Below are positions 1-64,000 of a DNA stretch of 64,000 bases, piece after piece. A program made the position numbers and the translations under genes. The notes beneath the pieces are model-generated. The model was not told where the DNA came from and ran no database searches. It saw nothing but the letters and a program-made list of their open reading frames with translations. Every line of letters starts with the position of its first letter. Within the stretch, counting starts at the first letter, position 1. Source of the stretch: a virus (taxonomy: Duplodnaviria; Caudoviricetes); IMG/VR virus record IMGVR_UViG_3300021400_000191, positions 1-64,000 of that record; one strand, given 5' to 3'.

Positions 1-267
1 TGCATCATCTTCTTCTGCTTCATTAGCAGGAGCATACGTTGCGGACATTTCCTGCTCGTGATCGTCAGTGTCTTCATCCATAGCATCAACGTGCGGAGGA
101 GTGTCACCGATCATATCTTCGTCGTCAATAGGCATACCGACAACAGTGACGTTCTTCAGAGCATACAGATACGTGTTCACAAAATGGTCCGCATACGTCT
201 TGTTGGAGAATGCTGCTGCAACTTCGGTACCAATCTTTACAATGTAAATTCTTTCCATAATGGTCAT
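1..267 (-). CDS. Hypothetical protein with acidic tail (partial, runs off the left edge)
   Basis: ATG at 267 (MTIMERIYIVKIG...) opens a frame that stays open to base 1; it overlaps the stop of the upstream ORF. Confidence 0.5.
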   Translation of the reverse strand, partial: MTIMERIYIVKIGTEVAAAFSNKTYADHFVNTYLYALKNVTVVGMPIDDEDMIGDTPPHVDAMDEDTDDHEQEMSATYAPANEAEEDDA

Positions 268-446
268 CCTTTCTTGTCATCAAAAACAATTTTGCCATCC
301 TCATCGACTGTGTAACCCGCACTTTCAAGCCAAGCTCTATCGGCTTTACGCTCGTCTTCAGCCATGAGGTCATCAACATCTTCGTCCCATTCATAGTTTG
401 CCATGTAATTGTTGACACTATTGGGATTCAGAGTTCCTTTAGCCAT
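264..446 (-). CDS. Small hypothetical phage protein
   Basis: ORF track; tightly packed with its neighbours on the coding strand. Confidence 0.5.
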   Translation of the reverse strand: MAKGTLNPNSVNNYMANYEWDEDVDDLMAEDERKADRAWLESAGYTVDEDGKIVFDDKKG

Positions 447-630
447 CTTCCTTCACCACACCCGGTATGTGCATCTCCTGCTCCAGATAATATTCTGTGC
501 ATAGACCGGGGTAGTCTTCAGGCTTGCGTTTTCCGTATGGGCAATGCTCGCAATCGTTTTCTTGGTTCAGGCACAGAATATCTGCGAGCTGATGCTCACT
601 TAATGTTTTGAGCCAGTCATAGATTGTCAT
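439..630 (-). CDS. Small Cys-rich hypothetical protein
   Basis: C..CxxCPY...C pattern; ATGA overlap with the upstream ORF. Confidence 0.55.
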   Translation of the reverse strand: MTIYDWLKTLSEHQLADILCLNQENDCEHCPYGKRKPEDYPGLCTEYYLEQEMHIPGVVKEDG

Positions 631-1034
631 CCTTCGTCGCCACCAGTCCGACGGCGCAGCAGATCCTGAAGCATGTCAAGTCTGCTGATTGACAGTGCAA
701 GTTTGTAGCTTTCTTTGTACGTCTGCGGATATGTTGTCTTGTCGATTTCTTTGATCTGTTCGCCGATTCCTTTGATCATGATCTGCATGAATTCATCAAT
801 GTCTTTTTTCTTATTCTTTTTCGCAAGTGCTGCTACCCATGTGTACCCATTACTGAGTCCGATGTTAGAGATATCACGCTCTTCCATCTTCTTGGCCCAT
901 TCTGCAGTAGTCAATCGATTCGCCTCACTTTCCTGTTGAACCCATTCCACCAGTTCTTTTCGTCTCTGTATGGTCGTCATCCGCAATACCATATTGCAGG
1001 AAGACACCCTGAACCACACGCTCACCCGCTTCAA
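627..1034 (-). CDS. Hypothetical protein (true start probably near 914, after the dUTPase stop)
   Basis: ORF track; the 5' part overlaps dut. Confidence 0.45.
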   Translation of the reverse strand: MKRVSVWFRVSSCNMVLRMTTIQRRKELVEWVQQESEANRLTTAEWAKKMEERDISNIGLSNGYTWVAALAKKNKKKDIDEFMQIMIKGIGEQIKEIDKTTYPQTYKESYKLALSISRLDMLQDLLRRRTGGDEG

Positions 1035-1419
1035 AGGTCTGCTTATCCTTGCCGAAGGATGTCAGCACAACATGGATATGACCCTCATTGTCCGCATCAT
1101 AGTAGTCAGCGTCGATAACTCCTGTGGTGTTCGCAAGAGAGATGCCATGTTTGATGCCCAGACTTGATCTGGGATAGAGCATGAGCACCCATTCAGGACT
1201 CATATGTGCTCTGATACCCGTGATCAGATGAGCTCCATTCTTAATAGAGAATTCATAAGGAATATAGAAGTCATATCCTGCAGCATTAGCAGTACTTCTC
1301 TGAGGAAGTTTAATATGATCATAGACATCCTGGACTTCTGAGAGCTTCGCATCTTTATCAACATACTTCAGATAGTCTTTATGAAATTGCTCAAAGGATA
1401 CCTTTTCAAACTGAATCAT
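925..1419 (-). CDS. dut: Trimeric dUTPase
   Basis: Motifs AGYDF, PRSSLG, GVIDADYY, GERVVQG, RTGGMGSTG; GGCGGTGAG RBS before ATG at 1419. Confidence 0.93.
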   Translation of the reverse strand: MIQFEKVSFEQFHKDYLKYVDKDAKLSEVQDVYDHIKLPQRSTANAAGYDFYIPYEFSIKNGAHLITGIRAHMSPEWVLMLYPRSSLGIKHGISLANTTGVIDADYYDADNEGHIHVVLTSFGKDKQTFEAGERVVQGVFLQYGIADDDHTETKRTGGMGSTGK

Positions 1420-1445
1420 TTGAGACTCACCGCCATTCTTTTTAT

Positions 1446-1474
1446 TTCCATTATGTCTCATTTAGAATGTGCCA
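1446..1474 (-). promoter_or_regulatory. Repeated phage promoter-like motif, copy 1 (TGGCACATTCTAAATGAGACATAATGGAA)
   Basis: Near-identical copies at 17187-17212, 31392-31423 and 41683-41714; always intergenic and oriented with the downstream genes. Confidence 0.7.
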
Positions 1475-1476
1475 TC

Positions 1477-1941
1477 TTAATCCTTGAAGTTTCGTCTCGC
1501 ATATTCAGCCATGAGCAGAGCTTCAGCCATACCATCTGAATCTTTGCGAGCTCTTGAGCTTGGGATCAGAGAGACATTCGGAAAAAGCTGCTTGCACAAG
1601 TCAATTGACTTCTGCTTATCAGAGTCGAGACCAAATTCGCCTTTCCATCTGCGCGGATCAACACGCTCATACGGTACACCGAGCGTCTGGATCACACCTT
1701 CAATAAAGCCTGCGCTCTTGCCGAAGTTAAATGTGCTGGTCACGCCACGGTAACCAGTCGCATTGTCACTCGGAAATGCGTGAACGCCTTCAAGGCAGAT
1801 CTTTGCAGGCTTTTCAATTTTTTTTAACCATTCGATAAACCCTTCGTCATTCCAGATGTGTGTCTCTACAACGTCACCATTGATCGCTGCATAGCCGCCA
1901 TATCTGCCGGGATCAATACCTATATAAACCATAGGAACCAC
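1477..1941 (-). CDS. RuvC-like Holliday junction resolvase
   Basis: YIGIDPG N-terminus, catalytic E (ICLEG), F.FG...G, P..WK, DGMAEALLMA. Confidence 0.85.
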   Translation of the reverse strand: MVPMVYIGIDPGRYGGYAAINGDVVETHIWNDEGFIEWLKKIEKPAKICLEGVHAFPSDNATGYRGVTSTFNFGKSAGFIEGVIQTLGVPYERVDPRRWKGEFGLDSDKQKSIDLCKQLFPNVSLIPSSRARKDSDGMAEALLMAEYARRNFKD

Positions 1942-1945
1942 TTCC

Positions 1946-2266
1946 TTACGTGTTATCTCCTATGACAAGCAGGTCGCCGGTATTCAGCAGCTTGTACTTT
2001 CTTGCCAAGCTTGTGTCGATTCCATAATGAAACACGCCATTCTCGAAGCGAACCATCCCAGAGTCGATCTCACCATCAACAACTCTGGCAACAAAGTCTC
2101 CTTCGAAAATTGGCGTATTGTTCTTGTCATAGTTTCCTGTCCATTCACCGAGCGTATCTTTCATAATGGGTACGCCCATGATCAATACATGGTTTTCATC
2201 TATAACTGGTATGCCATATACCCATTTCTTATTGTATGTTTTACCGCGAAACACGATCTCTCTCAT
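1946..2266 (-). CDS. YopX-family phage protein
   Basis: MREIVFRGK...WVYG...TG..DKN..PIFEGD...VIGD pattern. Confidence 0.85.
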   Translation of the reverse strand: MREIVFRGKTYNKKWVYGIPVIDENHVLIMGVPIMKDTLGEWTGNYDKNNTPIFEGDFVARVVDGEIDSGMVRFENGVFHYGIDTSLARKYKLLNTGDLLVIGDNT

Positions 2267-3081
2267 GCTGATCTCCTCATTCTTTCAACTGTTGGCAGGA
2301 TGCCATGCTTCTTCATCAACTCATAGATAAACAATCTGCCTCTCTGCGTCCATTTAAGATGCAGAGCAGCAAAACTATAACCATTGTGCTCAATTGCATT
2401 TGTCACTGTTTGTGCGTAACCTTTATTCTTGTATTTTGAGTACAGCACCCATGTACCATTCACCTTGTATTGCACACCCCAATCATGGAGCATCTGATTC
2501 AGAGCCTGTGGGCTCAACCCATAATCAGCGGCAATCTCTGTTGTCGTCAGAAGATTCGGACATTGCATGACGATGTCATAGTACTCAGCTTTTGGTCTTG
2601 CAATACTGAGTTCTTCTGTAACAACCGTCAGCTGCTGCGTAGTTTCTGCAAGCTTTTGATTTGCTGTCTTTACCTCGACCATCATCTGCTTGAGATATAC
2701 AGATTCTGCACCAGTAACAGACGGAAAATATGTCTGGATAAACAGATCTTCGTCGGCAACATATCCACCGGTTTTACGAATTGACGGTATTACTTCATGA
2801 GTAATCCAACGTTTAAACGCCTTGGCTTCAGGCTTGCGGGAACGAAGGATCAGAGAATAAAGTCCGGCTTCACTAATAATAACCACATTCTGGTCTCCGC
2901 CAGGGGTGTGCATAGTATGCACCCCCTTTTCATCTTCATCGAGAATGCGAATAGATGTTGTAGGATCTTTAACACCAAGGGCTTTACATGCATCAACACC
3001 AACAAACCACGGATTATCATCGATAAGCAATGATCTGACTGTGCCAAAAACATCATGAGAAAAAGATATAATATTATTCAT
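2263..3081 (-). CDS. BRO-N / KilAC phage antirepressor
   Basis: PWFVGVDACKALG, ISEAGLYSLILRSRKPEAKAFKRWITHEVIPSIRKTGGY, C-terminal PKAEYYD...WTQRGRLFI. Confidence 0.9.
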   Translation of the reverse strand: MNNIISFSHDVFGTVRSLLIDDNPWFVGVDACKALGVKDPTTSIRILDEDEKGVHTMHTPGGDQNVVIISEAGLYSLILRSRKPEAKAFKRWITHEVIPSIRKTGGYVADEDLFIQTYFPSVTGAESVYLKQMMVEVKTANQKLAETTQQLTVVTEELSIARPKAEYYDIVMQCPNLLTTTEIAADYGLSPQALNQMLHDWGVQYKVNGTWVLYSKYKNKGYAQTVTNAIEHNGYSFAALHLKWTQRGRLFIYELMKKHGILPTVERMRRSA

Positions 3082-3727
3082 GCATTATCTCCTCAGCAAT
3101 GTCGTCAAACACACACGGATACATTTCATGTGCTTTCTCAAAGAGCATGATCATAAGACTGCGCATCTGCGGATATGCTGCTCGGTCTGCACGAAGCTTG
3201 AAAATTGTGCGCCATTCGCGAAGGTTCGCCGACATCACGATGGTGCATGCCGTTGAATTGGGCAACACTTCTCTTGCTTCCTGTGCGTTACATTCTTTGT
3301 CGAGCAGCTCATTGTATTGATCCTCTGCGGACTGCATCTGTTTAGACCAAATCTTGGTTCTTTCTTCTTTGAGATCGAACCATTCAGGTTTGATGAAATG
3401 CACATCTCCATCTTTGTTTTCCTTGACATACCGCTGGCTCTCTACGCAATAACTTGCGAGCCTATGACGTGTGATCTCGGCAAGCACTGCTCTTGATGTG
3501 TACAGTTCAACAGTCATGTTGCCGAATTCCAGTGGGGCTTCATGCCCCCGTGCAATCAGTCTACGAATAAACCCATCATAACTGTAATCGGTAATCTTAT
3601 CGTGCGTCCGATAACAGTTGCGACCAGCGTACTCAATCATCTTCATCTGCGAGATCGGGTCCGAGGTCAAGATCGTCGCTTTCTGTGTCTCCAGTTTCAT
3701 CTTCTTCAAGGTCCTCCATATCTTCAA
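3074..3727 (-). CDS. thyX: FAD-dependent thymidylate synthase
   Basis: RHRxxSxxxxSxR signature (RHRLASYCVESQRY), GHEAPLEF, AREVLP, NLREWR. Confidence 0.93.
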   Translation of the reverse strand: MKIWRTLKKMKLETQKATILTSDPISQMKMIEYAGRNCYRTHDKITDYSYDGFIRRLIARGHEAPLEFGNMTVELYTSRAVLAEITRHRLASYCVESQRYVKENKDGDVHFIKPEWFDLKEERTKIWSKQMQSAEDQYNELLDKECNAQEAREVLPNSTACTIVMSANLREWRTIFKLRADRAAYPQMRSLMIMLFEKAHEMYPCVFDDIAEEIMHE

Positions 3728-4046
3728 ACATGGGAGTATCGTATATTTTTATGTTCTCAGACTCACGAGAAGCCTTGCCTGCACGTCTGGAGTTTGCTCT
3801 TTCGATAGAATTAAGCAGCCCTGTCACACCTACAGGCGAGGCAACAACCGTATCATTGTCTAAAAAAATAGCCGCCTTGACAGTGTTCCTGCCAGCGGCG
3901 TTGATCAGGGTCTTTGCTCGCTTCTCAGTCTTGATTGCTTCGCGAGCTTGAAAAGACTCCGTGCTCATGATAACTGTAACCCTGGTCGCACATACTGCAC
4001 AGTGCGGCCCAACTTTAAAAAACTTTAAAGGTAAAAAATAACCCAT
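3633..4046 (-). CDS. RemA/DUF370-like protein with acidic C-terminal tail
   Basis: KFFKVG...RVTVIMSTES...LINAAGRNTVKAAIFLDNDTVVAS aligns by eye with Bacillus RemA (YlzA). Confidence 0.65.
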   Translation of the reverse strand: MGYFLPLKFFKVGPHCAVCATRVTVIMSTESFQAREAIKTEKRAKTLINAAGRNTVKAAIFLDNDTVVASPVGVTGLLNSIERANSRRAGKASRESENIKIYDTPMFEDMEDLEEDETGDTESDDLDLGPDLADEDD

Positions 4047-4052
4047 TAAACA

Positions 4053-4340
4053 TCATCCTTCGTCAACGAAGAATGTGTCATCACCATAAGTCTGCGCAAA
4101 ATAAGTTCCGTTGCTCAAATAATGTGAATCACCGTAGCTGACAGCAGCAATGTTGCCGCCAACATCTGTGTGTACTTTGTCATCAAACATGCCTTCGTAG
4201 CTTGCCCCAACACACTTGCCACCGCTGTCGAAATGCAGCTCCTGTCCCGGGACCAAACCCTCCATCGTCTCGCCTACGTAATGACCACTCCCGTCATAAT
4301 ACTGAGTCGTCCCAAACAACCCTTTGACAGCATGAATCAT
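4053..4340 (-). CDS. Hypothetical protein with short beta-repeats (xYD/FDxxGxxVG)
   Basis: ORF track; GAAAGGA RBS; three ~22-aa internal repeats. Confidence 0.55.
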   Translation of the reverse strand: MIHAVKGLFGTTQYYDGSGHYVGETMEGLVPGQELHFDSGGKCVGASYEGMFDDKVHTDVGGNIAAVSYGDSHYLSNGTYFAQTYGDDTFFVDEG

Positions 4341-4355
4341 ATTAACATCCTTTCA

Positions 4356-6287
4356 TTATGCAATCTTTACATAATCAGACAGATTCCAATATCCCTTTTT
4401 GTCCTGATAATACTTCTTACAAAAGATAAACTGACCTTTATTGACTGGTGTCTTGTCATATGTGCCAGCCCGCACAGTAAACCTTGACTCAATCCCTGAG
4501 CCGAGAGACTGCGTGACCAATGCATACGCCCACACTTCGCCTGTTGTTCTGCTTTTCAGCGGTATTACATCCTTCACATATACATTAGGGCGGTCCTCAT
4601 TACGACCAGACACATATCCGTTGAACCCCATGATCTCTGCGAAGTCTTTTGCTTTGTGCAATAGTGTGTTATCTGCAATTCCTTTGCTCTTTATGTATGC
4701 TTCCATAGCTTTGAGATAGCCGACCCTATCAATGATCTTGCCAGTCTTTGCGTCCTTGCCTTTCGGCGGTTGCACAAAGTCTTTGATCATTTCAAAGTAT
4801 GGTTCGCCTTTAATGCTGTCCATATTTACAGTTACTTTGAAGCACTCCCACATTGTTTTGATCTGCTTCAGCTCATTCTGGTTGCCAAACTCTGGCGAGA
4901 AGAAGTCAAGAGTGATCAGCTTATCGAGCAGCGTCAAGTTCAGCCGAACCTGATGTGTCTTCAAAGCCTCGAGCAGATCAATGAATGTTTCGAAGTGCTC
5001 ACCACAATGGCAAAGCGCATACAGACTGTCGCCCTGACCTTCGCCGAACCCTTTGATCGACATGATACCTTGGGCAATAACCTTATGCTCTGGATCGCAA
5101 CCATAACCATCCTTGGAAATACCAAACTTCGGCATACCAATCGTGATCCTGCGAGTCTTTGCCATCTTTGTTCCTGTTGCAATATCATCTTCATTGTTCG
5201 CATTATCAAGATACGAAGCGATGAACTGTACGGGATAATAATGACGAAGCCATGCGAACATATAAGTCACAAGACTATATGCAACAGCATGGTTATAGTT
5301 AAACGAATAACCTGATGCGTCCTTGATAACCTGAAGCATATCTGCGCATTCTTTCTCGGCAACCTCTCTGGGCTGAGGTGAGAGCTTGCAGTATCCTTCG
5401 CGGATCAGTTCGACATCCTTGGCGACCTTCTCTTCTTTCTTCTTGGCAATATCTCTTCGCACACTGTCTGCCTGACCACCGGTGAAACCACACAGCTTAA
5501 TCAGAGCTGCAATGATCTGTTCCTGATACACAAGATATCCGTAACTGTCTGCGAAAAGCTGGTCCATTTCCGCTGTCGGATTCTTGTTTGGAATGTGGTT
5601 GTACACTTTATCTCTGTACGAGGCGCCACTCGGTCGCAGACATGCAGAGATCAGAGCAAGGTCTTTCACGGAGCGAGGCTGGAATTTGCGGATAGCATCG
5701 GCTGCGAACGGGCTTTCAAACTGGAAGAGCCCATCAGCATCCTTATCGATCTCGTCCCATACAGCCTGGTCGTCCCAGTCAAGTGTGTTATATCTGAGCA
5801 AAGGAATATTTGCAAGCTTGCAGGCATCCCTGATAACAGCCAAGCTTTTCAGACCAAGGAAGTCATACTTAGCCAGACCAACATCATGCGTTGCATCCAT
5901 GTTCAGGAGCAAGCACTGGACACCGTCCTTATAGAAGGTTCCATAGTTGCTTGTGATGTCAACCGGCGAGATCACCATGCCCGCAGGATGTACACTCTGC
6001 GAGATGGTCACGCCAGCCAGACCATCGTAATAATAAAAGAGGTCAGGATACTGCTCTCTCGCTTCTTGAGGCGCACGTTCATGCAGCTTCTTGATCTCTT
6101 TTATTTCATCGTATGAATATTTCTCTGGGTTCTTCTGGTGCAACACCTTACCGACACAGTCGATGATCGCCTTGTCTGCGAGAGTGCCGTATGATCCTAC
6201 TCGTGCAGTGTTGCGCTCGCCAAATCTGTCGAGAATATACTTGAAGATCTTGGGACGGTCATCTTCTGCAACAATATCAACGTCGAT
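4356..6287 (-). CDS. dnaE: DNA polymerase III alpha subunit (DnaE-type), exon 2
   Basis: IDVD..., HPAGMVI, KYDFLGL, LFQFES, LRP, YQEQI, YSFNYNHAVAYS; the frame is open from 6287. Confidence 0.92.
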   Translation of the reverse strand: MDVDIVAEDDRPKIFKYILDRFGERNTARVGSYGTLADKAIIDCVGKVLHQKNPEKYSYDEIKEIKKLHERAPQEAREQYPDLFYYYDGLAGVTISQSVHPAGMVISPVDITSNYGTFYKDGVQCLLLNMDATHDVGLAKYDFLGLKSLAVIRDACKLANIPLLRYNTLDWDDQAVWDEIDKDADGLFQFESPFAADAIRKFQPRSVKDLALISACLRPSGASYRDKVYNHIPNKNPTAEMDQLFADSYGYLVYQEQIIAALIKLCGFTGGQADSVRRDIAKKKEEKVAKDVELIREGYCKLSPQPREVAEKECADMLQVIKDASGYSFNYNHAVAYSLVTYMFAWLRHYYPVQFIASYLDNANNEDDIATGTKMAKTRRITIGMPKFGISKDGYGCDPEHKVIAQGIMSIKGFGEGQGDSLYALCHCGEHFETFIDLLEALKTHQVRLNLTLLDKLITLDFFSPEFGNQNELKQIKTMWECFKVTVNMDSIKGEPYFEMIKDFVQPPKGKDAKTGKIIDRVGYLKAMEAYIKSKGIADNTLLHKAKDFAEIMGFNGYVSGRNEDRPNVYVKDVIPLKSRTTGEVWAYALVTQSLGSGIESRFTVRAGTYDKTPVNKGQFIFCKKYYQDKKGYWNLSDYVKIA

Positions 6288-7118
6288 CCTTTGTACCCTC
6301 GGTTTCCCGATATTTCTTAGGGGAGTAGACTATTTCTTCATCTGCTTTTAAGCAGAGGATGGCACTTCCATGCTGGAGTTTCACCAGTCATGTACTCCTT
6401 TCGGATAGTCGTTACAGTTTTCAAGAACATATCTTTTCAATGGTATAACCTTTGGAGCAATGATATTTCTTCAGCGATTGCACGGACAAATTAAGATTAT
6501 GTTCTTTCACAAATCTGCCGATCTCATTGACTCCATCAAAAATGCCAAGCAATCTATTGCTTGGTGAATAGAATTTCCATTGAATATAATGACGTCGTGG
6601 CCCCATGTGTGATGTCTTATAAGACTTATGAATGTTTTCTTTTTGAGTAATCCATTCCAGATTTGATGCTTTATTGTTTCGATTGTCGCCATCAATATGA
6701 TTGACAACCGCTCCTTCGAAATATCCAGGCACAAAATATTGAGCAACAAGTCTGTGGACCATAAATGTTCTCTGCTCGTTGTTATTGCAGCAGATTACAT
6801 TCAAATACTTCTGCTTGTTATGCCCACACTTCTGCTTTATTTCATGCATTGAGCCATCTTTGCATCTGTTGGACACCCTATTACAAAGCACACGACCCAT
6901 ATTTGTTATATAATATCCTTCAAATTCATCGATAGGTTTCATAATTTCTTCTTCCATATCGATCACCCTTTCTTTGAATTGAAAGGATATGTTCTTGACT
7001 TACCACGGCGTTACCATTTAACAGGTTTCGCCGTTAGCACAGATCTAATCTGCACACCCAGCATATGCTGGTTCACCATCTTGTTTTCTGTATGTCGCCA
7101 TACAGGGAGACAATATTT
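6288..7118 (-). mobile_element. Group I self-splicing intron in dnaE
   Basis: P1 helix GGAGAU/aaauauu/GUCUCC with a U.G pair at the splice site; GACUA...AAGAAAUAGUC P7 pairing; terminal G at 6288; removal fuses the exons in frame and restores GD|IDVD. Confidence 0.9.
6421..6966 (-). CDS. Intron-encoded NUMOD4-HNH homing endonuclease
   Basis: KPIDEFEGYYITNMGRV, VHRLVAQYF, VNHIDGDNRNNKASNLEW. Confidence 0.9.
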   Translation of the reverse strand: MIDMEEEIMKPIDEFEGYYITNMGRVLCNRVSNRCKDGSMHEIKQKCGHNKQKYLNVICCNNNEQRTFMVHRLVAQYFVPGYFEGAVVNHIDGDNRNNKASNLEWITQKENIHKSYKTSHMGPRRHYIQWKFYSPSNRLLGIFDGVNEIGRFVKEHNLNLSVQSLKKYHCSKGYTIEKICS

Positions 7119-8345
7119 ATCTCCAATCTCGACGCGTTCTTCGTTTGCAAATCTTGAAAACACCGTATTTAGATCTTCAGGGTTCAAGTCTACGATGCCT
7201 ACAATGTAGGCAATACGGCTCCCGGATACAGAGCCTCGACCCGGCCCAACAGGAATGTTATGATCACGGCAGAACTTAATGAGCTCTGCCATCGAGAGCA
7301 TAAATCCAGTCATGTCAAGCTTTTTGAAGACAGCCATCTCTTCATCAATTGCTGCCTTAAAAGCTTCAACCTGATCTGGTTTAATCGCCCCAGACTCGCA
7401 CTTGTTGGCGAATTCTGTTGCGACCAACTCTTCGAACTTCTTTGTATCGTTCTCACGCGAACCATACAATATTGGATATTTGATTGCCGTATCAATCGGC
7501 ACATCCTCTACGCTGTCTGCCATGACATTTGTGTTTTCGATTGCCTGAAGAAACACTTCTTCTGGCAATACACCCTGTTGCCGATAAGCTTCAACGAGCT
7601 CATCATATGTCTTCCATGTCAGGTCGAACTTATCTTCATCAGGATAGTGCTGGTTCTTATATTCCATCAGCACCTGTCTGCACTCTGCATGGTACTTGTC
7701 CAATGAGTGCGTATCGGTTCCTGCAATGAGAGGTTTGCCAAGCTGACATGAAAGTTGCCAGAGCAGGACATTGTATGCCTTCTGCTCTGGCGTATCATGA
7801 TGCTGAATCTCCAGATAATCATAATGCCGCGCAAGCTCCATATACCTTGGATGCTCGAGCGGCAGTTTGGACAATGGTCCGGCGATACATGCAGAGATTT
7901 TGATCACATTGTCTGAGATCTGAAGAAATTCATCAAAGGATATTCTGTTGTTGTAATAGGTGTGGTCATCTCTCGTTGACAGCTGAATGAGGTTGAACAA
8001 TTCCTGCCGACCAGCCTCATTCTTTGCGATCAGAATGGTGTGATAGTTATCACGCTTCTTCTCAGCAAAGCTTTCGGTCATATAGATCTCAACACCATTC
8101 AGATATTTCAGCGGAGGTCTGGGAGGCAGACCCTCCTCCGCTCTTTTCTTATTCAGTGCGTCGATCTTGCTCTTGCACAGGAGCTGGTTCGCTGCCCATT
8201 CACGGTTCAGGCCATGTTCTGAGCATCCAAGAGCGACCATGCCGCATTCGATAGCCTTATCGACATACTCTTCAAAGCTCGTACTGCTGTCAAGGAGACT
8301 CTTCATTGTATGCATGTGATATGGGGTATAGTTCATTGTTCTCAC
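7119..8345 (-). CDS. dnaE: DNA polymerase III alpha subunit (DnaE-type), exon 1 (PHP domain)
   Basis: HMHTMKSLLD, EHG, GVEIY, HTILIAKN, SAC, DTH, GPGRGSVSGS, FSRF. Confidence 0.92.
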
Positions 8346-8351
8346 CTTGCT

Positions 8352-8585
8352 TTATACGTTTATCATATATGCATCGGCCAGTTCTTTGACCATATAGTAT
8401 TTCCCATTGAACTCATAGCCCAGACGCATGATGCCGGTTTCGGTCCGCACGTAGATGCTTGTATGCTTCTTCGTTATGTGCTTCCACATGAGCGGGATCT
8501 CACCAAGCATTTTCTTCCACAGTGTTTCATTGACTTCAACCATTACTCTCCCTTTCTCGGCGGTTTTGTGCTGCCATAAGCACAA
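8352..8585 (-). CDS. Hypothetical protein
   Basis: ORF track; packed in the operon. Confidence 0.45.
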   Translation of the reverse strand: MCLWQHKTAEKGRVMVEVNETLWKKMLGEIPLMWKHITKKHTSIYVRTETGIMRLGYEFNGKYYMVKELADAYMINV

Positions 8586-9337
8586 TACGCTCGCATACCA
8601 CAGATTTCATTGCAGAAAACATCTGGCTTATCCTTCATCTGGATCATGTTCAGCATATCGTTTTCTGTAATTTCGTCCATAATATTCTTTGCCCACTCAA
8701 GCGTTTCTTCATATTCAGCCTGATCAAAAGGCTGCTCAATGATCATACCACCTTCACGGAACAAATTAAAGGCAAGAGTCTTGGGCCATTCTCCAAGAGC
8801 TTCATACGCAAACTTACTGTACAACAGCTGCTGCTTCCAGATCGTCTTGCGCTCCTTCTTGAAGGTTGACAGAGATTTACTCTTATGGTCGAGGATGATC
8901 AGCCCGCCATTCTTCCGATCCCGGAGCATCATATCAATGATACCCTTGAAATTATGGTCGCCGATCTTGGTTGAGTAAGTCTTTTCTGTTGCCAGAATAT
9001 CATAGCCAGGAAAGCCGTCGAAGTTCTCACAGTAGGCCAGACCAGCATCGTACATCTTCTCAGAGATGCCGCGCATATATCTGGGAAACGGAACCGTGAC
9101 CGACTCCGCATACCGCTCCTTGTATTCTTCCGGCAACTGGTCGATCTCAAGCTGCCCTTTTGCCCATTCATCAATGAGTGCATGGATCAGCGAACCATAT
9201 TGGGCAAATGCGTTTTCGGATTCTTCAAGCGGGCCTTCTTCAATGTACTTCAGGAAATAATTGTAATGACATGTTGCATAAGTCGTGAGCTGAGTGTAGC
9301 TGAAGACAAAGTCTTTATCACCCGGCAGCAAACGCAT
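8543..9337 (-). CDS. PD-(D/E)XK RecB/Cas4-like exonuclease
   Basis: FSYTQL..Y..C, GSLIH, E...GIID...DHKS, QQLLY, C-terminal CxxxC...C. Confidence 0.85.
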   Translation of the reverse strand: MRLLPGDKDFVFSYTQLTTYATCHYNYFLKYIEEGPLEESENAFAQYGSLIHALIDEWAKGQLEIDQLPEEYKERYAESVTVPFPRYMRGISEKMYDAGLAYCENFDGFPGYDILATEKTYSTKIGDHNFKGIIDMMLRDRKNGGLIILDHKSKSLSTFKKERKTIWKQQLLYSKFAYEALGEWPKTLAFNLFREGGMIIEQPFDQAEYEETLEWAKNIMDEITENDMLNMIQMKDKPDVFCNEICGMRAYCAYGSTKPPRKGE

Positions 9338-9348
9338 ACCACCACTCC

Positions 9349-10464
9349 TCATTTCATGTAATATGGGTTGATAGATTCGACACCATCTGCGGTGCACACA
9401 AGAGCAATCTGCATTGCGGGTGAATGGAACCTATGCTTCGCTGTGTAGTCGTCACCCGTGCCACATACACAACCATTGCGGACATAACCAGTGTACTCAA
9501 GAGTCATTTCAGGCACATGAGTATGGCCCGCGAGCAGATAGTCAATGCGATATCCAAGGATGGACGAAAGACGCTCGCATGAGGTCTTGAGGTTCGGATC
9601 AAGGTCGCCATGCACACATACATAATGCTTACCCAGTACATCAAGGTCGGCAATCGTCTTGTCTGTACCTTCGATGTATGCGATATTTTCGATCTGGCTC
9701 GTGCGACCTTTACAATACCATGCAACGAGCCAATCCAGTCGTTCATTTCGCAACCCTGAATCAGCACTCATGTCTACACGAGAATGGTTGCCATCAACAG
9801 AAGCAAAGTATACGTTCTCGAAATACCTGCTCAGTTGCAGAAGGAAAGAAGTGATTAGCTCGGACACATTCACGATCTGATCGACAAGGTTCTGCCTGTT
9901 CTCAGCACGGATCGTGCTGTGAATGATGCCGCTTACGAGGTCGCCCATCAGCGGCACGTAGATTGTGGTGACATTATGCTGTATACCCAGATCAATCAAA
10001 TAATCTGCATAGTCCATGACTCTTTTTGCGGCAATCTCTGGTGAGTATTTACCCCAGCGGTTTTCGAACTGCAGACCAAAGTGAATGTCGCCAAGCATCG
10101 CAATGATCGCTCTATCCGTGATGCTATCGCCGGGGATATACATGTGCTCCACTGGCTTGGCAGCTGCGATCGCTTCAAGCATGCGCTGATGGAAATCGCC
10201 AACCCTGGCTTCACTTCTTTCAACGCGTCTCATGGAGCTCTTATTATCCCGATCAATGTAATCCTGTGCGGTCATACGCTTATACTTCTTACGCCAGCAT
10301 GATTCACTATCGCAATGTTCACCATCTCTGAACGATTTGTTCAGAATGTTGGTGAGCTCCTGCCATGTTGCATTTATTTCGCCGTTCTCTTTTGCTTTGC
10401 CTATGCGAATAAGGAACTCATCCTCATGCTCACCTTTCATGACTTCAAAATTGTTCAATCGCAA
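9349..10464 (-). CDS. Calcineurin-like metallophosphoesterase
   Basis: GDIHFG, GDLV, GNHSR, HGD, GHTH. Confidence 0.85.
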   Translation of the reverse strand: MRLNNFEVMKGEHEDEFLIRIGKAKENGEINATWQELTNILNKSFRDGEHCDSESCWRKKYKRMTAQDYIDRDNKSSMRRVERSEARVGDFHQRMLEAIAAAKPVEHMYIPGDSITDRAIIAMLGDIHFGLQFENRWGKYSPEIAAKRVMDYADYLIDLGIQHNVTTIYVPLMGDLVSGIIHSTIRAENRQNLVDQIVNVSELITSFLLQLSRYFENVYFASVDGNHSRVDMSADSGLRNERLDWLVAWYCKGRTSQIENIAYIEGTDKTIADLDVLGKHYVCVHGDLDPNLKTSCERLSSILGYRIDYLLAGHTHVPEMTLEYTGYVRNGCVCGTGDDYTAKHRFHSPAMQIALVCTADGVESINPYYMK

Positions 10465-10679
10465 TCACCATCACTCTCGGTAAGGCTGAGCACGAAGCTT
10501 CGATCATTCATCACAAATGAAAGGATCTCGGAAACGTGGTCGCCCTTTAATTTCCATCTCTGCTTATCATCATCGATGGAAAGCACAAAGATGGTTGTAG
10601 TATTCGTGGCGCGATCATAGTCTGCGTTCGTCACATAGTCGCAGTTGATCGCAGCCGGACCAATTCTGATAAATTTCAT
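10455..10679 (-). CDS. Small hypothetical protein
   Basis: GGAGG RBS; ORF track. Confidence 0.55.
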   Translation of the reverse strand: MKFIRIGPAAINCDYVTNADYDRATNTTTIFVLSIDDDKQRWKLKGDHVSEILSFVMNDRSFVLSLTESDGDCD

Positions 10680-10690
10680 GACATACCTCC

Positions 10691-12553
10691 TTAGAAAGGC
10701 ATCTGCCTAAAGGTATCCTGCGGGAGATATTCTTCCCTGTCCTTGATGCGGAACTGAGGCATCTTCATTGCCTGAAGTTCAGGCGGCTGAATGCCTTCAT
10801 GATCCCAGCCATACACAATGCGGTCGCCTTTGTTCTCCTGAAAGATACGGCGGTTCACCGGGTTATACTGACACCGAATGAACGGCGTTTCGCCGAACTC
10901 ACGGTTCTTTGTAACCCTTATATCAGGCTTCTCAATGTTCAAAACAATGTCCGCGAGATTGGTGATAGCACTGCTGCCGCTGACAGAGTCAGACGTGAAC
11001 AGAGTGCCAGCCTTTTCCTTTCTCGGATGCGCAACCAATATCACATGCACCTTGAACTTTGTTGCGAAAGACTTCAGCTTGGCAACAAATCGAGCCTGTG
11101 CCTTGTTCTCTTCATCCGGTGAGCAGAGCGCGGACATCAGGTTGTCAACGAGGAACAAACTGCAACCATACCGCTTTGCGCAGACCGTAAAGATATCCAG
11201 AATGGAGTCAGCCGGGTCACCATCACCAACCCATCCGTTGTCATACAGAAAGATACGGGATGCGAACCACTGGCGCACACGCTTCTGAATCTCATCAGGG
11301 ACATATGCGTAAATCTTGTTGCTTCGTGAGTCCTGTTTGGTCGTGATCAGTCGTGCTTCAACAGCCTGAAAGCACAGCCATTCGAAGACCTTGGAAGCGG
11401 ACAGCTCGCCGGAGTAGATGCAGACATTATGTCCTTGCTGGATTGCCTGCAGGCAGAACTCCCCCGTAATGGTAGACTTCCCTTCTCCGCGCTTGCCAGA
11501 AACAATGGTGACACCGCCTTCACCGAGGCCACCAATTGCTTCATCGAGATCCTGAATCTTCGTATAGATTCTCGGGATCGTCGTGGGATCAATGCTCTGG
11601 ACCGAACCAAGATCAATGATGCCCTGAACCGGAGCAAGCTCGCACTTTTCAACGAGCTGCTTCAGCGTGTCGGGACCATACACGAATAGGATTTCGTTCG
11701 CGTCCTTGCACACACGACCCTTGAACTCACCATCAACGATGAGGTCCGGGTATTCTTCAGGCACAAGGCATCTTTCTTCGCCGAGCCGCTTCGTGAGCGT
11801 GTTGATCATCTGCGTTCCGGGTTCATCATAGTCGCCAAAGATGCAGATTTGCTGAAAGTGTTCGAGCCAATCCCAGCAAATCTGTACCCAGTCGAAAGCG
11901 GAAGCACCGCAAGGCACAGACACAACATTCTTCACGCCTGCTTCGTACAGACTCAGCGCATCGATCTCACCTTCAGTAATGATGAGCGGTTTGTTGACAT
12001 CAACCATGTCCATGCCGAACAGGATCGGCTCAGTATTCCTGTCCTGCCATTCTTTCGGGTGCTTCGACTCCTTCGTGTACTTCTTCGGTTCACGATACTT
12101 CACAAACACGAGCTCGCCACCACGATAAAACGGGAACACAATGTTCCCGTTGTCATCGCTGGCAATCTTCCACGCCTTCAGAGTTTCTTCACTGATCCGG
12201 CGTGTTGCGAAGTAGGTGATAATGTCATCAGTCAGAGGATGAAGTTTGGAAGGGTCGGGCAGACTGTACGTCTTCTTCGCCGTGCCGACCAGCTTGGCGG
12301 GGTCGTATCTCTTGATAGTGATCGGCTCATTGAAGAACCGGCACAGATCAGTGAAAGAGCCTTTTGCTTCGCAGTGTCCACGATGACACTTGTAGGCGCC
12401 ATTATAAAGTCCAACATAGAATGTCCCCTGGTCGCGGTTCTTGCCGCCATTGCAGAAAGGACAATACTTGGCCTGAATTTCGCCATTGACAACCTTATAC
12501 GATCCAAGATGTTTGTCTGCTATTTCCAGTATTTTATTCGTAAGTTCTTCCAT
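10691..12553 (-). CDS. Bifunctional primase-helicase (T7 gp4/Twinkle-like)
   Basis: CPFC...CHRGHC zinc ribbon, TOPRIM ITEGEIDALS and DYDEPG, Walker A SGKRGEGKST, LVDNL, LVAHPRK, SGSS. Confidence 0.92.
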   Translation of the reverse strand: MEELTNKILEIADKHLGSYKVVNGEIQAKYCPFCNGGKNRDQGTFYVGLYNGAYKCHRGHCEAKGSFTDLCRFFNEPITIKRYDPAKLVGTAKKTYSLPDPSKLHPLTDDIITYFATRRISEETLKAWKIASDDNGNIVFPFYRGGELVFVKYREPKKYTKESKHPKEWQDRNTEPILFGMDMVDVNKPLIITEGEIDALSLYEAGVKNVVSVPCGASAFDWVQICWDWLEHFQQICIFGDYDEPGTQMINTLTKRLGEERCLVPEEYPDLIVDGEFKGRVCKDANEILFVYGPDTLKQLVEKCELAPVQGIIDLGSVQSIDPTTIPRIYTKIQDLDEAIGGLGEGGVTIVSGKRGEGKSTITGEFCLQAIQQGHNVCIYSGELSASKVFEWLCFQAVEARLITTKQDSRSNKIYAYVPDEIQKRVRQWFASRIFLYDNGWVGDGDPADSILDIFTVCAKRYGCSLFLVDNLMSALCSPDEENKAQARFVAKLKSFATKFKVHVILVAHPRKEKAGTLFTSDSVSGSSAITNLADIVLNIEKPDIRVTKNREFGETPFIRCQYNPVNRRIFQENKGDRIVYGWDHEGIQPPELQAMKMPQFRIKDREEYLPQDTFRQMPF

Positions 12554-12572
12554 TCTTCCTCATCCTTTCAGA

Positions 12573-12959
12573 TCAGATGGTATCGTCTTCCTCAGTCGTT
12601 TCTTCTACCTTTTCGGCAATATAAGCTTCGTCAACCTTCATGTTGGCGACAGCACGGATGTCGTCCGCTTCGATCCGCAGACGAGTATAGGCATTGTTGC
12701 CGGAAACACGGGGTTCGGCGTAGAAATCGCCGATCACAATCACACGGGTGCCCTTCTGCAGCTTGCTCGCGCAGCTTTCAGCACGGCTGCGCATCGTCAC
12801 ATTGTAGAAGTTCGCCATAGCCTTGCCGTCATCGTTCTTTTTCTTGGTCTGGACGGCAACATTGCAGACAAGAAGCTTGCCGCCTTCAGTGTCGGCAAGA
12901 GAGGGATCTTTGGTCAGTGTTCCATAAACGGAAATCTTTGCATCATTCATCATAAGCAT
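12573..12959 (-). CDS. ssb: Single-stranded DNA-binding protein
   Basis: G.LTKDP, F.NV, LQKGTRVIVIG, acidic tail. Confidence 0.8.
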   Translation of the reverse strand: MLMMNDAKISVYGTLTKDPSLADTEGGKLLVCNVAVQTKKKNDDGKAMANFYNVTMRSRAESCASKLQKGTRVIVIGDFYAEPRVSGNNAYTRLRIEADDIRAVANMKVDEAYIAEKVEETTEEDDTI

Positions 12960-12971
12960 TCTCCTTTCGCA

Positions 12972-13595
12972 TTAAGCGAGCGTCTTCAGGTGGTTAAGCA
13001 GAGCTTCGAGCTGGTTGGGATCCTTGCACTTCGCGAAGTTGACGGAACCAATGTACGGCACGATGTGCTCATTGGCAAAGTTGCGCTTCGCGGTAACATC
13101 CTTTCCTGCGGTCAGCTTGGTGATCAGCGGATTGATGTTGATCAGCAGAGCACCGCACTTCTTCTCTGCTTCTTCCTTAGCGGAAGTGGATTCTTCGGGC
13201 AGGTCTTCACCGGCATAGATGTACAGGCCCAGACCATGACGGGCTACTGCCTTGGTCAGCGACCTCTGGATTGCCTTGTTGACATCAAAGCTGGTGACCT
13301 TTTCGAGCGGGATCGAGTTGTTCTTGAAGTCCATGACGGGCAGATACTCGATGAGCTCAAGCTGATAGTCGCCATCAACAAGAGTGACACCAGTCTTCAC
13401 CCAGCAAGTCTTGCCATCATTGAAGTAGTTGTTGCCATCGCTGTTCTCATAGATGGTGTAGAAGCTTTCCGGGAAGATACGCTTGAACTCGGACCATGCC
13501 CAAGCCCAAGAGAGATAGGTCAGACCATTCTTCTTCTCGGTGTGATCATTCACGTTTACTGTGGACAGCTTTTCAAAGCGATTCATGTTTTCCAT
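12972..13595 (-). CDS. Sak3/DUF1071-like single-strand annealing protein
   Basis: EKKNGLTYLSWAWAW, LPVMD, DVNKAIQRSLTKAVARHGLGLYIYAGED. Confidence 0.88.
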   Translation of the reverse strand: MENMNRFEKLSTVNVNDHTEKKNGLTYLSWAWAWSEFKRIFPESFYTIYENSDGNNYFNDGKTCWVKTGVTLVDGDYQLELIEYLPVMDFKNNSIPLEKVTSFDVNKAIQRSLTKAVARHGLGLYIYAGEDLPEESTSAKEEAEKKCGALLININPLITKLTAGKDVTAKRNFANEHIVPYIGSVNFAKCKDPNQLEALLNHLKTLA

Positions 13596-14146
13596 TTTCG
13601 TTTTCTCCTTTTCTTTTCTTTTCGCTTGCGTTTTGCAAGAGATTCTGGATAAAGCCAACCATTTGGTTCTCTGTTGATGATCTCTTTCAGAGTAGGCTTG
13701 CGAGCCATAGCTTCTTTCAGTCGTGCAAACCCGTCATCGGTCTTACCCTTAACTGACGTGTCCGGCACGAGCTTGACAAATATTGGGAGAGTTCTTCTGG
13801 CAATAACGCCAGAGGTGCTGCATGGAAACCAGAAGATTGCACCTTCAGGGTAATACTTCTTGGTTGCATCATGATGGTAGTGCTTATCGCCATGCATGTG
13901 GTCGCGAGTACGGTAGGCACTCAGGAAATCGACGAGCTCATCATGCTTGTTAATGCTTGCCACGAGCAATCGCGGCATAGCATTAATCATTTTGCCATCA
14001 ACTCTGGCAACCCTGAGCCCTGATCTATTTTCACTGAAGCTGCTACTCTTGCAGAGCACATAGCTTGGTTCGATAATTCCTTTTTGCAGATCATCCTTAG
14101 ATACTATGCCGAGGAAAAAGTAACCAGAGTCATTGGCATTAGGCAC
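13583..14146 (-). CDS. Hypothetical protein with basic C-terminus
   Basis: GGAGG RBS before GTG at 14146. Confidence 0.5.
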   Translation of the reverse strand: MPNANDSGYFFLGIVSKDDLQKGIIEPSYVLCKSSSFSENRSGLRVARVDGKMINAMPRLLVASINKHDELVDFLSAYRTRDHMHGDKHYHHDATKKYYPEGAIFWFPCSTSGVIARRTLPIFVKLVPDTSVKGKTDDGFARLKEAMARKPTLKEIINREPNGWLYPESLAKRKRKEKKRRKRKWKT

Positions 14147-16901
14147 TCTCCTTCCTCCTTTGCCGTCTCTGCTGTTTCTTCTTCTCATTATGTGCACTGA
14201 GGTAGATGCGTCTGTGCTCTGCAGCACAGTCGGAGCAGCGACACGAGGTCGGCGAACCCCTCTTGACTACCTTTCCGCAATCAATGCACTTAATGAACCC
14301 CTTCGGGATAGTCGTGCAGGCATGGTTCTGAACCCAGTCTGGGACTCGCATGCCGCAGTTCTCACATTCATGGCAAGCTGCGATGTTCTGCTCAATGACC
14401 TTACAAGCATAGTCACCGAACACACGCCAGAACATCTGTTTATGCGCAAGCTTGGTAGCATTGGCGCCGGTAAACAGATACTTGACAATGGATGGATACG
14501 CATCTTCAAGCGTGATTCCATTCACTGCGAGCTCGTGGACGATGTTCTCAGCAACAATGCCATAATCCAGAAGCTCGACCTTATCTTCCATTGTGGAAGC
14601 ATTGTGAGCCATCTGCATGACGCTTGTATTGTTGTCAAGTTGAGAGAAAATTCTTATTGCCAGAATGTTGTAGTCACGGATGTCGTGTGTCATCAGCATC
14701 TGCCAGTTGAACGGAGCAACACCAGCCAGATTCATGTTGATGTTTGGCATCTTCATAAATCTGGAGCAGATCCTGTTCATGACACTGTTGTTTGACTTGG
14801 CATACTTCTTCGGCTTCTCGGATTCCTTGCGACCATTCTTTGAGAACTGAAAGAAAAATGGCATGCGTGATCTTGGACCGCCTGCGGCTTCCTTGATTCG
14901 CTCTGCCACTTTAGGAAAGTTTTCAAATGGAATGATCTTTGCGGTCTTGGCTCCATCAATAACCTGATTGTTATAGAACGTAATATCCGCAGCCGAGTCG
15001 AAGTCAGGGTTCTCCTTACTCCAAAGCCGAGTCAGCATGTTTGAGATCTCGCCAATACCGGAGTAGTCATGCGCTCGCTTCAAACCATTGAACATGGTTT
15101 CACGAGACATCATTTCTGGTGCGGCCTTGAACGAGTTGTAGTAAAGCGGAACGATGTCGTATTTCTCAATCATCCGCTTCGCAACACTGATGATCGTTGG
15201 GTTGTTAGTTACATTCAACTGATCCCCATCGACATCGAACTGGAGCACTCGTGAGATCAGGTCTTTGCAACTTGTCACAATTGCTCTGCTTGGGAACCAC
15301 TTATAAGCTTCAGGATCTTTGCTGACCTTTCGGATGTTGTGTTCGAAATACAGAGAGGGAGATCTCAGTACATCGACGACTTCATCCTTGATAAAGTCTT
15401 TGCAAAGAACTTCACCGGGCTTGACCAGTCCGTCAGGCTCATCAATATCGAGGAACCAGTGCTGACAAGCTGCATACATATCAGGAATAACGAACAAACG
15501 TTTGTTCCTGCACTGCAGTTTGCCGGACCGTGCATCGAGGACCATTCTCCTTTTGATGGCGCGAAGCGTCTCTCTGGAGTAAGCCTCATGCAGAAGCTCA
15601 GGATACAGTGCAAGTGCACGATGATAAGCCTGTGGGCTGTTCTCATCAGCACCAAGCGTCCTGAGCATCGTGTCCTTATCACGGGCCAGGTTCGTGATCC
15701 TGTCATGCGAAGGTTGCACAAGAGCATCAATCTCTTCATCGGTCATATCAACAAGGGTCTGCAAGAACTGATAGTTCATCGGCACATCCTTGGAATATGG
15801 CTCCTCATAGTTGGTGACATTCATATGGCAACCATTCTTTTTGAATTCTGCCTTGTAATGATCCCATGAGTCGTAATAACTCCAGAGCTTCAGCTGGCTT
15901 GCACAGAAGACCACCTTGATGTTTTCGGCAACAAGGTCATGCACCTTGCCCCAGACATCTTTGAGCTCTGGCTTAACACCATGCACACGACAGAACTCGA
16001 TGAAGTCAAACGGAGTCAGCAGTCCTTTGATCCATGGTCCGCGAACCATAACGTTCTTTACACCAAAGAAGAACGAATTCGGGAGATACATACCGCTTCC
16101 GTCAGTATGCTTGATCGGCACGGTATTGATCCCCTTGATATGCTCATACTCATTGGTGATGTAGAGCATTCGACCAGTCACATCGGCTTCGAAATCGTCG
16201 ATAACGATGGCTTCATCGATGTTAAAGTCAGGCCACGGATCGGTCGCACTGAACGGCAGCGCAGAGTAGGCAAGAAACTTGTTCTGATTGATGCCGCCTT
16301 TAGCATTGATCAGTTCATTACTGATGCCACACTCCAGATGAGCTGTCATTCGCTGACCATCATCGGACAAAGCCTGCACCTTATCTGTTCGCAACTGGCC
16401 CGCACTTGCAGTCGTGATCGTGTAATGCTTCATCGTTACAACGCCATCATTCTGCAATATGGGCATATCAAAACCATAAAGTACAAGCTGTTCCAAGATA
16501 TCCGGGTTCTTCCATTTGACAATGACCTTGTCAAATGTGATGCTCCTGTCTTGGAGCCCCATACAACGGCTTCCATCACTCACAAACTCTGATATCTGCT
16601 TGGTGTTCTTCAGATCCCACCAAGTAATACCATCCTTCACTTCACGCATAGGTGAAGTGATATTGTCCATACGTACAACTCTGGGAGTTGGTCCATGCTG
16701 TTTGATAAGGTCCGCCAACTGAGCACTAAGAAGCTTACGCTTCTCCCCCAGAATTTTGGTTTGCTCCTTATCCTTTGATTGGTTCATTTCATTAATGGTT
16801 GCAATTATTTCTTGGTATTTCTTCCACTCCATATCGGTCATGAGATCATACGTTGTAATGCTCATAAGCCGAATTTGTTCTGAAAGATATGACTTGTTCA
16901 T
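14139..16901 (-). CDS. Single-subunit two-barrel RNA polymerase, YonO-like (polymerase A)
   Basis: ASAGQLR, HTDGSGM, MVRGPWIKGLL, LRSPSL, catalytic LQFDVDGD (15222-15239), GEISN, ID.AKT. Confidence 0.88.
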   Translation of the reverse strand: MNKSYLSEQIRLMSITTYDLMTDMEWKKYQEIIATINEMNQSKDKEQTKILGEKRKLLSAQLADLIKQHGPTPRVVRMDNITSPMREVKDGITWWDLKNTKQISEFVSDGSRCMGLQDRSITFDKVIVKWKNPDILEQLVLYGFDMPILQNDGVVTMKHYTITTASAGQLRTDKVQALSDDGQRMTAHLECGISNELINAKGGINQNKFLAYSALPFSATDPWPDFNIDEAIVIDDFEADVTGRMLYITNEYEHIKGINTVPIKHTDGSGMYLPNSFFFGVKNVMVRGPWIKGLLTPFDFIEFCRVHGVKPELKDVWGKVHDLVAENIKVVFCASQLKLWSYYDSWDHYKAEFKKNGCHMNVTNYEEPYSKDVPMNYQFLQTLVDMTDEEIDALVQPSHDRITNLARDKDTMLRTLGADENSPQAYHRALALYPELLHEAYSRETLRAIKRRMVLDARSGKLQCRNKRLFVIPDMYAACQHWFLDIDEPDGLVKPGEVLCKDFIKDEVVDVLRSPSLYFEHNIRKVSKDPEAYKWFPSRAIVTSCKDLISRVLQFDVDGDQLNVTNNPTIISVAKRMIEKYDIVPLYYNSFKAAPEMMSRETMFNGLKRAHDYSGIGEISNMLTRLWSKENPDFDSAADITFYNNQVIDGAKTAKIIPFENFPKVAERIKEAAGGPRSRMPFFFQFSKNGRKESEKPKKYAKSNNSVMNRICSRFMKMPNINMNLAGVAPFNWQMLMTHDIRDYNILAIRIFSQLDNNTSVMQMAHNASTMEDKVELLDYGIVAENIVHELAVNGITLEDAYPSIVKYLFTGANATKLAHKQMFWRVFGDYACKVIEQNIAACHECENCGMRVPDWVQNHACTTIPKGFIKCIDCGKVVKRGSPTSCRCSDCAAEHRRIYLSAHNEKKKQQRRQRRKESA

Positions 16902-16904
16902 TTT

Positions 16905-17189
16905 TTACTTCACCCCGCCGCATACTTCAGTGATGAACCAATAATAGAACACTGATAGTCCTCCTATCGTCAACATAAGTACACAGGGGCAAATCATTAT
17001 CCACGTAGGCAATAGTATCTGAAAGAAAGTGAACTTTACTTCCCAGACCCATTGCAGAATGAATAGTGAGAGTTGCGACAATACATATACTGCTGCAAGA
17101 ATTACGGACGTCATAGCTGTACCACGTTTAATCTGTTGCATGTACGAATCACCTCTTTTCAATGTCGATGTGAGATGTTTCTTTCTCAT
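16905..17189 (-). CDS. Small predicted membrane protein
   Basis: Two hydrophobic segments; start probably near 17141. Confidence 0.5.
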   Translation of the reverse strand: MRKKHLTSTLKRGDSYMQQIKRGTAMTSVILAAVYVLSQLSLFILQWVWEVKFTFFQILLPTWIMICPCVLMLTIGGLSVFYYWFITEVCGGVK

Positions 17190-17212
17190 TACGTCTCATT
17201 TAGAATGTGCCA
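17187..17212 (-). promoter_or_regulatory. Repeated phage promoter-like motif, copy 2 (upstream of the polymerase A / replication operon)
   Basis: TGGCACATTCTAAATGAGACGTAATG on the minus strand. Confidence 0.7.
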
Positions 17213-17344
17213 CTTTTTCACGGCATATTTATTCGGCCTTTCTGAGAAAATATTAGGCTGATACTGACATCGATTCGCGATGATCGACATCAGTATCAGC
17301 CTAGAGTACATCCCGGCAATTTCGGCAACAATTGCCGAAATGTA

Positions 17345-17953
17345 TCAATGAAAATCGAACACTACACTCTGCCCGCGTTTAAGTTTCCAGCACCCACCAT
17401 CGCGCCGCATTATGCACTCGGCGCAACTTCCATTGCATGGAATGGCATCAGCTGGAATCTTGTCATTCGGACCATCTTTAAACCTGACGAAAGCCATCGG
17501 CAGATTATGCGGATTGTCTGGGATGAAATTACCCCATGCTGACAGAATAATACTCAAATTAGGCGGCAGATCGTGTTTGTCAAGATACTTGTTCACGATC
17601 TCGAACTTCTTGGTGAACGCCAAGAAGTTTGTTGACGGCACACGGAGCGCAACGTGCACCATCATAATCAAAAATGCCATGCAGACAATGTCGCCTGCAT
17701 GGAACCACCTGAACCACTTACAATTGATGCAAGCGTCAACGATTGCTTGCTCAAACTTCTTGTGCGAACGCTTCCAAGCGTTCAGATTTTCGCGCAGATT
17801 TTTCTGCACTACTTTCATGTTATACCGGCCTTTGCGAGCATAGCACCCCTTTTTACATGGAGCATCTTCTCTGCACGTATCCTCCGGGGGTAGCCCAATT
17901 GCCAGTGCCATGCCACCCATCTTGGAAATACCAGTAGAAATATGGACCGCCAT
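17345..17953 (-). CDS. Gp88-like (radical-SAM-related) phage protein
   Basis: SKMG, TC...C...CYARKG, FRWFHAGD, AFTKK, PPNL, C-terminal CxxxCxxC...CW. Confidence 0.75.
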   Translation of the reverse strand: MAVHISTGISKMGGMALAIGLPPEDTCREDAPCKKGCYARKGRYNMKVVQKNLRENLNAWKRSHKKFEQAIVDACINCKWFRWFHAGDIVCMAFLIMMVHVALRVPSTNFLAFTKKFEIVNKYLDKHDLPPNLSIILSAWGNFIPDNPHNLPMAFVRFKDGPNDKIPADAIPCNGSCAECIMRRDGGCWKLKRGQSVVFDFH

Positions 17954-17967
17954 TATACCGCCCCTTT

Positions 17968-18702
17968 TTATGCTGCTGTATTCTTCGTATTGATGGGAGG
18001 ATACTTCGGGTCGAGCATCTGATGGAAGAGCCGACGACATGCCTGATTATAGTGCTGGACCGTTGTCCCAAACGGAGTAACCTCCTGCGTAAAGAGACCC
18101 TGTTTGAGATACTTCGCATACGGGATCCAACGGCGACCCTGTTTATAATGGAACCCGGCTTCGTGGAGTGCCTTATTGAGCTGCTGCGCCGTCATATCGA
18201 AGTCCGGCGCAATTTCCCTAGCCGTCAGCCCAGTCGTGGTGCGAAGCACCCGATCCGTGTAGTCAGCCTTGGGTTTCAGGATTTCGATCTCTTTGCCGAT
18301 GCTATCAATTTCTGTTGCCAGCTGGCGGAAATTGTTCGAGATATGAGACGGAATATACACCTCAACATGTTTTCCGTCGTCATTTTCAATCTGCCTCTCG
18401 GCAGCCGGGATCACGACATCCTTCAGCCAAGCAGACACACCAGCTGCTCTTTTACTCTTGCTCATTGTGTCGAGCAAAGCAACAATCGCAGAAGCCTGCG
18501 CGTACACGATGGGACGATTGCTTACAGAATAAATCGTTGCAACCTTCTTGTGGTTCTCCGCAATGCGGCTCGCAAGATAGCTCGTTCCATTCTTGTGGCC
18601 AAGCAGTCCGGCGACATCGTAAACAGGGATATAAACAATGCCATCCTTAACGGCGGCGCGGATAGTTCCAAATTCAGAATGGGTATAATTCATGGTCATC
18701 AT
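17968..18702 (-). CDS. Second antirepressor-like protein (degenerate BRO-N plus KilAC)
   Basis: HSEFGTIR; LKPKADYTD...TAREIA.DF.MTAQQLNKALH. Confidence 0.75.
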   Translation of the reverse strand: MMTMNYTHSEFGTIRAAVKDGIVYIPVYDVAGLLGHKNGTSYLASRIAENHKKVATIYSVSNRPIVYAQASAIVALLDTMSKSKRAAGVSAWLKDVVIPAAERQIENDDGKHVEVYIPSHISNNFRQLATEIDSIGKEIEILKPKADYTDRVLRTTTGLTAREIAPDFDMTAQQLNKALHEAGFHYKQGRRWIPYAKYLKQGLFTQEVTPFGTTVQHYNQACRRLFHQMLDPKYPPINTKNTAA

Positions 18703-18724
18703 GGCTTCAATACTCCTCTTTTTT

Positions 18725-19561
18725 TTAAAGTGTTTCTACACTTGTGTTATTCAGAATAAATGCGACAGCTTTCTCTGCCGCTTTTGCTGCATCAATGATC
18801 ATATGCCGATCATTCTGCAGTTCCTTCAACCAACCTTGTACATATGCCGTACTGTTGCTGAAAGATTCGTCAGTTTCAAGACCAGTCCGCTGTACAAGTG
18901 CAGCAGAACCGATCTCGGCGACCAGTTCCTCCTTGCTGTACACCTCATCCCCGAACCGGGTACCAGAAGTCAGCCGCTTGAGCCGAGACTCATGCCCGGT
19001 GCTGTGCACCATTTCGTGAAACAGTGTACTGTAAAATTCTGCTGTCTCCGTGAAGCGGTCCACATTAGGGACAACGATCTCATCAGTCGCAGGACGATAA
19101 AAGGCAGACTCACCATTGTAGCTGATTCTCACAGGCTCACGAGACTGATATTCCTCCACAACCTTGTCGGCTTCTGTCTGTCTGTGCGCTGACTCGGTAA
19201 TCTGCACGCCGTAGCGTGCGGCAATGCCTTCAACCTGGTCCATACGCCAGACGTTTACGTATCTATTTGTGCACCACCGCTTCACAATGTTGCCATCATC
19301 ATCCTTTTCCTCTTTCCAGATCTGTTCAAAGATGACACTGGCCTTCTCGCCCTTCTTAATGCGACCATTTTCTTTGGCAATCGCATTCTTGGTGATGTAC
19401 TCGCCTGGTGTTGCCAACAGCATCTGATTCAGAAGGCTATATGGTCTGCCTGTCGCATGGCTGACAGCCATACTTTTGCCGAACCACGGCTTGCGCCACG
19501 GCACAATGCCGGACTCCATCTGCTTAATCATTCTGTCAGTAATGATTTCAAACACATCCAT
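18725..19561 (-). CDS. ArdC-like antirestriction protein (ssDNA-binding N-domain plus zincin-like domain)
   Basis: VPWRKPW, TGRPYSLLNQ, KKGEKA, AFY.P.TDEIVVP, FHEMVHSTGH..RL.R, YSKEELVAEIG, YVQGW. Confidence 0.88.
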   Translation of the reverse strand: MDVFEIITDRMIKQMESGIVPWRKPWFGKSMAVSHATGRPYSLLNQMLLATPGEYITKNAIAKENGRIKKGEKASVIFEQIWKEEKDDDGNIVKRWCTNRYVNVWRMDQVEGIAARYGVQITESAHRQTEADKVVEEYQSREPVRISYNGESAFYRPATDEIVVPNVDRFTETAEFYSTLFHEMVHSTGHESRLKRLTSGTRFGDEVYSKEELVAEIGSAALVQRTGLETDESFSNSTAYVQGWLKELQNDRHMIIDAAKAAEKAVAFILNNTSVETL

Positions 19562-19563
19562 TG

Positions 19564-19830
19564 TTACTCTCCTTTCGGAAGCTTGATATCTTTCATTGGT
19601 TTGCCGCACTGAGGGCAGTACGGTGATGACGATGCCTGTCTCGTATGGCAAGTTGCACATTCGTACTTCTCGCCACCACGAGCCTCAACATGCTTTATCC
19701 AATGCGTTGCATACTCTTGCACAGTCGGCTCGCGCTTTATGAAATTCTTGATATCCGCTACACGGATTCGGACTTCATCACCGAGCTCGTCAAACTCACG
19801 AGTCAGTGAATCAGCATCAATTTTTCTCAT
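19564..19830 (-). CDS. Phage zinc-ribbon protein
   Basis: MRKIDAD.L; CATC...YCPQCG. Confidence 0.7.
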   Translation of the reverse strand: MRKIDADSLTREFDELGDEVRIRVADIKNFIKREPTVQEYATHWIKHVEARGGEKYECATCHTRQASSSPYCPQCGKPMKDIKLPKGE

Positions 19831-20108
19831 GCTTTATCCTCCAGTTTCCAGGATGCTGTCCACAGTGAGGACAGAACTTGGTCCTCCAGTTTCCAGTGAA
19901 GGTGCTGCCCACAGTGAGGACAGAATTTGGTTCCGATTTCATTGTCCCGCATGATTGTGGTCACCCACATCTTGCATGCCGGGCACTTCCCGGAGAATGC
20001 ATTCTTGAGACTCTCCGACTCTCTCTCGCCAAGAACATTTTCGGGTTTATCTTTCTTCACGAGATTTTCAAGATAAGATTTAAGATAAAGTTTCCGATCC
20101 ATAAACAT
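19827..20108 (-). CDS. Phage zinc-ribbon protein
   Basis: CPAC...FCPHCGQ.L.W. Confidence 0.7.
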   Translation of the reverse strand: MFMDRKLYLKSYLENLVKKDKPENVLGERESESLKNAFSGKCPACKMWVTTIMRDNEIGTKFCPHCGQHLHWKLEDQVLSSLWTASWKLEDKA

Positions 20109-20208
20109 TCACACCTTATCTGTATGTTTTTTATTGAAATTCGAGCAATAAAAATACCCTCACAACTTATCGACCATGTAGTTGCAGAGGGTAAATTGAT
20201 TCTTTTTC

Positions 20209-20688
20209 TTACACTGAACGTGTACGAAGACGATACAACGGGATCCAGTACTGCGTATAGAAATCGCAGCCAGCTGCATCAATGCCGATCAACCAGCCAA
20301 AATCGTCCGTGTCAAAGCAAACGAACCCCAGGTCGGCAATTTCCTTTGTGTGTGCTTTGAACCAACGGAGATCATAGTCGCTCTTAACCTCCCACATGGT
20401 TCCCCACATAGGGAACTGGTCATTAAAGCAGGATATTTCGTTCTCACCGGCAATGATCTTCTTGTTATCTTCAAGTTCCACCACGAAGTCATCGCCGTGC
20501 CGGTCAACGATTACACCGTCGACCATTTCGTCGTTGAACTCAACGCCGATCTGCGACCCAATATGCAATGGGGTTACATTGCGCACTGAGTCATCATCAT
20601 ATCCATACATCTTAATCACAGTTGCTGTGCGGACCTCGTTGAAGGTCATCTCAATCCATGTCTTTACAAATTCTTTTTCATAATTCAT
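20209..20688 (-). CDS. Conserved phage hypothetical protein
   Basis: PMWGTMW and GIDAAG.DFY..YWIPLY; AGGAG RBS. Confidence 0.65.
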   Translation of the reverse strand: MNYEKEFVKTWIEMTFNEVRTATVIKMYGYDDDSVRNVTPLHIGSQIGVEFNDEMVDGVIVDRHGDDFVVELEDNKKIIAGENEISCFNDQFPMWGTMWEVKSDYDLRWFKAHTKEIADLGFVCFDTDDFGWLIGIDAAGCDFYTQYWIPLYRLRTRSV

Positions 20689-20703
20689 CAGTGCGCTCCT
20701 CCT

Positions 20704-20946
20704 TTACTCACGATAGTCATCGTAAATTTCAACGATGAAATCGCATTCTCGTTCTTGTTGCGAAAGATATATATCATTTTTATCTATAGGCATGATAACG
20801 ACAGACGGATTCCAACCATTAAAGTCTGCATTTGCGAAGACATTTCTCACACAGTCTTCCAAGTGCTCATAGCTTTTGATGCATGCATTTTCATCAAAAT
20901 TCATATCATAACGGTCACTTGTATTGGTGATCTTAACCTTGATCAT
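20704..20946 (-). CDS. Small hypothetical protein
   Basis: AAGGCGG RBS, ATG at 20946; ends IEIYDDYRE-like. Confidence 0.55.
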   Translation of the reverse strand: MIKVKITNTSDRYDMNFDENACIKSYEHLEDCVRNVFANADFNGWNPSVVIMPIDKNDIYLSQQERECDFIVEIYDDYRE

Positions 20947-21313
20947 TTGGGAACCGCCTTTCTGCTGCTCGCAGCAAATCTTCATACTGCTGGTGATATT
21001 TGAATTTCTTGTATGCATCGCATGATGTTGCCAGAGTAACCATTCTTTGTGCAACATCCACTTTGGGAAGCTTCTGCTTATGGTCCGACTCATATTCAAT
21101 GACGCTCTCGATATGTTTGTTATCCTCAGAGAATTTAATATCGACAGCGTCGTAACTGGGAACGGCGACCGGAGGCCAGACATCGCTTTCTGTCTCCACG
21201 AATACCCAGTCTTTGATTGCGCCAGAGTTGCACAGTCTTATGAGGTTTTCTTCGTTCGTGAAAGTGCCGACCAGCTTGCCATCATTGAATAGCACAAAGA
21301 TTTTCGTTGCCAT
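20933..21313 (-). CDS. Hypothetical protein
   Basis: ORF track; overlapping packing. Confidence 0.5.
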   Translation of the reverse strand: MATKIFVLFNDGKLVGTFTNEENLIRLCNSGAIKDWVFVETESDVWPPVAVPSYDAVDIKFSEDNKHIESVIEYESDHKQKLPKVDVAQRMVTLATSCDAYKKFKYHQQYEDLLRAAERRFPNDQG

Positions 21314-21671
21314 CAACCCCCAGCCATTTATTAAATTTACGTTCCATAAGCTTCGCAAGGTTGCCAGGTTCAGCCTTGGTCATTGCTTCTTTCAGCTCAG
21401 GCACATCGTATGCAATGCAAGAGCAATAGCAGGTTTCGTCGAACCATTCACCAAAGTCCATGTTAACGTTATAGATGTCGGTCACGGCATGCGTATGCAC
21501 GTTATATTCGACACCATAGTACATTGATTCGGTAGCTGGAAACTGCCCAACAGTTACGATGGAAATGTCTGCATTTTTCTTTGGCAACATTCGTATATAC
21601 TTCTGTGCATCGTCATAGTTGCCACACAGAACAATGTCTTGTCCCAATCGGACCATCCAATACTTTGTCAT
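21282..21671 (-). CDS. Hypothetical protein
   Basis: AAGGAG RBS and ATGA overlap at 21668-21671. Confidence 0.55.
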   Translation of the reverse strand: MTKYWMVRLGQDIVLCGNYDDAQKYIRMLPKKNADISIVTVGQFPATESMYYGVEYNVHTHAVTDIYNVNMDFGEWFDETCYCSCIAYDVPELKEAMTKAEPGNLAKLMERKFNKWLGVDGNENLCAIQ

Positions 21672-21859
21672 GCGAACACTCCTTTGTTCAGCCGGTTCAT
21701 CTGATTCACATACCAATTGCGCTGACGAAAGCGCAGCCAATCTGGGTATTCGAGCCGGGTGATCTCGTTGCCACAATTGCAGCAGATGACGGAAATGTGG
21801 TTCAGCCTTTTCTTAAACTTCACATGGTGTGCACCAAAACACATAAGACAATGTTTCAT
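21668..21859 (-). CDS. Small zinc-ribbon protein directly downstream of RT-associated ncRNA 3
   Basis: CLMC...CCNCG; GGAGG RBS. Confidence 0.6.
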   Translation of the reverse strand: MKHCLMCFGAHHVKFKKRLNHISVICCNCGNEITRLEYPDWLRFRQRNWYVNQMNRLNKGVFA

Positions 21860-21862
21860 AAA

Positions 21863-22012
21863 GTCCCTCCATATCTTTTATCAAAACTTCAATAGACGCC
21901 ATACGGAGCGGCGAAGCCGCCGGGCGTCGAATCTTAAACGTGTATCACTTCTCATCTCATGAAAAGCACCGGTTCAGTTCCAGTTCGAACCAGTCATGAC
22001 ATATTTAGGGAC
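21863..22012 (-). ncRNA. Retron-like msr-msd ncRNA, copy 3
   Basis: Terminal IR GTCCCT-aa-ATAT / ATAT-gg-AGGGAC ending just before G22000; junction TGTCA-TG-stem-G-CTTTTCA(TGAGA)TGAGAAG-TGATA; template hairpin at 21895-21928. Confidence 0.75.
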
Positions 22013-22017
22013 CAAAA

Positions 22018-22473
22018 TTAAAACGGCATTTCAAGATCTTCCATACGCCGTCTAATATCATCACGCCATTCCAAAATAGATTCTCTTTTCTTCTTGTAAA
22101 ACTTTCGGGCAAAGTCTATTGCTTCATTGCTGTCAGGTTTGTATTCAATCCAGTTCAGCAGAAATCCATTCTTGTCAAACAGTAAAACACCGCCACGGAT
22201 TTCTGTTGAAATACTGCAGAAGTTAACTACAGTTTTCTTTTGCAGTTGCCGGACAGTCTCTGCTGCATCATTTATTCCAACCTGAATATCGTCTGTCATG
22301 TATCTGACAGTTACAGTTTTACTCTTAAAGCTTACTTTTGCCAAAAAGCCATTGCTTACTTTCCAGCACGACATTGCCATTCTGAATCCTGACTTGACAA
22401 TATTTCTTTCAACAAAATTTACAAATTCATCATCTGTCATATAATCCAACTGATATCTGAACAGGAAGATCAT
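22018..22473 (-). CDS. Unknown protein between RT-associated ncRNAs 2 and 3 (candidate RT partner)
   Basis: ORF track (start 22488 or 22473); GGGGTGA RBS; no recognisable motif. Confidence 0.65.
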   Translation of the reverse strand: MIFLFRYQLDYMTDDEFVNFVERNIVKSGFRMAMSCWKVSNGFLAKVSFKSKTVTVRYMTDDIQVGINDAAETVRQLQKKTVVNFCSISTEIRGGVLLFDKNGFLLNWIEYKPDSNEAIDFARKFYKKKRESILEWRDDIRRRMEDLEMPF

Positions 22474-22481
22474 CCGCTCAC

Positions 22482-22725
22482 CCCACATCTTTTCACTTGA
22501 AAGAAAACTTATTTGAGCGCCGCTGCATAAACCCTCACGGGTGTTGCAGCGGCGCGAAGCGCAATTATTCAGGAAGCTGGGTTCTAAATATTTCGTTTGA
22601 TTGCGCTAGCAAGCAAAAGAAATATTTTGAACACATCTTCCTGAATAATAAGCGATCCGGGTAACATTTTGTCACATCCTGTTTCACAGAATGCACCACT
22701 CACAAGAGCAGTCATGACATGTGGG
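22482..22725 (-). ncRNA. Retron-like msr-msd ncRNA, copy 2
   Basis: Terminal IR CCCACAT/ATGTGGG ending just before G22718; junction TGTCA-TG-stem-G-CATTCTG(TGAAA)CAGGATG-TGACA; template hairpins at 22564-22649 and 22517-22555. Confidence 0.78.
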
Positions 22726-22731
22726 TTTGGG

Positions 22732-23895
22732 TTAACGCTTCAGCTCCATCCTGATCAGATGCAGCAGATCAACATTGTATTTCTTGCTGTACTTCTCGAT
22801 AATTCCATTGATGCGCTCAGGCTGAATGAATCTGAAGTACTGCAGCAGTCCCTGATACTGCAGGATCTTTTGACGATCCCACCTTTTATCATTGAGAGTA
22901 TCAAGGATGAAGTTATGAGTCATAACCTTGATCAGATTGATGTTCGCGGAGCCGACCGTGATCTCATTGTCCTTATTGAACATCAGACCAAGGTTCCAGT
23001 TGCGACCAGCATTCGAACCATAGCGGAGTTTCTCTTCCTTGATGCGGAACGGAGCCTGAAATTCTGCAAGAACTGCATTGATCAGTTTCACCTGATCATC
23101 AAGGCTAAAGCCGACCTTACTACTGATCTGAATGTCGTCTGCATATCTGGTATATACAATACCACGAGCTTTAAACTGTCTCGTAAGCTCGAAATCAATC
23201 GGAAGCATCAAGAGGTTCGTCAGCAGCGGAGAAACAGTCGTGCCCTGAGGAAGACCACCATTCAGGTAGCACATCATCAGTGCTTCATGTACCTGCTGGC
23301 GGCCCCACTCGTTTGCCATGATTGTGCTGACAGGATAGATCATGCTCAGCATATGCTCCGCCCATTCGAGCTTGCAGTTGCCGAAGAAATCGCTGAAATC
23401 TGTCTTGCCGAACCATTTGCTTCCGTTGTACTGATGCTTCACGATAGCATCCTTTGTGCAACGCTTCTTGATATATGCGTAAGCATTCGTATGATGCAGC
23501 GCATAATGTGCGTCATGGCTGTCAACCGTCCAGAACTTCTTGATATACTCAACAAATTCGTCCTGAAATCCACGGAGCTGAGGCAGCGGAGCATTTATAT
23601 CGCGCCAACCATGCGTTTTCTTCGGGATCTTGAAGTGCCAGTACTGGTCCGACATATCCTCTTTGATCAGACCACGCTGTTTGGCTCGCCCAACGATGTT
23701 GCTGAGCTTCCAGATTGCTGCAGACATGTCATTAGACCGGAAGAATTCTTCTGAATCATCGGCTTCATATGTCCTTGTATAATTCTTATCAATTTCGTGT
23801 GGAATGTTGTCTTCTGTAATCTTCCCATCGAGGATGTCGAGGATGCTGATCTGCTTTTCCCCGGGCTTCCTCGGGATACTCATATAAAGTTTCAT
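22732..23895 (-). CDS. Reverse transcriptase, retron-like (about 387 aa)
   Basis: FKIPKKTHGWRDINAP, AYAY, KTDFSDFF, LPQGTTVSPLLTN, YTRYADD, WNLGL; GAAGGAG RBS before ATG at 23895 (the ORF-track TTG start at 24063 lies inside the ncRNA). Confidence 0.93.
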   Translation of the reverse strand: MKLYMSIPRKPGEKQISILDILDGKITEDNIPHEIDKNYTRTYEADDSEEFFRSNDMSAAIWKLSNIVGRAKQRGLIKEDMSDQYWHFKIPKKTHGWRDINAPLPQLRGFQDEFVEYIKKFWTVDSHDAHYALHHTNAYAYIKKRCTKDAIVKHQYNGSKWFGKTDFSDFFGNCKLEWAEHMLSMIYPVSTIMANEWGRQQVHEALMMCYLNGGLPQGTTVSPLLTNLLMLPIDFELTRQFKARGIVYTRYADDIQISSKVGFSLDDQVKLINAVLAEFQAPFRIKEEKLRYGSNAGRNWNLGLMFNKDNEITVGSANINLIKVMTHNFILDTLNDKRWDRQKILQYQGLLQYFRFIQPERINGIIEKYSKKYNVDLLHLIRMELKR

Positions 23896-23898
23896 GTT

Positions 23899-24226
23899 AA
23901 ACTCTCCTTCTCTCATATGTAAACGTCCCGCGTCACCTGGATAGGAGCTGCAGGTTAGACGACTTTTGCTGTATATTTTATAAATATCAGCCTGCAACTG
24001 ACGGATATTGCCTTGACAAACAGTCAAATTCGTGGCAAAACCAAAGAACTTAAGCTCGCTCAACCTCGGAACACATTAAAACTTGTCTGGATCCAGCTGA
24101 TCTCGAGCTCTGACCGGTCCTAGGCGCCTTCCGGCGGCCTCCTTCTCGTCCTAACATTTCGTTACTCTCCTTCTCAAGGGGAGCCTGCACAAAGCTAAGC
24201 AATGCACAGCACTACAAAGAGAGTTT
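23899..24226 (-). ncRNA. Retron-like msr-msd ncRNA, copy 1 (RT leader)
   Basis: Terminal IR AAACTCTCTTT/AAGGAGAGTTT ending just before G24215; TGTAG-TG-CTGTGCA..TGTGCAG-G-CTCCCCT(TGAGA)AGGAGAG; multi-hairpin template. Confidence 0.7.
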
Positions 24227-24235
24227 GCTAGGGGT

Positions 24236-24907
24236 TTACTTTCCGTTCCAGACACTCAGAGCTTCAGTGTCAATCAGACACATCCGCTCCAACTTTCCAG
24301 TACGGATATAGTTGACGAAGTTGGCAACACCAGCATCCACACACAGTCTCACTGTGGTAGCAACACCCAGCGTAATGCCGCATGCGCTTACGGGATTCTT
24401 GCGATTTGCCTCATCGTCACTATAGTTCATCGTAGACAGCAGCCACTTGATTCCGTCCTGTGTTTGCCAGTCACAGGCGTAATGGTCGGCTGATGTCAGA
24501 CCAGTCCTAAAATCGAAGACACCTTTGATGTCCCGATTGTACCTATAAGTTTCCACCACAGCTTTTCTAACGGAAATGCTGTCAACGCAGAGAAAGATGT
24601 ATCCAGAAAGGTTCACGTCCGGGGACCATCCACTGCTGACCTTGCGAACTTTTACCTCCGGGTTGATCGACTTCATGTGAGCTTCGAGTGCGTCCACCTT
24701 CAGCTTACCCACGTCCTCGACATAGAACATCTGGTTCACAATGTTCTTGTCTTCGACCGTGTCGAAATCGTACAAGACGAAGTTTTCAAGTCCGAACCTA
24801 GCAAGGAGATCGGCAACGGTCGAACCAACCGAGCCGCAGCCAATGATATGGATCCGGTCTTTGACCTTATAGGGATCGAAGTAATCAAGCACTTTCAACA
24901 GGTTCAT
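24236..24907 (-). CDS. ThiF/E1-like ubiquitin-like activating enzyme
   Basis: IIGCGSVGS, DFDTVEDKNIVNQ, K...L, CVDS...R, DFRTG, SACG candidate catalytic Cys. Confidence 0.9.
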   Translation of the reverse strand: MNLLKVLDYFDPYKVKDRIHIIGCGSVGSTVADLLARFGLENFVLYDFDTVEDKNIVNQMFYVEDVGKLKVDALEAHMKSINPEVKVRKVSSGWSPDVNLSGYIFLCVDSISVRKAVVETYRYNRDIKGVFDFRTGLTSADHYACDWQTQDGIKWLLSTMNYSDDEANRKNPVSACGITLGVATTVRLCVDAGVANFVNYIRTGKLERMCLIDTEALSVWNGK

Positions 24908-25349
24908 TATCTGCCTCCATATATCTTCTGAGGCTATTGGCATGCTGCACTTTTCCATTCTCATGGATGCGCAGATCCCATTCACCTCGCTTGTTGAGAA
25001 TGAAGAAGATGTAATAGTCGTCTTCATCCAGCTGGCTCAAGGTTGTCTTTTCGTCCGCAATATCAATAGTACTGGGGACTGCGGGCATGTTCACATGCGA
25101 ATGCCCAGCAAAGCGAATCTTGTTTGCTTTCTCTACAGGCAGATTGATGAGCCATTCATCGTACTCAGGGACACCCTTAGTTGTCACACGAGCTGCGCTC
25201 TTCCGCTGCGGGTACTCAAGGATTTCTACGATTTCAACATCGTCGCCATCGCGCTCACAGACACCATACCAACCGACTTCTGTCGAATTTTTGTTCACAA
25301 GATCCATCATCTGCCGAAAGATCTCTGGCTTAGCGTAGATTTCGATCAT
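24885..25349 (-). CDS. JAB/MPN+ metallo-isopeptidase
   Basis: N-terminal E (TEVGWYG) and HSHxxxxxxxSxxD (GHSHVNMPAVPSTID). Confidence 0.88.
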   Translation of the reverse strand: MIEIYAKPEIFRQMMDLVNKNSTEVGWYGVCERDGDDVEIVEILEYPQRKSAARVTTKGVPEYDEWLINLPVEKANKIRFAGHSHVNMPAVPSTIDIADEKTTLSQLDEDDYYIFFILNKRGEWDLRIHENGKVQHANSLRRYMEADNEPVESA

Positions 25350-26578
25350 CTATTGTCACATCCATTCTCAAGGACTTTCTGTCTTGCCTCATCAAAGGTG
25401 TAGTCCTTATTTTCTTTGATGTTATGGAAGCATTTGCTCTTCCCAGAATTCGTCAGGTCATGCAGAAACTTCCGCATAACGGAATAGTCAACAAGATTCA
25501 GCGTTCCAGCATAGCTGAGACACTGATAGATACATCCGCAAACCTCACCGGCATTCAGCAGCTCCTGCATACTATGCTGAGAGTTGCCGAAGCAATTGTA
25601 GTGTTGCAGATGCGGATTCGGCAGGCGGTCCGCACCATTCACGAACGTATGGTACGTATCGCTCCGCACACGGTCATCAATGCTGAAGTAGGCAATACCA
25701 TTGATTACCCATTCAGGTTCGTCACAGAATGTCCTGTTCAGCAGTTCGATCATGCCATCAGGCTCGGTCCCAGAGAACACCTGATGGACGAGTGCACCCT
25801 TCCAGAGCTCCGGTTGGAACTGTGTGAAGCGTGTAAGCACTTCAAATTCCAGTCTCCGATTGTTGTCGCTAGGAATAAGGCGCAAGCTTTTGTTGCGAGT
25901 AAACATATCCATGAGCTCTTTCGCATCGACGTTCTCCGCGTTCATCTTCAAGCCCATAAGCAGAGCCTGAGCTTCACGGAGATTGTCACACAACGTCCGA
26001 TACTCATCGACATTGCGCTGGATTTCGGCCTGATAGAGATGCACCTTCTCCTCGACGGCGTTTGATTTCGCATTCACCATCCGGTTCATGAAGGCGGAGC
26101 ATGCGTTCCAGATCACCTCACTACCAATACCTTTGGCTTCATACAGCTCGTTCATCAACTGTTCGAGCGTCCTCAGGTTTGCAGCATCGGCCTTGCAGAT
26201 ACACTCAAGGCACTTGCGTTCGAGGTCTGTAAGCGGTTTCTTTTCGAACCACCCGCTCAGCAAGACGGGGACCGTGCTCACAAGAACACGGTCATACTTG
26301 CTGGTGTTGCGGCCCACGATGTGACCAAACTTCTTATCATCGGTCTGATAAAACTTGAAATTCGGAGCTCCCGCACGCTTTGCGTACTCGGTGAGCACTT
26401 TGATCTCATGGTAGCCATCAGGTACATTTTCTTCTGCTCCTGAATAGCTGGAAGAGATGGTTCTGGTGTCCCGGTTATCCAGCCGGTCCACCATCAGCAA
26501 TTTGAACAGGCTGTCGGCGACAAAGTCAACCTCAAAGATGGTGTCTTTGAAGGACAGCGGAATAACCGGGAACGCCAT
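25346..26578 (-). CDS. Coiled-coil protein with C-terminal prokaryotic E2-like domain
   Basis: LPNPHLQHYNCFG resembles the E2 HP(H/N)...C active-site region; lies between the Ubl and JAB genes. Confidence 0.65.
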   Translation of the reverse strand: MAFPVIPLSFKDTIFEVDFVADSLFKLLMVDRLDNRDTRTISSSYSGAEENVPDGYHEIKVLTEYAKRAGAPNFKFYQTDDKKFGHIVGRNTSKYDRVLVSTVPVLLSGWFEKKPLTDLERKCLECICKADAANLRTLEQLMNELYEAKGIGSEVIWNACSAFMNRMVNAKSNAVEEKVHLYQAEIQRNVDEYRTLCDNLREAQALLMGLKMNAENVDAKELMDMFTRNKSLRLIPSDNNRRLEFEVLTRFTQFQPELWKGALVHQVFSGTEPDGMIELLNRTFCDEPEWVINGIAYFSIDDRVRSDTYHTFVNGADRLPNPHLQHYNCFGNSQHSMQELLNAGEVCGCIYQCLSYAGTLNLVDYSVMRKFLHDLTNSGKSKCFHNIKENKDYTFDEARQKVLENGCDNR

Positions 26579-26591
26579 ACTTCAATCCCCC

Positions 26592-27206
26592 TTAATCCTC
26601 GACAATCTGAATGGTTGCCGCGACGGTGTCGAGCTTCGTCTGAATATCCTGAAGGATATTGGCGGCGCCCATTTCCACGAAGTTGAGGAAAGCAAGGAGT
26701 TCGCCGTATTCCTCGGCAATATATGCCTTCTTATCCTCGACTTCGGGCAGAGTAACGGTCACCCAGCACTTGCCACTGTTCGTGGGCTGGGCATTGAAGC
26801 TGATGCTGCGAGCATTCATCTCGCCTTCGCCGGAAGCCAGACCAATCTTCAGCTTCTCAATCTCCATGTCACCTTCGGTGACCTTGTGGACGAGAGAGTC
26901 GGGCATGTACTTCTGCAGACGCTTCACGCCTTCAGGAGTCAGGGTGCTGATGACCTTCATGGTCGGACCATCAACACGGATCGTCGCGCCAGCGTTCTTC
27001 TCAACGACGGCGATCAGGGTATTGCCTTCTTCGGTTGCGCCAAGATCTGCAAGCGTGGTATCAAAGTCATCGACCGGGGTCTGGTTGAAGAACAGGCGAC
27101 CAGGAGCATCATGCAGATACTGGCGGCGGAGGTCTTCAATGGTGCAGTTGGAGTCAACGAGGTACTGATTGCGCTTCATAGCGGTTCCGATAACGATGCT
27201 GATCAT
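26592..27206 (-). CDS. Ubiquitin-like (beta-grasp) domain fused to a C-terminal domain
   Basis: First ~73 aa follow a beta-grasp pattern (ISIVI..., TIEDLRR, RLFFN, TTLADLGA, TLIAVVEKNAG); upstream of E2/JAB/E1. Confidence 0.65.
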   Translation of the reverse strand: MISIVIGTAMKRNQYLVDSNCTIEDLRRQYLHDAPGRLFFNQTPVDDFDTTLADLGATEEGNTLIAVVEKNAGATIRVDGPTMKVISTLTPEGVKRLQKYMPDSLVHKVTEGDMEIEKLKIGLASGEGEMNARSISFNAQPTNSGKCWVTVTLPEVEDKKAYIAEEYGELLAFLNFVEMGAANILQDIQTKLDTVAATIQIVED

Positions 27207-27259
27207 AGATTCTTTTCTCCTTTTCTTTCTGTCGATAAAATAAAATGTATCAATAACCC

Positions 27260-27577
27260 TTACGGATTATTTTCAGATTGCTGGTCCCACCAACGCTGGC
27301 GGTCGATCTCTTCTTCAAGAGCCTTACCAACCATTGAGTTGAGCGACGGGAACCCGGATTGTTCATATTTGACAATCCAAGTAGTATTGCCGCTTTTGAA
27401 AGGCAAGTAAATGGTCTTGGGTGATGACTCGCCCGGATCCCATTTCCAGTACTTTTCGAGGGCGTTTTGGTACGGAGCATACGGAGTAACATGGCTGTCC
27501 TCACAATGAAGCGCAGCCTCAGGTGTTTCATACACTTTCTGGCACCGATCACAGATATACTTGACCTCTTCTCTCAA
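27260..27577 (-). CDS. Hypothetical protein with C2H2-like zinc finger
   Basis: YICDRCQKVYETPEAALHCEDSH. Confidence 0.6.
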   Translation of the reverse strand: MREEVKYICDRCQKVYETPEAALHCEDSHVTPYAPYQNALEKYWKWDPGESSPKTIYLPFKSGNTTWIVKYEQSGFPSLNSMVGKALEEEIDRQRWWDQQSENNP

Positions 27578-27770
27578 GCGGCATCATTCCTTTCTTGTTC
27601 GTATTCGTCCTTTTCCTCGGCAATGTATAACATTGCGAGATACTCGTTTAGTGCTTGAGCTTCCCCAGGGAAATAAGCGATCTGCTCAGTATCCACTGGC
27701 CTGTTTCTCCTTTCATTTTTAAAAAGTCGTTTATTGCACACTTTTAATGCATACAAAAACGACTTTTATG

Positions 27771-27843
27771 TACTCCCGGCTGGATTCGAACCAGCGACCT
27801 ACGGCTTATAAGGCCGGAGCTCTCACCACTGAGCTACGGGAGC
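27771..27843 (-). tRNA. tRNA-Ile(UAU)
   Basis: GCTCCCG/CGGGAGT acceptor stem, TAGCTCAGTGG D-arm, CTTATAA anticodon loop, GGTTCGAATCC T-arm; no encoded CCA. Confidence 0.9.
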
Positions 27844-28001
27844 ATAGAAAAAGGCGTGCAGCCAACACACGCCTTCGGCTATTACTGTCAATCGCGGGAG
27901 GAAGCACGACCAACAGTGTCTGGAGGAACCCGGTCTTCGGACTTGCACCGACATTGCACTATGCGACCGAGATGCGGGCCTTTCGGCCCGGTGTTGCCAC
28001 A

Positions 28002-28391
28002 TTAGAAGGGCAGAGGATCGTCAGATGCCTCGTTTGCAGCAGGAGTAGCGGCAGGAGCGGCGTCAGAGCTGTTACCCTTTGCCGGGAACTCGAACTTTTC
28101 GATCTGGGCGACCAGAGTATAGCCTGTGGTACCATCCTTCTTTTCGTAGGTCTGAACTTCAGGAGAGTCTGTCTCGAAGGTCATCTTCATGCCCTTCTTG
28201 GCATACTTGGCGAGGACTTCAGCCTGCTTTCCCCATGCGGTAAAGCGGTAGTAAACAGGAACGTTCTCGCCCTTCTTGGTCTTGTTGATTGCGACGTCAA
28301 CGTCAACGACGGACATTGCGCCCTTGGCGGTGTTCACATTGCTGAGCTTGGGATCACGAGTGAGATTACCAGTAACAAACATACTATTCAT
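28002..28391 (-). CDS. ssb: Single-stranded DNA-binding protein (second copy)
   Basis: MN...TGNLTRDP, AWGKQAEVLAKYAKKG, C-terminal DDPLPF. Confidence 0.9.
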   Translation of the reverse strand: MNSMFVTGNLTRDPKLSNVNTAKGAMSVVDVDVAINKTKKGENVPVYYRFTAWGKQAEVLAKYAKKGMKMTFETDSPEVQTYEKKDGTTGYTLVAQIEKFEFPAKGNSSDAAPAATPAANEASDDPLPF

Positions 28392-28653
28392 AATATTTCT
28401 CCTTTCAGCCTTTGGCTGTATCATAATTTATTATCAAACGGCAAGTCGCCGAATGATTCAAAAAGAAAAAGCGGTGCCAAAATCGGTCACCACAGTCTAG
28501 TCCCGCGAAGCGGGGCAGAGCCGAAGCCACAATCGCCAAGCGAAGCGTCGGCAAGTAACATAAAGCGGTCAAGCAGGCCGCACAGCATCGCCCCGCGAAG
28601 CGGGGCAAAGCAACATGTAACGCACTCACGCATCGAAGCGCAAGGCATCACAC

Positions 28654-28681
28654 CACGGTCTAGGCCCACGAAGTGGGCCAC
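28654..28681 (+). repeat. 28-bp hairpin repeat CACGGTCTA-GGCCCAC-GAA-GTGGGCC-AC, copy 1
   Basis: Other copies at 34097, 34411, 34485 and 34663; variant at 28491. Confidence 0.9.
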
Positions 28682-28756
28682 GAACCACGAAAACGACCTA
28701 GTAGGCCGAAGCCGACCAAGCCAGAAAAGCACCGCGAAGCGGGCAAAGCAGGATGA

Positions 28757-29128
28757 TCACGAAGCAGTCGAAGACATAATTCCAGCCATCAGCTGGAGAT
28801 TGTGCAACTCATTATCATTGTATTCGACCCAGTCATCGGCGTAGTCGTTATAATACAGAATAACATTTGGTTTGATTTTTCTGACAAATTCGGGACTGAA
28901 TCCCAGATTTGTCAGATAATTGACGACTTGTTTGGTTTCAGTCTCCGACATATTGCCGAAGTAAGCACAGTCAAAACCTTCGTCCATTTTACACAGTTTC
29001 AGTCTGTTGCCAAAAGTGTAAAACCGGACCTTATTCGCGATGACCTGAGTGTGCTTTGCTTCATAGCTGCGAGCAGCTTCGACGTTGTCGAATTCAAGAC
29101 CATCAAAGGTCCTGTAGATGATCTCCAT
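28757..29128 (-). CDS. Hypothetical protein
   Basis: YRTFDGLEFD...A..YE N-terminus common in phage proteins. Confidence 0.6.
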   Translation of the reverse strand: MEIIYRTFDGLEFDNVEAARSYEAKHTQVIANKVRFYTFGNRLKLCKMDEGFDCAYFGNMSETETKQVVNYLTNLGFSPEFVRKIKPNVILYYNDYADDWVEYNDNELHNLQLMAGIMSSTAS

Positions 29129-29432
29129 ACTTTTGTTTCACTTCCTCTACGATTTTGTCTGCCCAGTCACTCATCGTGGTTGGGCCTTTGTAGATTCGCC
29201 AGCGCAAATCAAAATAGAGTATGGTTCCGGGCTGGACCATACTTTTTCCAAGTATAAGCCAGTCTTCTTCAGCGAATGGGTACCAGCGTATGTTTTTGAA
29301 GCCATTTTCTTCGAGCTCGTTATACAGATCATCCACGTTGCAGTGTTGCCCAATGACGATCATCGGGTACCAGTCTTCGGTAATGTCGCCTTCGCGACCA
29401 TCATACGTGTAGACACAATAATGGTTCTCCAT
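29103..29432 (-). CDS. Hypothetical protein
   Basis: AGGAGG RBS. Confidence 0.6.
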   Translation of the reverse strand: MENHYCVYTYDGREGDITEDWYPMIVIGQHCNVDDLYNELEENGFKNIRWYPFAEEDWLILGKSMVQPGTILYFDLRWRIYKGPTTMSDWADKIVEEVKQKYGDHLQDL

Positions 29433-29441
29433 GCTGCCTCC

Positions 29442-29855
29442 TTACTCCGAGGGTTTATCCTTCAGCAGCTCATCTACTGTGACATTGAACCGTTCTGTAT
29501 CGAGATTTGCGAGCATCCGGTCTACGGCTTCGTTGAGCCGATTATAGTGTTCGGTCAATTCGACGTACCGATTGACAAGATGCTGCAGCATGTCCTTTGC
29601 AGCAACATTGCGGCAATACCAAGCATGAGTATCGAATTTCATCGGGCACTGACCAGATTTGTCCGCAATGCAGATGATACCGTCGCCTTCAAACGTGAAA
29701 GTAACGTTATTGAGGTTGCTTTTGAGTTTAACCGAACCATCTTTGGTCACAGCGGATTCGCAGTCATATGGAAGCGAAGCCGGGGCATACATAAGAAGGT
29801 CAACGAGAGCGTAGTCACAAATTTTCATTTCGTTCATTTGGCGAACCTCTTTCAT
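29442..29855 (-). CDS. Hypothetical protein
   Basis: ORF track; packed in the operon. Confidence 0.55.
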   Translation of the reverse strand: MKEVRQMNEMKICDYALVDLLMYAPASLPYDCESAVTKDGSVKLKSNLNNVTFTFEGDGIICIADKSGQCPMKFDTHAWYCRNVAAKDMLQHLVNRYVELTEHYNRLNEAVDRMLANLDTERFNVTVDELLKDKPSE

Positions 29856-30154
29856 AGTATTATTTTCAGGTTTTCAACGAGCTGCGGATAAAGCGCAGTA
29901 AGTGTTGCGATAAGCGGTTCTTCAAGGCCCGGACCATAGCAAATGATGACGCATGAGCCTCGAACTTCGCGACCGCTTAGCCATGAGGCGTACACATTTA
30001 CATCTTCATGCTGTTCCGAGCTTTTTGCGTAAAGACTGTAGCGTTTTGACGGGAGCAGTCTCATGGGTATGTGTGTATCATATTGCGTGATGCACGAAAG
30101 CGGCCCGGGTTCAATTTGCGGACCATTCGACAAGACGACCATTTGGCGGACCAC
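29852..30154 (-). CDS. Hypothetical protein
   Basis: ORF track; N..AS.L.G..VRG..VI pattern. Confidence 0.5.
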   Translation of the reverse strand: MVRQMVVLSNGPQIEPGPLSCITQYDTHIPMRLLPSKRYSLYAKSSEQHEDVNVYASWLSGREVRGSCVIICYGPGLEEPLIATLTALYPQLVENLKIIL

Positions 30155-30164
30155 CTTTCTGTCT

Positions 30165-30640
30165 TTTTAAGTTATCTAAATTAAATTAGTCTAAATATAA
30201 TTAGTTTTAGGTTATTAATTACAATTAGGGTTACCCCAGAAATAGATACGATTATTATCATCAATACAGTAAGGGTTACCTACTCTATCTTTATAATAAT
30301 AATATATATACAATTAGGGCTAACACTTAAAACTGTATACAATTATTATCATCAATAGAATTAGGGTAACCCACAGATACAATTAGGATAGTATATACTA
30401 TTGCTCTATGACGGCTTTCTTTGTGCAACATGCGAAGCGGAGCGAGCGACGAGCTGGGCGAGAAGCGAGCGGGAGAAAGCGAAAATTGTGGATGAGAGAG
30501 TGAAGGAGTGAGTGAGATGGAGATCAGAAAACTGTCTTCCTCCCAATTTTACCAACACTTACTCATTTTATTCCCACTTTGAGCACATTATGAGTAACTC
30601 TTGAGTACATTTACTCAATTTGTGCTCAAATTGATTTGGT
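30165..30640. other. Probable replication origin: AT-rich tract, short direct repeats, purine-skewed tract, inverted repeat
   Basis: Repeated TACAATTAGG and ATTATTATCATCAATA; A/G-rich tract ~30440-30525; TTTGAGCACA...TGTGCTCAAA IR at ~30578-30630. Confidence 0.65.
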
Positions 30641-30885
30641 ATATATATATTATATACATCCATTTTCGTATATACCCCATATTCGAGCTGAGTGTAAACG
30701 AAGTGGTACATATATAATATATACATCCATTTTCGTATTTATCCTATATTCCGACGAAGTGTAAACGAAGTTGCACATATATAATATATACATCCATTTT
30801 CGTATATATGATATATTTCGAACGGAGTGTAAACGAAGTTCTATATATATAATATATACATCCATTTTCGTATATATGATATATT
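30641..30885. repeat. Tandem 67-68 bp repeats (~3.6 copies), candidate iterons
   Basis: CATCCATTTTCGTA at 30657, 30724, 30791 and 30859, alternating with AGTGTAAACGAAGT. Confidence 0.9.
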
Positions 30886-30897
30886 GTGCAGCCTCGG

Positions 30898-31368
30898 TCA
30901 GGCGGAATCAGGAAAGCAGTCTTGGAATTCTATAATGAGCTCGAGGTCGGTCTTGCGGCGAAGCTTACGCTTCGCCTTCGGCGGTTCCATCGGAGCGATG
31001 AACGCTTTCCGAGGCGACCCCATCAGGTGCTCATCAAGAGAAGCAAGAATGCGAATCCTGTCCCAGTCGATCCAGATTGTGTCATCACGAAAGCAAAGCA
31101 GCCCGAATCGCGCGAGCTTCGCTCGCGCTCGCGCGATGTTGTTCTCCGCGATGCCAGTCTTGTCGTGGATGTACTTCGTGCTCGGCTTGAAGCCAGAGGC
31201 ACAGTTGACATAGCAGAGCATAAGGCGCTGGGCCTCGTCTTTAATTCGAAGCTTACGCATGGCTTCGGTAATTAAATGATGGCGGGCTTCGCCCGCCGCG
31301 CCGTGGAAATTAAAATGCCGGACGCATGGCGTCCGTTTTGCATACATTTTCGTTTCCCTCCCTGTCAT
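30898..31368 (-). CDS. Winged-HTH protein, candidate replication initiator
   Basis: F.PS...I...TGI....I.RAR..L...GLL wHTH pattern; adjacent to the iterons. Confidence 0.6.
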   Translation of the reverse strand: MTGRETKMYAKRTPCVRHFNFHGAAGEARHHLITEAMRKLRIKDEAQRLMLCYVNCASGFKPSTKYIHDKTGIAENNIARARAKLARFGLLCFRDDTIWIDWDRIRILASLDEHLMGSPRKAFIAPMEPPKAKRKLRRKTDLELIIEFQDCFPDSA

Positions 31369-31391
31369 TCGTGTTACGCGACCAGGAATTT

Positions 31392-31423
31392 ATATTCCAT
31401 TATGTCGCGTTTAGAATGTGCCA
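31392..31423 (-). promoter_or_regulatory. Repeated phage promoter-like motif, copy 3
   Basis: TGGCACATTCTAAACGCGACATAATGGAATAT on the minus strand. Confidence 0.7.
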
Positions 31424-31903
31424 TCACATCTGGCACAGTCCTCTGCACCCGAGAATGGTCGAGCCGTCACGGATGGTCTCGCCTACGGTGTACAGATCGG
31501 AGCAGTTGCGACCGCTCTGCTTCGCCGCGTTGTACACAGGAAGCGAGACAACATAGGCTACGTGAGGGTCGTAGTCCGGCAGCCCTTCGACTGCGCCGTA
31601 CTTGGTCGCGGTTAGCGGGATATTGCCGATGTGACCAATCACCTCAGTTTCAGTCTTGCAGCGAGCCAGTCCGACCTTCGGGATGGTAACAAATTCGCCG
31701 TCATCGAGTTCGACATTTACGTCGTGCGGACAAAGGCTGCCGAAAAGAATAGAGTTCTCCTCGACGTACTGCTGCACGGCGGCTTCGTTTTCAAAGCCGT
31801 ACCAGTCCTGCATATCAGCCCAGTCACAACCAGTTCTGAGATACTTCAGGATCCAGACTGCCATATGGGTCTTGCCGATAGGTTGATAAAGTGTAATAGA
31901 CAT
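31424..31903 (-). CDS. Conserved phage hypothetical protein
   Basis: LCPHDV...IP..G.AR...GLP......YVVS...DL...G...R....ILGCRGL; AGGAGG RBS. Confidence 0.65.
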   Translation of the reverse strand: MSITLYQPIGKTHMAVWILKYLRTGCDWADMQDWYGFENEAAVQQYVEENSILFGSLCPHDVNVELDDGEFVTIPKVGLARCKTETEVIGHIGNIPLTATKYGAVEGLPDYDPHVAYVVSLPVYNAAKQSGRNCSDLYTVGETIRDGSTILGCRGLCQM

Positions 31904-31984
31904 CAGTCATTCCTCCTTTTTGTGTGGACATACTACAAGGGGCCGGTTATTTGCCGACCCCCTGTCTGTATATTCACCGACCTT

Positions 31985-32272
31985 TCAAAATGGCAATCCT
32001 TCGTCCTCTCTGCCATACTTCCCGCTGTCAAGTTCGACTAGTCTTCTGCGAAACCAGAATGGTCTATACAGCGGGTCATAGGATTCAACATCCTGTCTGT
32101 GATGTCGGACCGACCACAATGTGTAAATACCAGTCGATCCGTAGTGCATATTCCAACCTTGTGCTTTCAGAACCGGTGTTGCGATTTCAACAGCGGTTAT
32201 CAATGTCGTGATGTTCCAGGCGTGGCCCCAGAACGCCGACCTCAGAATTTCAATCGCGGTCTTGGTGTTCAT
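31985..32272 (-). CDS. Hypothetical protein
   Basis: ATGA overlap; ends LPF. Confidence 0.55.
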   Translation of the reverse strand: MNTKTAIEILRSAFWGHAWNITTLITAVEIATPVLKAQGWNMHYGSTGIYTLWSVRHHRQDVESYDPLYRPFWFRRRLVELDSGKYGREDEGLPF

Positions 32273-32532
32273 TCATCGAACACCTCAATTACTTCGTCGT
32301 CTTCGATGGAATCTGTTTCCAGATCCCAAAAGATAACGAATACTTTGTCGCCGACATGCCTCCAGGCAACGTTGTCGACGGACCAAAGGTTCCCGTCTCT
32401 TGTCATGATGATGGTTTCATCCTGACACTTCTGCCAGACTATGCCGTGCTGTGCATACAGATCTGCGTGCGCTGCTACAGTTGCACAAAGAATGAGGATG
32501 GCTATAAAGGTACCAACAATCTTCTTGACCAT
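32269..32532 (-). CDS. Small secreted or membrane-anchored protein
   Basis: N-terminal signal-like segment (KKIVGTFIAILILCATVAAHA). Confidence 0.6.
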   Translation of the reverse strand: MVKKIVGTFIAILILCATVAAHADLYAQHGIVWQKCQDETIIMTRDGNLWSVDNVAWRHVGDKVFVIFWDLETDSIEDDEVIEVFDE

Positions 32533-32539
32533 TTCATTC

Positions 32540-33088
32540 TTACCTCCTCTCCATTTCAGCCTTTGCTTTTTCTTCCGTAATCACGCCGTCGCTGATCATC
32601 TGAGCCAGTTCTTCGGCAGTCGGGATTAGAGCACGACAGCTCCAGTATTCAGCAGCTGCTTTCTGCTCCGCCTCACTGTCAAAGTTGTCCCACGGTTCTT
32701 TCGTGCCGGGGTTACCTGTATAGGCGGTAGCAATGGTCAGGCGTCCATCGTTGTCAGTATCTTTGCACATAACGATGAATACATTGTTCGTGGGCTCCGC
32801 TTCTTTTGGGCTTATAACCATCGGGGTCTTTCCGGCACGGGTAGGGCGCTGCCACATAACGACAGTGTCGTTTTCGTTTACATGAACGCAGCGGTCAGTA
32901 CCGACAGCTGTGTCAAATTCCACGTTGTAACGGCGAAAGGGTACGTTTTCAATACCTGCCATACCAAGTGCATCCTTGAGCAAAGCGATACCACAGTGAA
33001 TGTGATTGTCTGGGATATCACTGCGCTCGTATACTTCCTGTCCATTGTAAACTCCGATCAGATGCTTTTTCATGTTTTCTTCCTCCAA
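32540..33088 (-). CDS. Hypothetical protein
   Basis: GGAGG RBS; ORF track. Confidence 0.6.
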   Translation of the reverse strand: MEEENMKKHLIGVYNGQEVYERSDIPDNHIHCGIALLKDALGMAGIENVPFRRYNVEFDTAVGTDRCVHVNENDTVVMWQRPTRAGKTPMVISPKEAEPTNNVFIVMCKDTDNDGRLTIATAYTGNPGTKEPWDNFDSEAEQKAAAEYWSCRALIPTAEELAQMISDGVITEEKAKAEMERR

Positions 33089-33163
33089 ATATTTTTTCGA
33101 GTGTCTAGCACTCTAGAAGGCCCGCCGCCCAGATGGGAGGTGGGCTATTTAGAATTCTAGGCA

Positions 33164-33718
33164 TTAAGCCTCCAATGCCTCTCCTTCCAGAGGTTCTTCA
33201 CTGGAGGCGATTGCAGCAGCTTCCTTCATAGCTTTCTGCTCATGCAATTCGTGATAAGCATCGGCTTTAGCCAGTTCCAGTGCAAGAGTGGACTTTTCAA
33301 TTACGAGCTTGTCTTTCATGATCTTGAAATGCGTGAAGAATTTTGTGTAAATTTCGAACATCTCGTTGCCATAAAGAGCAAGTCGTTCAACGTCTGTTCT
33401 GCTGGCACTTCCGGCCTTGATTTCATCAGCCAGGAACTTGACATTTGTGCTCAGCTGGATTGTCATACCTCTTGCATTCACATGCTTTTCTGCGATTTCC
33501 TTGAGTGCAAGGAACGCGGCCTTGGTCTTACCCACGGTTGTGCCGGTGACCTTGTGCATGTTATCCTTCCCCGTCAGGAGAAAACAGGAGTATGATGCGC
33601 TTGCGTCTGTCCCTGTCACATAAATTCCTAAGTGCATTTCTCTGGTGTCCTGAGTCTGATTTACCTGCTGTGCCATTGTGATGGCCTCCTTCAATATTTT
33701 TTCTGAGCATGCGCTCAA
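33164..33718 (-). CDS. Hypothetical protein, possibly a degenerate RNase H fold
   Basis: IYVTG, A..AL..I, IQLSTNVKFL spaced like RNase HI strands and helices but without the acidic catalytic residues. Confidence 0.45.
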   Translation of the reverse strand: MSACSEKILKEAITMAQQVNQTQDTREMHLGIYVTGTDASASYSCFLLTGKDNMHKVTGTTVGKTKAAFLALKEIAEKHVNARGMTIQLSTNVKFLADEIKAGSASRTDVERLALYGNEMFEIYTKFFTHFKIMKDKLVIEKSTLALELAKADAYHELHEQKAMKEAAAIASSEEPLEGEALEA

Positions 33719-33751
33719 GTATGCCCACCGGTTAGATGGGCATAGTTCAGC

Positions 33752-33976
33752 TCACGCTGTGCGAGTCCAAGCCAGCCTATAGGTTGGCTTTCGCTCCTCA
33801 TCCATTTTCTTCAGGATTCTTGCTGTCCGATCCTTGCTGATTCTGGCACGTTCCTCATCGATTAAGGCGGCTGCAGCGGTCGGGTCTGCATAACCCTCCG
33901 CATTCGTCAGGATAGGATGGTACTGGAACTGAATCTGCTGATACATTGTTGTGTCCTCCTGTTTTTTTATATTCAC
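33752..33976 (-). CDS. Small hypothetical protein
   Basis: NAEGYADPTA motif; AGGAGG RBS (start probably 33946). Confidence 0.6.
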   Translation of the reverse strand: MNIKKQEDTTMYQQIQFQYHPILTNAEGYADPTAAAALIDEERARISKDRTARILKKMDEERKPTYRLAWTRTA

Positions 33977-34096
33977 ACATTACATGTATGTTGCATTTAC
34001 AAATTCGGTCAATAAACACGAACGGAGACTTTGTCACGTTCTCGCTTAGACCCCGGGATTTGAAATGCAAACACACACTGTATGTGTGTATTTCTT

Positions 34097-34689
34097 CACG
34101 GTCTAGGCCCACGAAGTGGGCCACGGCGTCCTTATACAACACACCATACATATCTGATGTGCTGTAGAAGAACGTCATCCATGTTGCAGCATGGATTAAC
34201 GTCTTATGCTCGTCTGCAAACAAGCATGCCCTTGTAACTGCCTAGCCCGGGCTAACTAGGCAACCCCTTTGCATTCGGCGGTGGACACCGGCTACCGCGT
34301 CCGATAGCGCAACCCAAATGTCAGTGCGAAACATAAGTTTCGATCTTCCTAAGTTCATCACGGGCTCGTCGGAAGATCAGCGAGCTTGAGGTCCTCTCCC
34401 GGACCATGTTCACGGTCTAGGCCCACGTAGTGGGCCACCGCGCCTCAAGCAATCACCTACTGCATCGCAGCGATGTATTGCTATCACGGTCTAGGCCCAC
34501 GTAGTGGGCCACGATGCCGGAGCGATGCACCCGCGCGACAACGCGCACCCACGGGAAAACGATGGCGCCGGAAAAGCGCACACCCACAACAAGGTGGATG
34601 CCGGGGTAACGCACCCGTGCGACAAGGTGCATAACACACATGGAGTGCACTCCATGCATATTCACGGTCTAGGCCCACGTAGTGGGCCA
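34097..34689 (+). repeat. Four copies of the 28-bp hairpin repeat (34097-34124, 34411-34438, 34485-34512, 34663-34689)
   Basis: CACGGTCTAGGCCCAC-G(A/T)A-GTGGGCCA read directly from the sequence. Confidence 0.9.
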
Positions 34690-35000
34690 GCGAGCGAAGC
34701 GAGCAAAAATATGCCCCCGGGAAAAATGTGGGCCCGCCCCACTCGGCACAACTGCCGCCAGAAAACCTGGCAGCAGTAGGCCGCATAAAAAATAAAAAAA
34801 GAGAGAGGATCACTCCTCCCTCTTAGAATTTATCGAGCCCATTCGTCATACTCAATGTGAGCCCCGTCAATTTGCTTTGCGTGGATGTCCGCATCAACTG
34901 GGCTTTTTGTTGAATAGACGAGGCTATCATCACTATTGTATATGTAGTACATTATTTCACCTCCATTATAACGAAAGAGAGGGGATTGCTCCCCTCTCTC

Positions 35001-38000
35001 TTAGTCGTACAGCATTTCGTATGCGGTTTCGTCAACGAAGAACAGGTCTTCGCTGTCGAGGTCATCGGCACGCTGAGCGACCTCAGCAACCTCGATGAAG
35101 TCAAGGTCAGCCTTGCGCATACTTGCGTACACGCGGTCCGCCTTCTCAACACGGTCGAGCAGATCAGGCGCGAACACCTGAAGAGCGAACATGGCATAGC
35201 GTGCCTTCACTCTTGCGGCATTCTCCGGGTTCTCGTCGTGCTTGGCGAACCGGTTCTCGTGACCGATCTCGAATGCATCACGCAGGATCGTGTCAACGAC
35301 GATCTGCCACTTGCGATCCTTGTCGGTGATGTCACCAAGATCCAGCTGACCAATGATTTTGCCGGTTTCAGGATCTTTGATACCAGGCTTGTAGGACCAT
35401 GCCGTGTCATCGATCATGCTGTACAGCATCGACCTGGTTGCCTTGTAGACAAGGTCCTTGGTTTCCGCAGCAGCCATCTCAGTGGCAGCATTGGTTGCCT
35501 CAGAAGCGAAGCCGCGTTCGAGCTCTGCTAACATACGGAAACAGAACTGTGCAAAGCGGACCACACTAACAGGCTCACCATTGGCAATAGCCGTTGCTAC
35601 ATCGCGGTCTTCAGCGCTGTCCAGAGTATTCGCGTTAAAGCGGTTCGGGTTGATCTGGTGCAGCAGTCTGCTCCGAACGATACCGTTCTGGGCGTTCTTT
35701 GCGGCAACCATCTTCCCATCGACCATGATGGTCGCAGGCTCGATGTGGAGCTCGCTGAGGATGTTGAACTCAGGAGTCTCCTCGAACTTCGCCTTGGTGA
35801 CAACGCCGTTGTTGTCTACGCGCATGCCAGCTTCCTGCATAACAGCCATAGCAATCGTGTCGATCGCGGCATTGCTCGGCTGAGCATAGCTATGCTTCAG
35901 GTACTTTGTTCCCTTCATGCTCATTCTTTCAACGGGCTTGCTCTTCGTCACGAAGCAGCAACCGGGCTCATGGTCACGGAACATCTGAGCCCACGGCTTG
36001 TAGGCGAAGACGTGTCCATTCACATACTCACCCTGAAGGTCGAGCAGCTTCAGTGCCACATCGAAGATGTGACGGCTCGGAGTACCCATAGCAGGCACGC
36101 CGGTCTTACACCAGTCGATGGTCAGGATTGCACCGACCTGGAACAGGTTTGCGAGCATACCCCAGCGATACGCCAGATCCATGTCACCGGTCTGATATGC
36201 ATTGCTGCACATCGTCCATGCGAACATGGCGCTGTTGCTGAAGCGACCGACATAGTTGAACGCCATGCCATTGAACACGGCTTCGACCCTACCCTTGGTC
36301 ATCCATTCAGCAGTGGCCTGTCTGGATTCGGCGCCGTCACCATGCTCGAAGATGACAGTCTTGTTCAGACCAAGCTTTCTGGCAACCTCTTCCATGCGCT
36401 CGAACATAGCAACCAACCAGTTGTTGGTGTATGCTGCTGCATGGTCGCCGTCACAGTCACCATCATTGTCGATGATCCACGGATCATGGATGTTCAGCAT
36501 GATTATGTTGCCGCAAGTGTCGAACAGACCAATCTCACGGTTCCTCATAACTGTGCCATTCAGGCCATTGGACGGATAACGGACGAGGACCGCTTTCTTT
36601 CCGTCGCGCATACCGGGCGTGCTGAATTCGCCAGCTGCCAGCATACCGAGATTCGGCTTATCAGCAGATGCGCCAAGGAGCGCGATTTCAATCATGGCGG
36701 ACACATCCTGCGCCTGGAAGAGTGTTGTCTCTTCAGTAGCGAAGTTTGCGCTTGCCAGAGTTGCGAGCTCGTCATACATCTTGACCAGCATCGCAGTCTT
36801 CACCTGCTTCTGCCCGATCAGCCAGGGCTTTGCACGGAACAGATACTCGAACTGAGTAACCGTATCCTCATCCTTGCCAAGTCCAGCCAGTCTGCGCAGA
36901 GCACCGTTGACTGTTGCCAGCTGCGCGGCTTTCTTACCGCTGCCTTCCATCAGCAGATGAGCATCGCTTGCACTCATGTTGAGCAGCTGCGACATCAACT
37001 GACGGCTGGTGTGACGATTTGTTTCCATTTCGTCCAGAGCATCTGCGTTGCTTACAACCCGCAGGCAGTCGAAGCCATCATATGTTTCTGCCAGCTTCTC
37101 AACGTTGGCAACATACTTAGCCCAGTTGGCTTCGCCATTTTCACCGCGGAACCACTTCTTGGCTTTCCAAGTAGTATCCGTAGTCAGGCAGCTACCTTCA
37201 CGCCAGAGATGCATATTGCCATCGATATCTTCTACATAGATATCTTTTCCAGCCAGTTCTGCATATTCAGGCTTTGCTGCAATGATTTTATCAAGCAGCC
37301 CATACACGCCAACAGCGAACTCCTTCATACTGCCAGCCATTCTGCACTGACAAGGCTCGAAGCCCTCGATATTGACCAGTGTCATACCATCAAATGCATC
37401 AGCCTCAATTGTGGCATAACCCTTGGGATCGACAGTGATCGGGAGCGTGAAGTCACGCTTGCCATTCACAGTGTTTACGGTCACTGTAACGTCCGTACCC
37501 TTGCCGACAATGATAGCACCCTTGGTGAGCGGGATCTTGATCTTGATAGCCTTCATCATGATCATGTCGCGCATATGGATGCGACGGCGATGCTCCTTAC
37601 CATTAGCATCGGTCCAAGTACGCTCCCAGATCTTGCTGGGAGTATTGAACAGAGCGGCGATCTTGTACTGCTCCTGCCCATTCGTTACAGGCAGTTCGTC
37701 AAGACCGAGCATGAAGGCAGCGTTGTGTGCCTTCTTTGCTTCGCTGTCAATCAGCATACCAACGCCCTTCTTCAGACCGCTGTTGCTGTAGCACCAGCTT
37801 TCGAAGTGGCGCTCATCGTTGCCGAAGGATACAGTGAATCCTTCTGTCTCGAAGCGCTCGATGTAGCCCTTCGCGAGGCGTTCGATGCGCTGCTCGCCGT
37901 CAAGCTCTTCACCGGTCTTGATGTCCAGCTTGCAAGGGAACAGGTCCTTTGCGTTCAGAACATTCAGTCTCTGCCACAGATTGTGGTCAATGATGACCAG

Positions 38001-38957
38001 CTTATCCTGCAGACCGCGATCGTTGATACCAACGATATCGCTCGTCAGGCTCTGGGCAAGAGTACGAGTCTCAAGCTCTTCAGCCCTCATGACCGGGAAG
38101 GCGATCTTCTTATCGAAGACCTCTTCGAGATAGGCAAGAGCACGGCATGCTTCTGCCTTGACACGGGCAGTGTACTCCTTGGAGCATTCGCCACTCTTAA
38201 GCGGCTTGCGCTTGCCATTTGCATCAAGCCCATGCAGTGCGTTGATAGCACGCAAGACGTCAGCCGAGAAGATGTTCTGAGGCTTGATCACCGCTGCGCG
38301 ATAGCGCTTGAGCGCAACACGAGTGGTCTTCTCAACCTTCTCCTTCGGCTGATACGCCTTACCGGACTTAGCAGCACGGATCAGCGTCTGCATGGCTTCG
38401 TCGCCAATGTAATCCTTTGCGATGTTGCTAAGCATCTGACGGATTAGTGCAATATCGATCATTACAATGTTACGTTCATGAGCCCACAGATCGTACTTGG
38501 CCCAATCAGCGGCTTCCACAGCTTCGCCCATGCGGCGGTTGTATTCCTCGCGGCGCTGTGCAAGCGCAACGATGCGTTCGCCAAGATAGTTGATCTTGGA
38601 CGGACTTGCCTTCTTTTCAGGCTTGGGCGGCATAGGCTTGCGCTCAGCACGAGCGGCTGCACGCTTTGCTTCGGCGGCCTTGTTGGTGGCCTTACGGGTT
38701 GCCTTCATCAGGCGAACCTTGGCCTTGTGAGCAGCGGCACGGTCGGCCTTCGCAGCCTGGTTGGATGCATCCTGCTTGGCAATGCTCTTTGCAAGAGCCG
38801 CCTTCTTGATGGTCTCGTGCTCGGCAGTAGCCTTGGCGATATTCTCCTTCGCCTTGGCAATGTCAGCCGCATTGTTTGCGGCTACGGCTGCATCGTATGC
38901 AACCTTAGATTCAGTGTTGTACAGGCAAACGGCGTGATTAGACAGATACTTCTTCAT
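35001..38957 (-). CDS. Large two-barrel RNA polymerase-like protein (polymerase B, ~1318 aa)
   Basis: YSNSGLKKG, DAFDGMTLV, QCRMAGSMK, LVRYPSN, catalytic DGDCDGD (36444-36464), VGRFSN, IDWCKTG; AAGGAGG RBS before ATG at 38957. Confidence 0.8.
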   Translation of the reverse strand: MKKYLSNHAVCLYNTESKVAYDAAVAANNAADIAKAKENIAKATAEHETIKKAALAKSIAKQDASNQAAKADRAAAHKAKVRLMKATRKATNKAAEAKRAAARAERKPMPPKPEKKASPSKINYLGERIVALAQRREEYNRRMGEAVEAADWAKYDLWAHERNIVMIDIALIRQMLSNIAKDYIGDEAMQTLIRAAKSGKAYQPKEKVEKTTRVALKRYRAAVIKPQNIFSADVLRAINALHGLDANGKRKPLKSGECSKEYTARVKAEACRALAYLEEVFDKKIAFPVMRAEELETRTLAQSLTSDIVGINDRGLQDKLVIIDHNLWQRLNVLNAKDLFPCKLDIKTGEELDGEQRIERLAKGYIERFETEGFTVSFGNDERHFESWCYSNSGLKKGVGMLIDSEAKKAHNAAFMLGLDELPVTNGQEQYKIAALFNTPSKIWERTWTDANGKEHRRRIHMRDMIMMKAIKIKIPLTKGAIIVGKGTDVTVTVNTVNGKRDFTLPITVDPKGYATIEADAFDGMTLVNIEGFEPCQCRMAGSMKEFAVGVYGLLDKIIAAKPEYAELAGKDIYVEDIDGNMHLWREGSCLTTDTTWKAKKWFRGENGEANWAKYVANVEKLAETYDGFDCLRVVSNADALDEMETNRHTSRQLMSQLLNMSASDAHLLMEGSGKKAAQLATVNGALRRLAGLGKDEDTVTQFEYLFRAKPWLIGQKQVKTAMLVKMYDELATLASANFATEETTLFQAQDVSAMIEIALLGASADKPNLGMLAAGEFSTPGMRDGKKAVLVRYPSNGLNGTVMRNREIGLFDTCGNIIMLNIHDPWIIDNDGDCDGDHAAAYTNNWLVAMFERMEEVARKLGLNKTVIFEHGDGAESRQATAEWMTKGRVEAVFNGMAFNYVGRFSNSAMFAWTMCSNAYQTGDMDLAYRWGMLANLFQVGAILTIDWCKTGVPAMGTPSRHIFDVALKLLDLQGEYVNGHVFAYKPWAQMFRDHEPGCCFVTKSKPVERMSMKGTKYLKHSYAQPSNAAIDTIAMAVMQEAGMRVDNNGVVTKAKFEETPEFNILSELHIEPATIMVDGKMVAAKNAQNGIVRSRLLHQINPNRFNANTLDSAEDRDVATAIANGEPVSVVRFAQFCFRMLAELERGFASEATNAATEMAAAETKDLVYKATRSMLYSMIDDTAWSYKPGIKDPETGKIIGQLDLGDITDKDRKWQIVVDTILRDAFEIGHENRFAKHDENPENAARVKARYAMFALQVFAPDLLDRVEKADRVYASMRKADLDFIEVAEVAQRADDLDSEDLFFVDETAYEMLYD

Positions 38958-39241
38958 GATTATCCTCCTTATCATGAATGTCTTGCACACACCTCGCCTT
39001 TGTGTTATATTTAGCAAGGTGCTGTGTGCGTACTTGCTTGACTCGCGTAACGCACACTGTGCATTGTGTGGGCTCCACTGTTGGCGCAGTGGAGCTTTTG
39101 TTGCGCTCAGAATGCTTGAGCATGAGCCCGTGATAATGGGAACACTACACGGCTACACCCGATATACGGGGTCGGTGTACCCATTGCGGCTAAGCCGCCA
39201 TAAAAATAAAAAAAGAGGGATGTTGAATTCCTCTCTTTTTA

Positions 39242-39436
39242 TTACCGCAGGCTAGATTCAGATGAGCTGACATCAGTATCAATATACTGATGTGCCTTAT
39301 TGATCATGACATACATGATATATATTTTGTTTGCCATGTATCCGGGCAAATGGTTCAAATCTGTAGAGTCCTCCTTAACGAGCACCACGCCGTCTGTTCC
39401 GCATGCATAGTTTTCGTTGTTACACATCTTTTTCAT
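39242..39436 (-). CDS. Small early hypothetical protein
   Basis: GAGGAGG RBS. Confidence 0.5.
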   Translation of the reverse strand: MKKMCNNENYACGTDGVVLVKEDSTDLNHLPGYMANKIYIMYVMINKAHQYIDTDVSSSESSLR

Positions 39437-39815
39437 GATATTACCTCCTCGGCCCACGCAGATCAAGTCCACTATAGGGCGTATCATGATGGCACAGTTA
39501 TTGCCATGCCATTAAAAAATAAAAGGGAAGCCGAAGCTTCCCATCAGACAATCATATAATTCCTCCTTTCCGGCATTGGGCCAGGTGCCGCAACCTGCTC
39601 TTTCGAGAACGCTGTGAGCTATACTCACACACCTATTTTAGGCATGTAATGTTTGTTATAGTTGTACAAGGCATACCATGATAGGGAACCGCATGGAGTA
39701 CTATCCATGACTTACGGGAGTTTACGAAACGTCATATCCCGCTAACGTTACACGTTTGATCCGCGGTTGCGTGTTCCGCATAACTGAGCATACATTGATC
39801 ACCTCCTTGTTCTGC

Positions 39816-40220
39816 TCACTTCGTTATTTTGAAATATTGCGCCATGTAAACACAGCTGTTTCTTGATGACTTATGATCCCAATGGCTTGGTTCTTTAGAA
39901 CCCAAGTATGCTTTTAGTTTCTTGCTGAAAGAGTGAAAACTAACTTGCAGACGATGCCCATTGAGCTTGATATCAAAATACACCAGATATGAATTAATAT
40001 GTTCATCTCTGGTAACAAAGTATCTGACATCAGGACTTTTGGTAGCATTGATACGATTCAACGCTTTTAGGATATATAGATCCTTAACGTTGTAACCGTG
40101 ACTCTGTGCATTACGGTTTCTTGCATTGTCTGTTAATTTTAATGCAAGATCGTCAATGCCTTTGCCTGCATCGCTAGCCACTTGTGCCATGATGATTGTT
40201 TCTGCAATTGCTTTGTCCAT
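39816..40220 (-). CDS. Early hypothetical protein
   Basis: AAGGAGGTG RBS; LVYF.I....QVSFH...WD. Confidence 0.65.
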   Translation of the reverse strand: MDKAIAETIIMAQVASDAGKGIDDLALKLTDNARNRNAQSHGYNVKDLYILKALNRINATKSPDVRYFVTRDEHINSYLVYFDIKLNGHRLQVSFHSFSKKLKAYLGSKEPSHWDHKSSRNSCVYMAQYFKITK

Positions 40221-40327
40221 AGTGTCACCTCCTTTGGACAGCGGTCCCATTTCGACGGCATGGATGCCGTGGCACACCGGCTTGTGCGCCATTAAAAAAA
40301 ATAAAAGAGGAGCCGAAGCTCCTCTTA

Positions 40328-40504
40328 TTAGTCAGACATCCTATACCTCTGCCATGTAGGCATGAGGATGTCATAATCGAAACGCGGATCGTTGTCCCGC
40401 TGCTCGATTTCACCAAGTGCCTCCAAGGCCGCATCCTCTGTTGGATACGGTCCGTAGATCTCCCTGCCGTCTGCCGGATCTACTGACATAACATAGTACT
40501 GCAT
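40328..40504 (-). CDS. Small early hypothetical protein
   Basis: AAGGAGG RBS; YGPYPT...A. Confidence 0.55.
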   Translation of the reverse strand: MQYYVMSVDPADGREIYGPYPTEDAALEALGEIEQRDNDPRFDYDILMPTWQRYRMSD

Positions 40505-40625
40505 AGTATACCTCCTTCTATGCATACCGCATACTCACATGCCTGTGCTCTCGTTTCGTGAGAGTGACGTCCATCGCGCAACCGATTCGCTTACGCCGTT
40601 ACACGGTTGCTGAACATCCTGATCC

Positions 40626-40718
40626 TCAGGGGAGAGGAAACAGGATGTTCAATAGGATGATGATCGGCAATAGCACAAGGTTTAATGTGCATATTGCATC
40701 GATCCAGCGATCGTCCAT
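40626..40718 (-). CDS. 30-aa hydrophobic peptide
   Basis: AAAGGGGG RBS, MDDRWIDAICTLNLVLLPIIILLNILFPLP. Confidence 0.5.
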   Translation of the reverse strand: MDDRWIDAICTLNLVLLPIIILLNILFPLP

Positions 40719-40797
40719 GTCAACACCCCCTTTCTGTGGCATGGAGCCGCATAAAAATAAAAAAAAAGAGAGGGATGCTGAGTCCCTCTCTTTGTGT

Positions 40798-41073
40798 TTA
40801 TTCGATGACAAGTTCCCACCCTTTCCATGCGATGAACCCATATGTCATCTTTTTGACCAATGACATATGGTGAGCTTCGAGAATAGCACCTACCGACCAT
40901 GCTGCTTCGGTGCGATCCTCTTCAGGCAGAGTATCGATGTATTCGATAATCTGCTGACACGTCTGCTCGAGCTCGGTTCTATGTGCCTGAGCATCCGGCA
41001 GATCCCGATGGTACTCGTAGGCTGCGATGGCCATCGAGAGTGTACCAAAGATAGAAAATGAATTTGTAAACAT
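40798..41073 (-). CDS. Small early hypothetical protein
   Basis: AAAGGAG RBS. Confidence 0.55.
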   Translation of the reverse strand: MFTNSFSIFGTLSMAIAAYEYHRDLPDAQAHRTELEQTCQQIIEYIDTLPEEDRTEAAWSVGAILEAHHMSLVKKMTYGFIAWKGWELVIE

Positions 41074-41233
41074 GGTGTTTGCTCCTTTCTTAGCTGCGTG
41101 CCATTGCTGGTTCACGACTTACGCATGAAGCAAGGGGTCTACCCCCGGTTGGCAGACCGCGTTAAAAAAAATAAAAAAAGGGCCGAAGCCCGATTATATG
41201 TCTTGCATATAGCCGGACTTCGACCCTGTTTAA

Positions 41234-41479
41234 TTAGCGCTGGAGGATGTCCTCAATGCAGCGCCTCCTAATAGCTTCGCAGAGGATCCTTTCTTCTCCC
41301 CTGTCCTGAGCTTTATAACTCAGGATAATGATCTCTGAGAGTGAGGGACCGCTCACGGCAACTCTGTTGATCAGAGTACCGAACTGGTTCCTCAGTTCAG
41401 CAAGGACCAGCCAGCCCTGATGTCCGTCGTTTCTGCTGCCGTCACGATAAGTAAATCCAACCTTCTTAGTATTGATCAT
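41234..41479 (-). CDS. Small early hypothetical protein (first gene of the leftward arm)
   Basis: GAGGAGG RBS. Confidence 0.55.
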   Translation of the reverse strand: MINTKKVGFTYRDGSRNDGHQGWLVLAELRNQFGTLINRVAVSGPSLSEIIILSYKAQDRGEERILCEAIRRRCIEDILQR

Positions 41480-41682
41480 AGTGTCCTCCTCGCCCTTATC
41501 GGGCTTTTTTTTATTTTTGTGTCCGTGCGTGGACCAGACGGGATCGTTTCGTGATTCCTTCCGTCAGCGGTGGCAATTCGCCGAAGCCGTTACATGCCAC
41601 CAAGACCCCCGTGGGTTTACGCGCGGAAATCCACACGAACCCACAAAAGGCATATAACAGTTTCATCCTACCCGCATTCGCG

Positions 41683-41714
41683 TGGCACATTCTAAATGAG
41701 ACATAATGGAATAT
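41683..41714 (+). promoter_or_regulatory. Repeated phage promoter-like motif, copy 4, facing the virion operon
   Basis: TGGCACATTCTAAATGAGACATAATGGAATAT on the plus strand. Confidence 0.72.
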
Positions 41715-41727
41715 ATACAAAAACGAG

Positions 41728-41931
41728 GTGGTCTTTTTGTACACAACTGACAATCCCTTCGAATACGAATTCCTGATGCGGCAAGGTGTGCCTCTTGTGC
41801 AACATAAGGCCGGCCTTTTTTATTTCCGCAAAACCTCGGCGCTCTTCCTTGAGCTTTACAACTTCTTCAGTCGTATGGAGCAGCGCCTTGAATACGATGA
41901 CATGGTTCGCCAAATCGATGCCAACTTCTAA
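41728..41931 (+). CDS. Small hypothetical protein
   Basis: GAGG RBS; first ORF after the motif. Confidence 0.5.
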   Translation: MVFLYTTDNPFEYEFLMRQGVPLVQHKAGLFYFRKTSALFLELYNFFSRMEQRLEYDDMVRQIDANF

Positions 41932-42808
41932 TGCTTCGCGCTCCCGTCTTCCGCTCACTACCCGACAATGCTTGCGAGGCAACCACACCGTTGATGCCAA
42001 GAACTTTTACAGCAACAAGGGGTGGGCCGATAATGGGGCGCTTGATGTGTGGTGCAAGGACTGTGTTGCGAAGCTCACAACACGGGACGAACTGCAGCGT
42101 TACTTTTGGGCGAACCATCGTGAGTGGTCCCCCCAAGCCTGGGATGCTTCCGTACGCAAAGCTCGGGAGCTTCTCGTATCGAACAAGACCTACCAGTCCG
42201 CTAACATCGAGCGCAGGCAAGCTCTCGTCGAGCGCTTCGCCGTGCACGAGATGATCGGCATTATGAACCGTGTCGCGTATTACCGTTACCATGATCCAGG
42301 CGCCGAAACTTACGAGGACGCAGTAGCCTCTGGCAAGTTTGATGTCAATGATGCTCCAGCCGAAGCTCGCCCAAGGACGAAGGTCTTTTCGGCAACCTTC
42401 AATGGTTCCTTCACCGAGGCGGACCTCGCATATCTCACGAAGTTCTACAACGACATGGGCGGTGACGATATTGAGGACGCGTTTGATCGCGACTCTGTCG
42501 TGAAGCTCGCGAAAGCTTCGCTCGCTGTTGATAAAGCACAGGACGACTACAATGCTGGGCGCTGTGACATCAACACTGTGAGCAACGCGATCTCTGCTCA
42601 GCAACTCCTCGCAAAGTCGCTGAACATCACTGCCGTGCAGAAAAAGGCGAAAGATACGACCCGCCGCACATCGTGGTCAGAGTGGTCGCGCTCTCTCGTT
42701 GAGAAAGAGATTTATGCTCCGAAGGTCACCTGGCCCAAGGACGACATTGATATGGTCCTCGACCAATACCAGCATGTTGTTGCCGCTATTAAAGGCGGTG
42801 AAGAATGA
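41918..42808 (+). CDS. Zinc-finger protein upstream of terminase (candidate small terminase subunit)
   Basis: C...NFY...WCKDC; position; ATGA overlap with terL. Confidence 0.6.
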   Translation: MPTSNASRSRLPLTTRQCLRGNHTVDAKNFYSNKGWADNGALDVWCKDCVAKLTTRDELQRYFWANHREWSPQAWDASVRKARELLVSNKTYQSANIERRQALVERFAVHEMIGIMNRVAYYRYHDPGAETYEDAVASGKFDVNDAPAEARPRTKVFSATFNGSFTEADLAYLTKFYNDMGGDDIEDAFDRDSVVKLAKASLAVDKAQDDYNAGRCDINTVSNAISAQQLLAKSLNITAVQKKAKDTTRRTSWSEWSRSLVEKEIYAPKVTWPKDDIDMVLDQYQHVVAAIKGGEE

Positions 42809-44466
42809 TGGTCGCAAAAGATGCTCTTTCTCTGGCAACCTTCAAAGATGACACTCCGCTGACCGAGCAGGAGAAGCTCGAGCTCATCCAGCTCGACTAC
42901 TTTCGGTCGCATCTTGATGTCTTCATCGAGTATGCTTTCCGAAAGATTAAGCTTCACCCAATTCAGAAAACCTTAGCCCGTGCTATTGGCAACAACTGGG
43001 ATGTGAAGATCTGCTTCAGCCGTGGTGCTGGCAAAACGTGGATCGTTGCCGTATCAGCTTTTGCTCTTTGCTGTCTCTACCCGGGGACCGTTGTTCGCAT
43101 TGTCAGTAAGAACGTTGACAAAGCGAACGAGACTTTGAATAAGATCGCAAAGCTCGCCGAGGTCGACCCTGATTTCGCGAATGAAATCGAAAAGTCTGGT
43201 CGCTCTCTCGTCCATATAGACAAGGACGGCGGCTGGGTGACACTGAAGAATGGTTCGGTCTTTGAAGCTTCGGCAATCATGAGCATGCGGTCGCACCGTG
43301 CGAAGATCATCATCCGTGACGAAGAGGTCGAGCTCGACCAAGAGCTCGTTCGCCCTATCGTCATGCCTGTGCTGAACTACACACGCGAGATCGCGACCAT
43401 GAATGGCATCGAAGATTTCAACTCAAAGTCGATCAGCATCACTTCATGCTGTGAGCAGAGCAATGGTTTCTTCAATGAGTTCATGAAAACGTATGATGGT
43501 TTCTGTGCTTTCAAACCCGGCAAGTTTGCTTGCTGTCTTGACTGGCGCTGTGCTGTTGATAACAAGATCAACACCGAAGCGTACTTTGATGAAGCTCGCG
43601 AGGCTTATCCGCAACAGCAGTTCGACCAGGAGTTTGGTTCGATCTTTCTCAGTGCTGTTGATAACACTGTGCTGCCTTATGCTCTGACGGACCCGTGCCG
43701 TACATTGCAGAATGTAGAGCTGGCGCAGGCGAAGAACTCAAAGTCGCGCTACGTCATTGGGCTCGACATTGCAACATCGCAAGCGAAGAACGCCGATAAC
43801 TCTGTCATCGCCGTGATCAAGTTCAGAGAGTTGCAGAATGGGCGCTTCGCTCGAAAGCTCGTTTACTTGCAGACCTTTCATGGTGAAGGCTTGGACGTGC
43901 TCGCGAAAAGGGTTCAGGAGCTCTACCACATCAACTTCCCGAATACCGAGAAGATCGTATATGACGCGAGAGGTGTCGGTGACGCCTTTGCTCTTTTCTG
44001 CAACAATGAATTCGTTGACCTTACGAATGGTCGCGAATATCCCCCGCTCGTCGTTGATGACGAACCAAACTACAATGATTCGGCAATAGCTGCTCTGCAT
44101 CCGTTCCGAGCTGTGCTCTCGCTGAACCAGCGTCTTTACTCGAACCTTCTCTATGCTCTCGACAAAAAGCTCATCGAGCTACCGGTCAACTCGCGCTCCC
44201 TTACGAATGGGCTCGAGGGGTTGCACAAGATCCCCATCGAGGAGCGGTTGGTCTACACAGAAGCTGATGAGCTGCAGCGTGAGATGTCGCACATCGTCCG
44301 CAAGGAAGGTCCGCGAGGTGTCACGTATGACACACCGTCGAACCGCTTCCATAAGGACCGCTACTCAGCTGTCGCAATGGCGAACGATTACATCTCAGAG
44401 CTTGAGAAGGAAAACCTCAAGTATACAAACATAACCCCGTGCTATGGGGTCGTCTCAAACTTTTAA
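42805..44466 (+). CDS. terL: Terminase large subunit
   Basis: LHPIQ, Walker A SRGAGKTW, Walker B IIRDE, nuclease IGLDIA, YDARGVG, HKDRYSA. Confidence 0.92.
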   Translation: MMVAKDALSLATFKDDTPLTEQEKLELIQLDYFRSHLDVFIEYAFRKIKLHPIQKTLARAIGNNWDVKICFSRGAGKTWIVAVSAFALCCLYPGTVVRIVSKNVDKANETLNKIAKLAEVDPDFANEIEKSGRSLVHIDKDGGWVTLKNGSVFEASAIMSMRSHRAKIIIRDEEVELDQELVRPIVMPVLNYTREIATMNGIEDFNSKSISITSCCEQSNGFFNEFMKTYDGFCAFKPGKFACCLDWRCAVDNKINTEAYFDEAREAYPQQQFDQEFGSIFLSAVDNTVLPYALTDPCRTLQNVELAQAKNSKSRYVIGLDIATSQAKNADNSVIAVIKFRELQNGRFARKLVYLQTFHGEGLDVLAKRVQELYHINFPNTEKIVYDARGVGDAFALFCNNEFVDLTNGREYPPLVVDDEPNYNDSAIAALHPFRAVLSLNQRLYSNLLYALDKKLIELPVNSRSLTNGLEGLHKIPIEERLVYTEADELQREMSHIVRKEGPRGVTYDTPSNRFHKDRYSAVAMANDYISELEKENLKYTNITPCYGVVSNF

Positions 44467-44478
44467 AGAAAGGGGTCG

Positions 44479-46029
44479 ATGTCAATGGGCTTATACCAGA
44501 TGATCTTTGGCGAAGCTCAGGTGCCTGTTGAGCCCGGACCACAACCCGACCTCAAAGCGGGGTCCGGCGGCGACAAGCAGCTTCAGGCTTTTGAAAACGA
44601 TGACTACTTCAATCGGTCGGGCGGTATCAAGAATTACGATTATCACCTGATCCTCATGCATAAGCAGCGGTGTATTCAGCAACTCTTCGAGCTCGCTTAT
44701 TACTATGCTGATGCTGATCCGATTGTGCATGGCATCATCTACCACATTTACGTACCCTACATGCTGAGCTCGCCTTGGCAGCTCCGAGGTCCGACAAAGA
44801 CGAACAAGATCTACGAAGCGTATTACGACAAGATCCATCTTGCCGACCGCTTGCAGGATATTGCTGTCGAGCTCGCGACCTACAATAATGTTGTTGTATA
44901 TTTCCTGCATGGTGTGCCGATCACAATGCCGCTGAGCCGGTGTCGCATTGCTGGTCTTCGCGTAAACGGCGAACCCCTTGTTGAGTTCGACTGCTTGGCG
45001 TTGCTCGATGATTATCGCAACCAGGGCTTCAATGTACACAAAGGCTGGATCGATGACTGCAACCCTGAGATCCGAAAGCTCGCCTATCCGGAAGAGGTTA
45101 TCGATGCGCTCAATGAGTGCAAAGAGTGGGTGCAGCTGAACCCCAAGTATTGCTTTGTGCCGCAAGGTCCGAAGCATGGATGGACGAAGTGGGCTGTGCC
45201 GTGGATCTCCTCCGCACTGCTCGCACTGCAGCAGAAGGAGATCATCCGCAAGTATGAGAGGGCGATCCTCAACCTTGGCATTCATAGCTTTGTGCATACG
45301 CAGTATGGCGGCACAACAAAAGAGCGCGATATCATTCCTGATAACACCGCGCTTACAAGTATTCATGGGCTTTTTAAAAAGGCGATGTCTGGTTTCCCGC
45401 TTGTGACGACCAGCCATCTTGCAAAAGCTTACGTCGTCCAGCCTGATATGGACGACCTTTTTCAATGGGACAAATACAAGCAAGTCAATAATGACATCTT
45501 CTCCGCTGGCGGCATCTCTGGTGTTCTGGCAACCGGTGTCTCTGCTGATGGTGCAACCTTTGCTTCGGCACAGGTGAGCATGCAGACAGCCGAAGCTCGG
45601 ATCGAAGCATACCGAAGACTGCTTTGCGGAGTGATGAATAAACTCAATGTCTGCATCAAAGAGGAGCTCGCCAAGTCCCACATTTACAATGTGAAAGAGG
45701 TGCCGATCTTTACTTTTATGCCGCTCGAGATGTCTGGGCGCAAAGCAATGCGCGAAGCTTGTGCAACCCTTTGGAAAGAAGGGCTCGTATCTACGGATAC
45801 GTTTATGCACCTTGAAGGCTACGACATGGAGCGTGAAGCTGAAAAGCGGAAGCTCGAGCTCGCAAGCGGTGTTGATGATGTTCTTACTCCTCGTGTAACG
45901 AATGTACAGCAGACAACTGATTCGGGCAACAGCGGTGGTCGGCCCGAAGTCGATGACGATGAACGTCATTCTGATCCAGAAGCCTCTGATCGAGGGGCTC
46001 AGCCCAAACCTTCAACATCGACCGCGTAA
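44479..46029 (+). CDS. Portal protein
   Basis: 516 aa directly after terL; helical; C-terminal GGRP motif typical of portals. Confidence 0.8.
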   Translation: MSMGLYQMIFGEAQVPVEPGPQPDLKAGSGGDKQLQAFENDDYFNRSGGIKNYDYHLILMHKQRCIQQLFELAYYYADADPIVHGIIYHIYVPYMLSSPWQLRGPTKTNKIYEAYYDKIHLADRLQDIAVELATYNNVVVYFLHGVPITMPLSRCRIAGLRVNGEPLVEFDCLALLDDYRNQGFNVHKGWIDDCNPEIRKLAYPEEVIDALNECKEWVQLNPKYCFVPQGPKHGWTKWAVPWISSALLALQQKEIIRKYERAILNLGIHSFVHTQYGGTTKERDIIPDNTALTSIHGLFKKAMSGFPLVTTSHLAKAYVVQPDMDDLFQWDKYKQVNNDIFSAGGISGVLATGVSADGATFASAQVSMQTAEARIEAYRRLLCGVMNKLNVCIKEELAKSHIYNVKEVPIFTFMPLEMSGRKAMREACATLWKEGLVSTDTFMHLEGYDMEREAEKRKLELASGVDDVLTPRVTNVQQTTDSGNSGGRPEVDDDERHSDPEASDRGAQPKPSTSTA

Positions 46030-46107
46030 GCGGTAATGTATAACATAACTTGTATTGATCGTTGTCTCCTACCGGCGACCAAGGCAAGTTAAAATGAGGG
46101 ATGCTCA

Positions 46108-47208
46108 ATGAAACATACTTTTATAGCATCTGCCTCAGAGTTGCAAACCTCTCCCCTGTTTTTGCAGATTGTGACTCCGCTGTTCCTCGCAGATGTGCCG
46201 AATTTAAATAACGTCGCATGCTCCGAAGGCTTCGTGGATGACATTGTTGCGAATCAGGAAAGGTACTTTGGTATTCCGCTGGTCGTAGATATTAAGAATC
46301 TTACGGCTGGTCTGCGTGATCGACTTGGTCACATGTTTAATCCCATCACGGGAACGTATGGTACGACATGCATTGGCAGCTTTCAAGGTTTCGAAAAGCG
46401 AGAGCTTGATGGCGGCAAGACTGCATTGGTCGGCTATGCTCGTGTGTGGAAGCGGAACGCTGCAGTGTGCCGGATATTAAGCGAGATGTTCGCTGATGGT
46501 AAGCTGCAATTCAGCTTTGAGATCAACGCTGGTACTCAGGAGAAATCCGAAGACGGGACGATTGTGATCAATGCTGATGAAAACAATTACCTTGAAGGGA
46601 TGTGCGTCGTATCCCTACCGGCATGCCCGGAGGCGGTCGCAGAACAACTCGTGGCAGAGCTGATTCCGAAAGATGGTGATACTATGGACAAGGAAAACGA
46701 ACAGGTTGTTGCCGAACCCGAAGTACAGGCCGAGGTCGAACAGACCGAAAACACTGAGCCCGAAGTGGCCGAGACTGAGGTTCAGGCAGAGGCATCTGAA
46801 GCAGAGAATGCCGAAGTGCATGTGACTGAAACCCATGTCGAGGTTGACGAGATCGAAACCCACGACTGGGACAATGATGAGCACGGTCATGAACGGATCG
46901 TGCATGAAGTTTCCGTAACTCATATGGCTGAGCAGGAAGCCGAACCGGAGTCCGAGCCCGAGCAGAGCCGGACCGAAGTTATGGTCGCCCAGCTGCTTGA
47001 ACGTATGGATGCTATGGCAAAGCAGATTGCCGAGCTTACTGAGTCTATACATCGCGATACCACCGATGAAGTTGTCGCGGAGATTCAGGAAAGTAATATT
47101 GGGGAACAGGAGACGCAGCTGACAGCTGAAATGAATGTGGCTGCGAAGCCCGAGTATTCTCTTCTCCTCGAACCCGAAGAAACGATTACGCAGTATACAC
47201 TGCTGTAA
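46108..47208 (+). CDS. Prohead protease / scaffold fusion
   Basis: N.N, ARVWKR, FSFEI, G.CVV..PA; long acidic C-terminal scaffold-like region. Confidence 0.75.
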   Translation: MKHTFIASASELQTSPLFLQIVTPLFLADVPNLNNVACSEGFVDDIVANQERYFGIPLVVDIKNLTAGLRDRLGHMFNPITGTYGTTCIGSFQGFEKRELDGGKTALVGYARVWKRNAAVCRILSEMFADGKLQFSFEINAGTQEKSEDGTIVINADENNYLEGMCVVSLPACPEAVAEQLVAELIPKDGDTMDKENEQVVAEPEVQAEVEQTENTEPEVAETEVQAEASEAENAEVHVTETHVEVDEIETHDWDNDEHGHERIVHEVSVTHMAEQEAEPESEPEQSRTEVMVAQLLERMDAMAKQIAELTESIHRDTTDEVVAEIQESNIGEQETQLTAEMNVAAKPEYSLLLEPEETITQYTLL

Positions 47209-47221
47209 AGAATGAATTGGA

Positions 47222-47668
47222 GTGATTGCTATGGCAGGCTTTATGTCTGGGCATACCAATTATCGTTATGATGGCACTTACCGCAATGGTACTGGTGCTC
47301 CCCTGTATAATGGTATGCTTGTTGCACTTGCTGCTGATGGCGAGTCTTGGAAGTTTGTTCTTCCTGAAGCCAATAAGGGCAAGTTTAATGTTGTTCGCCG
47401 TCGTGATGTTTACGAAGGCACACCCGGTATCGAAGTAGAAGTCATGGAAGATGACAACCTCTTCTTCGTAGAAAATCTTATTCTTATCAATGACAGCAAT
47501 GAAGAGTGGGATGGTTCCAAGTACTCCGTTCCCGACGGTGCTCTGGTCCGCGCTCACATGCTTCGCCCCGGTGAATATTTCGTCACCGACGAGCTTGCTG
47601 CTGATCCTGAAACCTACCTGGTCGGCACGACCGTGAAGTCTGCTGCGACCGGTAAGGTTACCGCGTAA
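47222..47668 (+). CDS. Capsid decoration / accessory head protein
   Basis: Between scaffold and capsid genes; L.NGM.V motif. Confidence 0.6.
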   Translation: MIAMAGFMSGHTNYRYDGTYRNGTGAPLYNGMLVALAADGESWKFVLPEANKGKFNVVRRRDVYEGTPGIEVEVMEDDNLFFVENLILINDSNEEWDGSKYSVPDGALVRAHMLRPGEYFVTDELAADPETYLVGTTVKSAATGKVTA

Positions 47669-47678
47669 TGGGAGGTGA

Positions 47679-48683
47679 ATGAATATGGCTGAAATTGTTG
47701 TGAAACCCACTTCCCAGTTTATTAAGGTTCTCGCTGCCCAGAGCCGTGGTGAACGTCTCGACTCCAAGGTCGTCGCTGAGGCGAACCAGATCGTGACCGA
47801 TCTTGTCAAAGACCTCAGTCCCCAGAACCGTCACATGTTTGCGCAGACCATTGGTTTCGCTGTGAACGAGCTCCAGCAGAATTCTCTTGATTTCCTGAAC
47901 CAGCTCGCCGAGCAGAAGAATATTGAGTATGGCGCAAAGGCTGCTTTCGATATCCAGACCCGTGGTATCATGGCGCAGATTCAGGCCAAGGGCTCTACCC
48001 CTGTCCGTAGTTATGTGACCGACCGCAGGATCTCTGTGGATACATTTGAAATCTCTGCACGTCCGGCTATCCAGATCAACGACCTGCTGACTGGTCGCGT
48101 TCAGATGTCTCGTCTTATCAGCGAAGCTAACGAAGCCATCACGCTTGAGAAGGTTCGCTATGTGGAGAGCGTGCTGCATGCCGCTATCTCCAACTTCCAG
48201 ACCCCGTTCTATGGCACTGGTACTGGCGTTGTTGGTCCGACCCTCGACTCTATGCTGGACTACTTCTCTGACTTTGGCCCGGTGACCATCCTTGGTTCCG
48301 CTTCTGCTCTCCGTCAGGTGAGTCAGCTGGCTGGCGCTATGCTCGACCCGACCACAAACCATTTCTCTGACAACATGATTGACACTGTGAATGCTAATGG
48401 TCACCTCGGCGTGTACAATACTGCCGACCTCGTCAAGCTGACGAACGCCTACTATCCCGGCACGACCAAGCGCATCCTTGATCCGAACTGGCTGTACATC
48501 GTTCCCGGTGGTTACACTGGTGATGCTCGCAACCTGAAGATCGTCAATGAAGGCGCTGTCCGTGCTTACGAACGTCAGGATCCCGATGACGAGTCCCTCG
48601 AAGTTACTCTCCGTCTGTGGTTCGGCGCCTCCTTCGTCACGATGGACCGCCTGCCCAACATTGGTGCGTATCTTATCGGTTAA
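47679..48683 (+). CDS. Major capsid protein
   Basis: 334 aa; position; strongly biased codon usage; followed by a terminator-like hairpin. Confidence 0.75.
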   Translation: MNMAEIVVKPTSQFIKVLAAQSRGERLDSKVVAEANQIVTDLVKDLSPQNRHMFAQTIGFAVNELQQNSLDFLNQLAEQKNIEYGAKAAFDIQTRGIMAQIQAKGSTPVRSYVTDRRISVDTFEISARPAIQINDLLTGRVQMSRLISEANEAITLEKVRYVESVLHAAISNFQTPFYGTGTGVVGPTLDSMLDYFSDFGPVTILGSASALRQVSQLAGAMLDPTTNHFSDNMIDTVNANGHLGVYNTADLVKLTNAYYPGTTKRILDPNWLYIVPGGYTGDARNLKIVNEGAVRAYERQDPDDESLEVTLRLWFGASFVTMDRLPNIGAYLIG

Positions 48684-48723
48684 CTCCTCTCTCTTCGCTC
48701 CCGGCTACGGTCGGGGGCATTTT

Positions 48724-48797
48724 GCTGGTGTAGCTCAGAAGGCAAGAGCGGCTGACTTGTAAACAGCAGGCCGTGGGTTCGATCCCTACCATCAGCT
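48724..48797 (+). tRNA. tRNA-Thr(UGU)
   Basis: GCTGGTG/CATCAGC acceptor stem, TAGCTCAG, CTTGTAA loop, GGTTCGATCCC. Confidence 0.88.
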
Positions 48798-49173
48798 CTC
48801 CTCGGCTTAGCCGGGGCTTTCCGACAGAGCCACATACGCCTCTCGTGATCGTGCGAAGCGCACCACATGTGGACTTTATAAGAGGTTCGAAATCCTTGGA
48901 CCTCGTATAGACGAAGCCGTAGCTGGTCCCTACCCTACTTCGTCTTAGCTCAGAGGTTGCACGATGTTGCACAAATGGTCCGACCAATCATCTTGTGCAA
49001 CAACTCATAGCCGGTGAACAAGCAATAAAAGTTGCCAAGACAATAAAGACCCCGTACATGGAACACCCGGAGGACGAACTCCGTTATCAACGTTGTGACC
49101 TCCATAGGGGCTTCGCGTGATTGAAACTGCACGCCCGGCATTTTATTTAAGAGAAGAGAAAGGAGTGCGCTGT

Positions 49174-49638
49174 ATGGATCGCACAAAAACTTACCGAGTT
49201 TATAACCATTGTAAATATGCTATCGGGGTCGTCCGACCGAATGGTCACTCTCTGAGTATTGATCCCGTTACTCCCGATAATCCCGAAGGTGGCTTCCAGC
49301 TGCTGACCGGGGATGAAATTTTGTTTATTGAGAACCGCTGCAAGATCAACAAGTTCTTCGCAAAGAAGATGCTCGTTGCCTACGATGAGAATGGTGTCGA
49401 GGTTCCGCTCGAATCTTTCCATATCGTACCGAGGCAGAAGGATGTTGCTCATCTCGATGACGCGACCATTACTGAAGCTCTGAAGCAGAGCCAGAAGAAG
49501 TTCGAAGCTTGGCTCGAACCGATCACTGATCCGGCTGAGCTTGATGCAATCTATCTCGTTGCTCGCGAAACGGACAGCCTGACAAAGGGCAAGCTCGACG
49601 TTCTCAAGAACAAGATCCCGAATAAAGATTGGAACTAA
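49174..49638 (+). CDS. Hypothetical virion-module protein
   Basis: AAAGGAG RBS. Confidence 0.65.
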   Translation: MDRTKTYRVYNHCKYAIGVVRPNGHSLSIDPVTPDNPEGGFQLLTGDEILFIENRCKINKFFAKKMLVAYDENGVEVPLESFHIVPRQKDVAHLDDATITEALKQSQKKFEAWLEPITDPAELDAIYLVARETDSLTKGKLDVLKNKIPNKDWN

Positions 49639-49765
49639 TATGAAATGGTGACACTCGATGACGGTCATTACTAAAAACTTTTATATATAGCAATTTTAAT
49701 AAAATCATATATAGAGAGTTTACGAAACGACCAGCATCGACTGTCACCATTATTACAAAGAAAGG

Positions 49766-50203
49766 ATGAGGCCAATGACTTCTGTTACAGATTTGGCTGC
49801 TGAGCTCGCGAACCGTGTGTATCTGCAGAGATCAGAAAAGGAATTTACCTCTGAGGAATATATCCAGCTGATCGAGAACGCGATCGCCAGACTGTATGTT
49901 GACACTGGTCGCGCCCTTCAGTTTGACAAGCTTTCCTTCGAAGACACTGGTGATGCGATTTATTTCTCAGAAGATCTGAAGATTGATGAGAAAGAATACG
50001 TGCTTTTGATTGCCGAGAAATCTTTCCTTCAGATCATTCAGAAGGATGTAAACATCATCACTTCTTACACTACGAATGCACTGTCAGTGACAGGTGCTGA
50101 CAAACCGTATGCTCACCTTGCTGACTCGATTGATAAGCTTGAGTGGCAGAGGCGCGAACTCCTGTATCGAATGATCCGATATATGGTCGGCGTTTCCTGT
50201 TGA
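49766..50203 (+). CDS. Probable head-tail adaptor
   Basis: Position and size after the capsid gene; helical. Confidence 0.5.
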   Translation: MRPMTSVTDLAAELANRVYLQRSEKEFTSEEYIQLIENAIARLYVDTGRALQFDKLSFEDTGDAIYFSEDLKIDEKEYVLLIAEKSFLQIIQKDVNIITSYTTNALSVTGADKPYAHLADSIDKLEWQRRELLYRMIRYMVGVSC

Positions 50204-50217
50204 TGGGGGTGTGACTT

Positions 50218-50952
50218 ATGGCAACACCTTATATTGCGAAGCCGAGTCGCACTCGCTTCTTCAAACCACCTACACTGCAGGCAGATTTCGATAGGTTCTT
50301 GGATGGCGATCTTCCGAATCAAGTGATGGACTTCGAGCTTATACCTGACTGGTACGCAAGGTCCGAACCAGATTATGAGCCTAAGATCATTCGTGGTGAA
50401 TTTTATCCTGACAGCACCAAGTCAAGGTACGAGAACACAGACTCTGCAATGAATATTCGCTGTAGCGTTACATCTGGTATTAAGAAGGGTGACATGGTCA
50501 TCCCGAGCAATACCGGGATCCCGTATATTCTTGACTGGGAGATCCATCTTGAGAGCAACAATGCTCCGAGCCGAGCTCTTCGGTGCAACTTTTATCTTAC
50601 GATCAAGCGGTACTCCAAAGGTAAAACAGACTCTCGAGGCATCAGGACGACTGCTCCCGGCTTCGAAACTGTTGTCGATGCTCTGCCTGTTAACGGTTAC
50701 CGTTATGATGGTCGGCGCCAGTACTCTGCTGCAAGCGGTACGCCCGGTGTAACACCGAACGCTTCGACGCTTGTAACTGTGCAGTACAACGACCAAACAA
50801 AGAATATTCATGTGAACGACGAATTCCAGTGGGGTGACGAAACCTATCAGATCGTTGATGTCAACCGGTCTGGTCTGAATCTGGAGCAGACAAGCGGTAC
50901 ACTCGTGCTGTGGTGTAACGAAAAGGCAGGCGGTCTTGACTATGCAACTTGA
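50218..50952 (+). CDS. Probable head-closure / neck protein
   Basis: IKKGD.V, beta-rich; position. Confidence 0.5.
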   Translation: MATPYIAKPSRTRFFKPPTLQADFDRFLDGDLPNQVMDFELIPDWYARSEPDYEPKIIRGEFYPDSTKSRYENTDSAMNIRCSVTSGIKKGDMVIPSNTGIPYILDWEIHLESNNAPSRALRCNFYLTIKRYSKGKTDSRGIRTTAPGFETVVDALPVNGYRYDGRRQYSAASGTPGVTPNASTLVTVQYNDQTKNIHVNDEFQWGDETYQIVDVNRSGLNLEQTSGTLVLWCNEKAGGLDYAT

Positions 50953-51199
50953 GGAAATGTTCAAGGCTAAGATCAAAGACTACCTGACAAGTGTCGCATA
51001 TGAAATAAAAGCAGCGATTGAATACGAGTTCTCTGTTGAGTACGGCGAGGTTCACATCGGCGACCCCGTAGTCACAGAGGACTCCATTTCTTTTGACTTG
51101 AGCGGGCTCTCCGATTATGAGAAAGAGCTGCTCAACGATATCTATTATGAAAACGCTAAGAAACGCAGACAGAAAGGCGGTGGTGAGAATGCTGTATGA
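50936..51199 (+). CDS. Small hypothetical virion-module protein
   Basis: ORF track; overlapping packing. Confidence 0.5.
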   Translation: MTMQLEEMFKAKIKDYLTSVAYEIKAAIEYEFSVEYGEVHIGDPVVTEDSISFDLSGLSDYEKELLNDIYYENAKKRRQKGGGENAV

Positions 51200-51677
51200 A
51201 CAATGGGATGACGACTGGCTCGACATTGTACGAGATGTTATTTTCCCGGATGAAAAGCTGAAGGAGTACATGTGTGTTCCCGAGGGCACGACCATCCTTG
51301 ACTTTATCGAAAACTACTTTATTCCTGCTGGTTCGACCACATCAGAACTTCTTACCAACGAGGATACTCGTGTTGTATACGGGTTCTTTTCTGGCAACCC
51401 CACTAACATTCCGAACGCTCATGAGATGACGCTTAGCTTCGACATCTATGTGCGCAAGGAGCGACTGTACGATGTGGATGAGGTCGATGCTCTTGTTGCT
51501 CGAACACAGCGGATTGCTCGAAGGCTGAACCAACTTTTGTACCTTGAGCCGCGTGAGCACAGCAATGGTTTCGTTGGTGTGTTCCGCTTCTATGATCCGA
51601 GAGAAACAACGATGGGCACTCGTACCGTGGGCTATGACAGATATAACTACAGTCTGACATATCAGCGTTATTACTAA
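51189..51677 (+). CDS. Probable tail terminator / completion protein
   Basis: LSFDIYV...R...IA..L; directly before the tail tube gene. Confidence 0.55.
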   Translation: MLYEQWDDDWLDIVRDVIFPDEKLKEYMCVPEGTTILDFIENYFIPAGSTTSELLTNEDTRVVYGFFSGNPTNIPNAHEMTLSFDIYVRKERLYDVDEVDALVARTQRIARRLNQLLYLEPREHSNGFVGVFRFYDPRETTMGTRTVGYDRYNYSLTYQRYY

Positions 51678-51744
51678 GTATATTAATGTGCGTTTGTAGG
51701 AGGACGTGCAGAGATATAAATAAAATGAAAAGATGTGTTGCGTT

Positions 51745-52539
51745 ATGGCAAGTACGTATGTACCTTCTCTCAGAGGCTACATCGCTGATGTGCCTCAGTT
51801 TTTCTTCAAACGTGCTGATAACCGTGTCTTTGTCAACAAGCACGTGACTCAGTGCTCCCTGACTCCTCAGATCGACTTCCAGGAAGTTCGTGCTGGTTGG
51901 TCCAGCTATGCTGCGGCTTATCTGCCCGGACAGGCTACGATGGATGTTCAGCTGACTCTTGGTCAGTTCGATGCTGAGATCTTTGCTATGGCTAATGCCG
52001 AAGACTTCAAGAAAGAAGCAAACTTCGAACATTACATCATGGAACATCACAAGCCGGATGCTACTTCCCATAAGGTTGTCCTCGACAACGTTCCCGTTGC
52101 TGGCAGCATTTATATCAATGGTCTGGAAGAAGCAACCGGTGATACTCCCACTGCTGGTTCCGATGAAGCCAAGGGTACCTATGTTGTGAACGCTGAAACC
52201 AAGGAGATCACTTTCGCTGACGATGTGGTCGAAGATCTGGAAATCAGCTACAAGACCGTTGATGAAGCCCAGATGGTTGACATCACGAACAACAAGGTTG
52301 CTTGCGGCGAAACCGTTCTCAAATGGCCTGTCTATGGCGATAACAAGGACTGCACCGAAAACGGTATCATCAAGTATGTTGTGGTCCGTATCTTCAAGAC
52401 CCGTGTTACCACACTGCCCGGTTTCGACACCAGCTATAAGTCTCCTGCTACCTTCCCGCTGACTCTGTCCACCATGGATCCTGAGCGCAACGACGAAGTT
52501 GTGTGGCAGATGGGTATCATTGATAACGTAAAAAACTAA
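51745..52539 (+). CDS. Major tail tube protein
   Basis: EVRAG, F.TSYKSPATFPLTL, position before the chaperone pair; followed by a hairpin at ~52544-52586. Confidence 0.7.
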   Translation: MASTYVPSLRGYIADVPQFFFKRADNRVFVNKHVTQCSLTPQIDFQEVRAGWSSYAAAYLPGQATMDVQLTLGQFDAEIFAMANAEDFKKEANFEHYIMEHHKPDATSHKVVLDNVPVAGSIYINGLEEATGDTPTAGSDEAKGTYVVNAETKEITFADDVVEDLEISYKTVDEAQMVDITNNKVACGETVLKWPVYGDNKDCTENGIIKYVVVRIFKTRVTTLPGFDTSYKSPATFPLTLSTMDPERNDEVVWQMGIIDNVKN

Positions 52540-52688
52540 GGCCAACACCTCCGCCAACTCCCCCTTCTCCGTCTAGCGGAGGTGTTTACAACAATAGTTT
52601 CTACGATACCGATGTATACGGTTAAGCTCAACGAGGGCTGCTGCGTTAAAGCGGCAGCCCTTTATTTTTACGAAGAGAGAGTGATCCT

Positions 52689-53165
52689 ATGCCGAGGACA
52701 AAACTACCGACAGCAACTCTCCCCGAGGCGCCAGAGCTGCCAACGGAAGAGGTCGAGGCTGTCGAAGCATTGCCAGCAGAAGACATTGAGAAGAAAGACC
52801 TTCCGCCTGAATACAATGTTGATAACAGTATTACGATTGATGGCGAGCGCATAGAGATCAAGGCGACCAAGCTCCAGTATCAGAGGAGTGGTGTCGCTGG
52901 TTTTTATAAGGTCCTGAAGTCGATGCCTCTCATTTATATTTTCCAGCTTCCAGACGATTACTTCGATGCGAAGCGGACTCCCACAAAGTGCCTGATGGAC
53001 TGGGTGTCAGCCGTTGTTGATGATCCGGCTTTCACCAAGAAGCACTTTGACAATATGACTTCGGAAGATATTTATCGGCTGCTGGATATCTTCCTCCGCC
53101 TCAACAAGATCGATGAGATGGAGGAGCAAGTAAAAAACCGGTTGGCGGCAACGACGACGGATTAA
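52689..53165 (+). CDS. Tail assembly chaperone (gpG-like)
   Basis: Ends with slippery A-AAA-AAC (53132-53138). Confidence 0.75.
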   Translation: MPRTKLPTATLPEAPELPTEEVEAVEALPAEDIEKKDLPPEYNVDNSITIDGERIEIKATKLQYQRSGVAGFYKVLKSMPLIYIFQLPDDYFDAKRTPTKCLMDWVSAVVDDPAFTKKHFDNMTSEDIYRLLDIFLRLNKIDEMEEQVKNRLAATTTD

Positions 53166-53467
53166 GCCTTGAAGAGGCTGTTGCCGTTGTCGCCGTGCAT
53201 TTACACCAAACCAGCGAAGATGAAATTAATAACATGAGCATACCTTTCTTCAAGGAAGTGCTCAAGGCTCTTGGCAAGAGCTTGAATTACACAGCTGTTG
53301 TCAATCTTTATGGCAACGCTTTCGCAAAAGATGCGGGCAAAGCAATCGAACAAGCGAACCCTCTGCACAAAGAAGTTGCATATGGTGCTGGGCTTGCGAA
53401 CTTGCTCGCCGATTCCAAGAATTTCACCCCAGCAAGTAAGATGAAAGATATTGACTGGGCTATGTAA
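53135..53467 (+). CDS. Tail assembly chaperone -1 frameshift extension (gpT-like)
   Basis: The -1 frame is open from the slippery site to 53467; downstream stem GGCGGCAACG/CGTTGTCGCC. Confidence 0.75.
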   Translation, partial: KPVGGNDDGLSLEEAVAVVAVHLHQTSEDEINNMSIPFFKEVLKALGKSLNYTAVVNLYGNAFAKDAGKAIEQANPLHKEVAYGAGLANLLADSKNFTPASKMKDIDWAM

Positions 53468-53481
53468 AGGAGCGATGTACT

Positions 53482-53727
53482 ATGACTGATCCCTATATTC
53501 TGTATTCAAGAATGCAGACCAACTACCGTAAATATAAACAGGGTGGCGCTGGCGCGAACTACGCATACAGATGCGCAATCTCTGCTGCTCTCGAACTCCT
53601 CGAGCAGGATGGTCCGAATCCCTTCACTCCGCAGCAGCCCGCGCCGACCAAGATTCAGGGTGTTGTAACAAAGAAGGGGGCGAAGCGCAATGACGAGGAA
53701 AGCAGAAGTATTGAATGGGCTAATTGA
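53482..53727 (+). CDS. Small hypothetical protein
   Basis: AAAGGAG RBS. Confidence 0.55.
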   Translation: MTDPYILYSRMQTNYRKYKQGGAGANYAYRCAISAALELLEQDGPNPFTPQQPAPTKIQGVVTKKGAKRNDEESRSIEWAN

Positions 53728-54025
53728 CACTTGTATCGAGCAGGCTCCGAGCGGTGTGTGGTACGTCACGCCGATGTGGCGCGACTCCCCCATCCTGTAT
53801 GGTTATGATGGTGACTATGCCGAGCTGCTCGAAGTGCTGAAGCTTACTGTCGATAAGAAGAATGCTATCGATAATCAGGTGAACCCTATTCTCCAGTGGC
53901 TGTATAAGCTGATGACCGAAACGGTCGACCCCACTCTTGATGAATTCGAAACGGACCTCATGCATGGTGCGCTCGAATATCTCAACGGCAAGAAGAATGA
54001 AGGCTGGGACTTCGCTAAGAAGTGA
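53690..54025 (+). CDS. Hypothetical protein
   Basis: AAGGGGG RBS. Confidence 0.55.
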   Translation: MTRKAEVLNGLIDTCIEQAPSGVWYVTPMWRDSPILYGYDGDYAELLEVLKLTVDKKNAIDNQVNPILQWLYKLMTETVDPTLDEFETDLMHGALEYLNGKKNEGWDFAKK

Positions 54026-54064
54026 TCGCAATTTGCTAGGGGCATTCGTGTCCTTAGCAAGCTT

Positions 54065-54139
54065 GCCCGAGTGGTGGAATAGGCAGACACAGCGGACTTA
54101 AAATCCGTACAACTACGAGTTCAAGTCTCGTCTTGGGCA
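54065..54139 (+). tRNA. tRNA-Leu(UAA) with short variable region
   Basis: GCCCGAG/CTTGGGC acceptor stem, TGGTGGAATAGGCAGACAC Leu-type D-arm, CTTAAAA loop, ACGAG-TTCAAGT-CTCGT. Confidence 0.8.
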
Positions 54140-54150
54140 TTTAATTATTT

Positions 54151-54426
54151 TTGGAGGTGTTGCGCATGAAACATGACCGCGCTTATAAACGTAGGATGAC
54201 TAGGTTGAAGAATAAACGCCGCAAGGAAATGTGTGAATACATTCCGTTCTGGCGCAACATATGGTTCGATAAAGATAAACAGAGGGCCGTCGCAACAAGC
54301 GCTTGGCATGTGCGCAAGAAGTTTGTGAAAACGCATGCTTCGCGTGCTCATCGGCGCGACCCTGTTGAGCAGACCAAAGGTTGTGCATACAAGAAAGTGT
54401 ACAACGTTCGGAATCAGATCTGCTGA
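54151..54426 (+). CDS. Small basic hypothetical protein
   Basis: GGAGG RBS (start probably 54166); Arg/Lys-rich. Confidence 0.55.
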   Translation: MEVLRMKHDRAYKRRMTRLKNKRRKEMCEYIPFWRNIWFDKDKQRAVATSAWHVRKKFVKTHASRAHRRDPVEQTKGCAYKKVYNVRNQIC

Positions 54427-54449
54427 GTTTGTGAAAGGAGTGAATTGAT

Positions 54450-57400
54450 GTGGCTGATGTATTATCAATGACAATACAACTTGATGGATATCAAGATCTT
54501 ATTGCGGCAGCTGATGCTGGCGAAAAATTAAATCAGTCTTTGGAAAATATAGAGAGAACAGCGAGCAGAGGACCAACAATTTTTAATAATTACACACGGC
54601 ATTTACGCACAGAAGTTCAGGATGCCGTTGATTTGATGGACTCCGCTAAAGAGAAATTAACAGATCCAGATACTAAAATGAATTCATATACATCTGAGCT
54701 TCGTACTGGTGAATATGAATTTGGCGCTAAGACAATGACTGCTATTTCACACGATTTGTCTAAGCTGCAAGCTCTTTCTAAAACACTGAATGGGTTCCAC
54801 TTTAGTGAGTCTGACATCCATCATATTGAAAAGCAGCTTCCAGCTTTGAACAGACTTATTCGGTCAGTTGGCAACACGTTCGGAGATAACACAAGTCGAA
54901 TTACTTCTTTATCTCCTGATAAATATATACGCTCAGCTGTTATGGCAACCGAAGAATATCAAGGTATTTTGGAAAGCATGTCGAGCTTGGCTTTCTTTCA
55001 GACAAAGACAGCAAAAGGCAAACAGCGCAAAATACCCAAAGGTCAAAACTTAGATAATTTTATGGAGTCACTTGTCGATTACAGCATTGTGAATGTTTTG
55101 GATGCTGTGCAACGATATGACTACATGCAACATTTCAAAGGTATGAAGCATAGTCATATTGGCTCTTTTGAGAGTTATGAGGATATGCTTCCGAAAGCTT
55201 TCAAGAAAGCTCGCACTGGTCTTACACAAGTGTCCAATGCAGACTTTGCTTCATTACTTACAAACAATGACTTTCTTACCAGAAGACAGAAAAAGAGTCT
55301 TGGAGATGTAATTCAAGAAAATACTTATATGGCTCAGGCTGCAGAACTTGCTGGCATTGCATCAAGATCAAAAGGCACTTTGAGTGTTAATAGGCACGTG
55401 ACAAGACAGCAAGTTAATGCTGCTGCCGGTTATTTGTATCAGATGATCGAAAACGGCGCTCGTGGCATGCCGATGTATGGTATCAAAGATGTAAATAATC
55501 CTGACGACTTTGAACGCATCTTGAATAAAAACAATAAATTGCTGAACGGTTCTATGAGTGCTGCCAGATTCCTGTCGGATCATTTTGATTGGCTTACTCC
55601 CCTTCTGTATGGTTCATCACAAATCAATGATTTAAACACACAAGTTGTATCTCAGATGCGCACAAAAGCGCAAGCAAAGAATCCCAAGGTGGATCTTAAT
55701 AGAATTAATAACAGCACGAGGCAATTAGGCAACATTCATTTTGATGCGACTCCTAATGCTTATCAGGTTACTCATTATTCATTAGACGATATTGCACAGC
55801 ACAGAAGTTGGCAGAGCGGAGATCCTTATAGTGAGACTGATCGAGCACACAAGATGGTTGTCAATGGCAGTATGGGGTTGGACAAAATAATGAGAACTGC
55901 AGAGGGTGGTCGAGTACTCCCTCACAATTCTGCTCTTGATTATGTCTTTTATATTGATTTGGATCCGCGTTTGATCGACGAATCTACTCCGCAGGATGTA
56001 CGCGATAATCTTATGCGTCAAGTTGGCGAACTGTACACAAAAGGAACGTCAGTTAAAATTGGCGGTCAAAAAACAAAGTTCAAAGCAACCAGAATTAATC
56101 CGAAGTCCCTTGGCATTGAAATGGTTCGCGCTGACATAGTTGATAACATTGAAAATAAACAAGGTTTGAAAAATTTCTTTACTGGTGGCATTACTCCAAG
56201 AGTTTTCGATAACAGCCAAGACTTTGCCAAGTTCATGGAGTACAGTTCCAAGATCGCTACAGAAGGTGTAGATATACGACAACTGTATGGTAAAGATGCT
56301 TTGCCTGACAAAGACAAAATTGTTATCGTTGATATGGCAGCATACACTGGTGCGAACGATAAAACAAAAGTTCCAGGATTGAACGGTGCTAGTTATATCA
56401 GTAGCGGGTTGACTGGTGGCAACGCATTTCAGGCTCGTATGTTTGGCTACAAAGGTGTTCTGAACTCTGTCAATATGGGTAATGTTGTTGAAGCTTTTAC
56501 CGGCAACAAGAATGGTGAAATCGTAGTTCCTGGCTATGGCGGCACATTGCAAAAGATTACAAAGGACACCCAGATGGTCATCAATATGGAAGACTTAAAG
56601 GGTGCTGGATTAAGGTTCGGCAAAAATGCTTCTTATGATGAGATCCAAAAAATTATTGCACAGAACATTGCCGACAATAGTATCTATGTTAATAGAACTG
56701 CAAATCAAGCTGGGCGTACACATTTAACATGGATTCCTGCACAGCTTGCTCAGACACTTGATATTGATGCGAACCAAGCCGATGTGTTTCAAAAAACATT
56801 CTGGGATATATTCAGAAGTGTTGGTACGCCAACAGGTGCGGCGAAATATATTTTCGCTGATGACAGTGCCCTCTCAACCAGCCTGCTTTCAGAAGGCGGT
56901 GCCGCTCTATTAAATAAGAAACCTTACAAGAATCGTATTGAAGCATTTAGAACTCATATGATTGAACGTATGAGTCGAGGCGATCTTCCTATGCCTGAGG
57001 GAGTACAGGCGCATCGTGGCATGCTGGCTCCTTGGGCAATCAATGTATTCTCAGATGCTATCAATGAAATGTATAAAAGAGGGCAAATCGGTGCCGACCA
57101 AGTTCCGCGGAATATGTGGGATGGAGGCTGGGTACCGGAAGCTGGCCCGATTACTAACGGAAAAGCAAGGCGTTTTATCGATAAAAAGACTGGGCAAGTT
57201 ATAGAAGATCTGTTGCCGAAGGATGCCAATGGGCAAGAATTAAGCTCGGCAGATATTGCCAGATTACGTATAGGCGAGAACGATGCTGTGTTCTCTAAGA
57301 GTATGGCTACACTGTTGGGTATTAGCCGTTTCCCGGCACAGATCCAATCAGCACAAAAAATAAATAACAGAGCTAATGATAAGGCACTTAAAAGTACTAA

Positions 57401-60400
57401 TTTCAGGAAGCTCGTCCAACAGCTTGGTATGGACCCGAATGCTATCTATTTGGCACAAGACTCTCCTCTTCTCGGATTAATGCAAGGTGCTGACTTTGAC
57501 GGTGATATGTCAGATATCATTGATCTTATGAGCAAAGATGGCACTACCATGCAAGACATGATGAATAAAATCTGGGATAAGACTGTTACATATCATAACG
57601 ATCTTGTTGCGAGAGCTCAGCTTGCCCCGGATGAGCGCGACCGTATTCTTGAGAAACAAAAGCGTAGCATTTTTGGTGACCAGAAAAAGTTCGATCCGCG
57701 TAATGCGTTGGATGTTGGACGGTGGGTCACAGCCTCTATGATGCAATCAATTCGAATGGGCGGGCCTAATGCTATTTCCAGAAACGCAATGCAGATGGAT
57801 ATCACTCCAGATATTGCGAAAGAACTTATCATGGCTTTTGACCAATACGATACAAACTCTACTTCTGCAAAAACTGGTTATTTCTTTGAAACACCAGATA
57901 CAGCAAAAAATATTTTGTTTGGTTATAAGTCTTGGGACCAGTTTAACAACCAATTAATGAAGAGCAGAGATAGTAAAAACAATATTGACTATGGTCGTTT
58001 CTTAAAGACAAATTTGTTCAAAATGAATTTGCCATCGATACATATGTCTGGGAACATCTTAGCTTCATTACTTGCAAGAAGTACCGCTGCACAAAACGGT
58101 GTGCAGCTGGATAATGGTGTAAGTTGGAGTACTGCTTTTGCCAACTCTACTCTGGGCAATTTACAAAGACTTAAAGATAAAGGTTATTTAAATGAGGCAT
58201 CAGAATCGGCATTAACAAAAGAAACAAGACAATTTATTACTGGCATGGAAAGCTTGCTTCTTGGCGAACTTCGCGGCGACTATGTTATTGCATCGCAACA
58301 TGATGCTGACGCGTTGCTTGATATGCGCACGAAAGCAATTAACGCTGAAATGAGAAATGGACATAACCATCAAGAAGCAGAATATATTATTGGCGAGTTT
58401 GGTGGAACTGTTCTTAGCAACTTGCTTGACCCTAATTACGGCTTGACAGATGAACACATCAATGATGCTTCCGATTCAATTAAACGTACTATGCGTGCTT
58501 TTAAAAGATTCGGCGGTGGATATAGCACAAGCCATCTTGACTTCGACAGTATTGCCAAAATGGCTTTGTCATCTAAAAGGCAGTATGAACGTGTTGATCC
58601 GTCCTCTGCGCTTGGTAAACTTAAATATCTCCCACACGATGCTATACAAGATAAACTCGATAATACTGGATGGTCTGTAACAAGCTTGATCCATTTTGCA
58701 GAAGACCCTGTTGACTGGGTTGTTAATCAGCTTGGACAAATGGACACCAAGCGAGACACTGGTACAAATGCACATACTATGTTTGGTCATGCTGCAGAAG
58801 ATATGATTCAGGATTACTTTGATATTCGCGAAAAGCTTGTGCGCAAGCAATTGAAAGATGATCCAAATGCAACACGAGCTTTGCCAGAAGCTGTTAAGAG
58901 ACAACTGCTTGAAGATATCTGGAATGGTAAAGAAATAGTAGATCCAGAAGATAGTTCAAAGAATATTAAATTTGAATCATTTAGTGATAGGCTTCGGGCA
59001 TTGGGCAAAGATGCTAACTGGGATGACGAACGTATTGAAGCAATGATTGATGAAATTACTTCTAAGCCCAATGGTGGTCATATAGCAGAATCCAGATTGC
59101 AAAAGAAATACAGAAGATTCAAAGCTTTTATGTCATCTCAAAATCAAAAGGGCATTCTGTCTATTCTCCCAGAGTTAGCAAATGAATATATCGGTAGCGA
59201 AGATGATCTGACTATTAGTAAACTTGGTGAGCAACTTGGTGACTCGTCAAAATCCATTGATATGCATGGTCATCAGGACTTGCTGTTCAGAATGCTGGAC
59301 AAAGATAATAAGCTCAACATTATTGATATTAAAACATATGGCGGTCTTGAAGATTTCACAATGGATAAAAAACGAGCTGTTGCCTTCCAGCTGCAGATGT
59401 ATGCAAATGCTGACGAGTTCCGTCAAGGCGGTCCTGATAAATTCAAAAACAATGGTATTGGTGCATTGAATGTGCTTTTGGCTGACGCTGCAGCTGGACA
59501 AAACATGTATGCTATAGACTCTAGTCAAGAATCCATAGCGCATGCTGTGCGTGCAGCATCGCGTGTCATTCAAACAATACAGAATTTTTCAACTTCCGGG
59601 CTTGGACTTGATGCAATACAAAGAGCTAGTTTACTTGCTAATAAATTAATGTTTAGTGGCGGAATCGACGATGAGTTCGCGAAAGAATTGCAATTGTCTG
59701 AACGCGCAATCAAGCAAATGCGTGGCACAGGAATCTCTGATGCCGGTGCTTTGGGCGGTGTTTTAACTTCGCATGAAGATTACAAAGAGGCGATGGAGAG
59801 AACACAAAAGCTGTCGAAATCGATCCAAAGAAAATTAATTCCAGAGGACGAAAAAACAATAGGTAACATTTGGGACAGCTATCACGCAACAATCCGAGGG
59901 AACGAAGATACAATTGCAACTCTTGAAGCTCGTGGTAATTTCGCAGAAGCTGCAAGGTTACAGCGAGAAACAAATGATATAAAAGATCTTTATTATAGGA
60001 CTGTTCCAGAAGCCGCTATCCGTAGCTATTCTGACCTTGCTGATCAAATTGAAAGAACGAATAAAGGAATGATCGCTTCTAAAGAAGCAAAAGGTTTGAC
60101 AGAACAATGGAATGATTTAGCGAAGGCAGTACAGAATGCGAATAATGATTACAATGAGTTGAGTAAACTTATTGATGAAAGTAAAGGTACTGGTAAGAAA
60201 ATAAAAGATGAACGCAGTGCTTTTATAAAACAGCAAAAAGATATTGCTAAAGCAAAAGCTTCTGGCACTATGACAGACGAGCAGAAAAAGAATGAAGTTT
60301 CTGAAGAGGAATATAATGCAAAAATAAGCGACTTCAATTCTCAACTGCAAGAAACTGCTGCACGAGTCAAAGGATATAAACAAAACCAGAGACTTGCACA

Positions 60401-63400
60401 GAAGTTAGGTTTGAAGGCGGAAGAAGCTCGGCAAAAATTTCAGGAAACATTAAGCAATCAGGCTGACGAAATCATCGAAGATGAATATGATACTTTATCA
60501 AGAGAAATCAGCGGTGAGGTTGGTCCAGATAAAAAGGTGCCAAGCATTAAACAGCAGCTTGATAATTACAAGCTGATGGTAGGAAGACATCTTGGTAATA
60601 TCGAAGAATTCAGAAAAAGCGGTCTGTATTCCGACGACAAGGCTCTTGCACTTAGTATGCAGGCTCAAGCTCTTCTAACTGATGATAACATGGAAAAGCT
60701 CCGTCAACGTTATATTGGCGATGCATTAACATCACAGCGAGCATCAGTTAATGATATTATTGGTGCGTCAGATACTCGTGCAGACATACAAGCTGCGGTT
60801 GCTAAAAAGCAGTTTGATATTGATCAAAGCAAAGCAACCATTGCCAAAATATTCGAGGGTGAAAATTTAAATCTGGATCAGCAACATCTATATGATGCAT
60901 TGCTGCGTGATCTTGATAGTTTTGATTTGCAAGAATATCGTAGTCAACTCATTGATAAAGCAATTGATGCATATCAGACACAGACAAGTGGATCCAAAAT
61001 CAAAAGCTCATTTGACATAAAACGCAGTCAAAAACAAGCTGTTGAAAAGATGCTTCAAGATGATATATTGGAAAATAGCGCTAATTTGCGTACTGGTTTA
61101 ATTGAGGGTTATTTAGGTCAGGCAAACGGTGAAGCATTTCTTAAACAGAATTATGCAGATGAGTATGCACAATATTTGAAAGTTAAACGACTTAAACAAC
61201 AACTTGCCCGTTCACAATCTATTGATTTAGATGCTAATGAAAAACTTGAGCTTGAGGCTTTCCACAACAAACAGATGGAACAAGTTGCCAACATTACCGC
61301 TGCTCTTACTGGGGTCGGCACATCAAGCATGAAAATGTCAGAACTTAGAAGTGCTTCTTTGGCAACGCAGCTTAAATCTTTGTTTCAAGACGATGCTTTT
61401 AAAGGCAGTGATGGTAAACAACATATACCTTCTGCTTTACAAAAATATATTGATGCAAATGGCAAAGTTCAATCCGGTGAAATCTTGCAGGATATTATAA
61501 AGGATGAACAGGAACGTCAAAAGCTTCAATTATTAGAAACAAAATCTAATGGTGACATTGGGCATAAAATTAACATGGCTCAGCTTGATGCTGCTAAGAG
61601 GCAGTATAACATGGCTCGCTTACAGTATGGTCCGACATTTGTGGGCCGTAGTTGGCAGTATAATGATCAGCAGTATTTGTCATGGATGCACCAACGCAAT
61701 TCAGCGCAAACTGCAATTGACAGAACAAATGCTCATATCAATCAGTTAAATTATCAAAGGAAGCACACTGATCCAACCGATACAGATAAGCTTGCTTTGA
61801 TTGATGAAAACATCCGTATTGCCAATAATGCTCTTGCCGACTACGATGCAAGCTTAACTCAGGCAGATGCTGCCATGAAAGAATTCAGTTCTACTGGTGG
61901 TCTGCTTCGTACTACGTTAATGAATGTCAGCAATGCTGCGGAAAATCTCCTTCTTCAGTTAGGCAAGCGAGCATTGCAAACTGCTTTTAAAGAAGCCTCT
62001 ACATTCGTGCGTCAGTTCAACGCTGACATGTTGACTATTCAAGCAATTTCTGGTAAGTCTACCGGTGAGATGGGTGAAGTGCGTGCTTCTTCTATCAAGC
62101 AAGCAAAAGAATTAAAAACATCTGTTTCCAATGTTACTTCAACTAAGGCTGCTCTTTACAGACAGGGTCTTTCAGATAAAGAGGTAGAAGAAAGAACAAA
62201 TGCTATCGTTAAGTTTAGTACTGTAACCGGTGCGAAAATCACTGATGCAACAAAAGGTCTTACAACTGCTATTCAAACTGGACTCGTGTCCAATATTAAT
62301 CAGGCTATGGATGTACTCACTGCTCTTGGCGATAGTGCAGCTACGACCGCAGAAGAAATTGAAAAAGGTATGCAGAAAGCTGCGGCCTCTGCAAAGACTG
62401 CCGGAGTCTCCTACAATGAATTGACATCAATGCTGACTATTGCAACAAGTAAGACACAGCTCGGTGGTGCACAGGCTGGTACATTTTTCCAGACATTGTT
62501 CAGCCGTATGAATCGTGTTACAAAAGAAGGTTTCATTACGGACGAAACCGGTGAAACCACAAGTATCAATGATGTTGAAACCGCATTGAAAACTGCTGGC
62601 ATCAGATTAAGATCAAGCAAAGATGTGTTCCGTAGTTCTTTCGATGTGCTTCGAGAACTTGCTTCTGTATGGGAAGGGTTGTCTGACTTACAGAAAGGCA
62701 ACATTACTTATGCAATGGCTGGCGGTCGTCAGGCTAACATGTTCAATACACTTATGGCTGGCATGGGCGAAGATGGCGGCAAGCTGCTTGATGAATATCT
62801 TGGTCTTGCTGATAATTCTGATAACACAGTTCAGAGTAAGTATGAAGTTGTAATCCAAGGAATTCAGGCTGCAATGGATAACCTGAAGTCTACATTTGAT
62901 GGTTTCGTTGAAAGCCTTGGTTCGGATAATATGATCACTGGTTTGCTCAATGGTGTCACTGGTTTGGTCCAAGGTTTCACAAATCTGAGTGAGGCTGGCA
63001 GTGCGGCGATCCCTGTGATCACAGCATTAATCGCGGCTCTTGGTGCATTGTCAATTAAGATAGCGGTCTTTGGTTTCCTTAAAGATATCGCAACTATGCC
63101 TGATGCTTTGGCTATTACTAAATGGGCTGCTGCTTCTGCTGGTCTGATTAGTACTGTTGCTGCTATTGGTGCAATTGCCGGTGTTGCTGGCACAGCTGGT
63201 GGAATCGGAAATGCGCTTTTTGGCAAACCGGAACAAAAGGAAACAGATGGTGAACTGTCAAGAACAAATACAAATGCACTCAAAGAAAAACAAGATAGAC
63301 GCAGAAAAGCGGTTCAAGATGCGATCAATGATATTGATAACATCACGACAAAGTATGAAGACACATTTGATAACATTCCTACAGAGGCTACCGATGCTCT

Positions 63401-64000
63401 TGGTACTGCGGTCCAAACGTTGTCAGTGTATTTTTCTGGCCTTACTGATAATGTTAACCAAGCTTCTGGTTCTCTTGAATATTACACTGAAGTTGCAAAG
63501 AGAGCAAAAGAAGCAAGCGAGCAGCAAAATAAAACTGATGCTTCAACCTTGTTAGCAGAAGCTATGGGTGGCATTACTGAAAGTCTTAACACATACAAAG
63601 ATACAGAGCAAACATTTCTTGCTGAACATACTGGTACGAAATTGACTAGTGATGGATACGTGTATGCAAGATTAAATAACTTTGTTGGTAAAACTCCACA
63701 GTTGTATGATAATTTAGAAGCATTATATCGAAGCGACAAAGATATTTTAACAGAACAAGACTTCAAAGACATAGGTATATCTCTTACTGATAGTGAAAAA
63801 GAGCTACTTGCCAATGGGTCATATGGTGAATTAAGCAAAGTATTGCAAGGCAGATTATTTTCCAGCACTAGCACATTAGGTGGACTAACGGAATTATTGT
63901 TCGCAAATGCATCTGGTATGAGTAATGCAATTGATACCAACTTTTGGAATGAAAATGGTGAACAAGTTGGAAATATCAATGATATTACGGATGCGCTCGA
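54450..64000 (+). CDS. Giant tape-measure protein with N-terminal two-barrel RNA polymerase (polymerase C) and PD-(D/E)XK nuclease domains (partial, >3180 aa)
   Basis: AAAGGAG RBS and GTG at 54450 (MADVLSMTIQL...); same frame carries FQARMFGYKGVL (56427), SRFP (57324), ADFDGD (57489-57506), IIDIKT and FQLQMYA (59319-59405), and a TP901-type tape-measure core (~62000-62900); no ORF in this frame appears in the track, consistent with no stop before the window end. Confidence 0.85.
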   Translation, partial: MADVLSMTIQLDGYQDLIAAADAGEKLNQSLENIERTASRGPTIFNNYTRHLRTEVQDAVDLMDSAKEKLTDPDTKMNSYTSELRTGEYEFGAKTMTAISHDLSKLQALSKTLNGFHFSESDIHHIEKQLPALNRLIRSVGNTFGDNTSRITSLSPDKYIRSAVMATEEYQGILESMSSLAFFQTKTAKGKQRKIPKGQNLDNFMESLVDYSIVNVLDAVQRYDYMQHFKGMKHSHIGSFESYEDMLPKAFKKARTGLTQVSNADFASLLTNNDFLTRRQKKSLGDVIQENTYMAQAAELAGIASRSKGTLSVNRHVTRQQVNAAAGYLYQMIENGARGMPMYGIKDVNNPDDFERILNKNNKLLNGSMSAARFLSDHFDWLTPLLYGSSQINDLNTQVVSQMRTKAQAKNPKVDLNRINNSTRQLGNIHFDATPNAYQVTHYSLDDIAQHRSWQSGDPYSETDRAHKMVVNGSMGLDKIMRTAEGGRVLPHNSALDYVFYIDLDPRLIDESTPQDVRDNLMRQVGELYTKGTSVKIGGQKTKFKATRINPKSLGIEMVRADIVDNIENKQGLKNFFTGGITPRVFDNSQDFAKFMEYSSKIATEGVDIRQLYGKDALPDKDKIVIVDMAAYTGANDKTKVPGLNGASYISSGLTGGNAFQARMFGYKGVLNSVNMGNVVEAFTGNKNGEIVVPGYGGTLQKITKDTQMVINMEDLKGAGLRFGKNASYDEIQKIIAQNIADNSIYVNRTANQAGRTHLTWIPAQLAQTLDIDANQADVFQKTFWDIFRSVGTPTGAAKYIFADDSALSTSLLSEGGAALLNKKPYKNRIEAFRTHMIERMSRGDLPMPEGVQAHRGMLAPWAINVFSDAINEMYKRGQIGADQVPRNMWDGGWVPEAGPITNGKARRFIDKKTGQVIEDLLPKDANGQELSSADIARLRIGENDAVFSKSMATLLGISRFPAQIQSAQKINNRANDKALKSTNFRKLVQQLGMDPNAIYLAQDSPLLGLMQGADFDGDMSDIIDLMSKDGTTMQDMMNKIWDKTVTYHNDLVARAQLAPDERDRILEKQKRSIFGDQKKFDPRNALDVGRWVTASMMQSIRMGGPNAISRNAMQMDITPDIAKELIMAFDQYDTNSTSAKTGYFFETPDTAKNILFGYKSWDQFNNQLMKSRDSKNNIDYGRFLKTNLFKMNLPSIHMSGNILASLLARSTAAQNGVQLDNGVSWSTAFANSTLGNLQRLKDKGYLNEASESALTKETRQFITGMESLLLGELRGDYVIASQHDADALLDMRTKAINAEMRNGHNHQEAEYIIGEFGGTVLSNLLDPNYGLTDEHINDASDSIKRTMRAFKRFGGGYSTSHLDFDSIAKMALSSKRQYERVDPSSALGKLKYLPHDAIQDKLDNTGWSVTSLIHFAEDPVDWVVNQLGQMDTKRDTGTNAHTMFGHAAEDMIQDYFDIREKLVRKQLKDDPNATRALPEAVKRQLLEDIWNGKEIVDPEDSSKNIKFESFSDRLRALGKDANWDDERIEAMIDEITSKPNGGHIAESRLQKKYRRFKAFMSSQNQKGILSILPELANEYIGSEDDLTISKLGEQLGDSSKSIDMHGHQDLLFRMLDKDNKLNIIDIKTYGGLEDFTMDKKRAVAFQLQMYANADEFRQGGPDKFKNNGIGALNVLLADAAAGQNMYAIDSSQESIAHAVRAASRVIQTIQNFSTSGLGLDAIQRASLLANKLMFSGGIDDEFAKELQLSERAIKQMRGTGISDAGALGGVLTSHEDYKEAMERTQKLSKSIQRKLIPEDEKTIGNIWDSYHATIRGNEDTIATLEARGNFAEAARLQRETNDIKDLYYRTVPEAAIRSYSDLADQIERTNKGMIASKEAKGLTEQWNDLAKAVQNANNDYNELSKLIDESKGTGKKIKDERSAFIKQQKDIAKAKASGTMTDEQKKNEVSEEEYNAKISDFNSQLQETAARVKGYKQNQRLAQKLGLKAEEARQKFQETLSNQADEIIEDEYDTLSREISGEVGPDKKVPSIKQQLDNYKLMVGRHLGNIEEFRKSGLYSDDKALALSMQAQALLTDDNMEKLRQRYIGDALTSQRASVNDIIGASDTRADIQAAVAKKQFDIDQSKATIAKIFEGENLNLDQQHLYDALLRDLDSFDLQEYRSQLIDKAIDAYQTQTSGSKIKSSFDIKRSQKQAVEKMLQDDILENSANLRTGLIEGYLGQANGEAFLKQNYADEYAQYLKVKRLKQQLARSQSIDLDANEKLELEAFHNKQMEQVANITAALTGVGTSSMKMSELRSASLATQLKSLFQDDAFKGSDGKQHIPSALQKYIDANGKVQSGEILQDIIKDEQERQKLQLLETKSNGDIGHKINMAQLDAAKRQYNMARLQYGPTFVGRSWQYNDQQYLSWMHQRNSAQTAIDRTNAHINQLNYQRKHTDPTDTDKLALIDENIRIANNALADYDASLTQADAAMKEFSSTGGLLRTTLMNVSNAAENLLLQLGKRALQTAFKEASTFVRQFNADMLTIQAISGKSTGEMGEVRASSIKQAKELKTSVSNVTSTKAALYRQGLSDKEVEERTNAIVKFSTVTGAKITDATKGLTTAIQTGLVSNINQAMDVLTALGDSAATTAEEIEKGMQKAAASAKTAGVSYNELTSMLTIATSKTQLGGAQAGTFFQTLFSRMNRVTKEGFITDETGETTSINDVETALKTAGIRLRSSKDVFRSSFDVLRELASVWEGLSDLQKGNITYAMAGGRQANMFNTLMAGMGEDGGKLLDEYLGLADNSDNTVQSKYEVVIQGIQAAMDNLKSTFDGFVESLGSDNMITGLLNGVTGLVQGFTNLSEAGSAAIPVITALIAALGALSIKIAVFGFLKDIATMPDALAITKWAAASAGLISTVAAIGAIAGVAGTAGGIGNALFGKPEQKETDGELSRTNTNALKEKQDRRRKAVQDAINDIDNITTKYEDTFDNIPTEATDALGTAVQTLSVYFSGLTDNVNQASGSLEYYTEVAKRAKEASEQQNKTDASTLLAEAMGGITESLNTYKDTEQTFLAEHTGTKLTSDGYVYARLNNFVGKTPQLYDNLEALYRSDKDILTEQDFKDIGISLTDSEKELLANGSYGELSKVLQGRLFSSTSTLGGLTELLFANASGMSNAIDTNFWNENGEQVGNINDITDAL

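What the first reader, a model, noticed from the sequence alone, without database searches (positions are those of the whole stretch)
54450..64000. Tape-measure protein fused to an RNA polymerase and a nuclease
Seen: a single frame from GTG 54450 to the window end, absent from the ORF track because it has no stop in the window. It carries LNGASYI, FQARMFGYKGVL (aa ~660), SRFP and GADFDGD (aa ~1013-1019). A RecB-like nuclease signature follows (FGH..E, HQDLL...IIDIKT...FQLQMYA, aa ~1626), then long helical sequence, then a TP901-like tape-measure core (IQAISGKSTGEM...LYRQGLS...MDVLTALGDSAATTAEEI...GVSYNELTSML...GAQAGT). It follows the tail tube and frameshifted chaperone genes, the canonical tape-measure position. 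Established: QxR..G.KG, RxP and DFDGD are the core motifs of two-barrel polymerases (YonO, crAss virion RNAP, eukaryotic RdRP); tape-measure proteins leave the tail at infection. Inference: the phage delivers its early RNA polymerase, and a nuclease, as part of or cleaved from the tape measure, giving host-RNAP-independent early transcription.
Basis: partly seen in the sequence, partly recalled or inferred. Interest (0 to 1): 0.9.

Follow-up and report, generated by a model that had tools for sequence, protein, structure and literature searches.

The report
RNA polymerase fused to tape measure
The giant tail "ruler" protein of this uncultured animal-gut phage begins with a complete-looking RNA polymerase followed by a DNA-cutting enzyme, so the phage probably injects its own transcription enzyme, a trick already shown by experiment in 2024 for an unrelated hot-spring (Thermus) phage.

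Summary
The frame from GTG 54450 has no stop in the window. It runs to nt 71861 of the 101,738-bp contig and encodes one 5,803-aa protein.

The protein has four recognised parts:
- A two-barrel RNA polymerase (RNAP) domain at aa ~450-1470. The AlphaFold model has pLDDT 82. The best Foldseek hits are maize RDR2 and the P74-26 gp62 RNAP. hhalign against SPbeta YonO gives 90-92% probability, against at most 0.5% for 30 shuffles.
- A cysteine-free RecB/Cas4-type nuclease at aa ~1408-1700.
- A TP901-type tape-measure core (PF10145, TIGR01760) with two hydrophobic segments.
- About 2,900 further residues.

Dit and Tal genes follow directly downstream.

In all 24 of 24 giant homologues (3,695-6,003 aa), Q661, R663, K668, R960, P962 and D1015-x-D-G-D1019 are invariant.

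The concept is not new. Chaban et al. 2024 (PMC10770324) showed a tape-measure-fused virion RNAP in Thermus phage P23-45. This protein shows no detectable sequence relation to P23-45 gp96. By profile it is nearest to YonO, it adds a nuclease, and the phage also encodes a free YonO orthologue and an RdRP-like protein.

This scan has already reported the same family on other DNA (for example e1-5822391 and e1-5961044).

Verdict: a real feature and a new variant of a known kind. Virion delivery and early transcription are inferred, not shown.

The parts
54450..64000 (+). Giant tape-measure ORF. It continues beyond the window to contig nt 71861 and encodes 5,803 aa.
   Evidence: no stop codon. RBS AAAGGAG at 54434-54440 and an in-frame TGA at 54441-54443 precede the GTG.
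55047..55796 (+). Conserved N-terminal region (aa ~200-449), function unknown. [quoted passage not shown]
   Evidence: The phmmer blocks of the homologues start at about q200. The region is conserved in the consensus of A1. No family hit.
55797..58859 (+). Two-barrel (YonO/RdRP-like) RNA polymerase domain, aa ~450-1470.
   Evidence: AF2 pLDDT 82, pTM 0.79. Foldseek PDB: 7w82 RDR2 E 3.4e-5 and 8f5m_B P74-26 gp62 E 8.7e-3. BFVD: 'RNA dependent RNA polymerase' E 4.3e-11. hhalign vs YonO 90-92% with controls.
56379..56462 (+). First-barrel motif LNGASYI...FQARMFGYKGVL (aa 644-671), with G646, Q661, R663 and K668.
   Evidence: These residues are invariant in 24 of 24 giants. The motif lies on predicted strands 660-664 and 667-674. 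It aligns with YonO TDGCGMM...FMVRLPWVKGLL.
57123..57248 (+). Variable, low-confidence connector between the two barrels (aa ~892-933).
   Evidence: pLDDT below 50 at model residues 443-464 and 466-484. There is a gap between the phmmer blocks q873 and q935 in most homologues.
57327..57335 (+). R-x-P motif (R960, P962).
   Evidence: Invariant in 24 of 24 giants. Aligns with YonO RSP.
57492..57506 (+). Metal-binding motif D1015-F-D-G-D1019.
   Evidence: D, D, G and D are invariant in 24 of 24 giants and in all 32 rows that cover the columns. Aligns with YonO DNDGD.
58671..59549 (+). RecB/Cas4-type PD-(D/E)XK nuclease domain (aa ~1408-1700) without cysteines. Key residues: D1610, D1626-x-K1628, Q1647..Y1651.
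   Evidence: Invariant in 13 of 13 rows of A5. Present in 12 of 24 giants. AF2 pLDDT 88. The Foldseek top nine are AdnA, ACE1/Cas4, AddB, Exo5, RecE and AddA.
59670..61649 (+). Long linker (aa ~1741-2400), poorly conserved. Its sequence looks helical, but this stretch was not modelled.
   Evidence: Only weak or partial phmmer blocks. No family hit. Called helical from the sequence only.
62013..63050 (+). TP901-type tape-measure core (aa 2522-2867).
   Evidence: TIGR01760 E 4.1e-26. PF10145 E 5.1e-23. Four tape-measure PHROGs.
62991..63200 (+). Two hydrophobic, membrane-type segments (aa 2848-2878 and 2892-2917).
   Evidence: Kyte-Doolittle mean of 1.6 or more over 19 residues.
14139..16901 (-). 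Free-standing YonO orthologue (920 aa, 20 Cys); candidate non-virion RNAP of the same phage.
   Evidence: BLASTP vs SPbeta YonO: 32% identity over the full length, E 2e-125. Orthologues in relatives G001 and G003.
35001..39017 (-). 1,338-aa protein with DGDCDGD; candidate third (RdRP-like) RNAP in the leftward region next to the structural module.
   Evidence: Lead only. The nearest Atlas clusters carry PF05183 RdRP (25 of 30 hits, score 0.96). Weak BLASTP alignment to YonO at the DxDGD site, E 0.2. No Pfam or NCBIfam hit.

Best explanation
The gene encodes the phage's tail tape-measure protein. An active single-chain two-barrel RNA polymerase and a RecB-type nuclease are built into its N-terminal third.

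Shown here:
- one uninterrupted 5,803-aa frame in the tape-measure position;
- the identity of the three domains;
- strict conservation of the catalytic residues across a family of giant homologues.

Inferred by analogy with Thermus phage P23-45 gp96:
- The whole protein is assembled inside the tail.
- At infection it is expelled through the tail tip, and its hydrophobic segments help to form the channel in the cell envelope.
- The N-terminal polymerase leaves last, just ahead of the DNA. It transcribes the first genes that enter without needing the host RNA polymerase.
- The first genes are probably the leftward block at 34.8-41.7 kb, which includes the 1,338-aa RdRP-like protein.
- That protein and the free YonO orthologue would then transcribe the later gene classes.

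The nuclease is delivered by the same route. It most likely cuts DNA ends, either host DNA or DNA processed during entry. Its target is unknown.
For: - Frame and size.
- Tape-measure core: PF10145, TIGR01760, tape-measure PHROGs, hydrophobic segments. Dit and Tal lie directly downstream here, and a Dit homologue lies directly downstream in 4 of 4 IMG/VR relatives.
- RNAP fold: AF2 pLDDT 82, pTM 0.79 (query model). The only two PDB hits with probability of 0.99 or more are RDR2 and the P74-26 gp62 nvRNAP. The best viral hit is annotated RdRP, E 4.3e-11.
- RNAP profile: hhalign vs SPbeta YonO gives 90.5% and 92.5% with a trimmed profile; vs a four-sequence YonO alignment it gives 82-89%. Thirty shuffles reach at most 0.5%, and the reversed sequence 0.1%.
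- Conservation: G646, Q661, R663, K668, R960, P962, D1015, D1017, G1018 and D1019 are invariant in 24 of 24 giants.
- Nuclease: invariant D, DxK and Q..Y in 13 of 13 rows. The model has pLDDT 88. The top nine fold hits are RecB-family nucleases.
- Shared fate of the domains: the protein has 0 Cys in 5,803 aa and the homologues have 0-3. The phage's free YonO has 20 and the 1,338-aa protein has 17. P23-45 gp96 and SPbeta tape-measure protein YomI also have 0.
- Selection on the frame: 37 of the 40 strain differences listed are at third codon positions, and no indels are listed.
- Precedent: in P23-45 the gp96 RNAP is in virions as part of the full-size tape-measure protein and binds the pre-early region (PMC10770324, Results read).
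Against: - Nothing here shows that the protein is in virions, that it is ejected, or that the polymerase is active.
- The YonO link rests mainly on the SPbeta sequence. Single YonO orthologues of this phage group score only 0.9-2.0% probability, although their alignments are collinear over 200-285 columns.
- No HMMER hit to any solved structure, and no Pfam RNAP family at E up to 1.
- Global TM-scores to the RNAP hits are low, 0.25-0.43.
- All nuclease fold E-values are above 0.001, and 12 of 24 giants lack that domain.
- A folded domain of about 115 kDa does not obviously fit a tail-tube lumen.
- Which genome end enters first is unknown. The contig has no terminal repeat.
Confidence: 0.7

Rival explanations
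1. The protein is a polyprotein. The polymerase and nuclease are cut from the ruler part during tail or head maturation. They then travel as separate cargo, or act only inside the producing cell, so the ruler is only about aa 1,750-5,803.
For: The linker at aa ~1,741-2,400 is poorly conserved. Glycine-rich linkers occur at aa 5164 and aa 5590. Many tape-measure proteins are processed (recalled, not from a call).
Against: In P23-45 the RNAP domain is found in virions as part of full-size gp96 (PMC10770324, section 7). No protease domain or cleavage motif was found. Cysteine depletion covers the whole length, which suggests one shared fate.
Confidence: 0.12
2. The polymerase module is active, but its main job is mechanical or priming rather than gene expression. 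It would pull the 100-kb genome into the cell by transcribing it, as recalled for T7. Alternatively it would make primers for the phage's PolIII-type replicase.
For: The polymerase sits where the DNA enters. The tail is predicted to be very long. Chaban et al. propose transcription concomitant with DNA translocation through the tape-measure pore (Discussion). The phage has a split DnaE-type polymerase and a primase-helicase.
Against: The phage already encodes a Toprim-DnaB primase-helicase. In P23-45 the fused enzyme makes defined pre-early transcripts from promoters. This reading also does not exclude gene expression.
Confidence: 0.1
3. The polymerase-like region is an inactive structural relic, for example a plug or a head-proximal tail adaptor.
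For: No activity data exist. The connector between the barrels is variable and of low confidence. No zinc-binding cysteines are present.
Against: All three aspartates, the glycine, and Q661, R663, K668, R960 and P962 are invariant in 24 of 24 homologues that are otherwise only 19-44% identical. That pattern is typical of a working active site.
Confidence: 0.05
4. The long frame is an artefact: a chimeric assembly, or several genes run together.
For: The contig comes from a metagenome and has no terminal repeat.
Against: The frame has 5,803 codons without a stop. A 98%-identical 5,803-aa protein is recorded on 4 contigs. Twenty-four giants share the same domain order. Four IMG/VR records have single frames of 5,045-5,700 aa. 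Three other runs cover the frame without listed indels.
Confidence: 0.01

Closest known systems
Thermus phage P23-45 gp96 (also P74-26, G20c, TSP4): tape-measure-fused virion RNA polymerase (Chaban et al. 2024, Nat Commun 15:317, PMC10770324)
   Same: - A giant tape-measure protein (5,002 vs 5,803 aa) in the tape-measure gene position.
- An N-terminal single-chain two-barrel RNAP with a DFDGD motif (779-783 vs 1015-1019).
- A short, disordered or variable connector where other RNAPs have a clamp.
- Zero cysteines.
- A second RNAP-like gene on the opposite strand, a few kb to the left of the terminase-side junction. In the P23-45 record, gp64 lies at 35.3-37.1 kb and the structural genes start at 42 kb. 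Here the 1,338-aa gene lies at 35.0-39.0 kb and the structural genes start at 41.8 kb.
   Different: - No detectable sequence relation: hhalign 0.5%, and BLASTP over the full lengths gives only non-collinear scraps.
- gp96 carries Peptidase_M23 and no PF10145. This protein carries PF10145 and TIGR01760 and no M23.
- gp96 has no nuclease (0 mentions in the paper).
- The host setting differs: hot spring versus animal gut.
- This phage also has a true YonO orthologue.
- The gp96 functions are shown by experiment; here they are inferred.
Bacillus phage SPbeta YonO (free-standing single-subunit two-barrel RNAP)
   Same: It is the best profile match. About 282-285 aligned columns run from the DG..F.xR..xKG motif through RxP to DxDGD, with probability 82-92% and E 5e-7 to 1e-5. 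The phage itself is distantly SPbeta-like: its large terminase best matches Clostridium, Bacillus and Staphylococcus SPbeta-type phages at 23-28% identity.
   Different: - YonO is an 839-aa separate protein with conserved C-terminal cysteines. It is recalled to be a non-virion enzyme for late genes.
- The domain here is fused, cysteine-free and flanked by other modules.
- Similarity is invisible to BLAST and HMMER.
- The phage's own YonO orthologue scores only 1.2% against the family profile.
Eukaryotic RdRPs (maize RDR2, PDB 7w82) and phage RdRP-like RNAPs (P74-26 gp62 nvRNAP, 8f5m; BFVD A0A8S5SZT9)
   Same: They are the best structural matches of the predicted fold.
   Different: Sequence identity is 9-11% and TM-scores are 0.25-0.43. 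No Pfam PF05183 hit. hhalign against the crAss-like phi14:2 gp66 gives 0.1-0.3%.
RecB-family PD-(D/E)XK nucleases (AdnA/AddB nuclease domains, Cas4-family ACE1, Exo5, RecE)
   Same: The D, D-x-K and Q..Y motifs. The predicted fold matches these proteins first.
   Different: No cysteines, and therefore no iron-sulfur cluster of the kind recalled for AddB, Cas4 and Exo5. The domain is embedded in a virion protein. E-values are 1.6e-3 to 0.12.

Membership tests
Two-barrel (double-psi beta-barrel) RNA polymerases | DxDxD (here DxDGD) metal-binding loop in one barrel | tested here: met
   D1015-F-D-G-D1019. D, D, G and D are invariant in 24 of 24 giants. The motif lies in a loop just before strand 1020-1027 of the model.
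Two-barrel (double-psi beta-barrel) RNA polymerases | Conserved basic residues supplied by the other barrel | tested here: met
   R663 and K668 (with Q661) are invariant in 24 of 24 giants. They lie on predicted strands and align with YonO R and K. Their assignment to the second barrel rests on the alignment and the model, not on inspected coordinates.
Two-barrel (double-psi beta-barrel) RNA polymerases | Overall fold with two double-psi beta-barrels | tested here: met
   The first and second Foldseek PDB hits are RDR2 (E 3.4e-5) and P74-26 gp62 (E 8.7e-3); all other hits have probability of 0.06 or less. TM-scores are low (0.27-0.43), and I could not inspect the model coordinates.
Two-barrel (double-psi beta-barrel) RNA polymerases | Bridge helix and trigger loop after the catalytic barrel | tested here: inconclusive
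   Long helices follow the motif (model H584-607 and H637-664), but they were not matched element by element.
Two-barrel (double-psi beta-barrel) RNA polymerases | Template-dependent RNA synthesis | not testable with these tools
   Needs purified protein.
YonO family | Sequence or profile homology to YonO | tested here: inconclusive
   82-92% probability vs SPbeta YonO or the YonO alignment, far above 30 shuffles. Only 0.9-2.0% vs three single gut-phage YonO orthologues. Nothing by BLAST or HMMER.
YonO family | Free-standing protein of about 840-920 aa with a conserved C-terminal cysteine cluster | tested here: not met
   The domain is fused inside a 5,803-aa protein that has 0 Cys. The conserved cysteines of the YonO alignment are listed.
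P23-45 gp96-type tape-measure-fused virion RNAP | RNAP domain at the N-terminus of the protein encoded in the tape-measure position | tested here: met
P23-45 gp96-type tape-measure-fused virion RNAP | Homology to gp96 | tested here: not met
   hhalign 0.5%. BLASTP gives no collinear match. No gp96 chain appears among the Foldseek hits with E up to 10.
P23-45 gp96-type tape-measure-fused virion RNAP | Present in virions; transcribes pre-early genes | not testable with these tools
   No isolate is available. Contigs from an RNA library of the likely source sample lie on the gene (13 contigs), but this does not show transcription or packaging.
TP901-type tail tape-measure proteins | PF10145 / TIGR01760 core above the curated cut-offs | tested here: met
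   82.4 bits against a cut-off of 33.2. 91.8 bits against a cut-off of 28.8.
TP901-type tail tape-measure proteins | Gene lies between the tail genes and Dit/Tal; hydrophobic segments follow the core | tested here: met
   Dit and Tal lie downstream. Hydrophobic segments at 2848-2878 and 2892-2917. The upstream chaperone pair was not identified.
RecB/Cas4-type PD-(D/E)XK nucleases | Catalytic D ... (D/E)xK, plus the QxxxY motif | tested here: met
   D1610, D1626, K1628, Q1647 and Y1651 are invariant in 13 of 13 rows.
RecB/Cas4-type PD-(D/E)XK nucleases | Restriction-endonuclease-like fold | tested here: met
   Model pLDDT 88. The nine best PDB hits are RecB-family nucleases with probabilities 0.82-1.00, but no E-value reaches 0.001.
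RecB/Cas4-type PD-(D/E)XK nucleases | Four-cysteine iron-sulfur cluster (Cas4, AddB and Exo5 subgroup only) | tested here: not met
   0 Cys in the whole protein.

The most novel reading that the evidence does not exclude
A widespread lineage of 100-150-kb animal-gut phages acquired a tape-measure-fused virion RNA polymerase independently of the Thermus phages, from a YonO-like ancestor. These phages run a three-polymerase cascade that needs no host RNA polymerase at any stage. The injected tape-measure enzyme would act first, then the RdRP-like early enzyme, then YonO. In half of the lineage a cysteine-free RecB-type nuclease is co-injected and attacks host or competitor DNA at the moment of entry.
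Probability: 0.3. Interest if true: 0.75.

Novelty: new variant of a known kind. Interest (0 to 1): 0.55.

Why it matters
In print, fusion of a virion RNA polymerase to the tape measure is reported for one small group of Thermus phages only (literature searches).

Here the same design appears in a sequence-unrelated protein family. The family has at least 46 clusters at 50% identity, 24 of them full-length giants, and it is found in goat, cattle and sheep gut samples. Its polymerase belongs to a different lineage, and it carries an extra nuclease.

If delivery is confirmed, three things would follow:
- Tail-delivered transcription would be a recurrent strategy of long-tailed phages rather than a curiosity.
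- There would be a mesophilic system in which to ask how a 115-kDa enzyme travels through a tail tube.
- An injected nuclease would join the list of proteins that phages deliver with their DNA.

Tried and rejected
- Sequence searches against solved structures gave nothing useful. phmmer of the first 3,183 aa found 0 hits at E up to 1. A profile of A3 found two chance hits at E 0.79 and 2.5.
- tblastn of the first 2,000 aa against 50,697 phage records found no match. The family is therefore absent from that collection at E 1e-5; records near the window may be hidden.
- The search for related loci failed. With the single protein it found no pattern match in viral contigs. With alignments A3, A5 and A1 it returned 'no conserved stretch'.
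- A degenerate DNA pattern for LQxADFDGD gave 12 loci in viral contigs, of which 4 were true homologues. No prophage or host was identified.
- The search for homologous proteins (region 450-1480) found only P0002 and P0003, both without names. The listing of cluster members gave no names either.
- ESM Atlas on the RNAP domain was of no weight. The best score was 0.85 to unnamed clusters, an RdRP cluster appeared only at rank 11 with 0.80, and recognition was low.
- Internal repeats that I thought I saw by eye in aa 3,900-4,800 were not confirmed. Self-BLASTP gave no off-diagonal hit below E 0.1.
- The 1,338-aa protein was not found in the four relatives. It shows no hhalign link to the tape-measure domain or to gp64.
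- Two of the three independent DNA runs had no contigs over L020 10459-12201. A third run showed a 331-nt skip at 16778-17110. With contigs only, neither is a finding.
- The RNA-library contigs (X19) come from the sample that may be the source of this DNA, and the library may contain DNA. I do not count them as expression.
- No terminal repeat was found on the contig, so the genome ends and the first-entering genes remain unknown.
- Supplementary Data 3 and 4 of PMC10770324 hold the RNAP family alignments and the survey of viral genomes with two RNAPs.
- I never saw the model coordinates, so the barrel geometry and the 'flat, clamp-less' question were not examined.


Full report
**1. The observation**

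The frame that starts at GTG 54450 is listed as open at the 3' end of the window. Its translation has no stop. The window is the first 64 kb of a single 101,738-bp virus contig. On that contig the frame runs to nt 71861 and encodes 5,803 residues.

The start is plausible. AAAGGAG lies at 54434-54440, an in-frame TGA at 54441-54443, and the GTG at 54450.

**2. Is it one real gene?**

An exhaustive HMMER search with aa 420-1420 found 46 representative proteins at E up to 0.001. Of these, 40 are at 1e-10 or better and 23 at 1e-30 or better.

Twenty-four of the 46 are giants of 3,695-6,003 aa. Local phmmer shows that they share the same order of conserved blocks:
- q200-873 and q935-1470, the polymerase region;
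- q2400-3050, the tape-measure core;
- q4900-5803, the C-terminal region.

The shorter hits start at the same offsets and run to their own ends. This fits genes cut off at contig ends, so I have no evidence for a stand-alone form, though I cannot exclude one.

A 98%-identical 5,803-aa protein is on record from 4 contigs.

A degenerate pattern for the conserved peptide around the active site found 12 IMG/VR loci, 4 of them true homologues. In those four records the N-terminal polymerase region and the C-terminal region lie in one open frame of 5,045, 5,061, 5,176 and 5,700 aa. A Dit homologue follows directly in 4 of 4.

Contigs from three other animal-gut DNA runs, from two further studies, cover 27, 28 and 30 of 30 bins of the ORF. 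No insertions or deletions are listed. Of the 40 substitutions listed (693 more were not shown), 37 fall on positions divisible by three, which are third codon positions.

A misassembly or a run-together of genes is therefore excluded for practical purposes.

**3. The tape-measure part**

- Pfam finds only PF10145, at aa 2550-2758, E 5.1e-23.
- NCBIfam finds TIGR01760 (tape_meas_TP901), at aa 2522-2867, E 4.1e-26.
- PHROGs finds four tape-measure families and one family of unknown function.
- Two hydrophobic segments follow the core, at aa 2848-2878 and 2892-2917.

Downstream come a Dit homologue (phrog_33), a 1,920-aa Tal (PF06605) and further tail proteins. Upstream lie the large terminase, portal, major head protein and a virion structural protein.

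The 'frameshifted chaperone' could not be verified. The small ORFs at 52689-54025 hit no family. The overlapping pair is offset by +1, and the second ORF has its own ATG. A tRNA-Leu and an 86-aa basic ORF lie directly in front of the giant gene.

**4. The polymerase domain**

Sequence-only searches fail. There is no Pfam RNAP family at E up to 1 and no PDB sequence hit.

*Profile comparison.* The 41-row family alignment matches SPbeta YonO with 90.5% probability and E 1.4e-6 over 282 columns. The match runs from the DG...FQxR..G.K motif through RxP to DFDGD. Further comparisons:

| Target | Probability |
|---|---|
| SPbeta YonO, profile trimmed to aa 430-1480 | 92.5% (E 4.9e-7, score 64.7) |
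| 30 shuffles of YonO | at most 0.5% (score at most 22.9) |
| Reversed YonO | 0.1% |
| Four-sequence YonO alignment | 82-89% |
| Three single gut-phage YonO orthologues | 0.9-2.0%, collinear over 200-285 columns |
| P23-45 gp96 (aa 1-1300) | 0.5% |
| P23-45 gp64 | 1.1%, only 16 columns at the DxDGD site |
| crAss-like phi14:2 gp66 | 0.1-0.3% |

The low scores of the gut-phage orthologues are a caveat. The link to YonO is real but marginal.

*Structure.* AlphaFold2 on aa 450-1480 with a 30-row alignment gave mean pLDDT 82.0 and pTM 0.79. Foldseek against 350,542 PDB chains put maize RDR2 first (7w82, E 3.4e-5, probability 1.00). The P74-26 gp62 non-virion RNAP came second (8f5m_B, E 8.7e-3, probability 0.99). 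Every other hit had probability of 0.06 or less.

Against BFVD the best hit is annotated 'RNA dependent RNA polymerase [Podoviridae sp.]' (E 4.3e-11, TM 0.41). The second hit is unnamed (E 8.4e-5). TM-scores are low, 0.25-0.43, as expected for multi-domain enzymes with different accessory parts.

*Conservation.* In the 24 giants, G646, Q661, R663, K668, R960, P962, D1015, D1017, G1018 and D1019 are all invariant (24 of 24). Overall identity to the query is only 19-44%.

*Connector.* The stretch between the two motif regions (aa ~892-933) is of low confidence in the model and variable among homologues. This recalls the short, disordered connector that replaces the clamp in gp96 (PMC10770324). 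I could not inspect coordinates to test it.

**5. The nuclease domain**

Twelve of the 24 giants share a block at aa ~1408-1700. In the 13-row alignment, which includes the window's own sequence, G1446, G1607, D1610, D1626, K1628, Q1647 and Y1651 are invariant. These form the D...DxK...QxxxY pattern of RecB-type PD-(D/E)XK nucleases.

The AlphaFold model has pLDDT 88.2 and pTM 0.88. Its nine best PDB matches are AdnA, the Cas4-family protein ACE1, AddB, Exo5, RecE and AddA, with probabilities 0.82-1.00 and E 1.6e-3 to 0.12. None reaches 0.001.

There is no cysteine in the domain, so there can be no iron-sulfur cluster.

**6. A feature that ties the domains together**

The whole 5,803-aa protein has no cysteine, and the 24 giants have 0-3 each. 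The greedy ORF set of the rest of the phage has 2.0% cysteine. The phage's free YonO orthologue has 20 cysteines and the 1,338-aa protein has 17.

P23-45 gp96 and the SPbeta tape-measure protein YomI also have none. Cysteine avoidance thus looks like a tape-measure trait, and here it extends over the polymerase and the nuclease. I read this as a hint (an inference) that they share the tape measure's route out of the particle.

**7. Surroundings that bear on the mechanism**

The phage encodes a true YonO orthologue at 14139-16901 on the minus strand, with 32% identity over the full length and E 2e-125. Orthologues occur in relatives G001 and G003.

The 1,338-aa protein at 35001-39017 carries DGDCDGD. 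Its nearest ESM-Atlas clusters carry PF05183 RdRP (25 of 30 hits, score 0.96). This is a lead only. It was not found in the four relatives.

Its position mirrors that of gp64 in the P23-45 record: on the opposite strand, a few kb left of the junction with the packaging and structural genes. In P23-45 that block is the pre-early region bound by the fused enzyme. The intergenic spaces of 34.4-41.8 kb carry repeated A-tract-plus-hairpin elements and a GGCCCAC-hairpin repeat. These are candidate signals and were not examined further.

The large terminase is distantly like those of Clostridium phage c-st and of Bacillus and Staphylococcus SPbeta-type phages, at 23-28% identity. Near-identical DNA occurs in goat and other animal-gut metagenomes.

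**8. What is known**

A full-text search found Chaban et al. 2024 (PMC10770324). I read its outline, the whole Results section, the Discussion, and passages found by term search. The paper shows the following:
- P23-45 gp96 is a 5,002-aa tape-measure protein with an N-terminal two-barrel RNAP (DFDGD at 779-783).
- Fragments of 1,200 aa or more are active.
- The RNAP domain is present in virions as part of full-size gp96.
- It binds the pre-early region, which includes the gene for a second, non-virion RNAP.

According to the main text, such fusions occur in P23-45, P74-26, G20c and TSP4. The paper does not mention YonO or a nuclease.

Six listed papers that hold the title phrase do not, by their titles and abstracts, describe further fusions. 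Searches for related terms gave nothing else. In Iyer et al. 2021 (PMC7824862, passages only), YonO-like enzymes are noted in Clostridium phage c-st and Bacillus phage 0305phi8-36, with no fusion mentioned.

This scan has already reported such fusions: 18 notes in at least 15 genomes. They include what look like the same family in animal-gut phages of 148 kb and 124.6 kb. The sizes match my G003 and G001, and my results agree with those notes. They are not independent evidence.

**9. Verdict**

The feature is real. It is a tape-measure protein with a built-in two-barrel RNA polymerase and a RecB-type nuclease. The mechanism is inferred from a published, experimentally shown precedent: ejection with the tape measure, followed by early transcription that does not depend on the host RNAP.

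The protein is not a detectable homologue of that precedent. It differs in four ways:
- the polymerase is nearest to YonO;
- the tape-measure core is of another type (PF10145 here, against an M23-bearing protein without PF10145 in P23-45);
- it carries a nuclease;
- two free polymerase genes accompany it.

I therefore class it as a new variant of a known kind, with interest 0.55.

**Predicted tail length (inference).** The bioRxiv abstract gives 800 nm for the 5,002-aa gp96. At that ratio, 5,803 aa would give roughly 900 nm if the whole chain measures the tail. If only aa ~1,750-5,803 do, it would be about 650 nm.

Noticed in passing
window 54450-64000 and contig to 71861: The 5,803-aa protein has no cysteine at all, and its 24 giant homologues have 0-3 each. 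The phage's free YonO orthologue has 20 and the 1,338-aa RdRP-like protein has 17. P23-45 gp96 and SPbeta YomI also have none.
   Followed up: partly
window 54064-54426: A tRNA-Leu(taa) and an 86-aa, very basic ORF (54166-54426; no significant family) sit directly upstream of the tape-measure start, where chaperone genes are usually expected.
   Followed up: partly
window 14139-16901 (-): A full-length YonO orthologue: 32% identity to SPbeta YonO, E 2e-125. Relative G001 also has a second, more distant YonO-like frame of 815 aa at G001:98049-99344.
   Followed up: partly
window 35001-39017 (-): A 1,338-aa protein with DGDCDGD. Its nearest language-model clusters carry Pfam RdRP PF05183, so it is a possible third polymerase. 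It is absent from the four IMG/VR relatives.
   Followed up: partly
window 34400-41800: Repeated intergenic elements in the leftward block next to the structural genes. An A-tract plus GA-rich hairpin occurs at 34792, 34968, 39206, 40294, 40757 and 41162. A 39-nt GGCCCACGTAGTGGGCC hairpin repeat occurs at 34405, 34479 and 34657. They are candidate promoter or terminator signals for the phage polymerases.
   Followed up: no
window 4356-6146 and 7011-8345 (-): A DnaE-type DNA polymerase III alpha appears split into two ORFs: PHP plus the N-terminal part, and the finger part. A Toprim-DnaB primase-helicase lies at 10691-12553.
   Followed up: no
window 22732-24063 (-): A reverse transcriptase (RVT_1, E 2.3e-18) inside the replication-side gene block.
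   Followed up: no
L020 16778-17110 (contig 71227-71559): One contig of an independent gut run skips 331 nt in the Gly/Ser/Thr/Asn-rich linker near the C-terminus. It may come from a relative or from a length variant of the linker.
   Followed up: no
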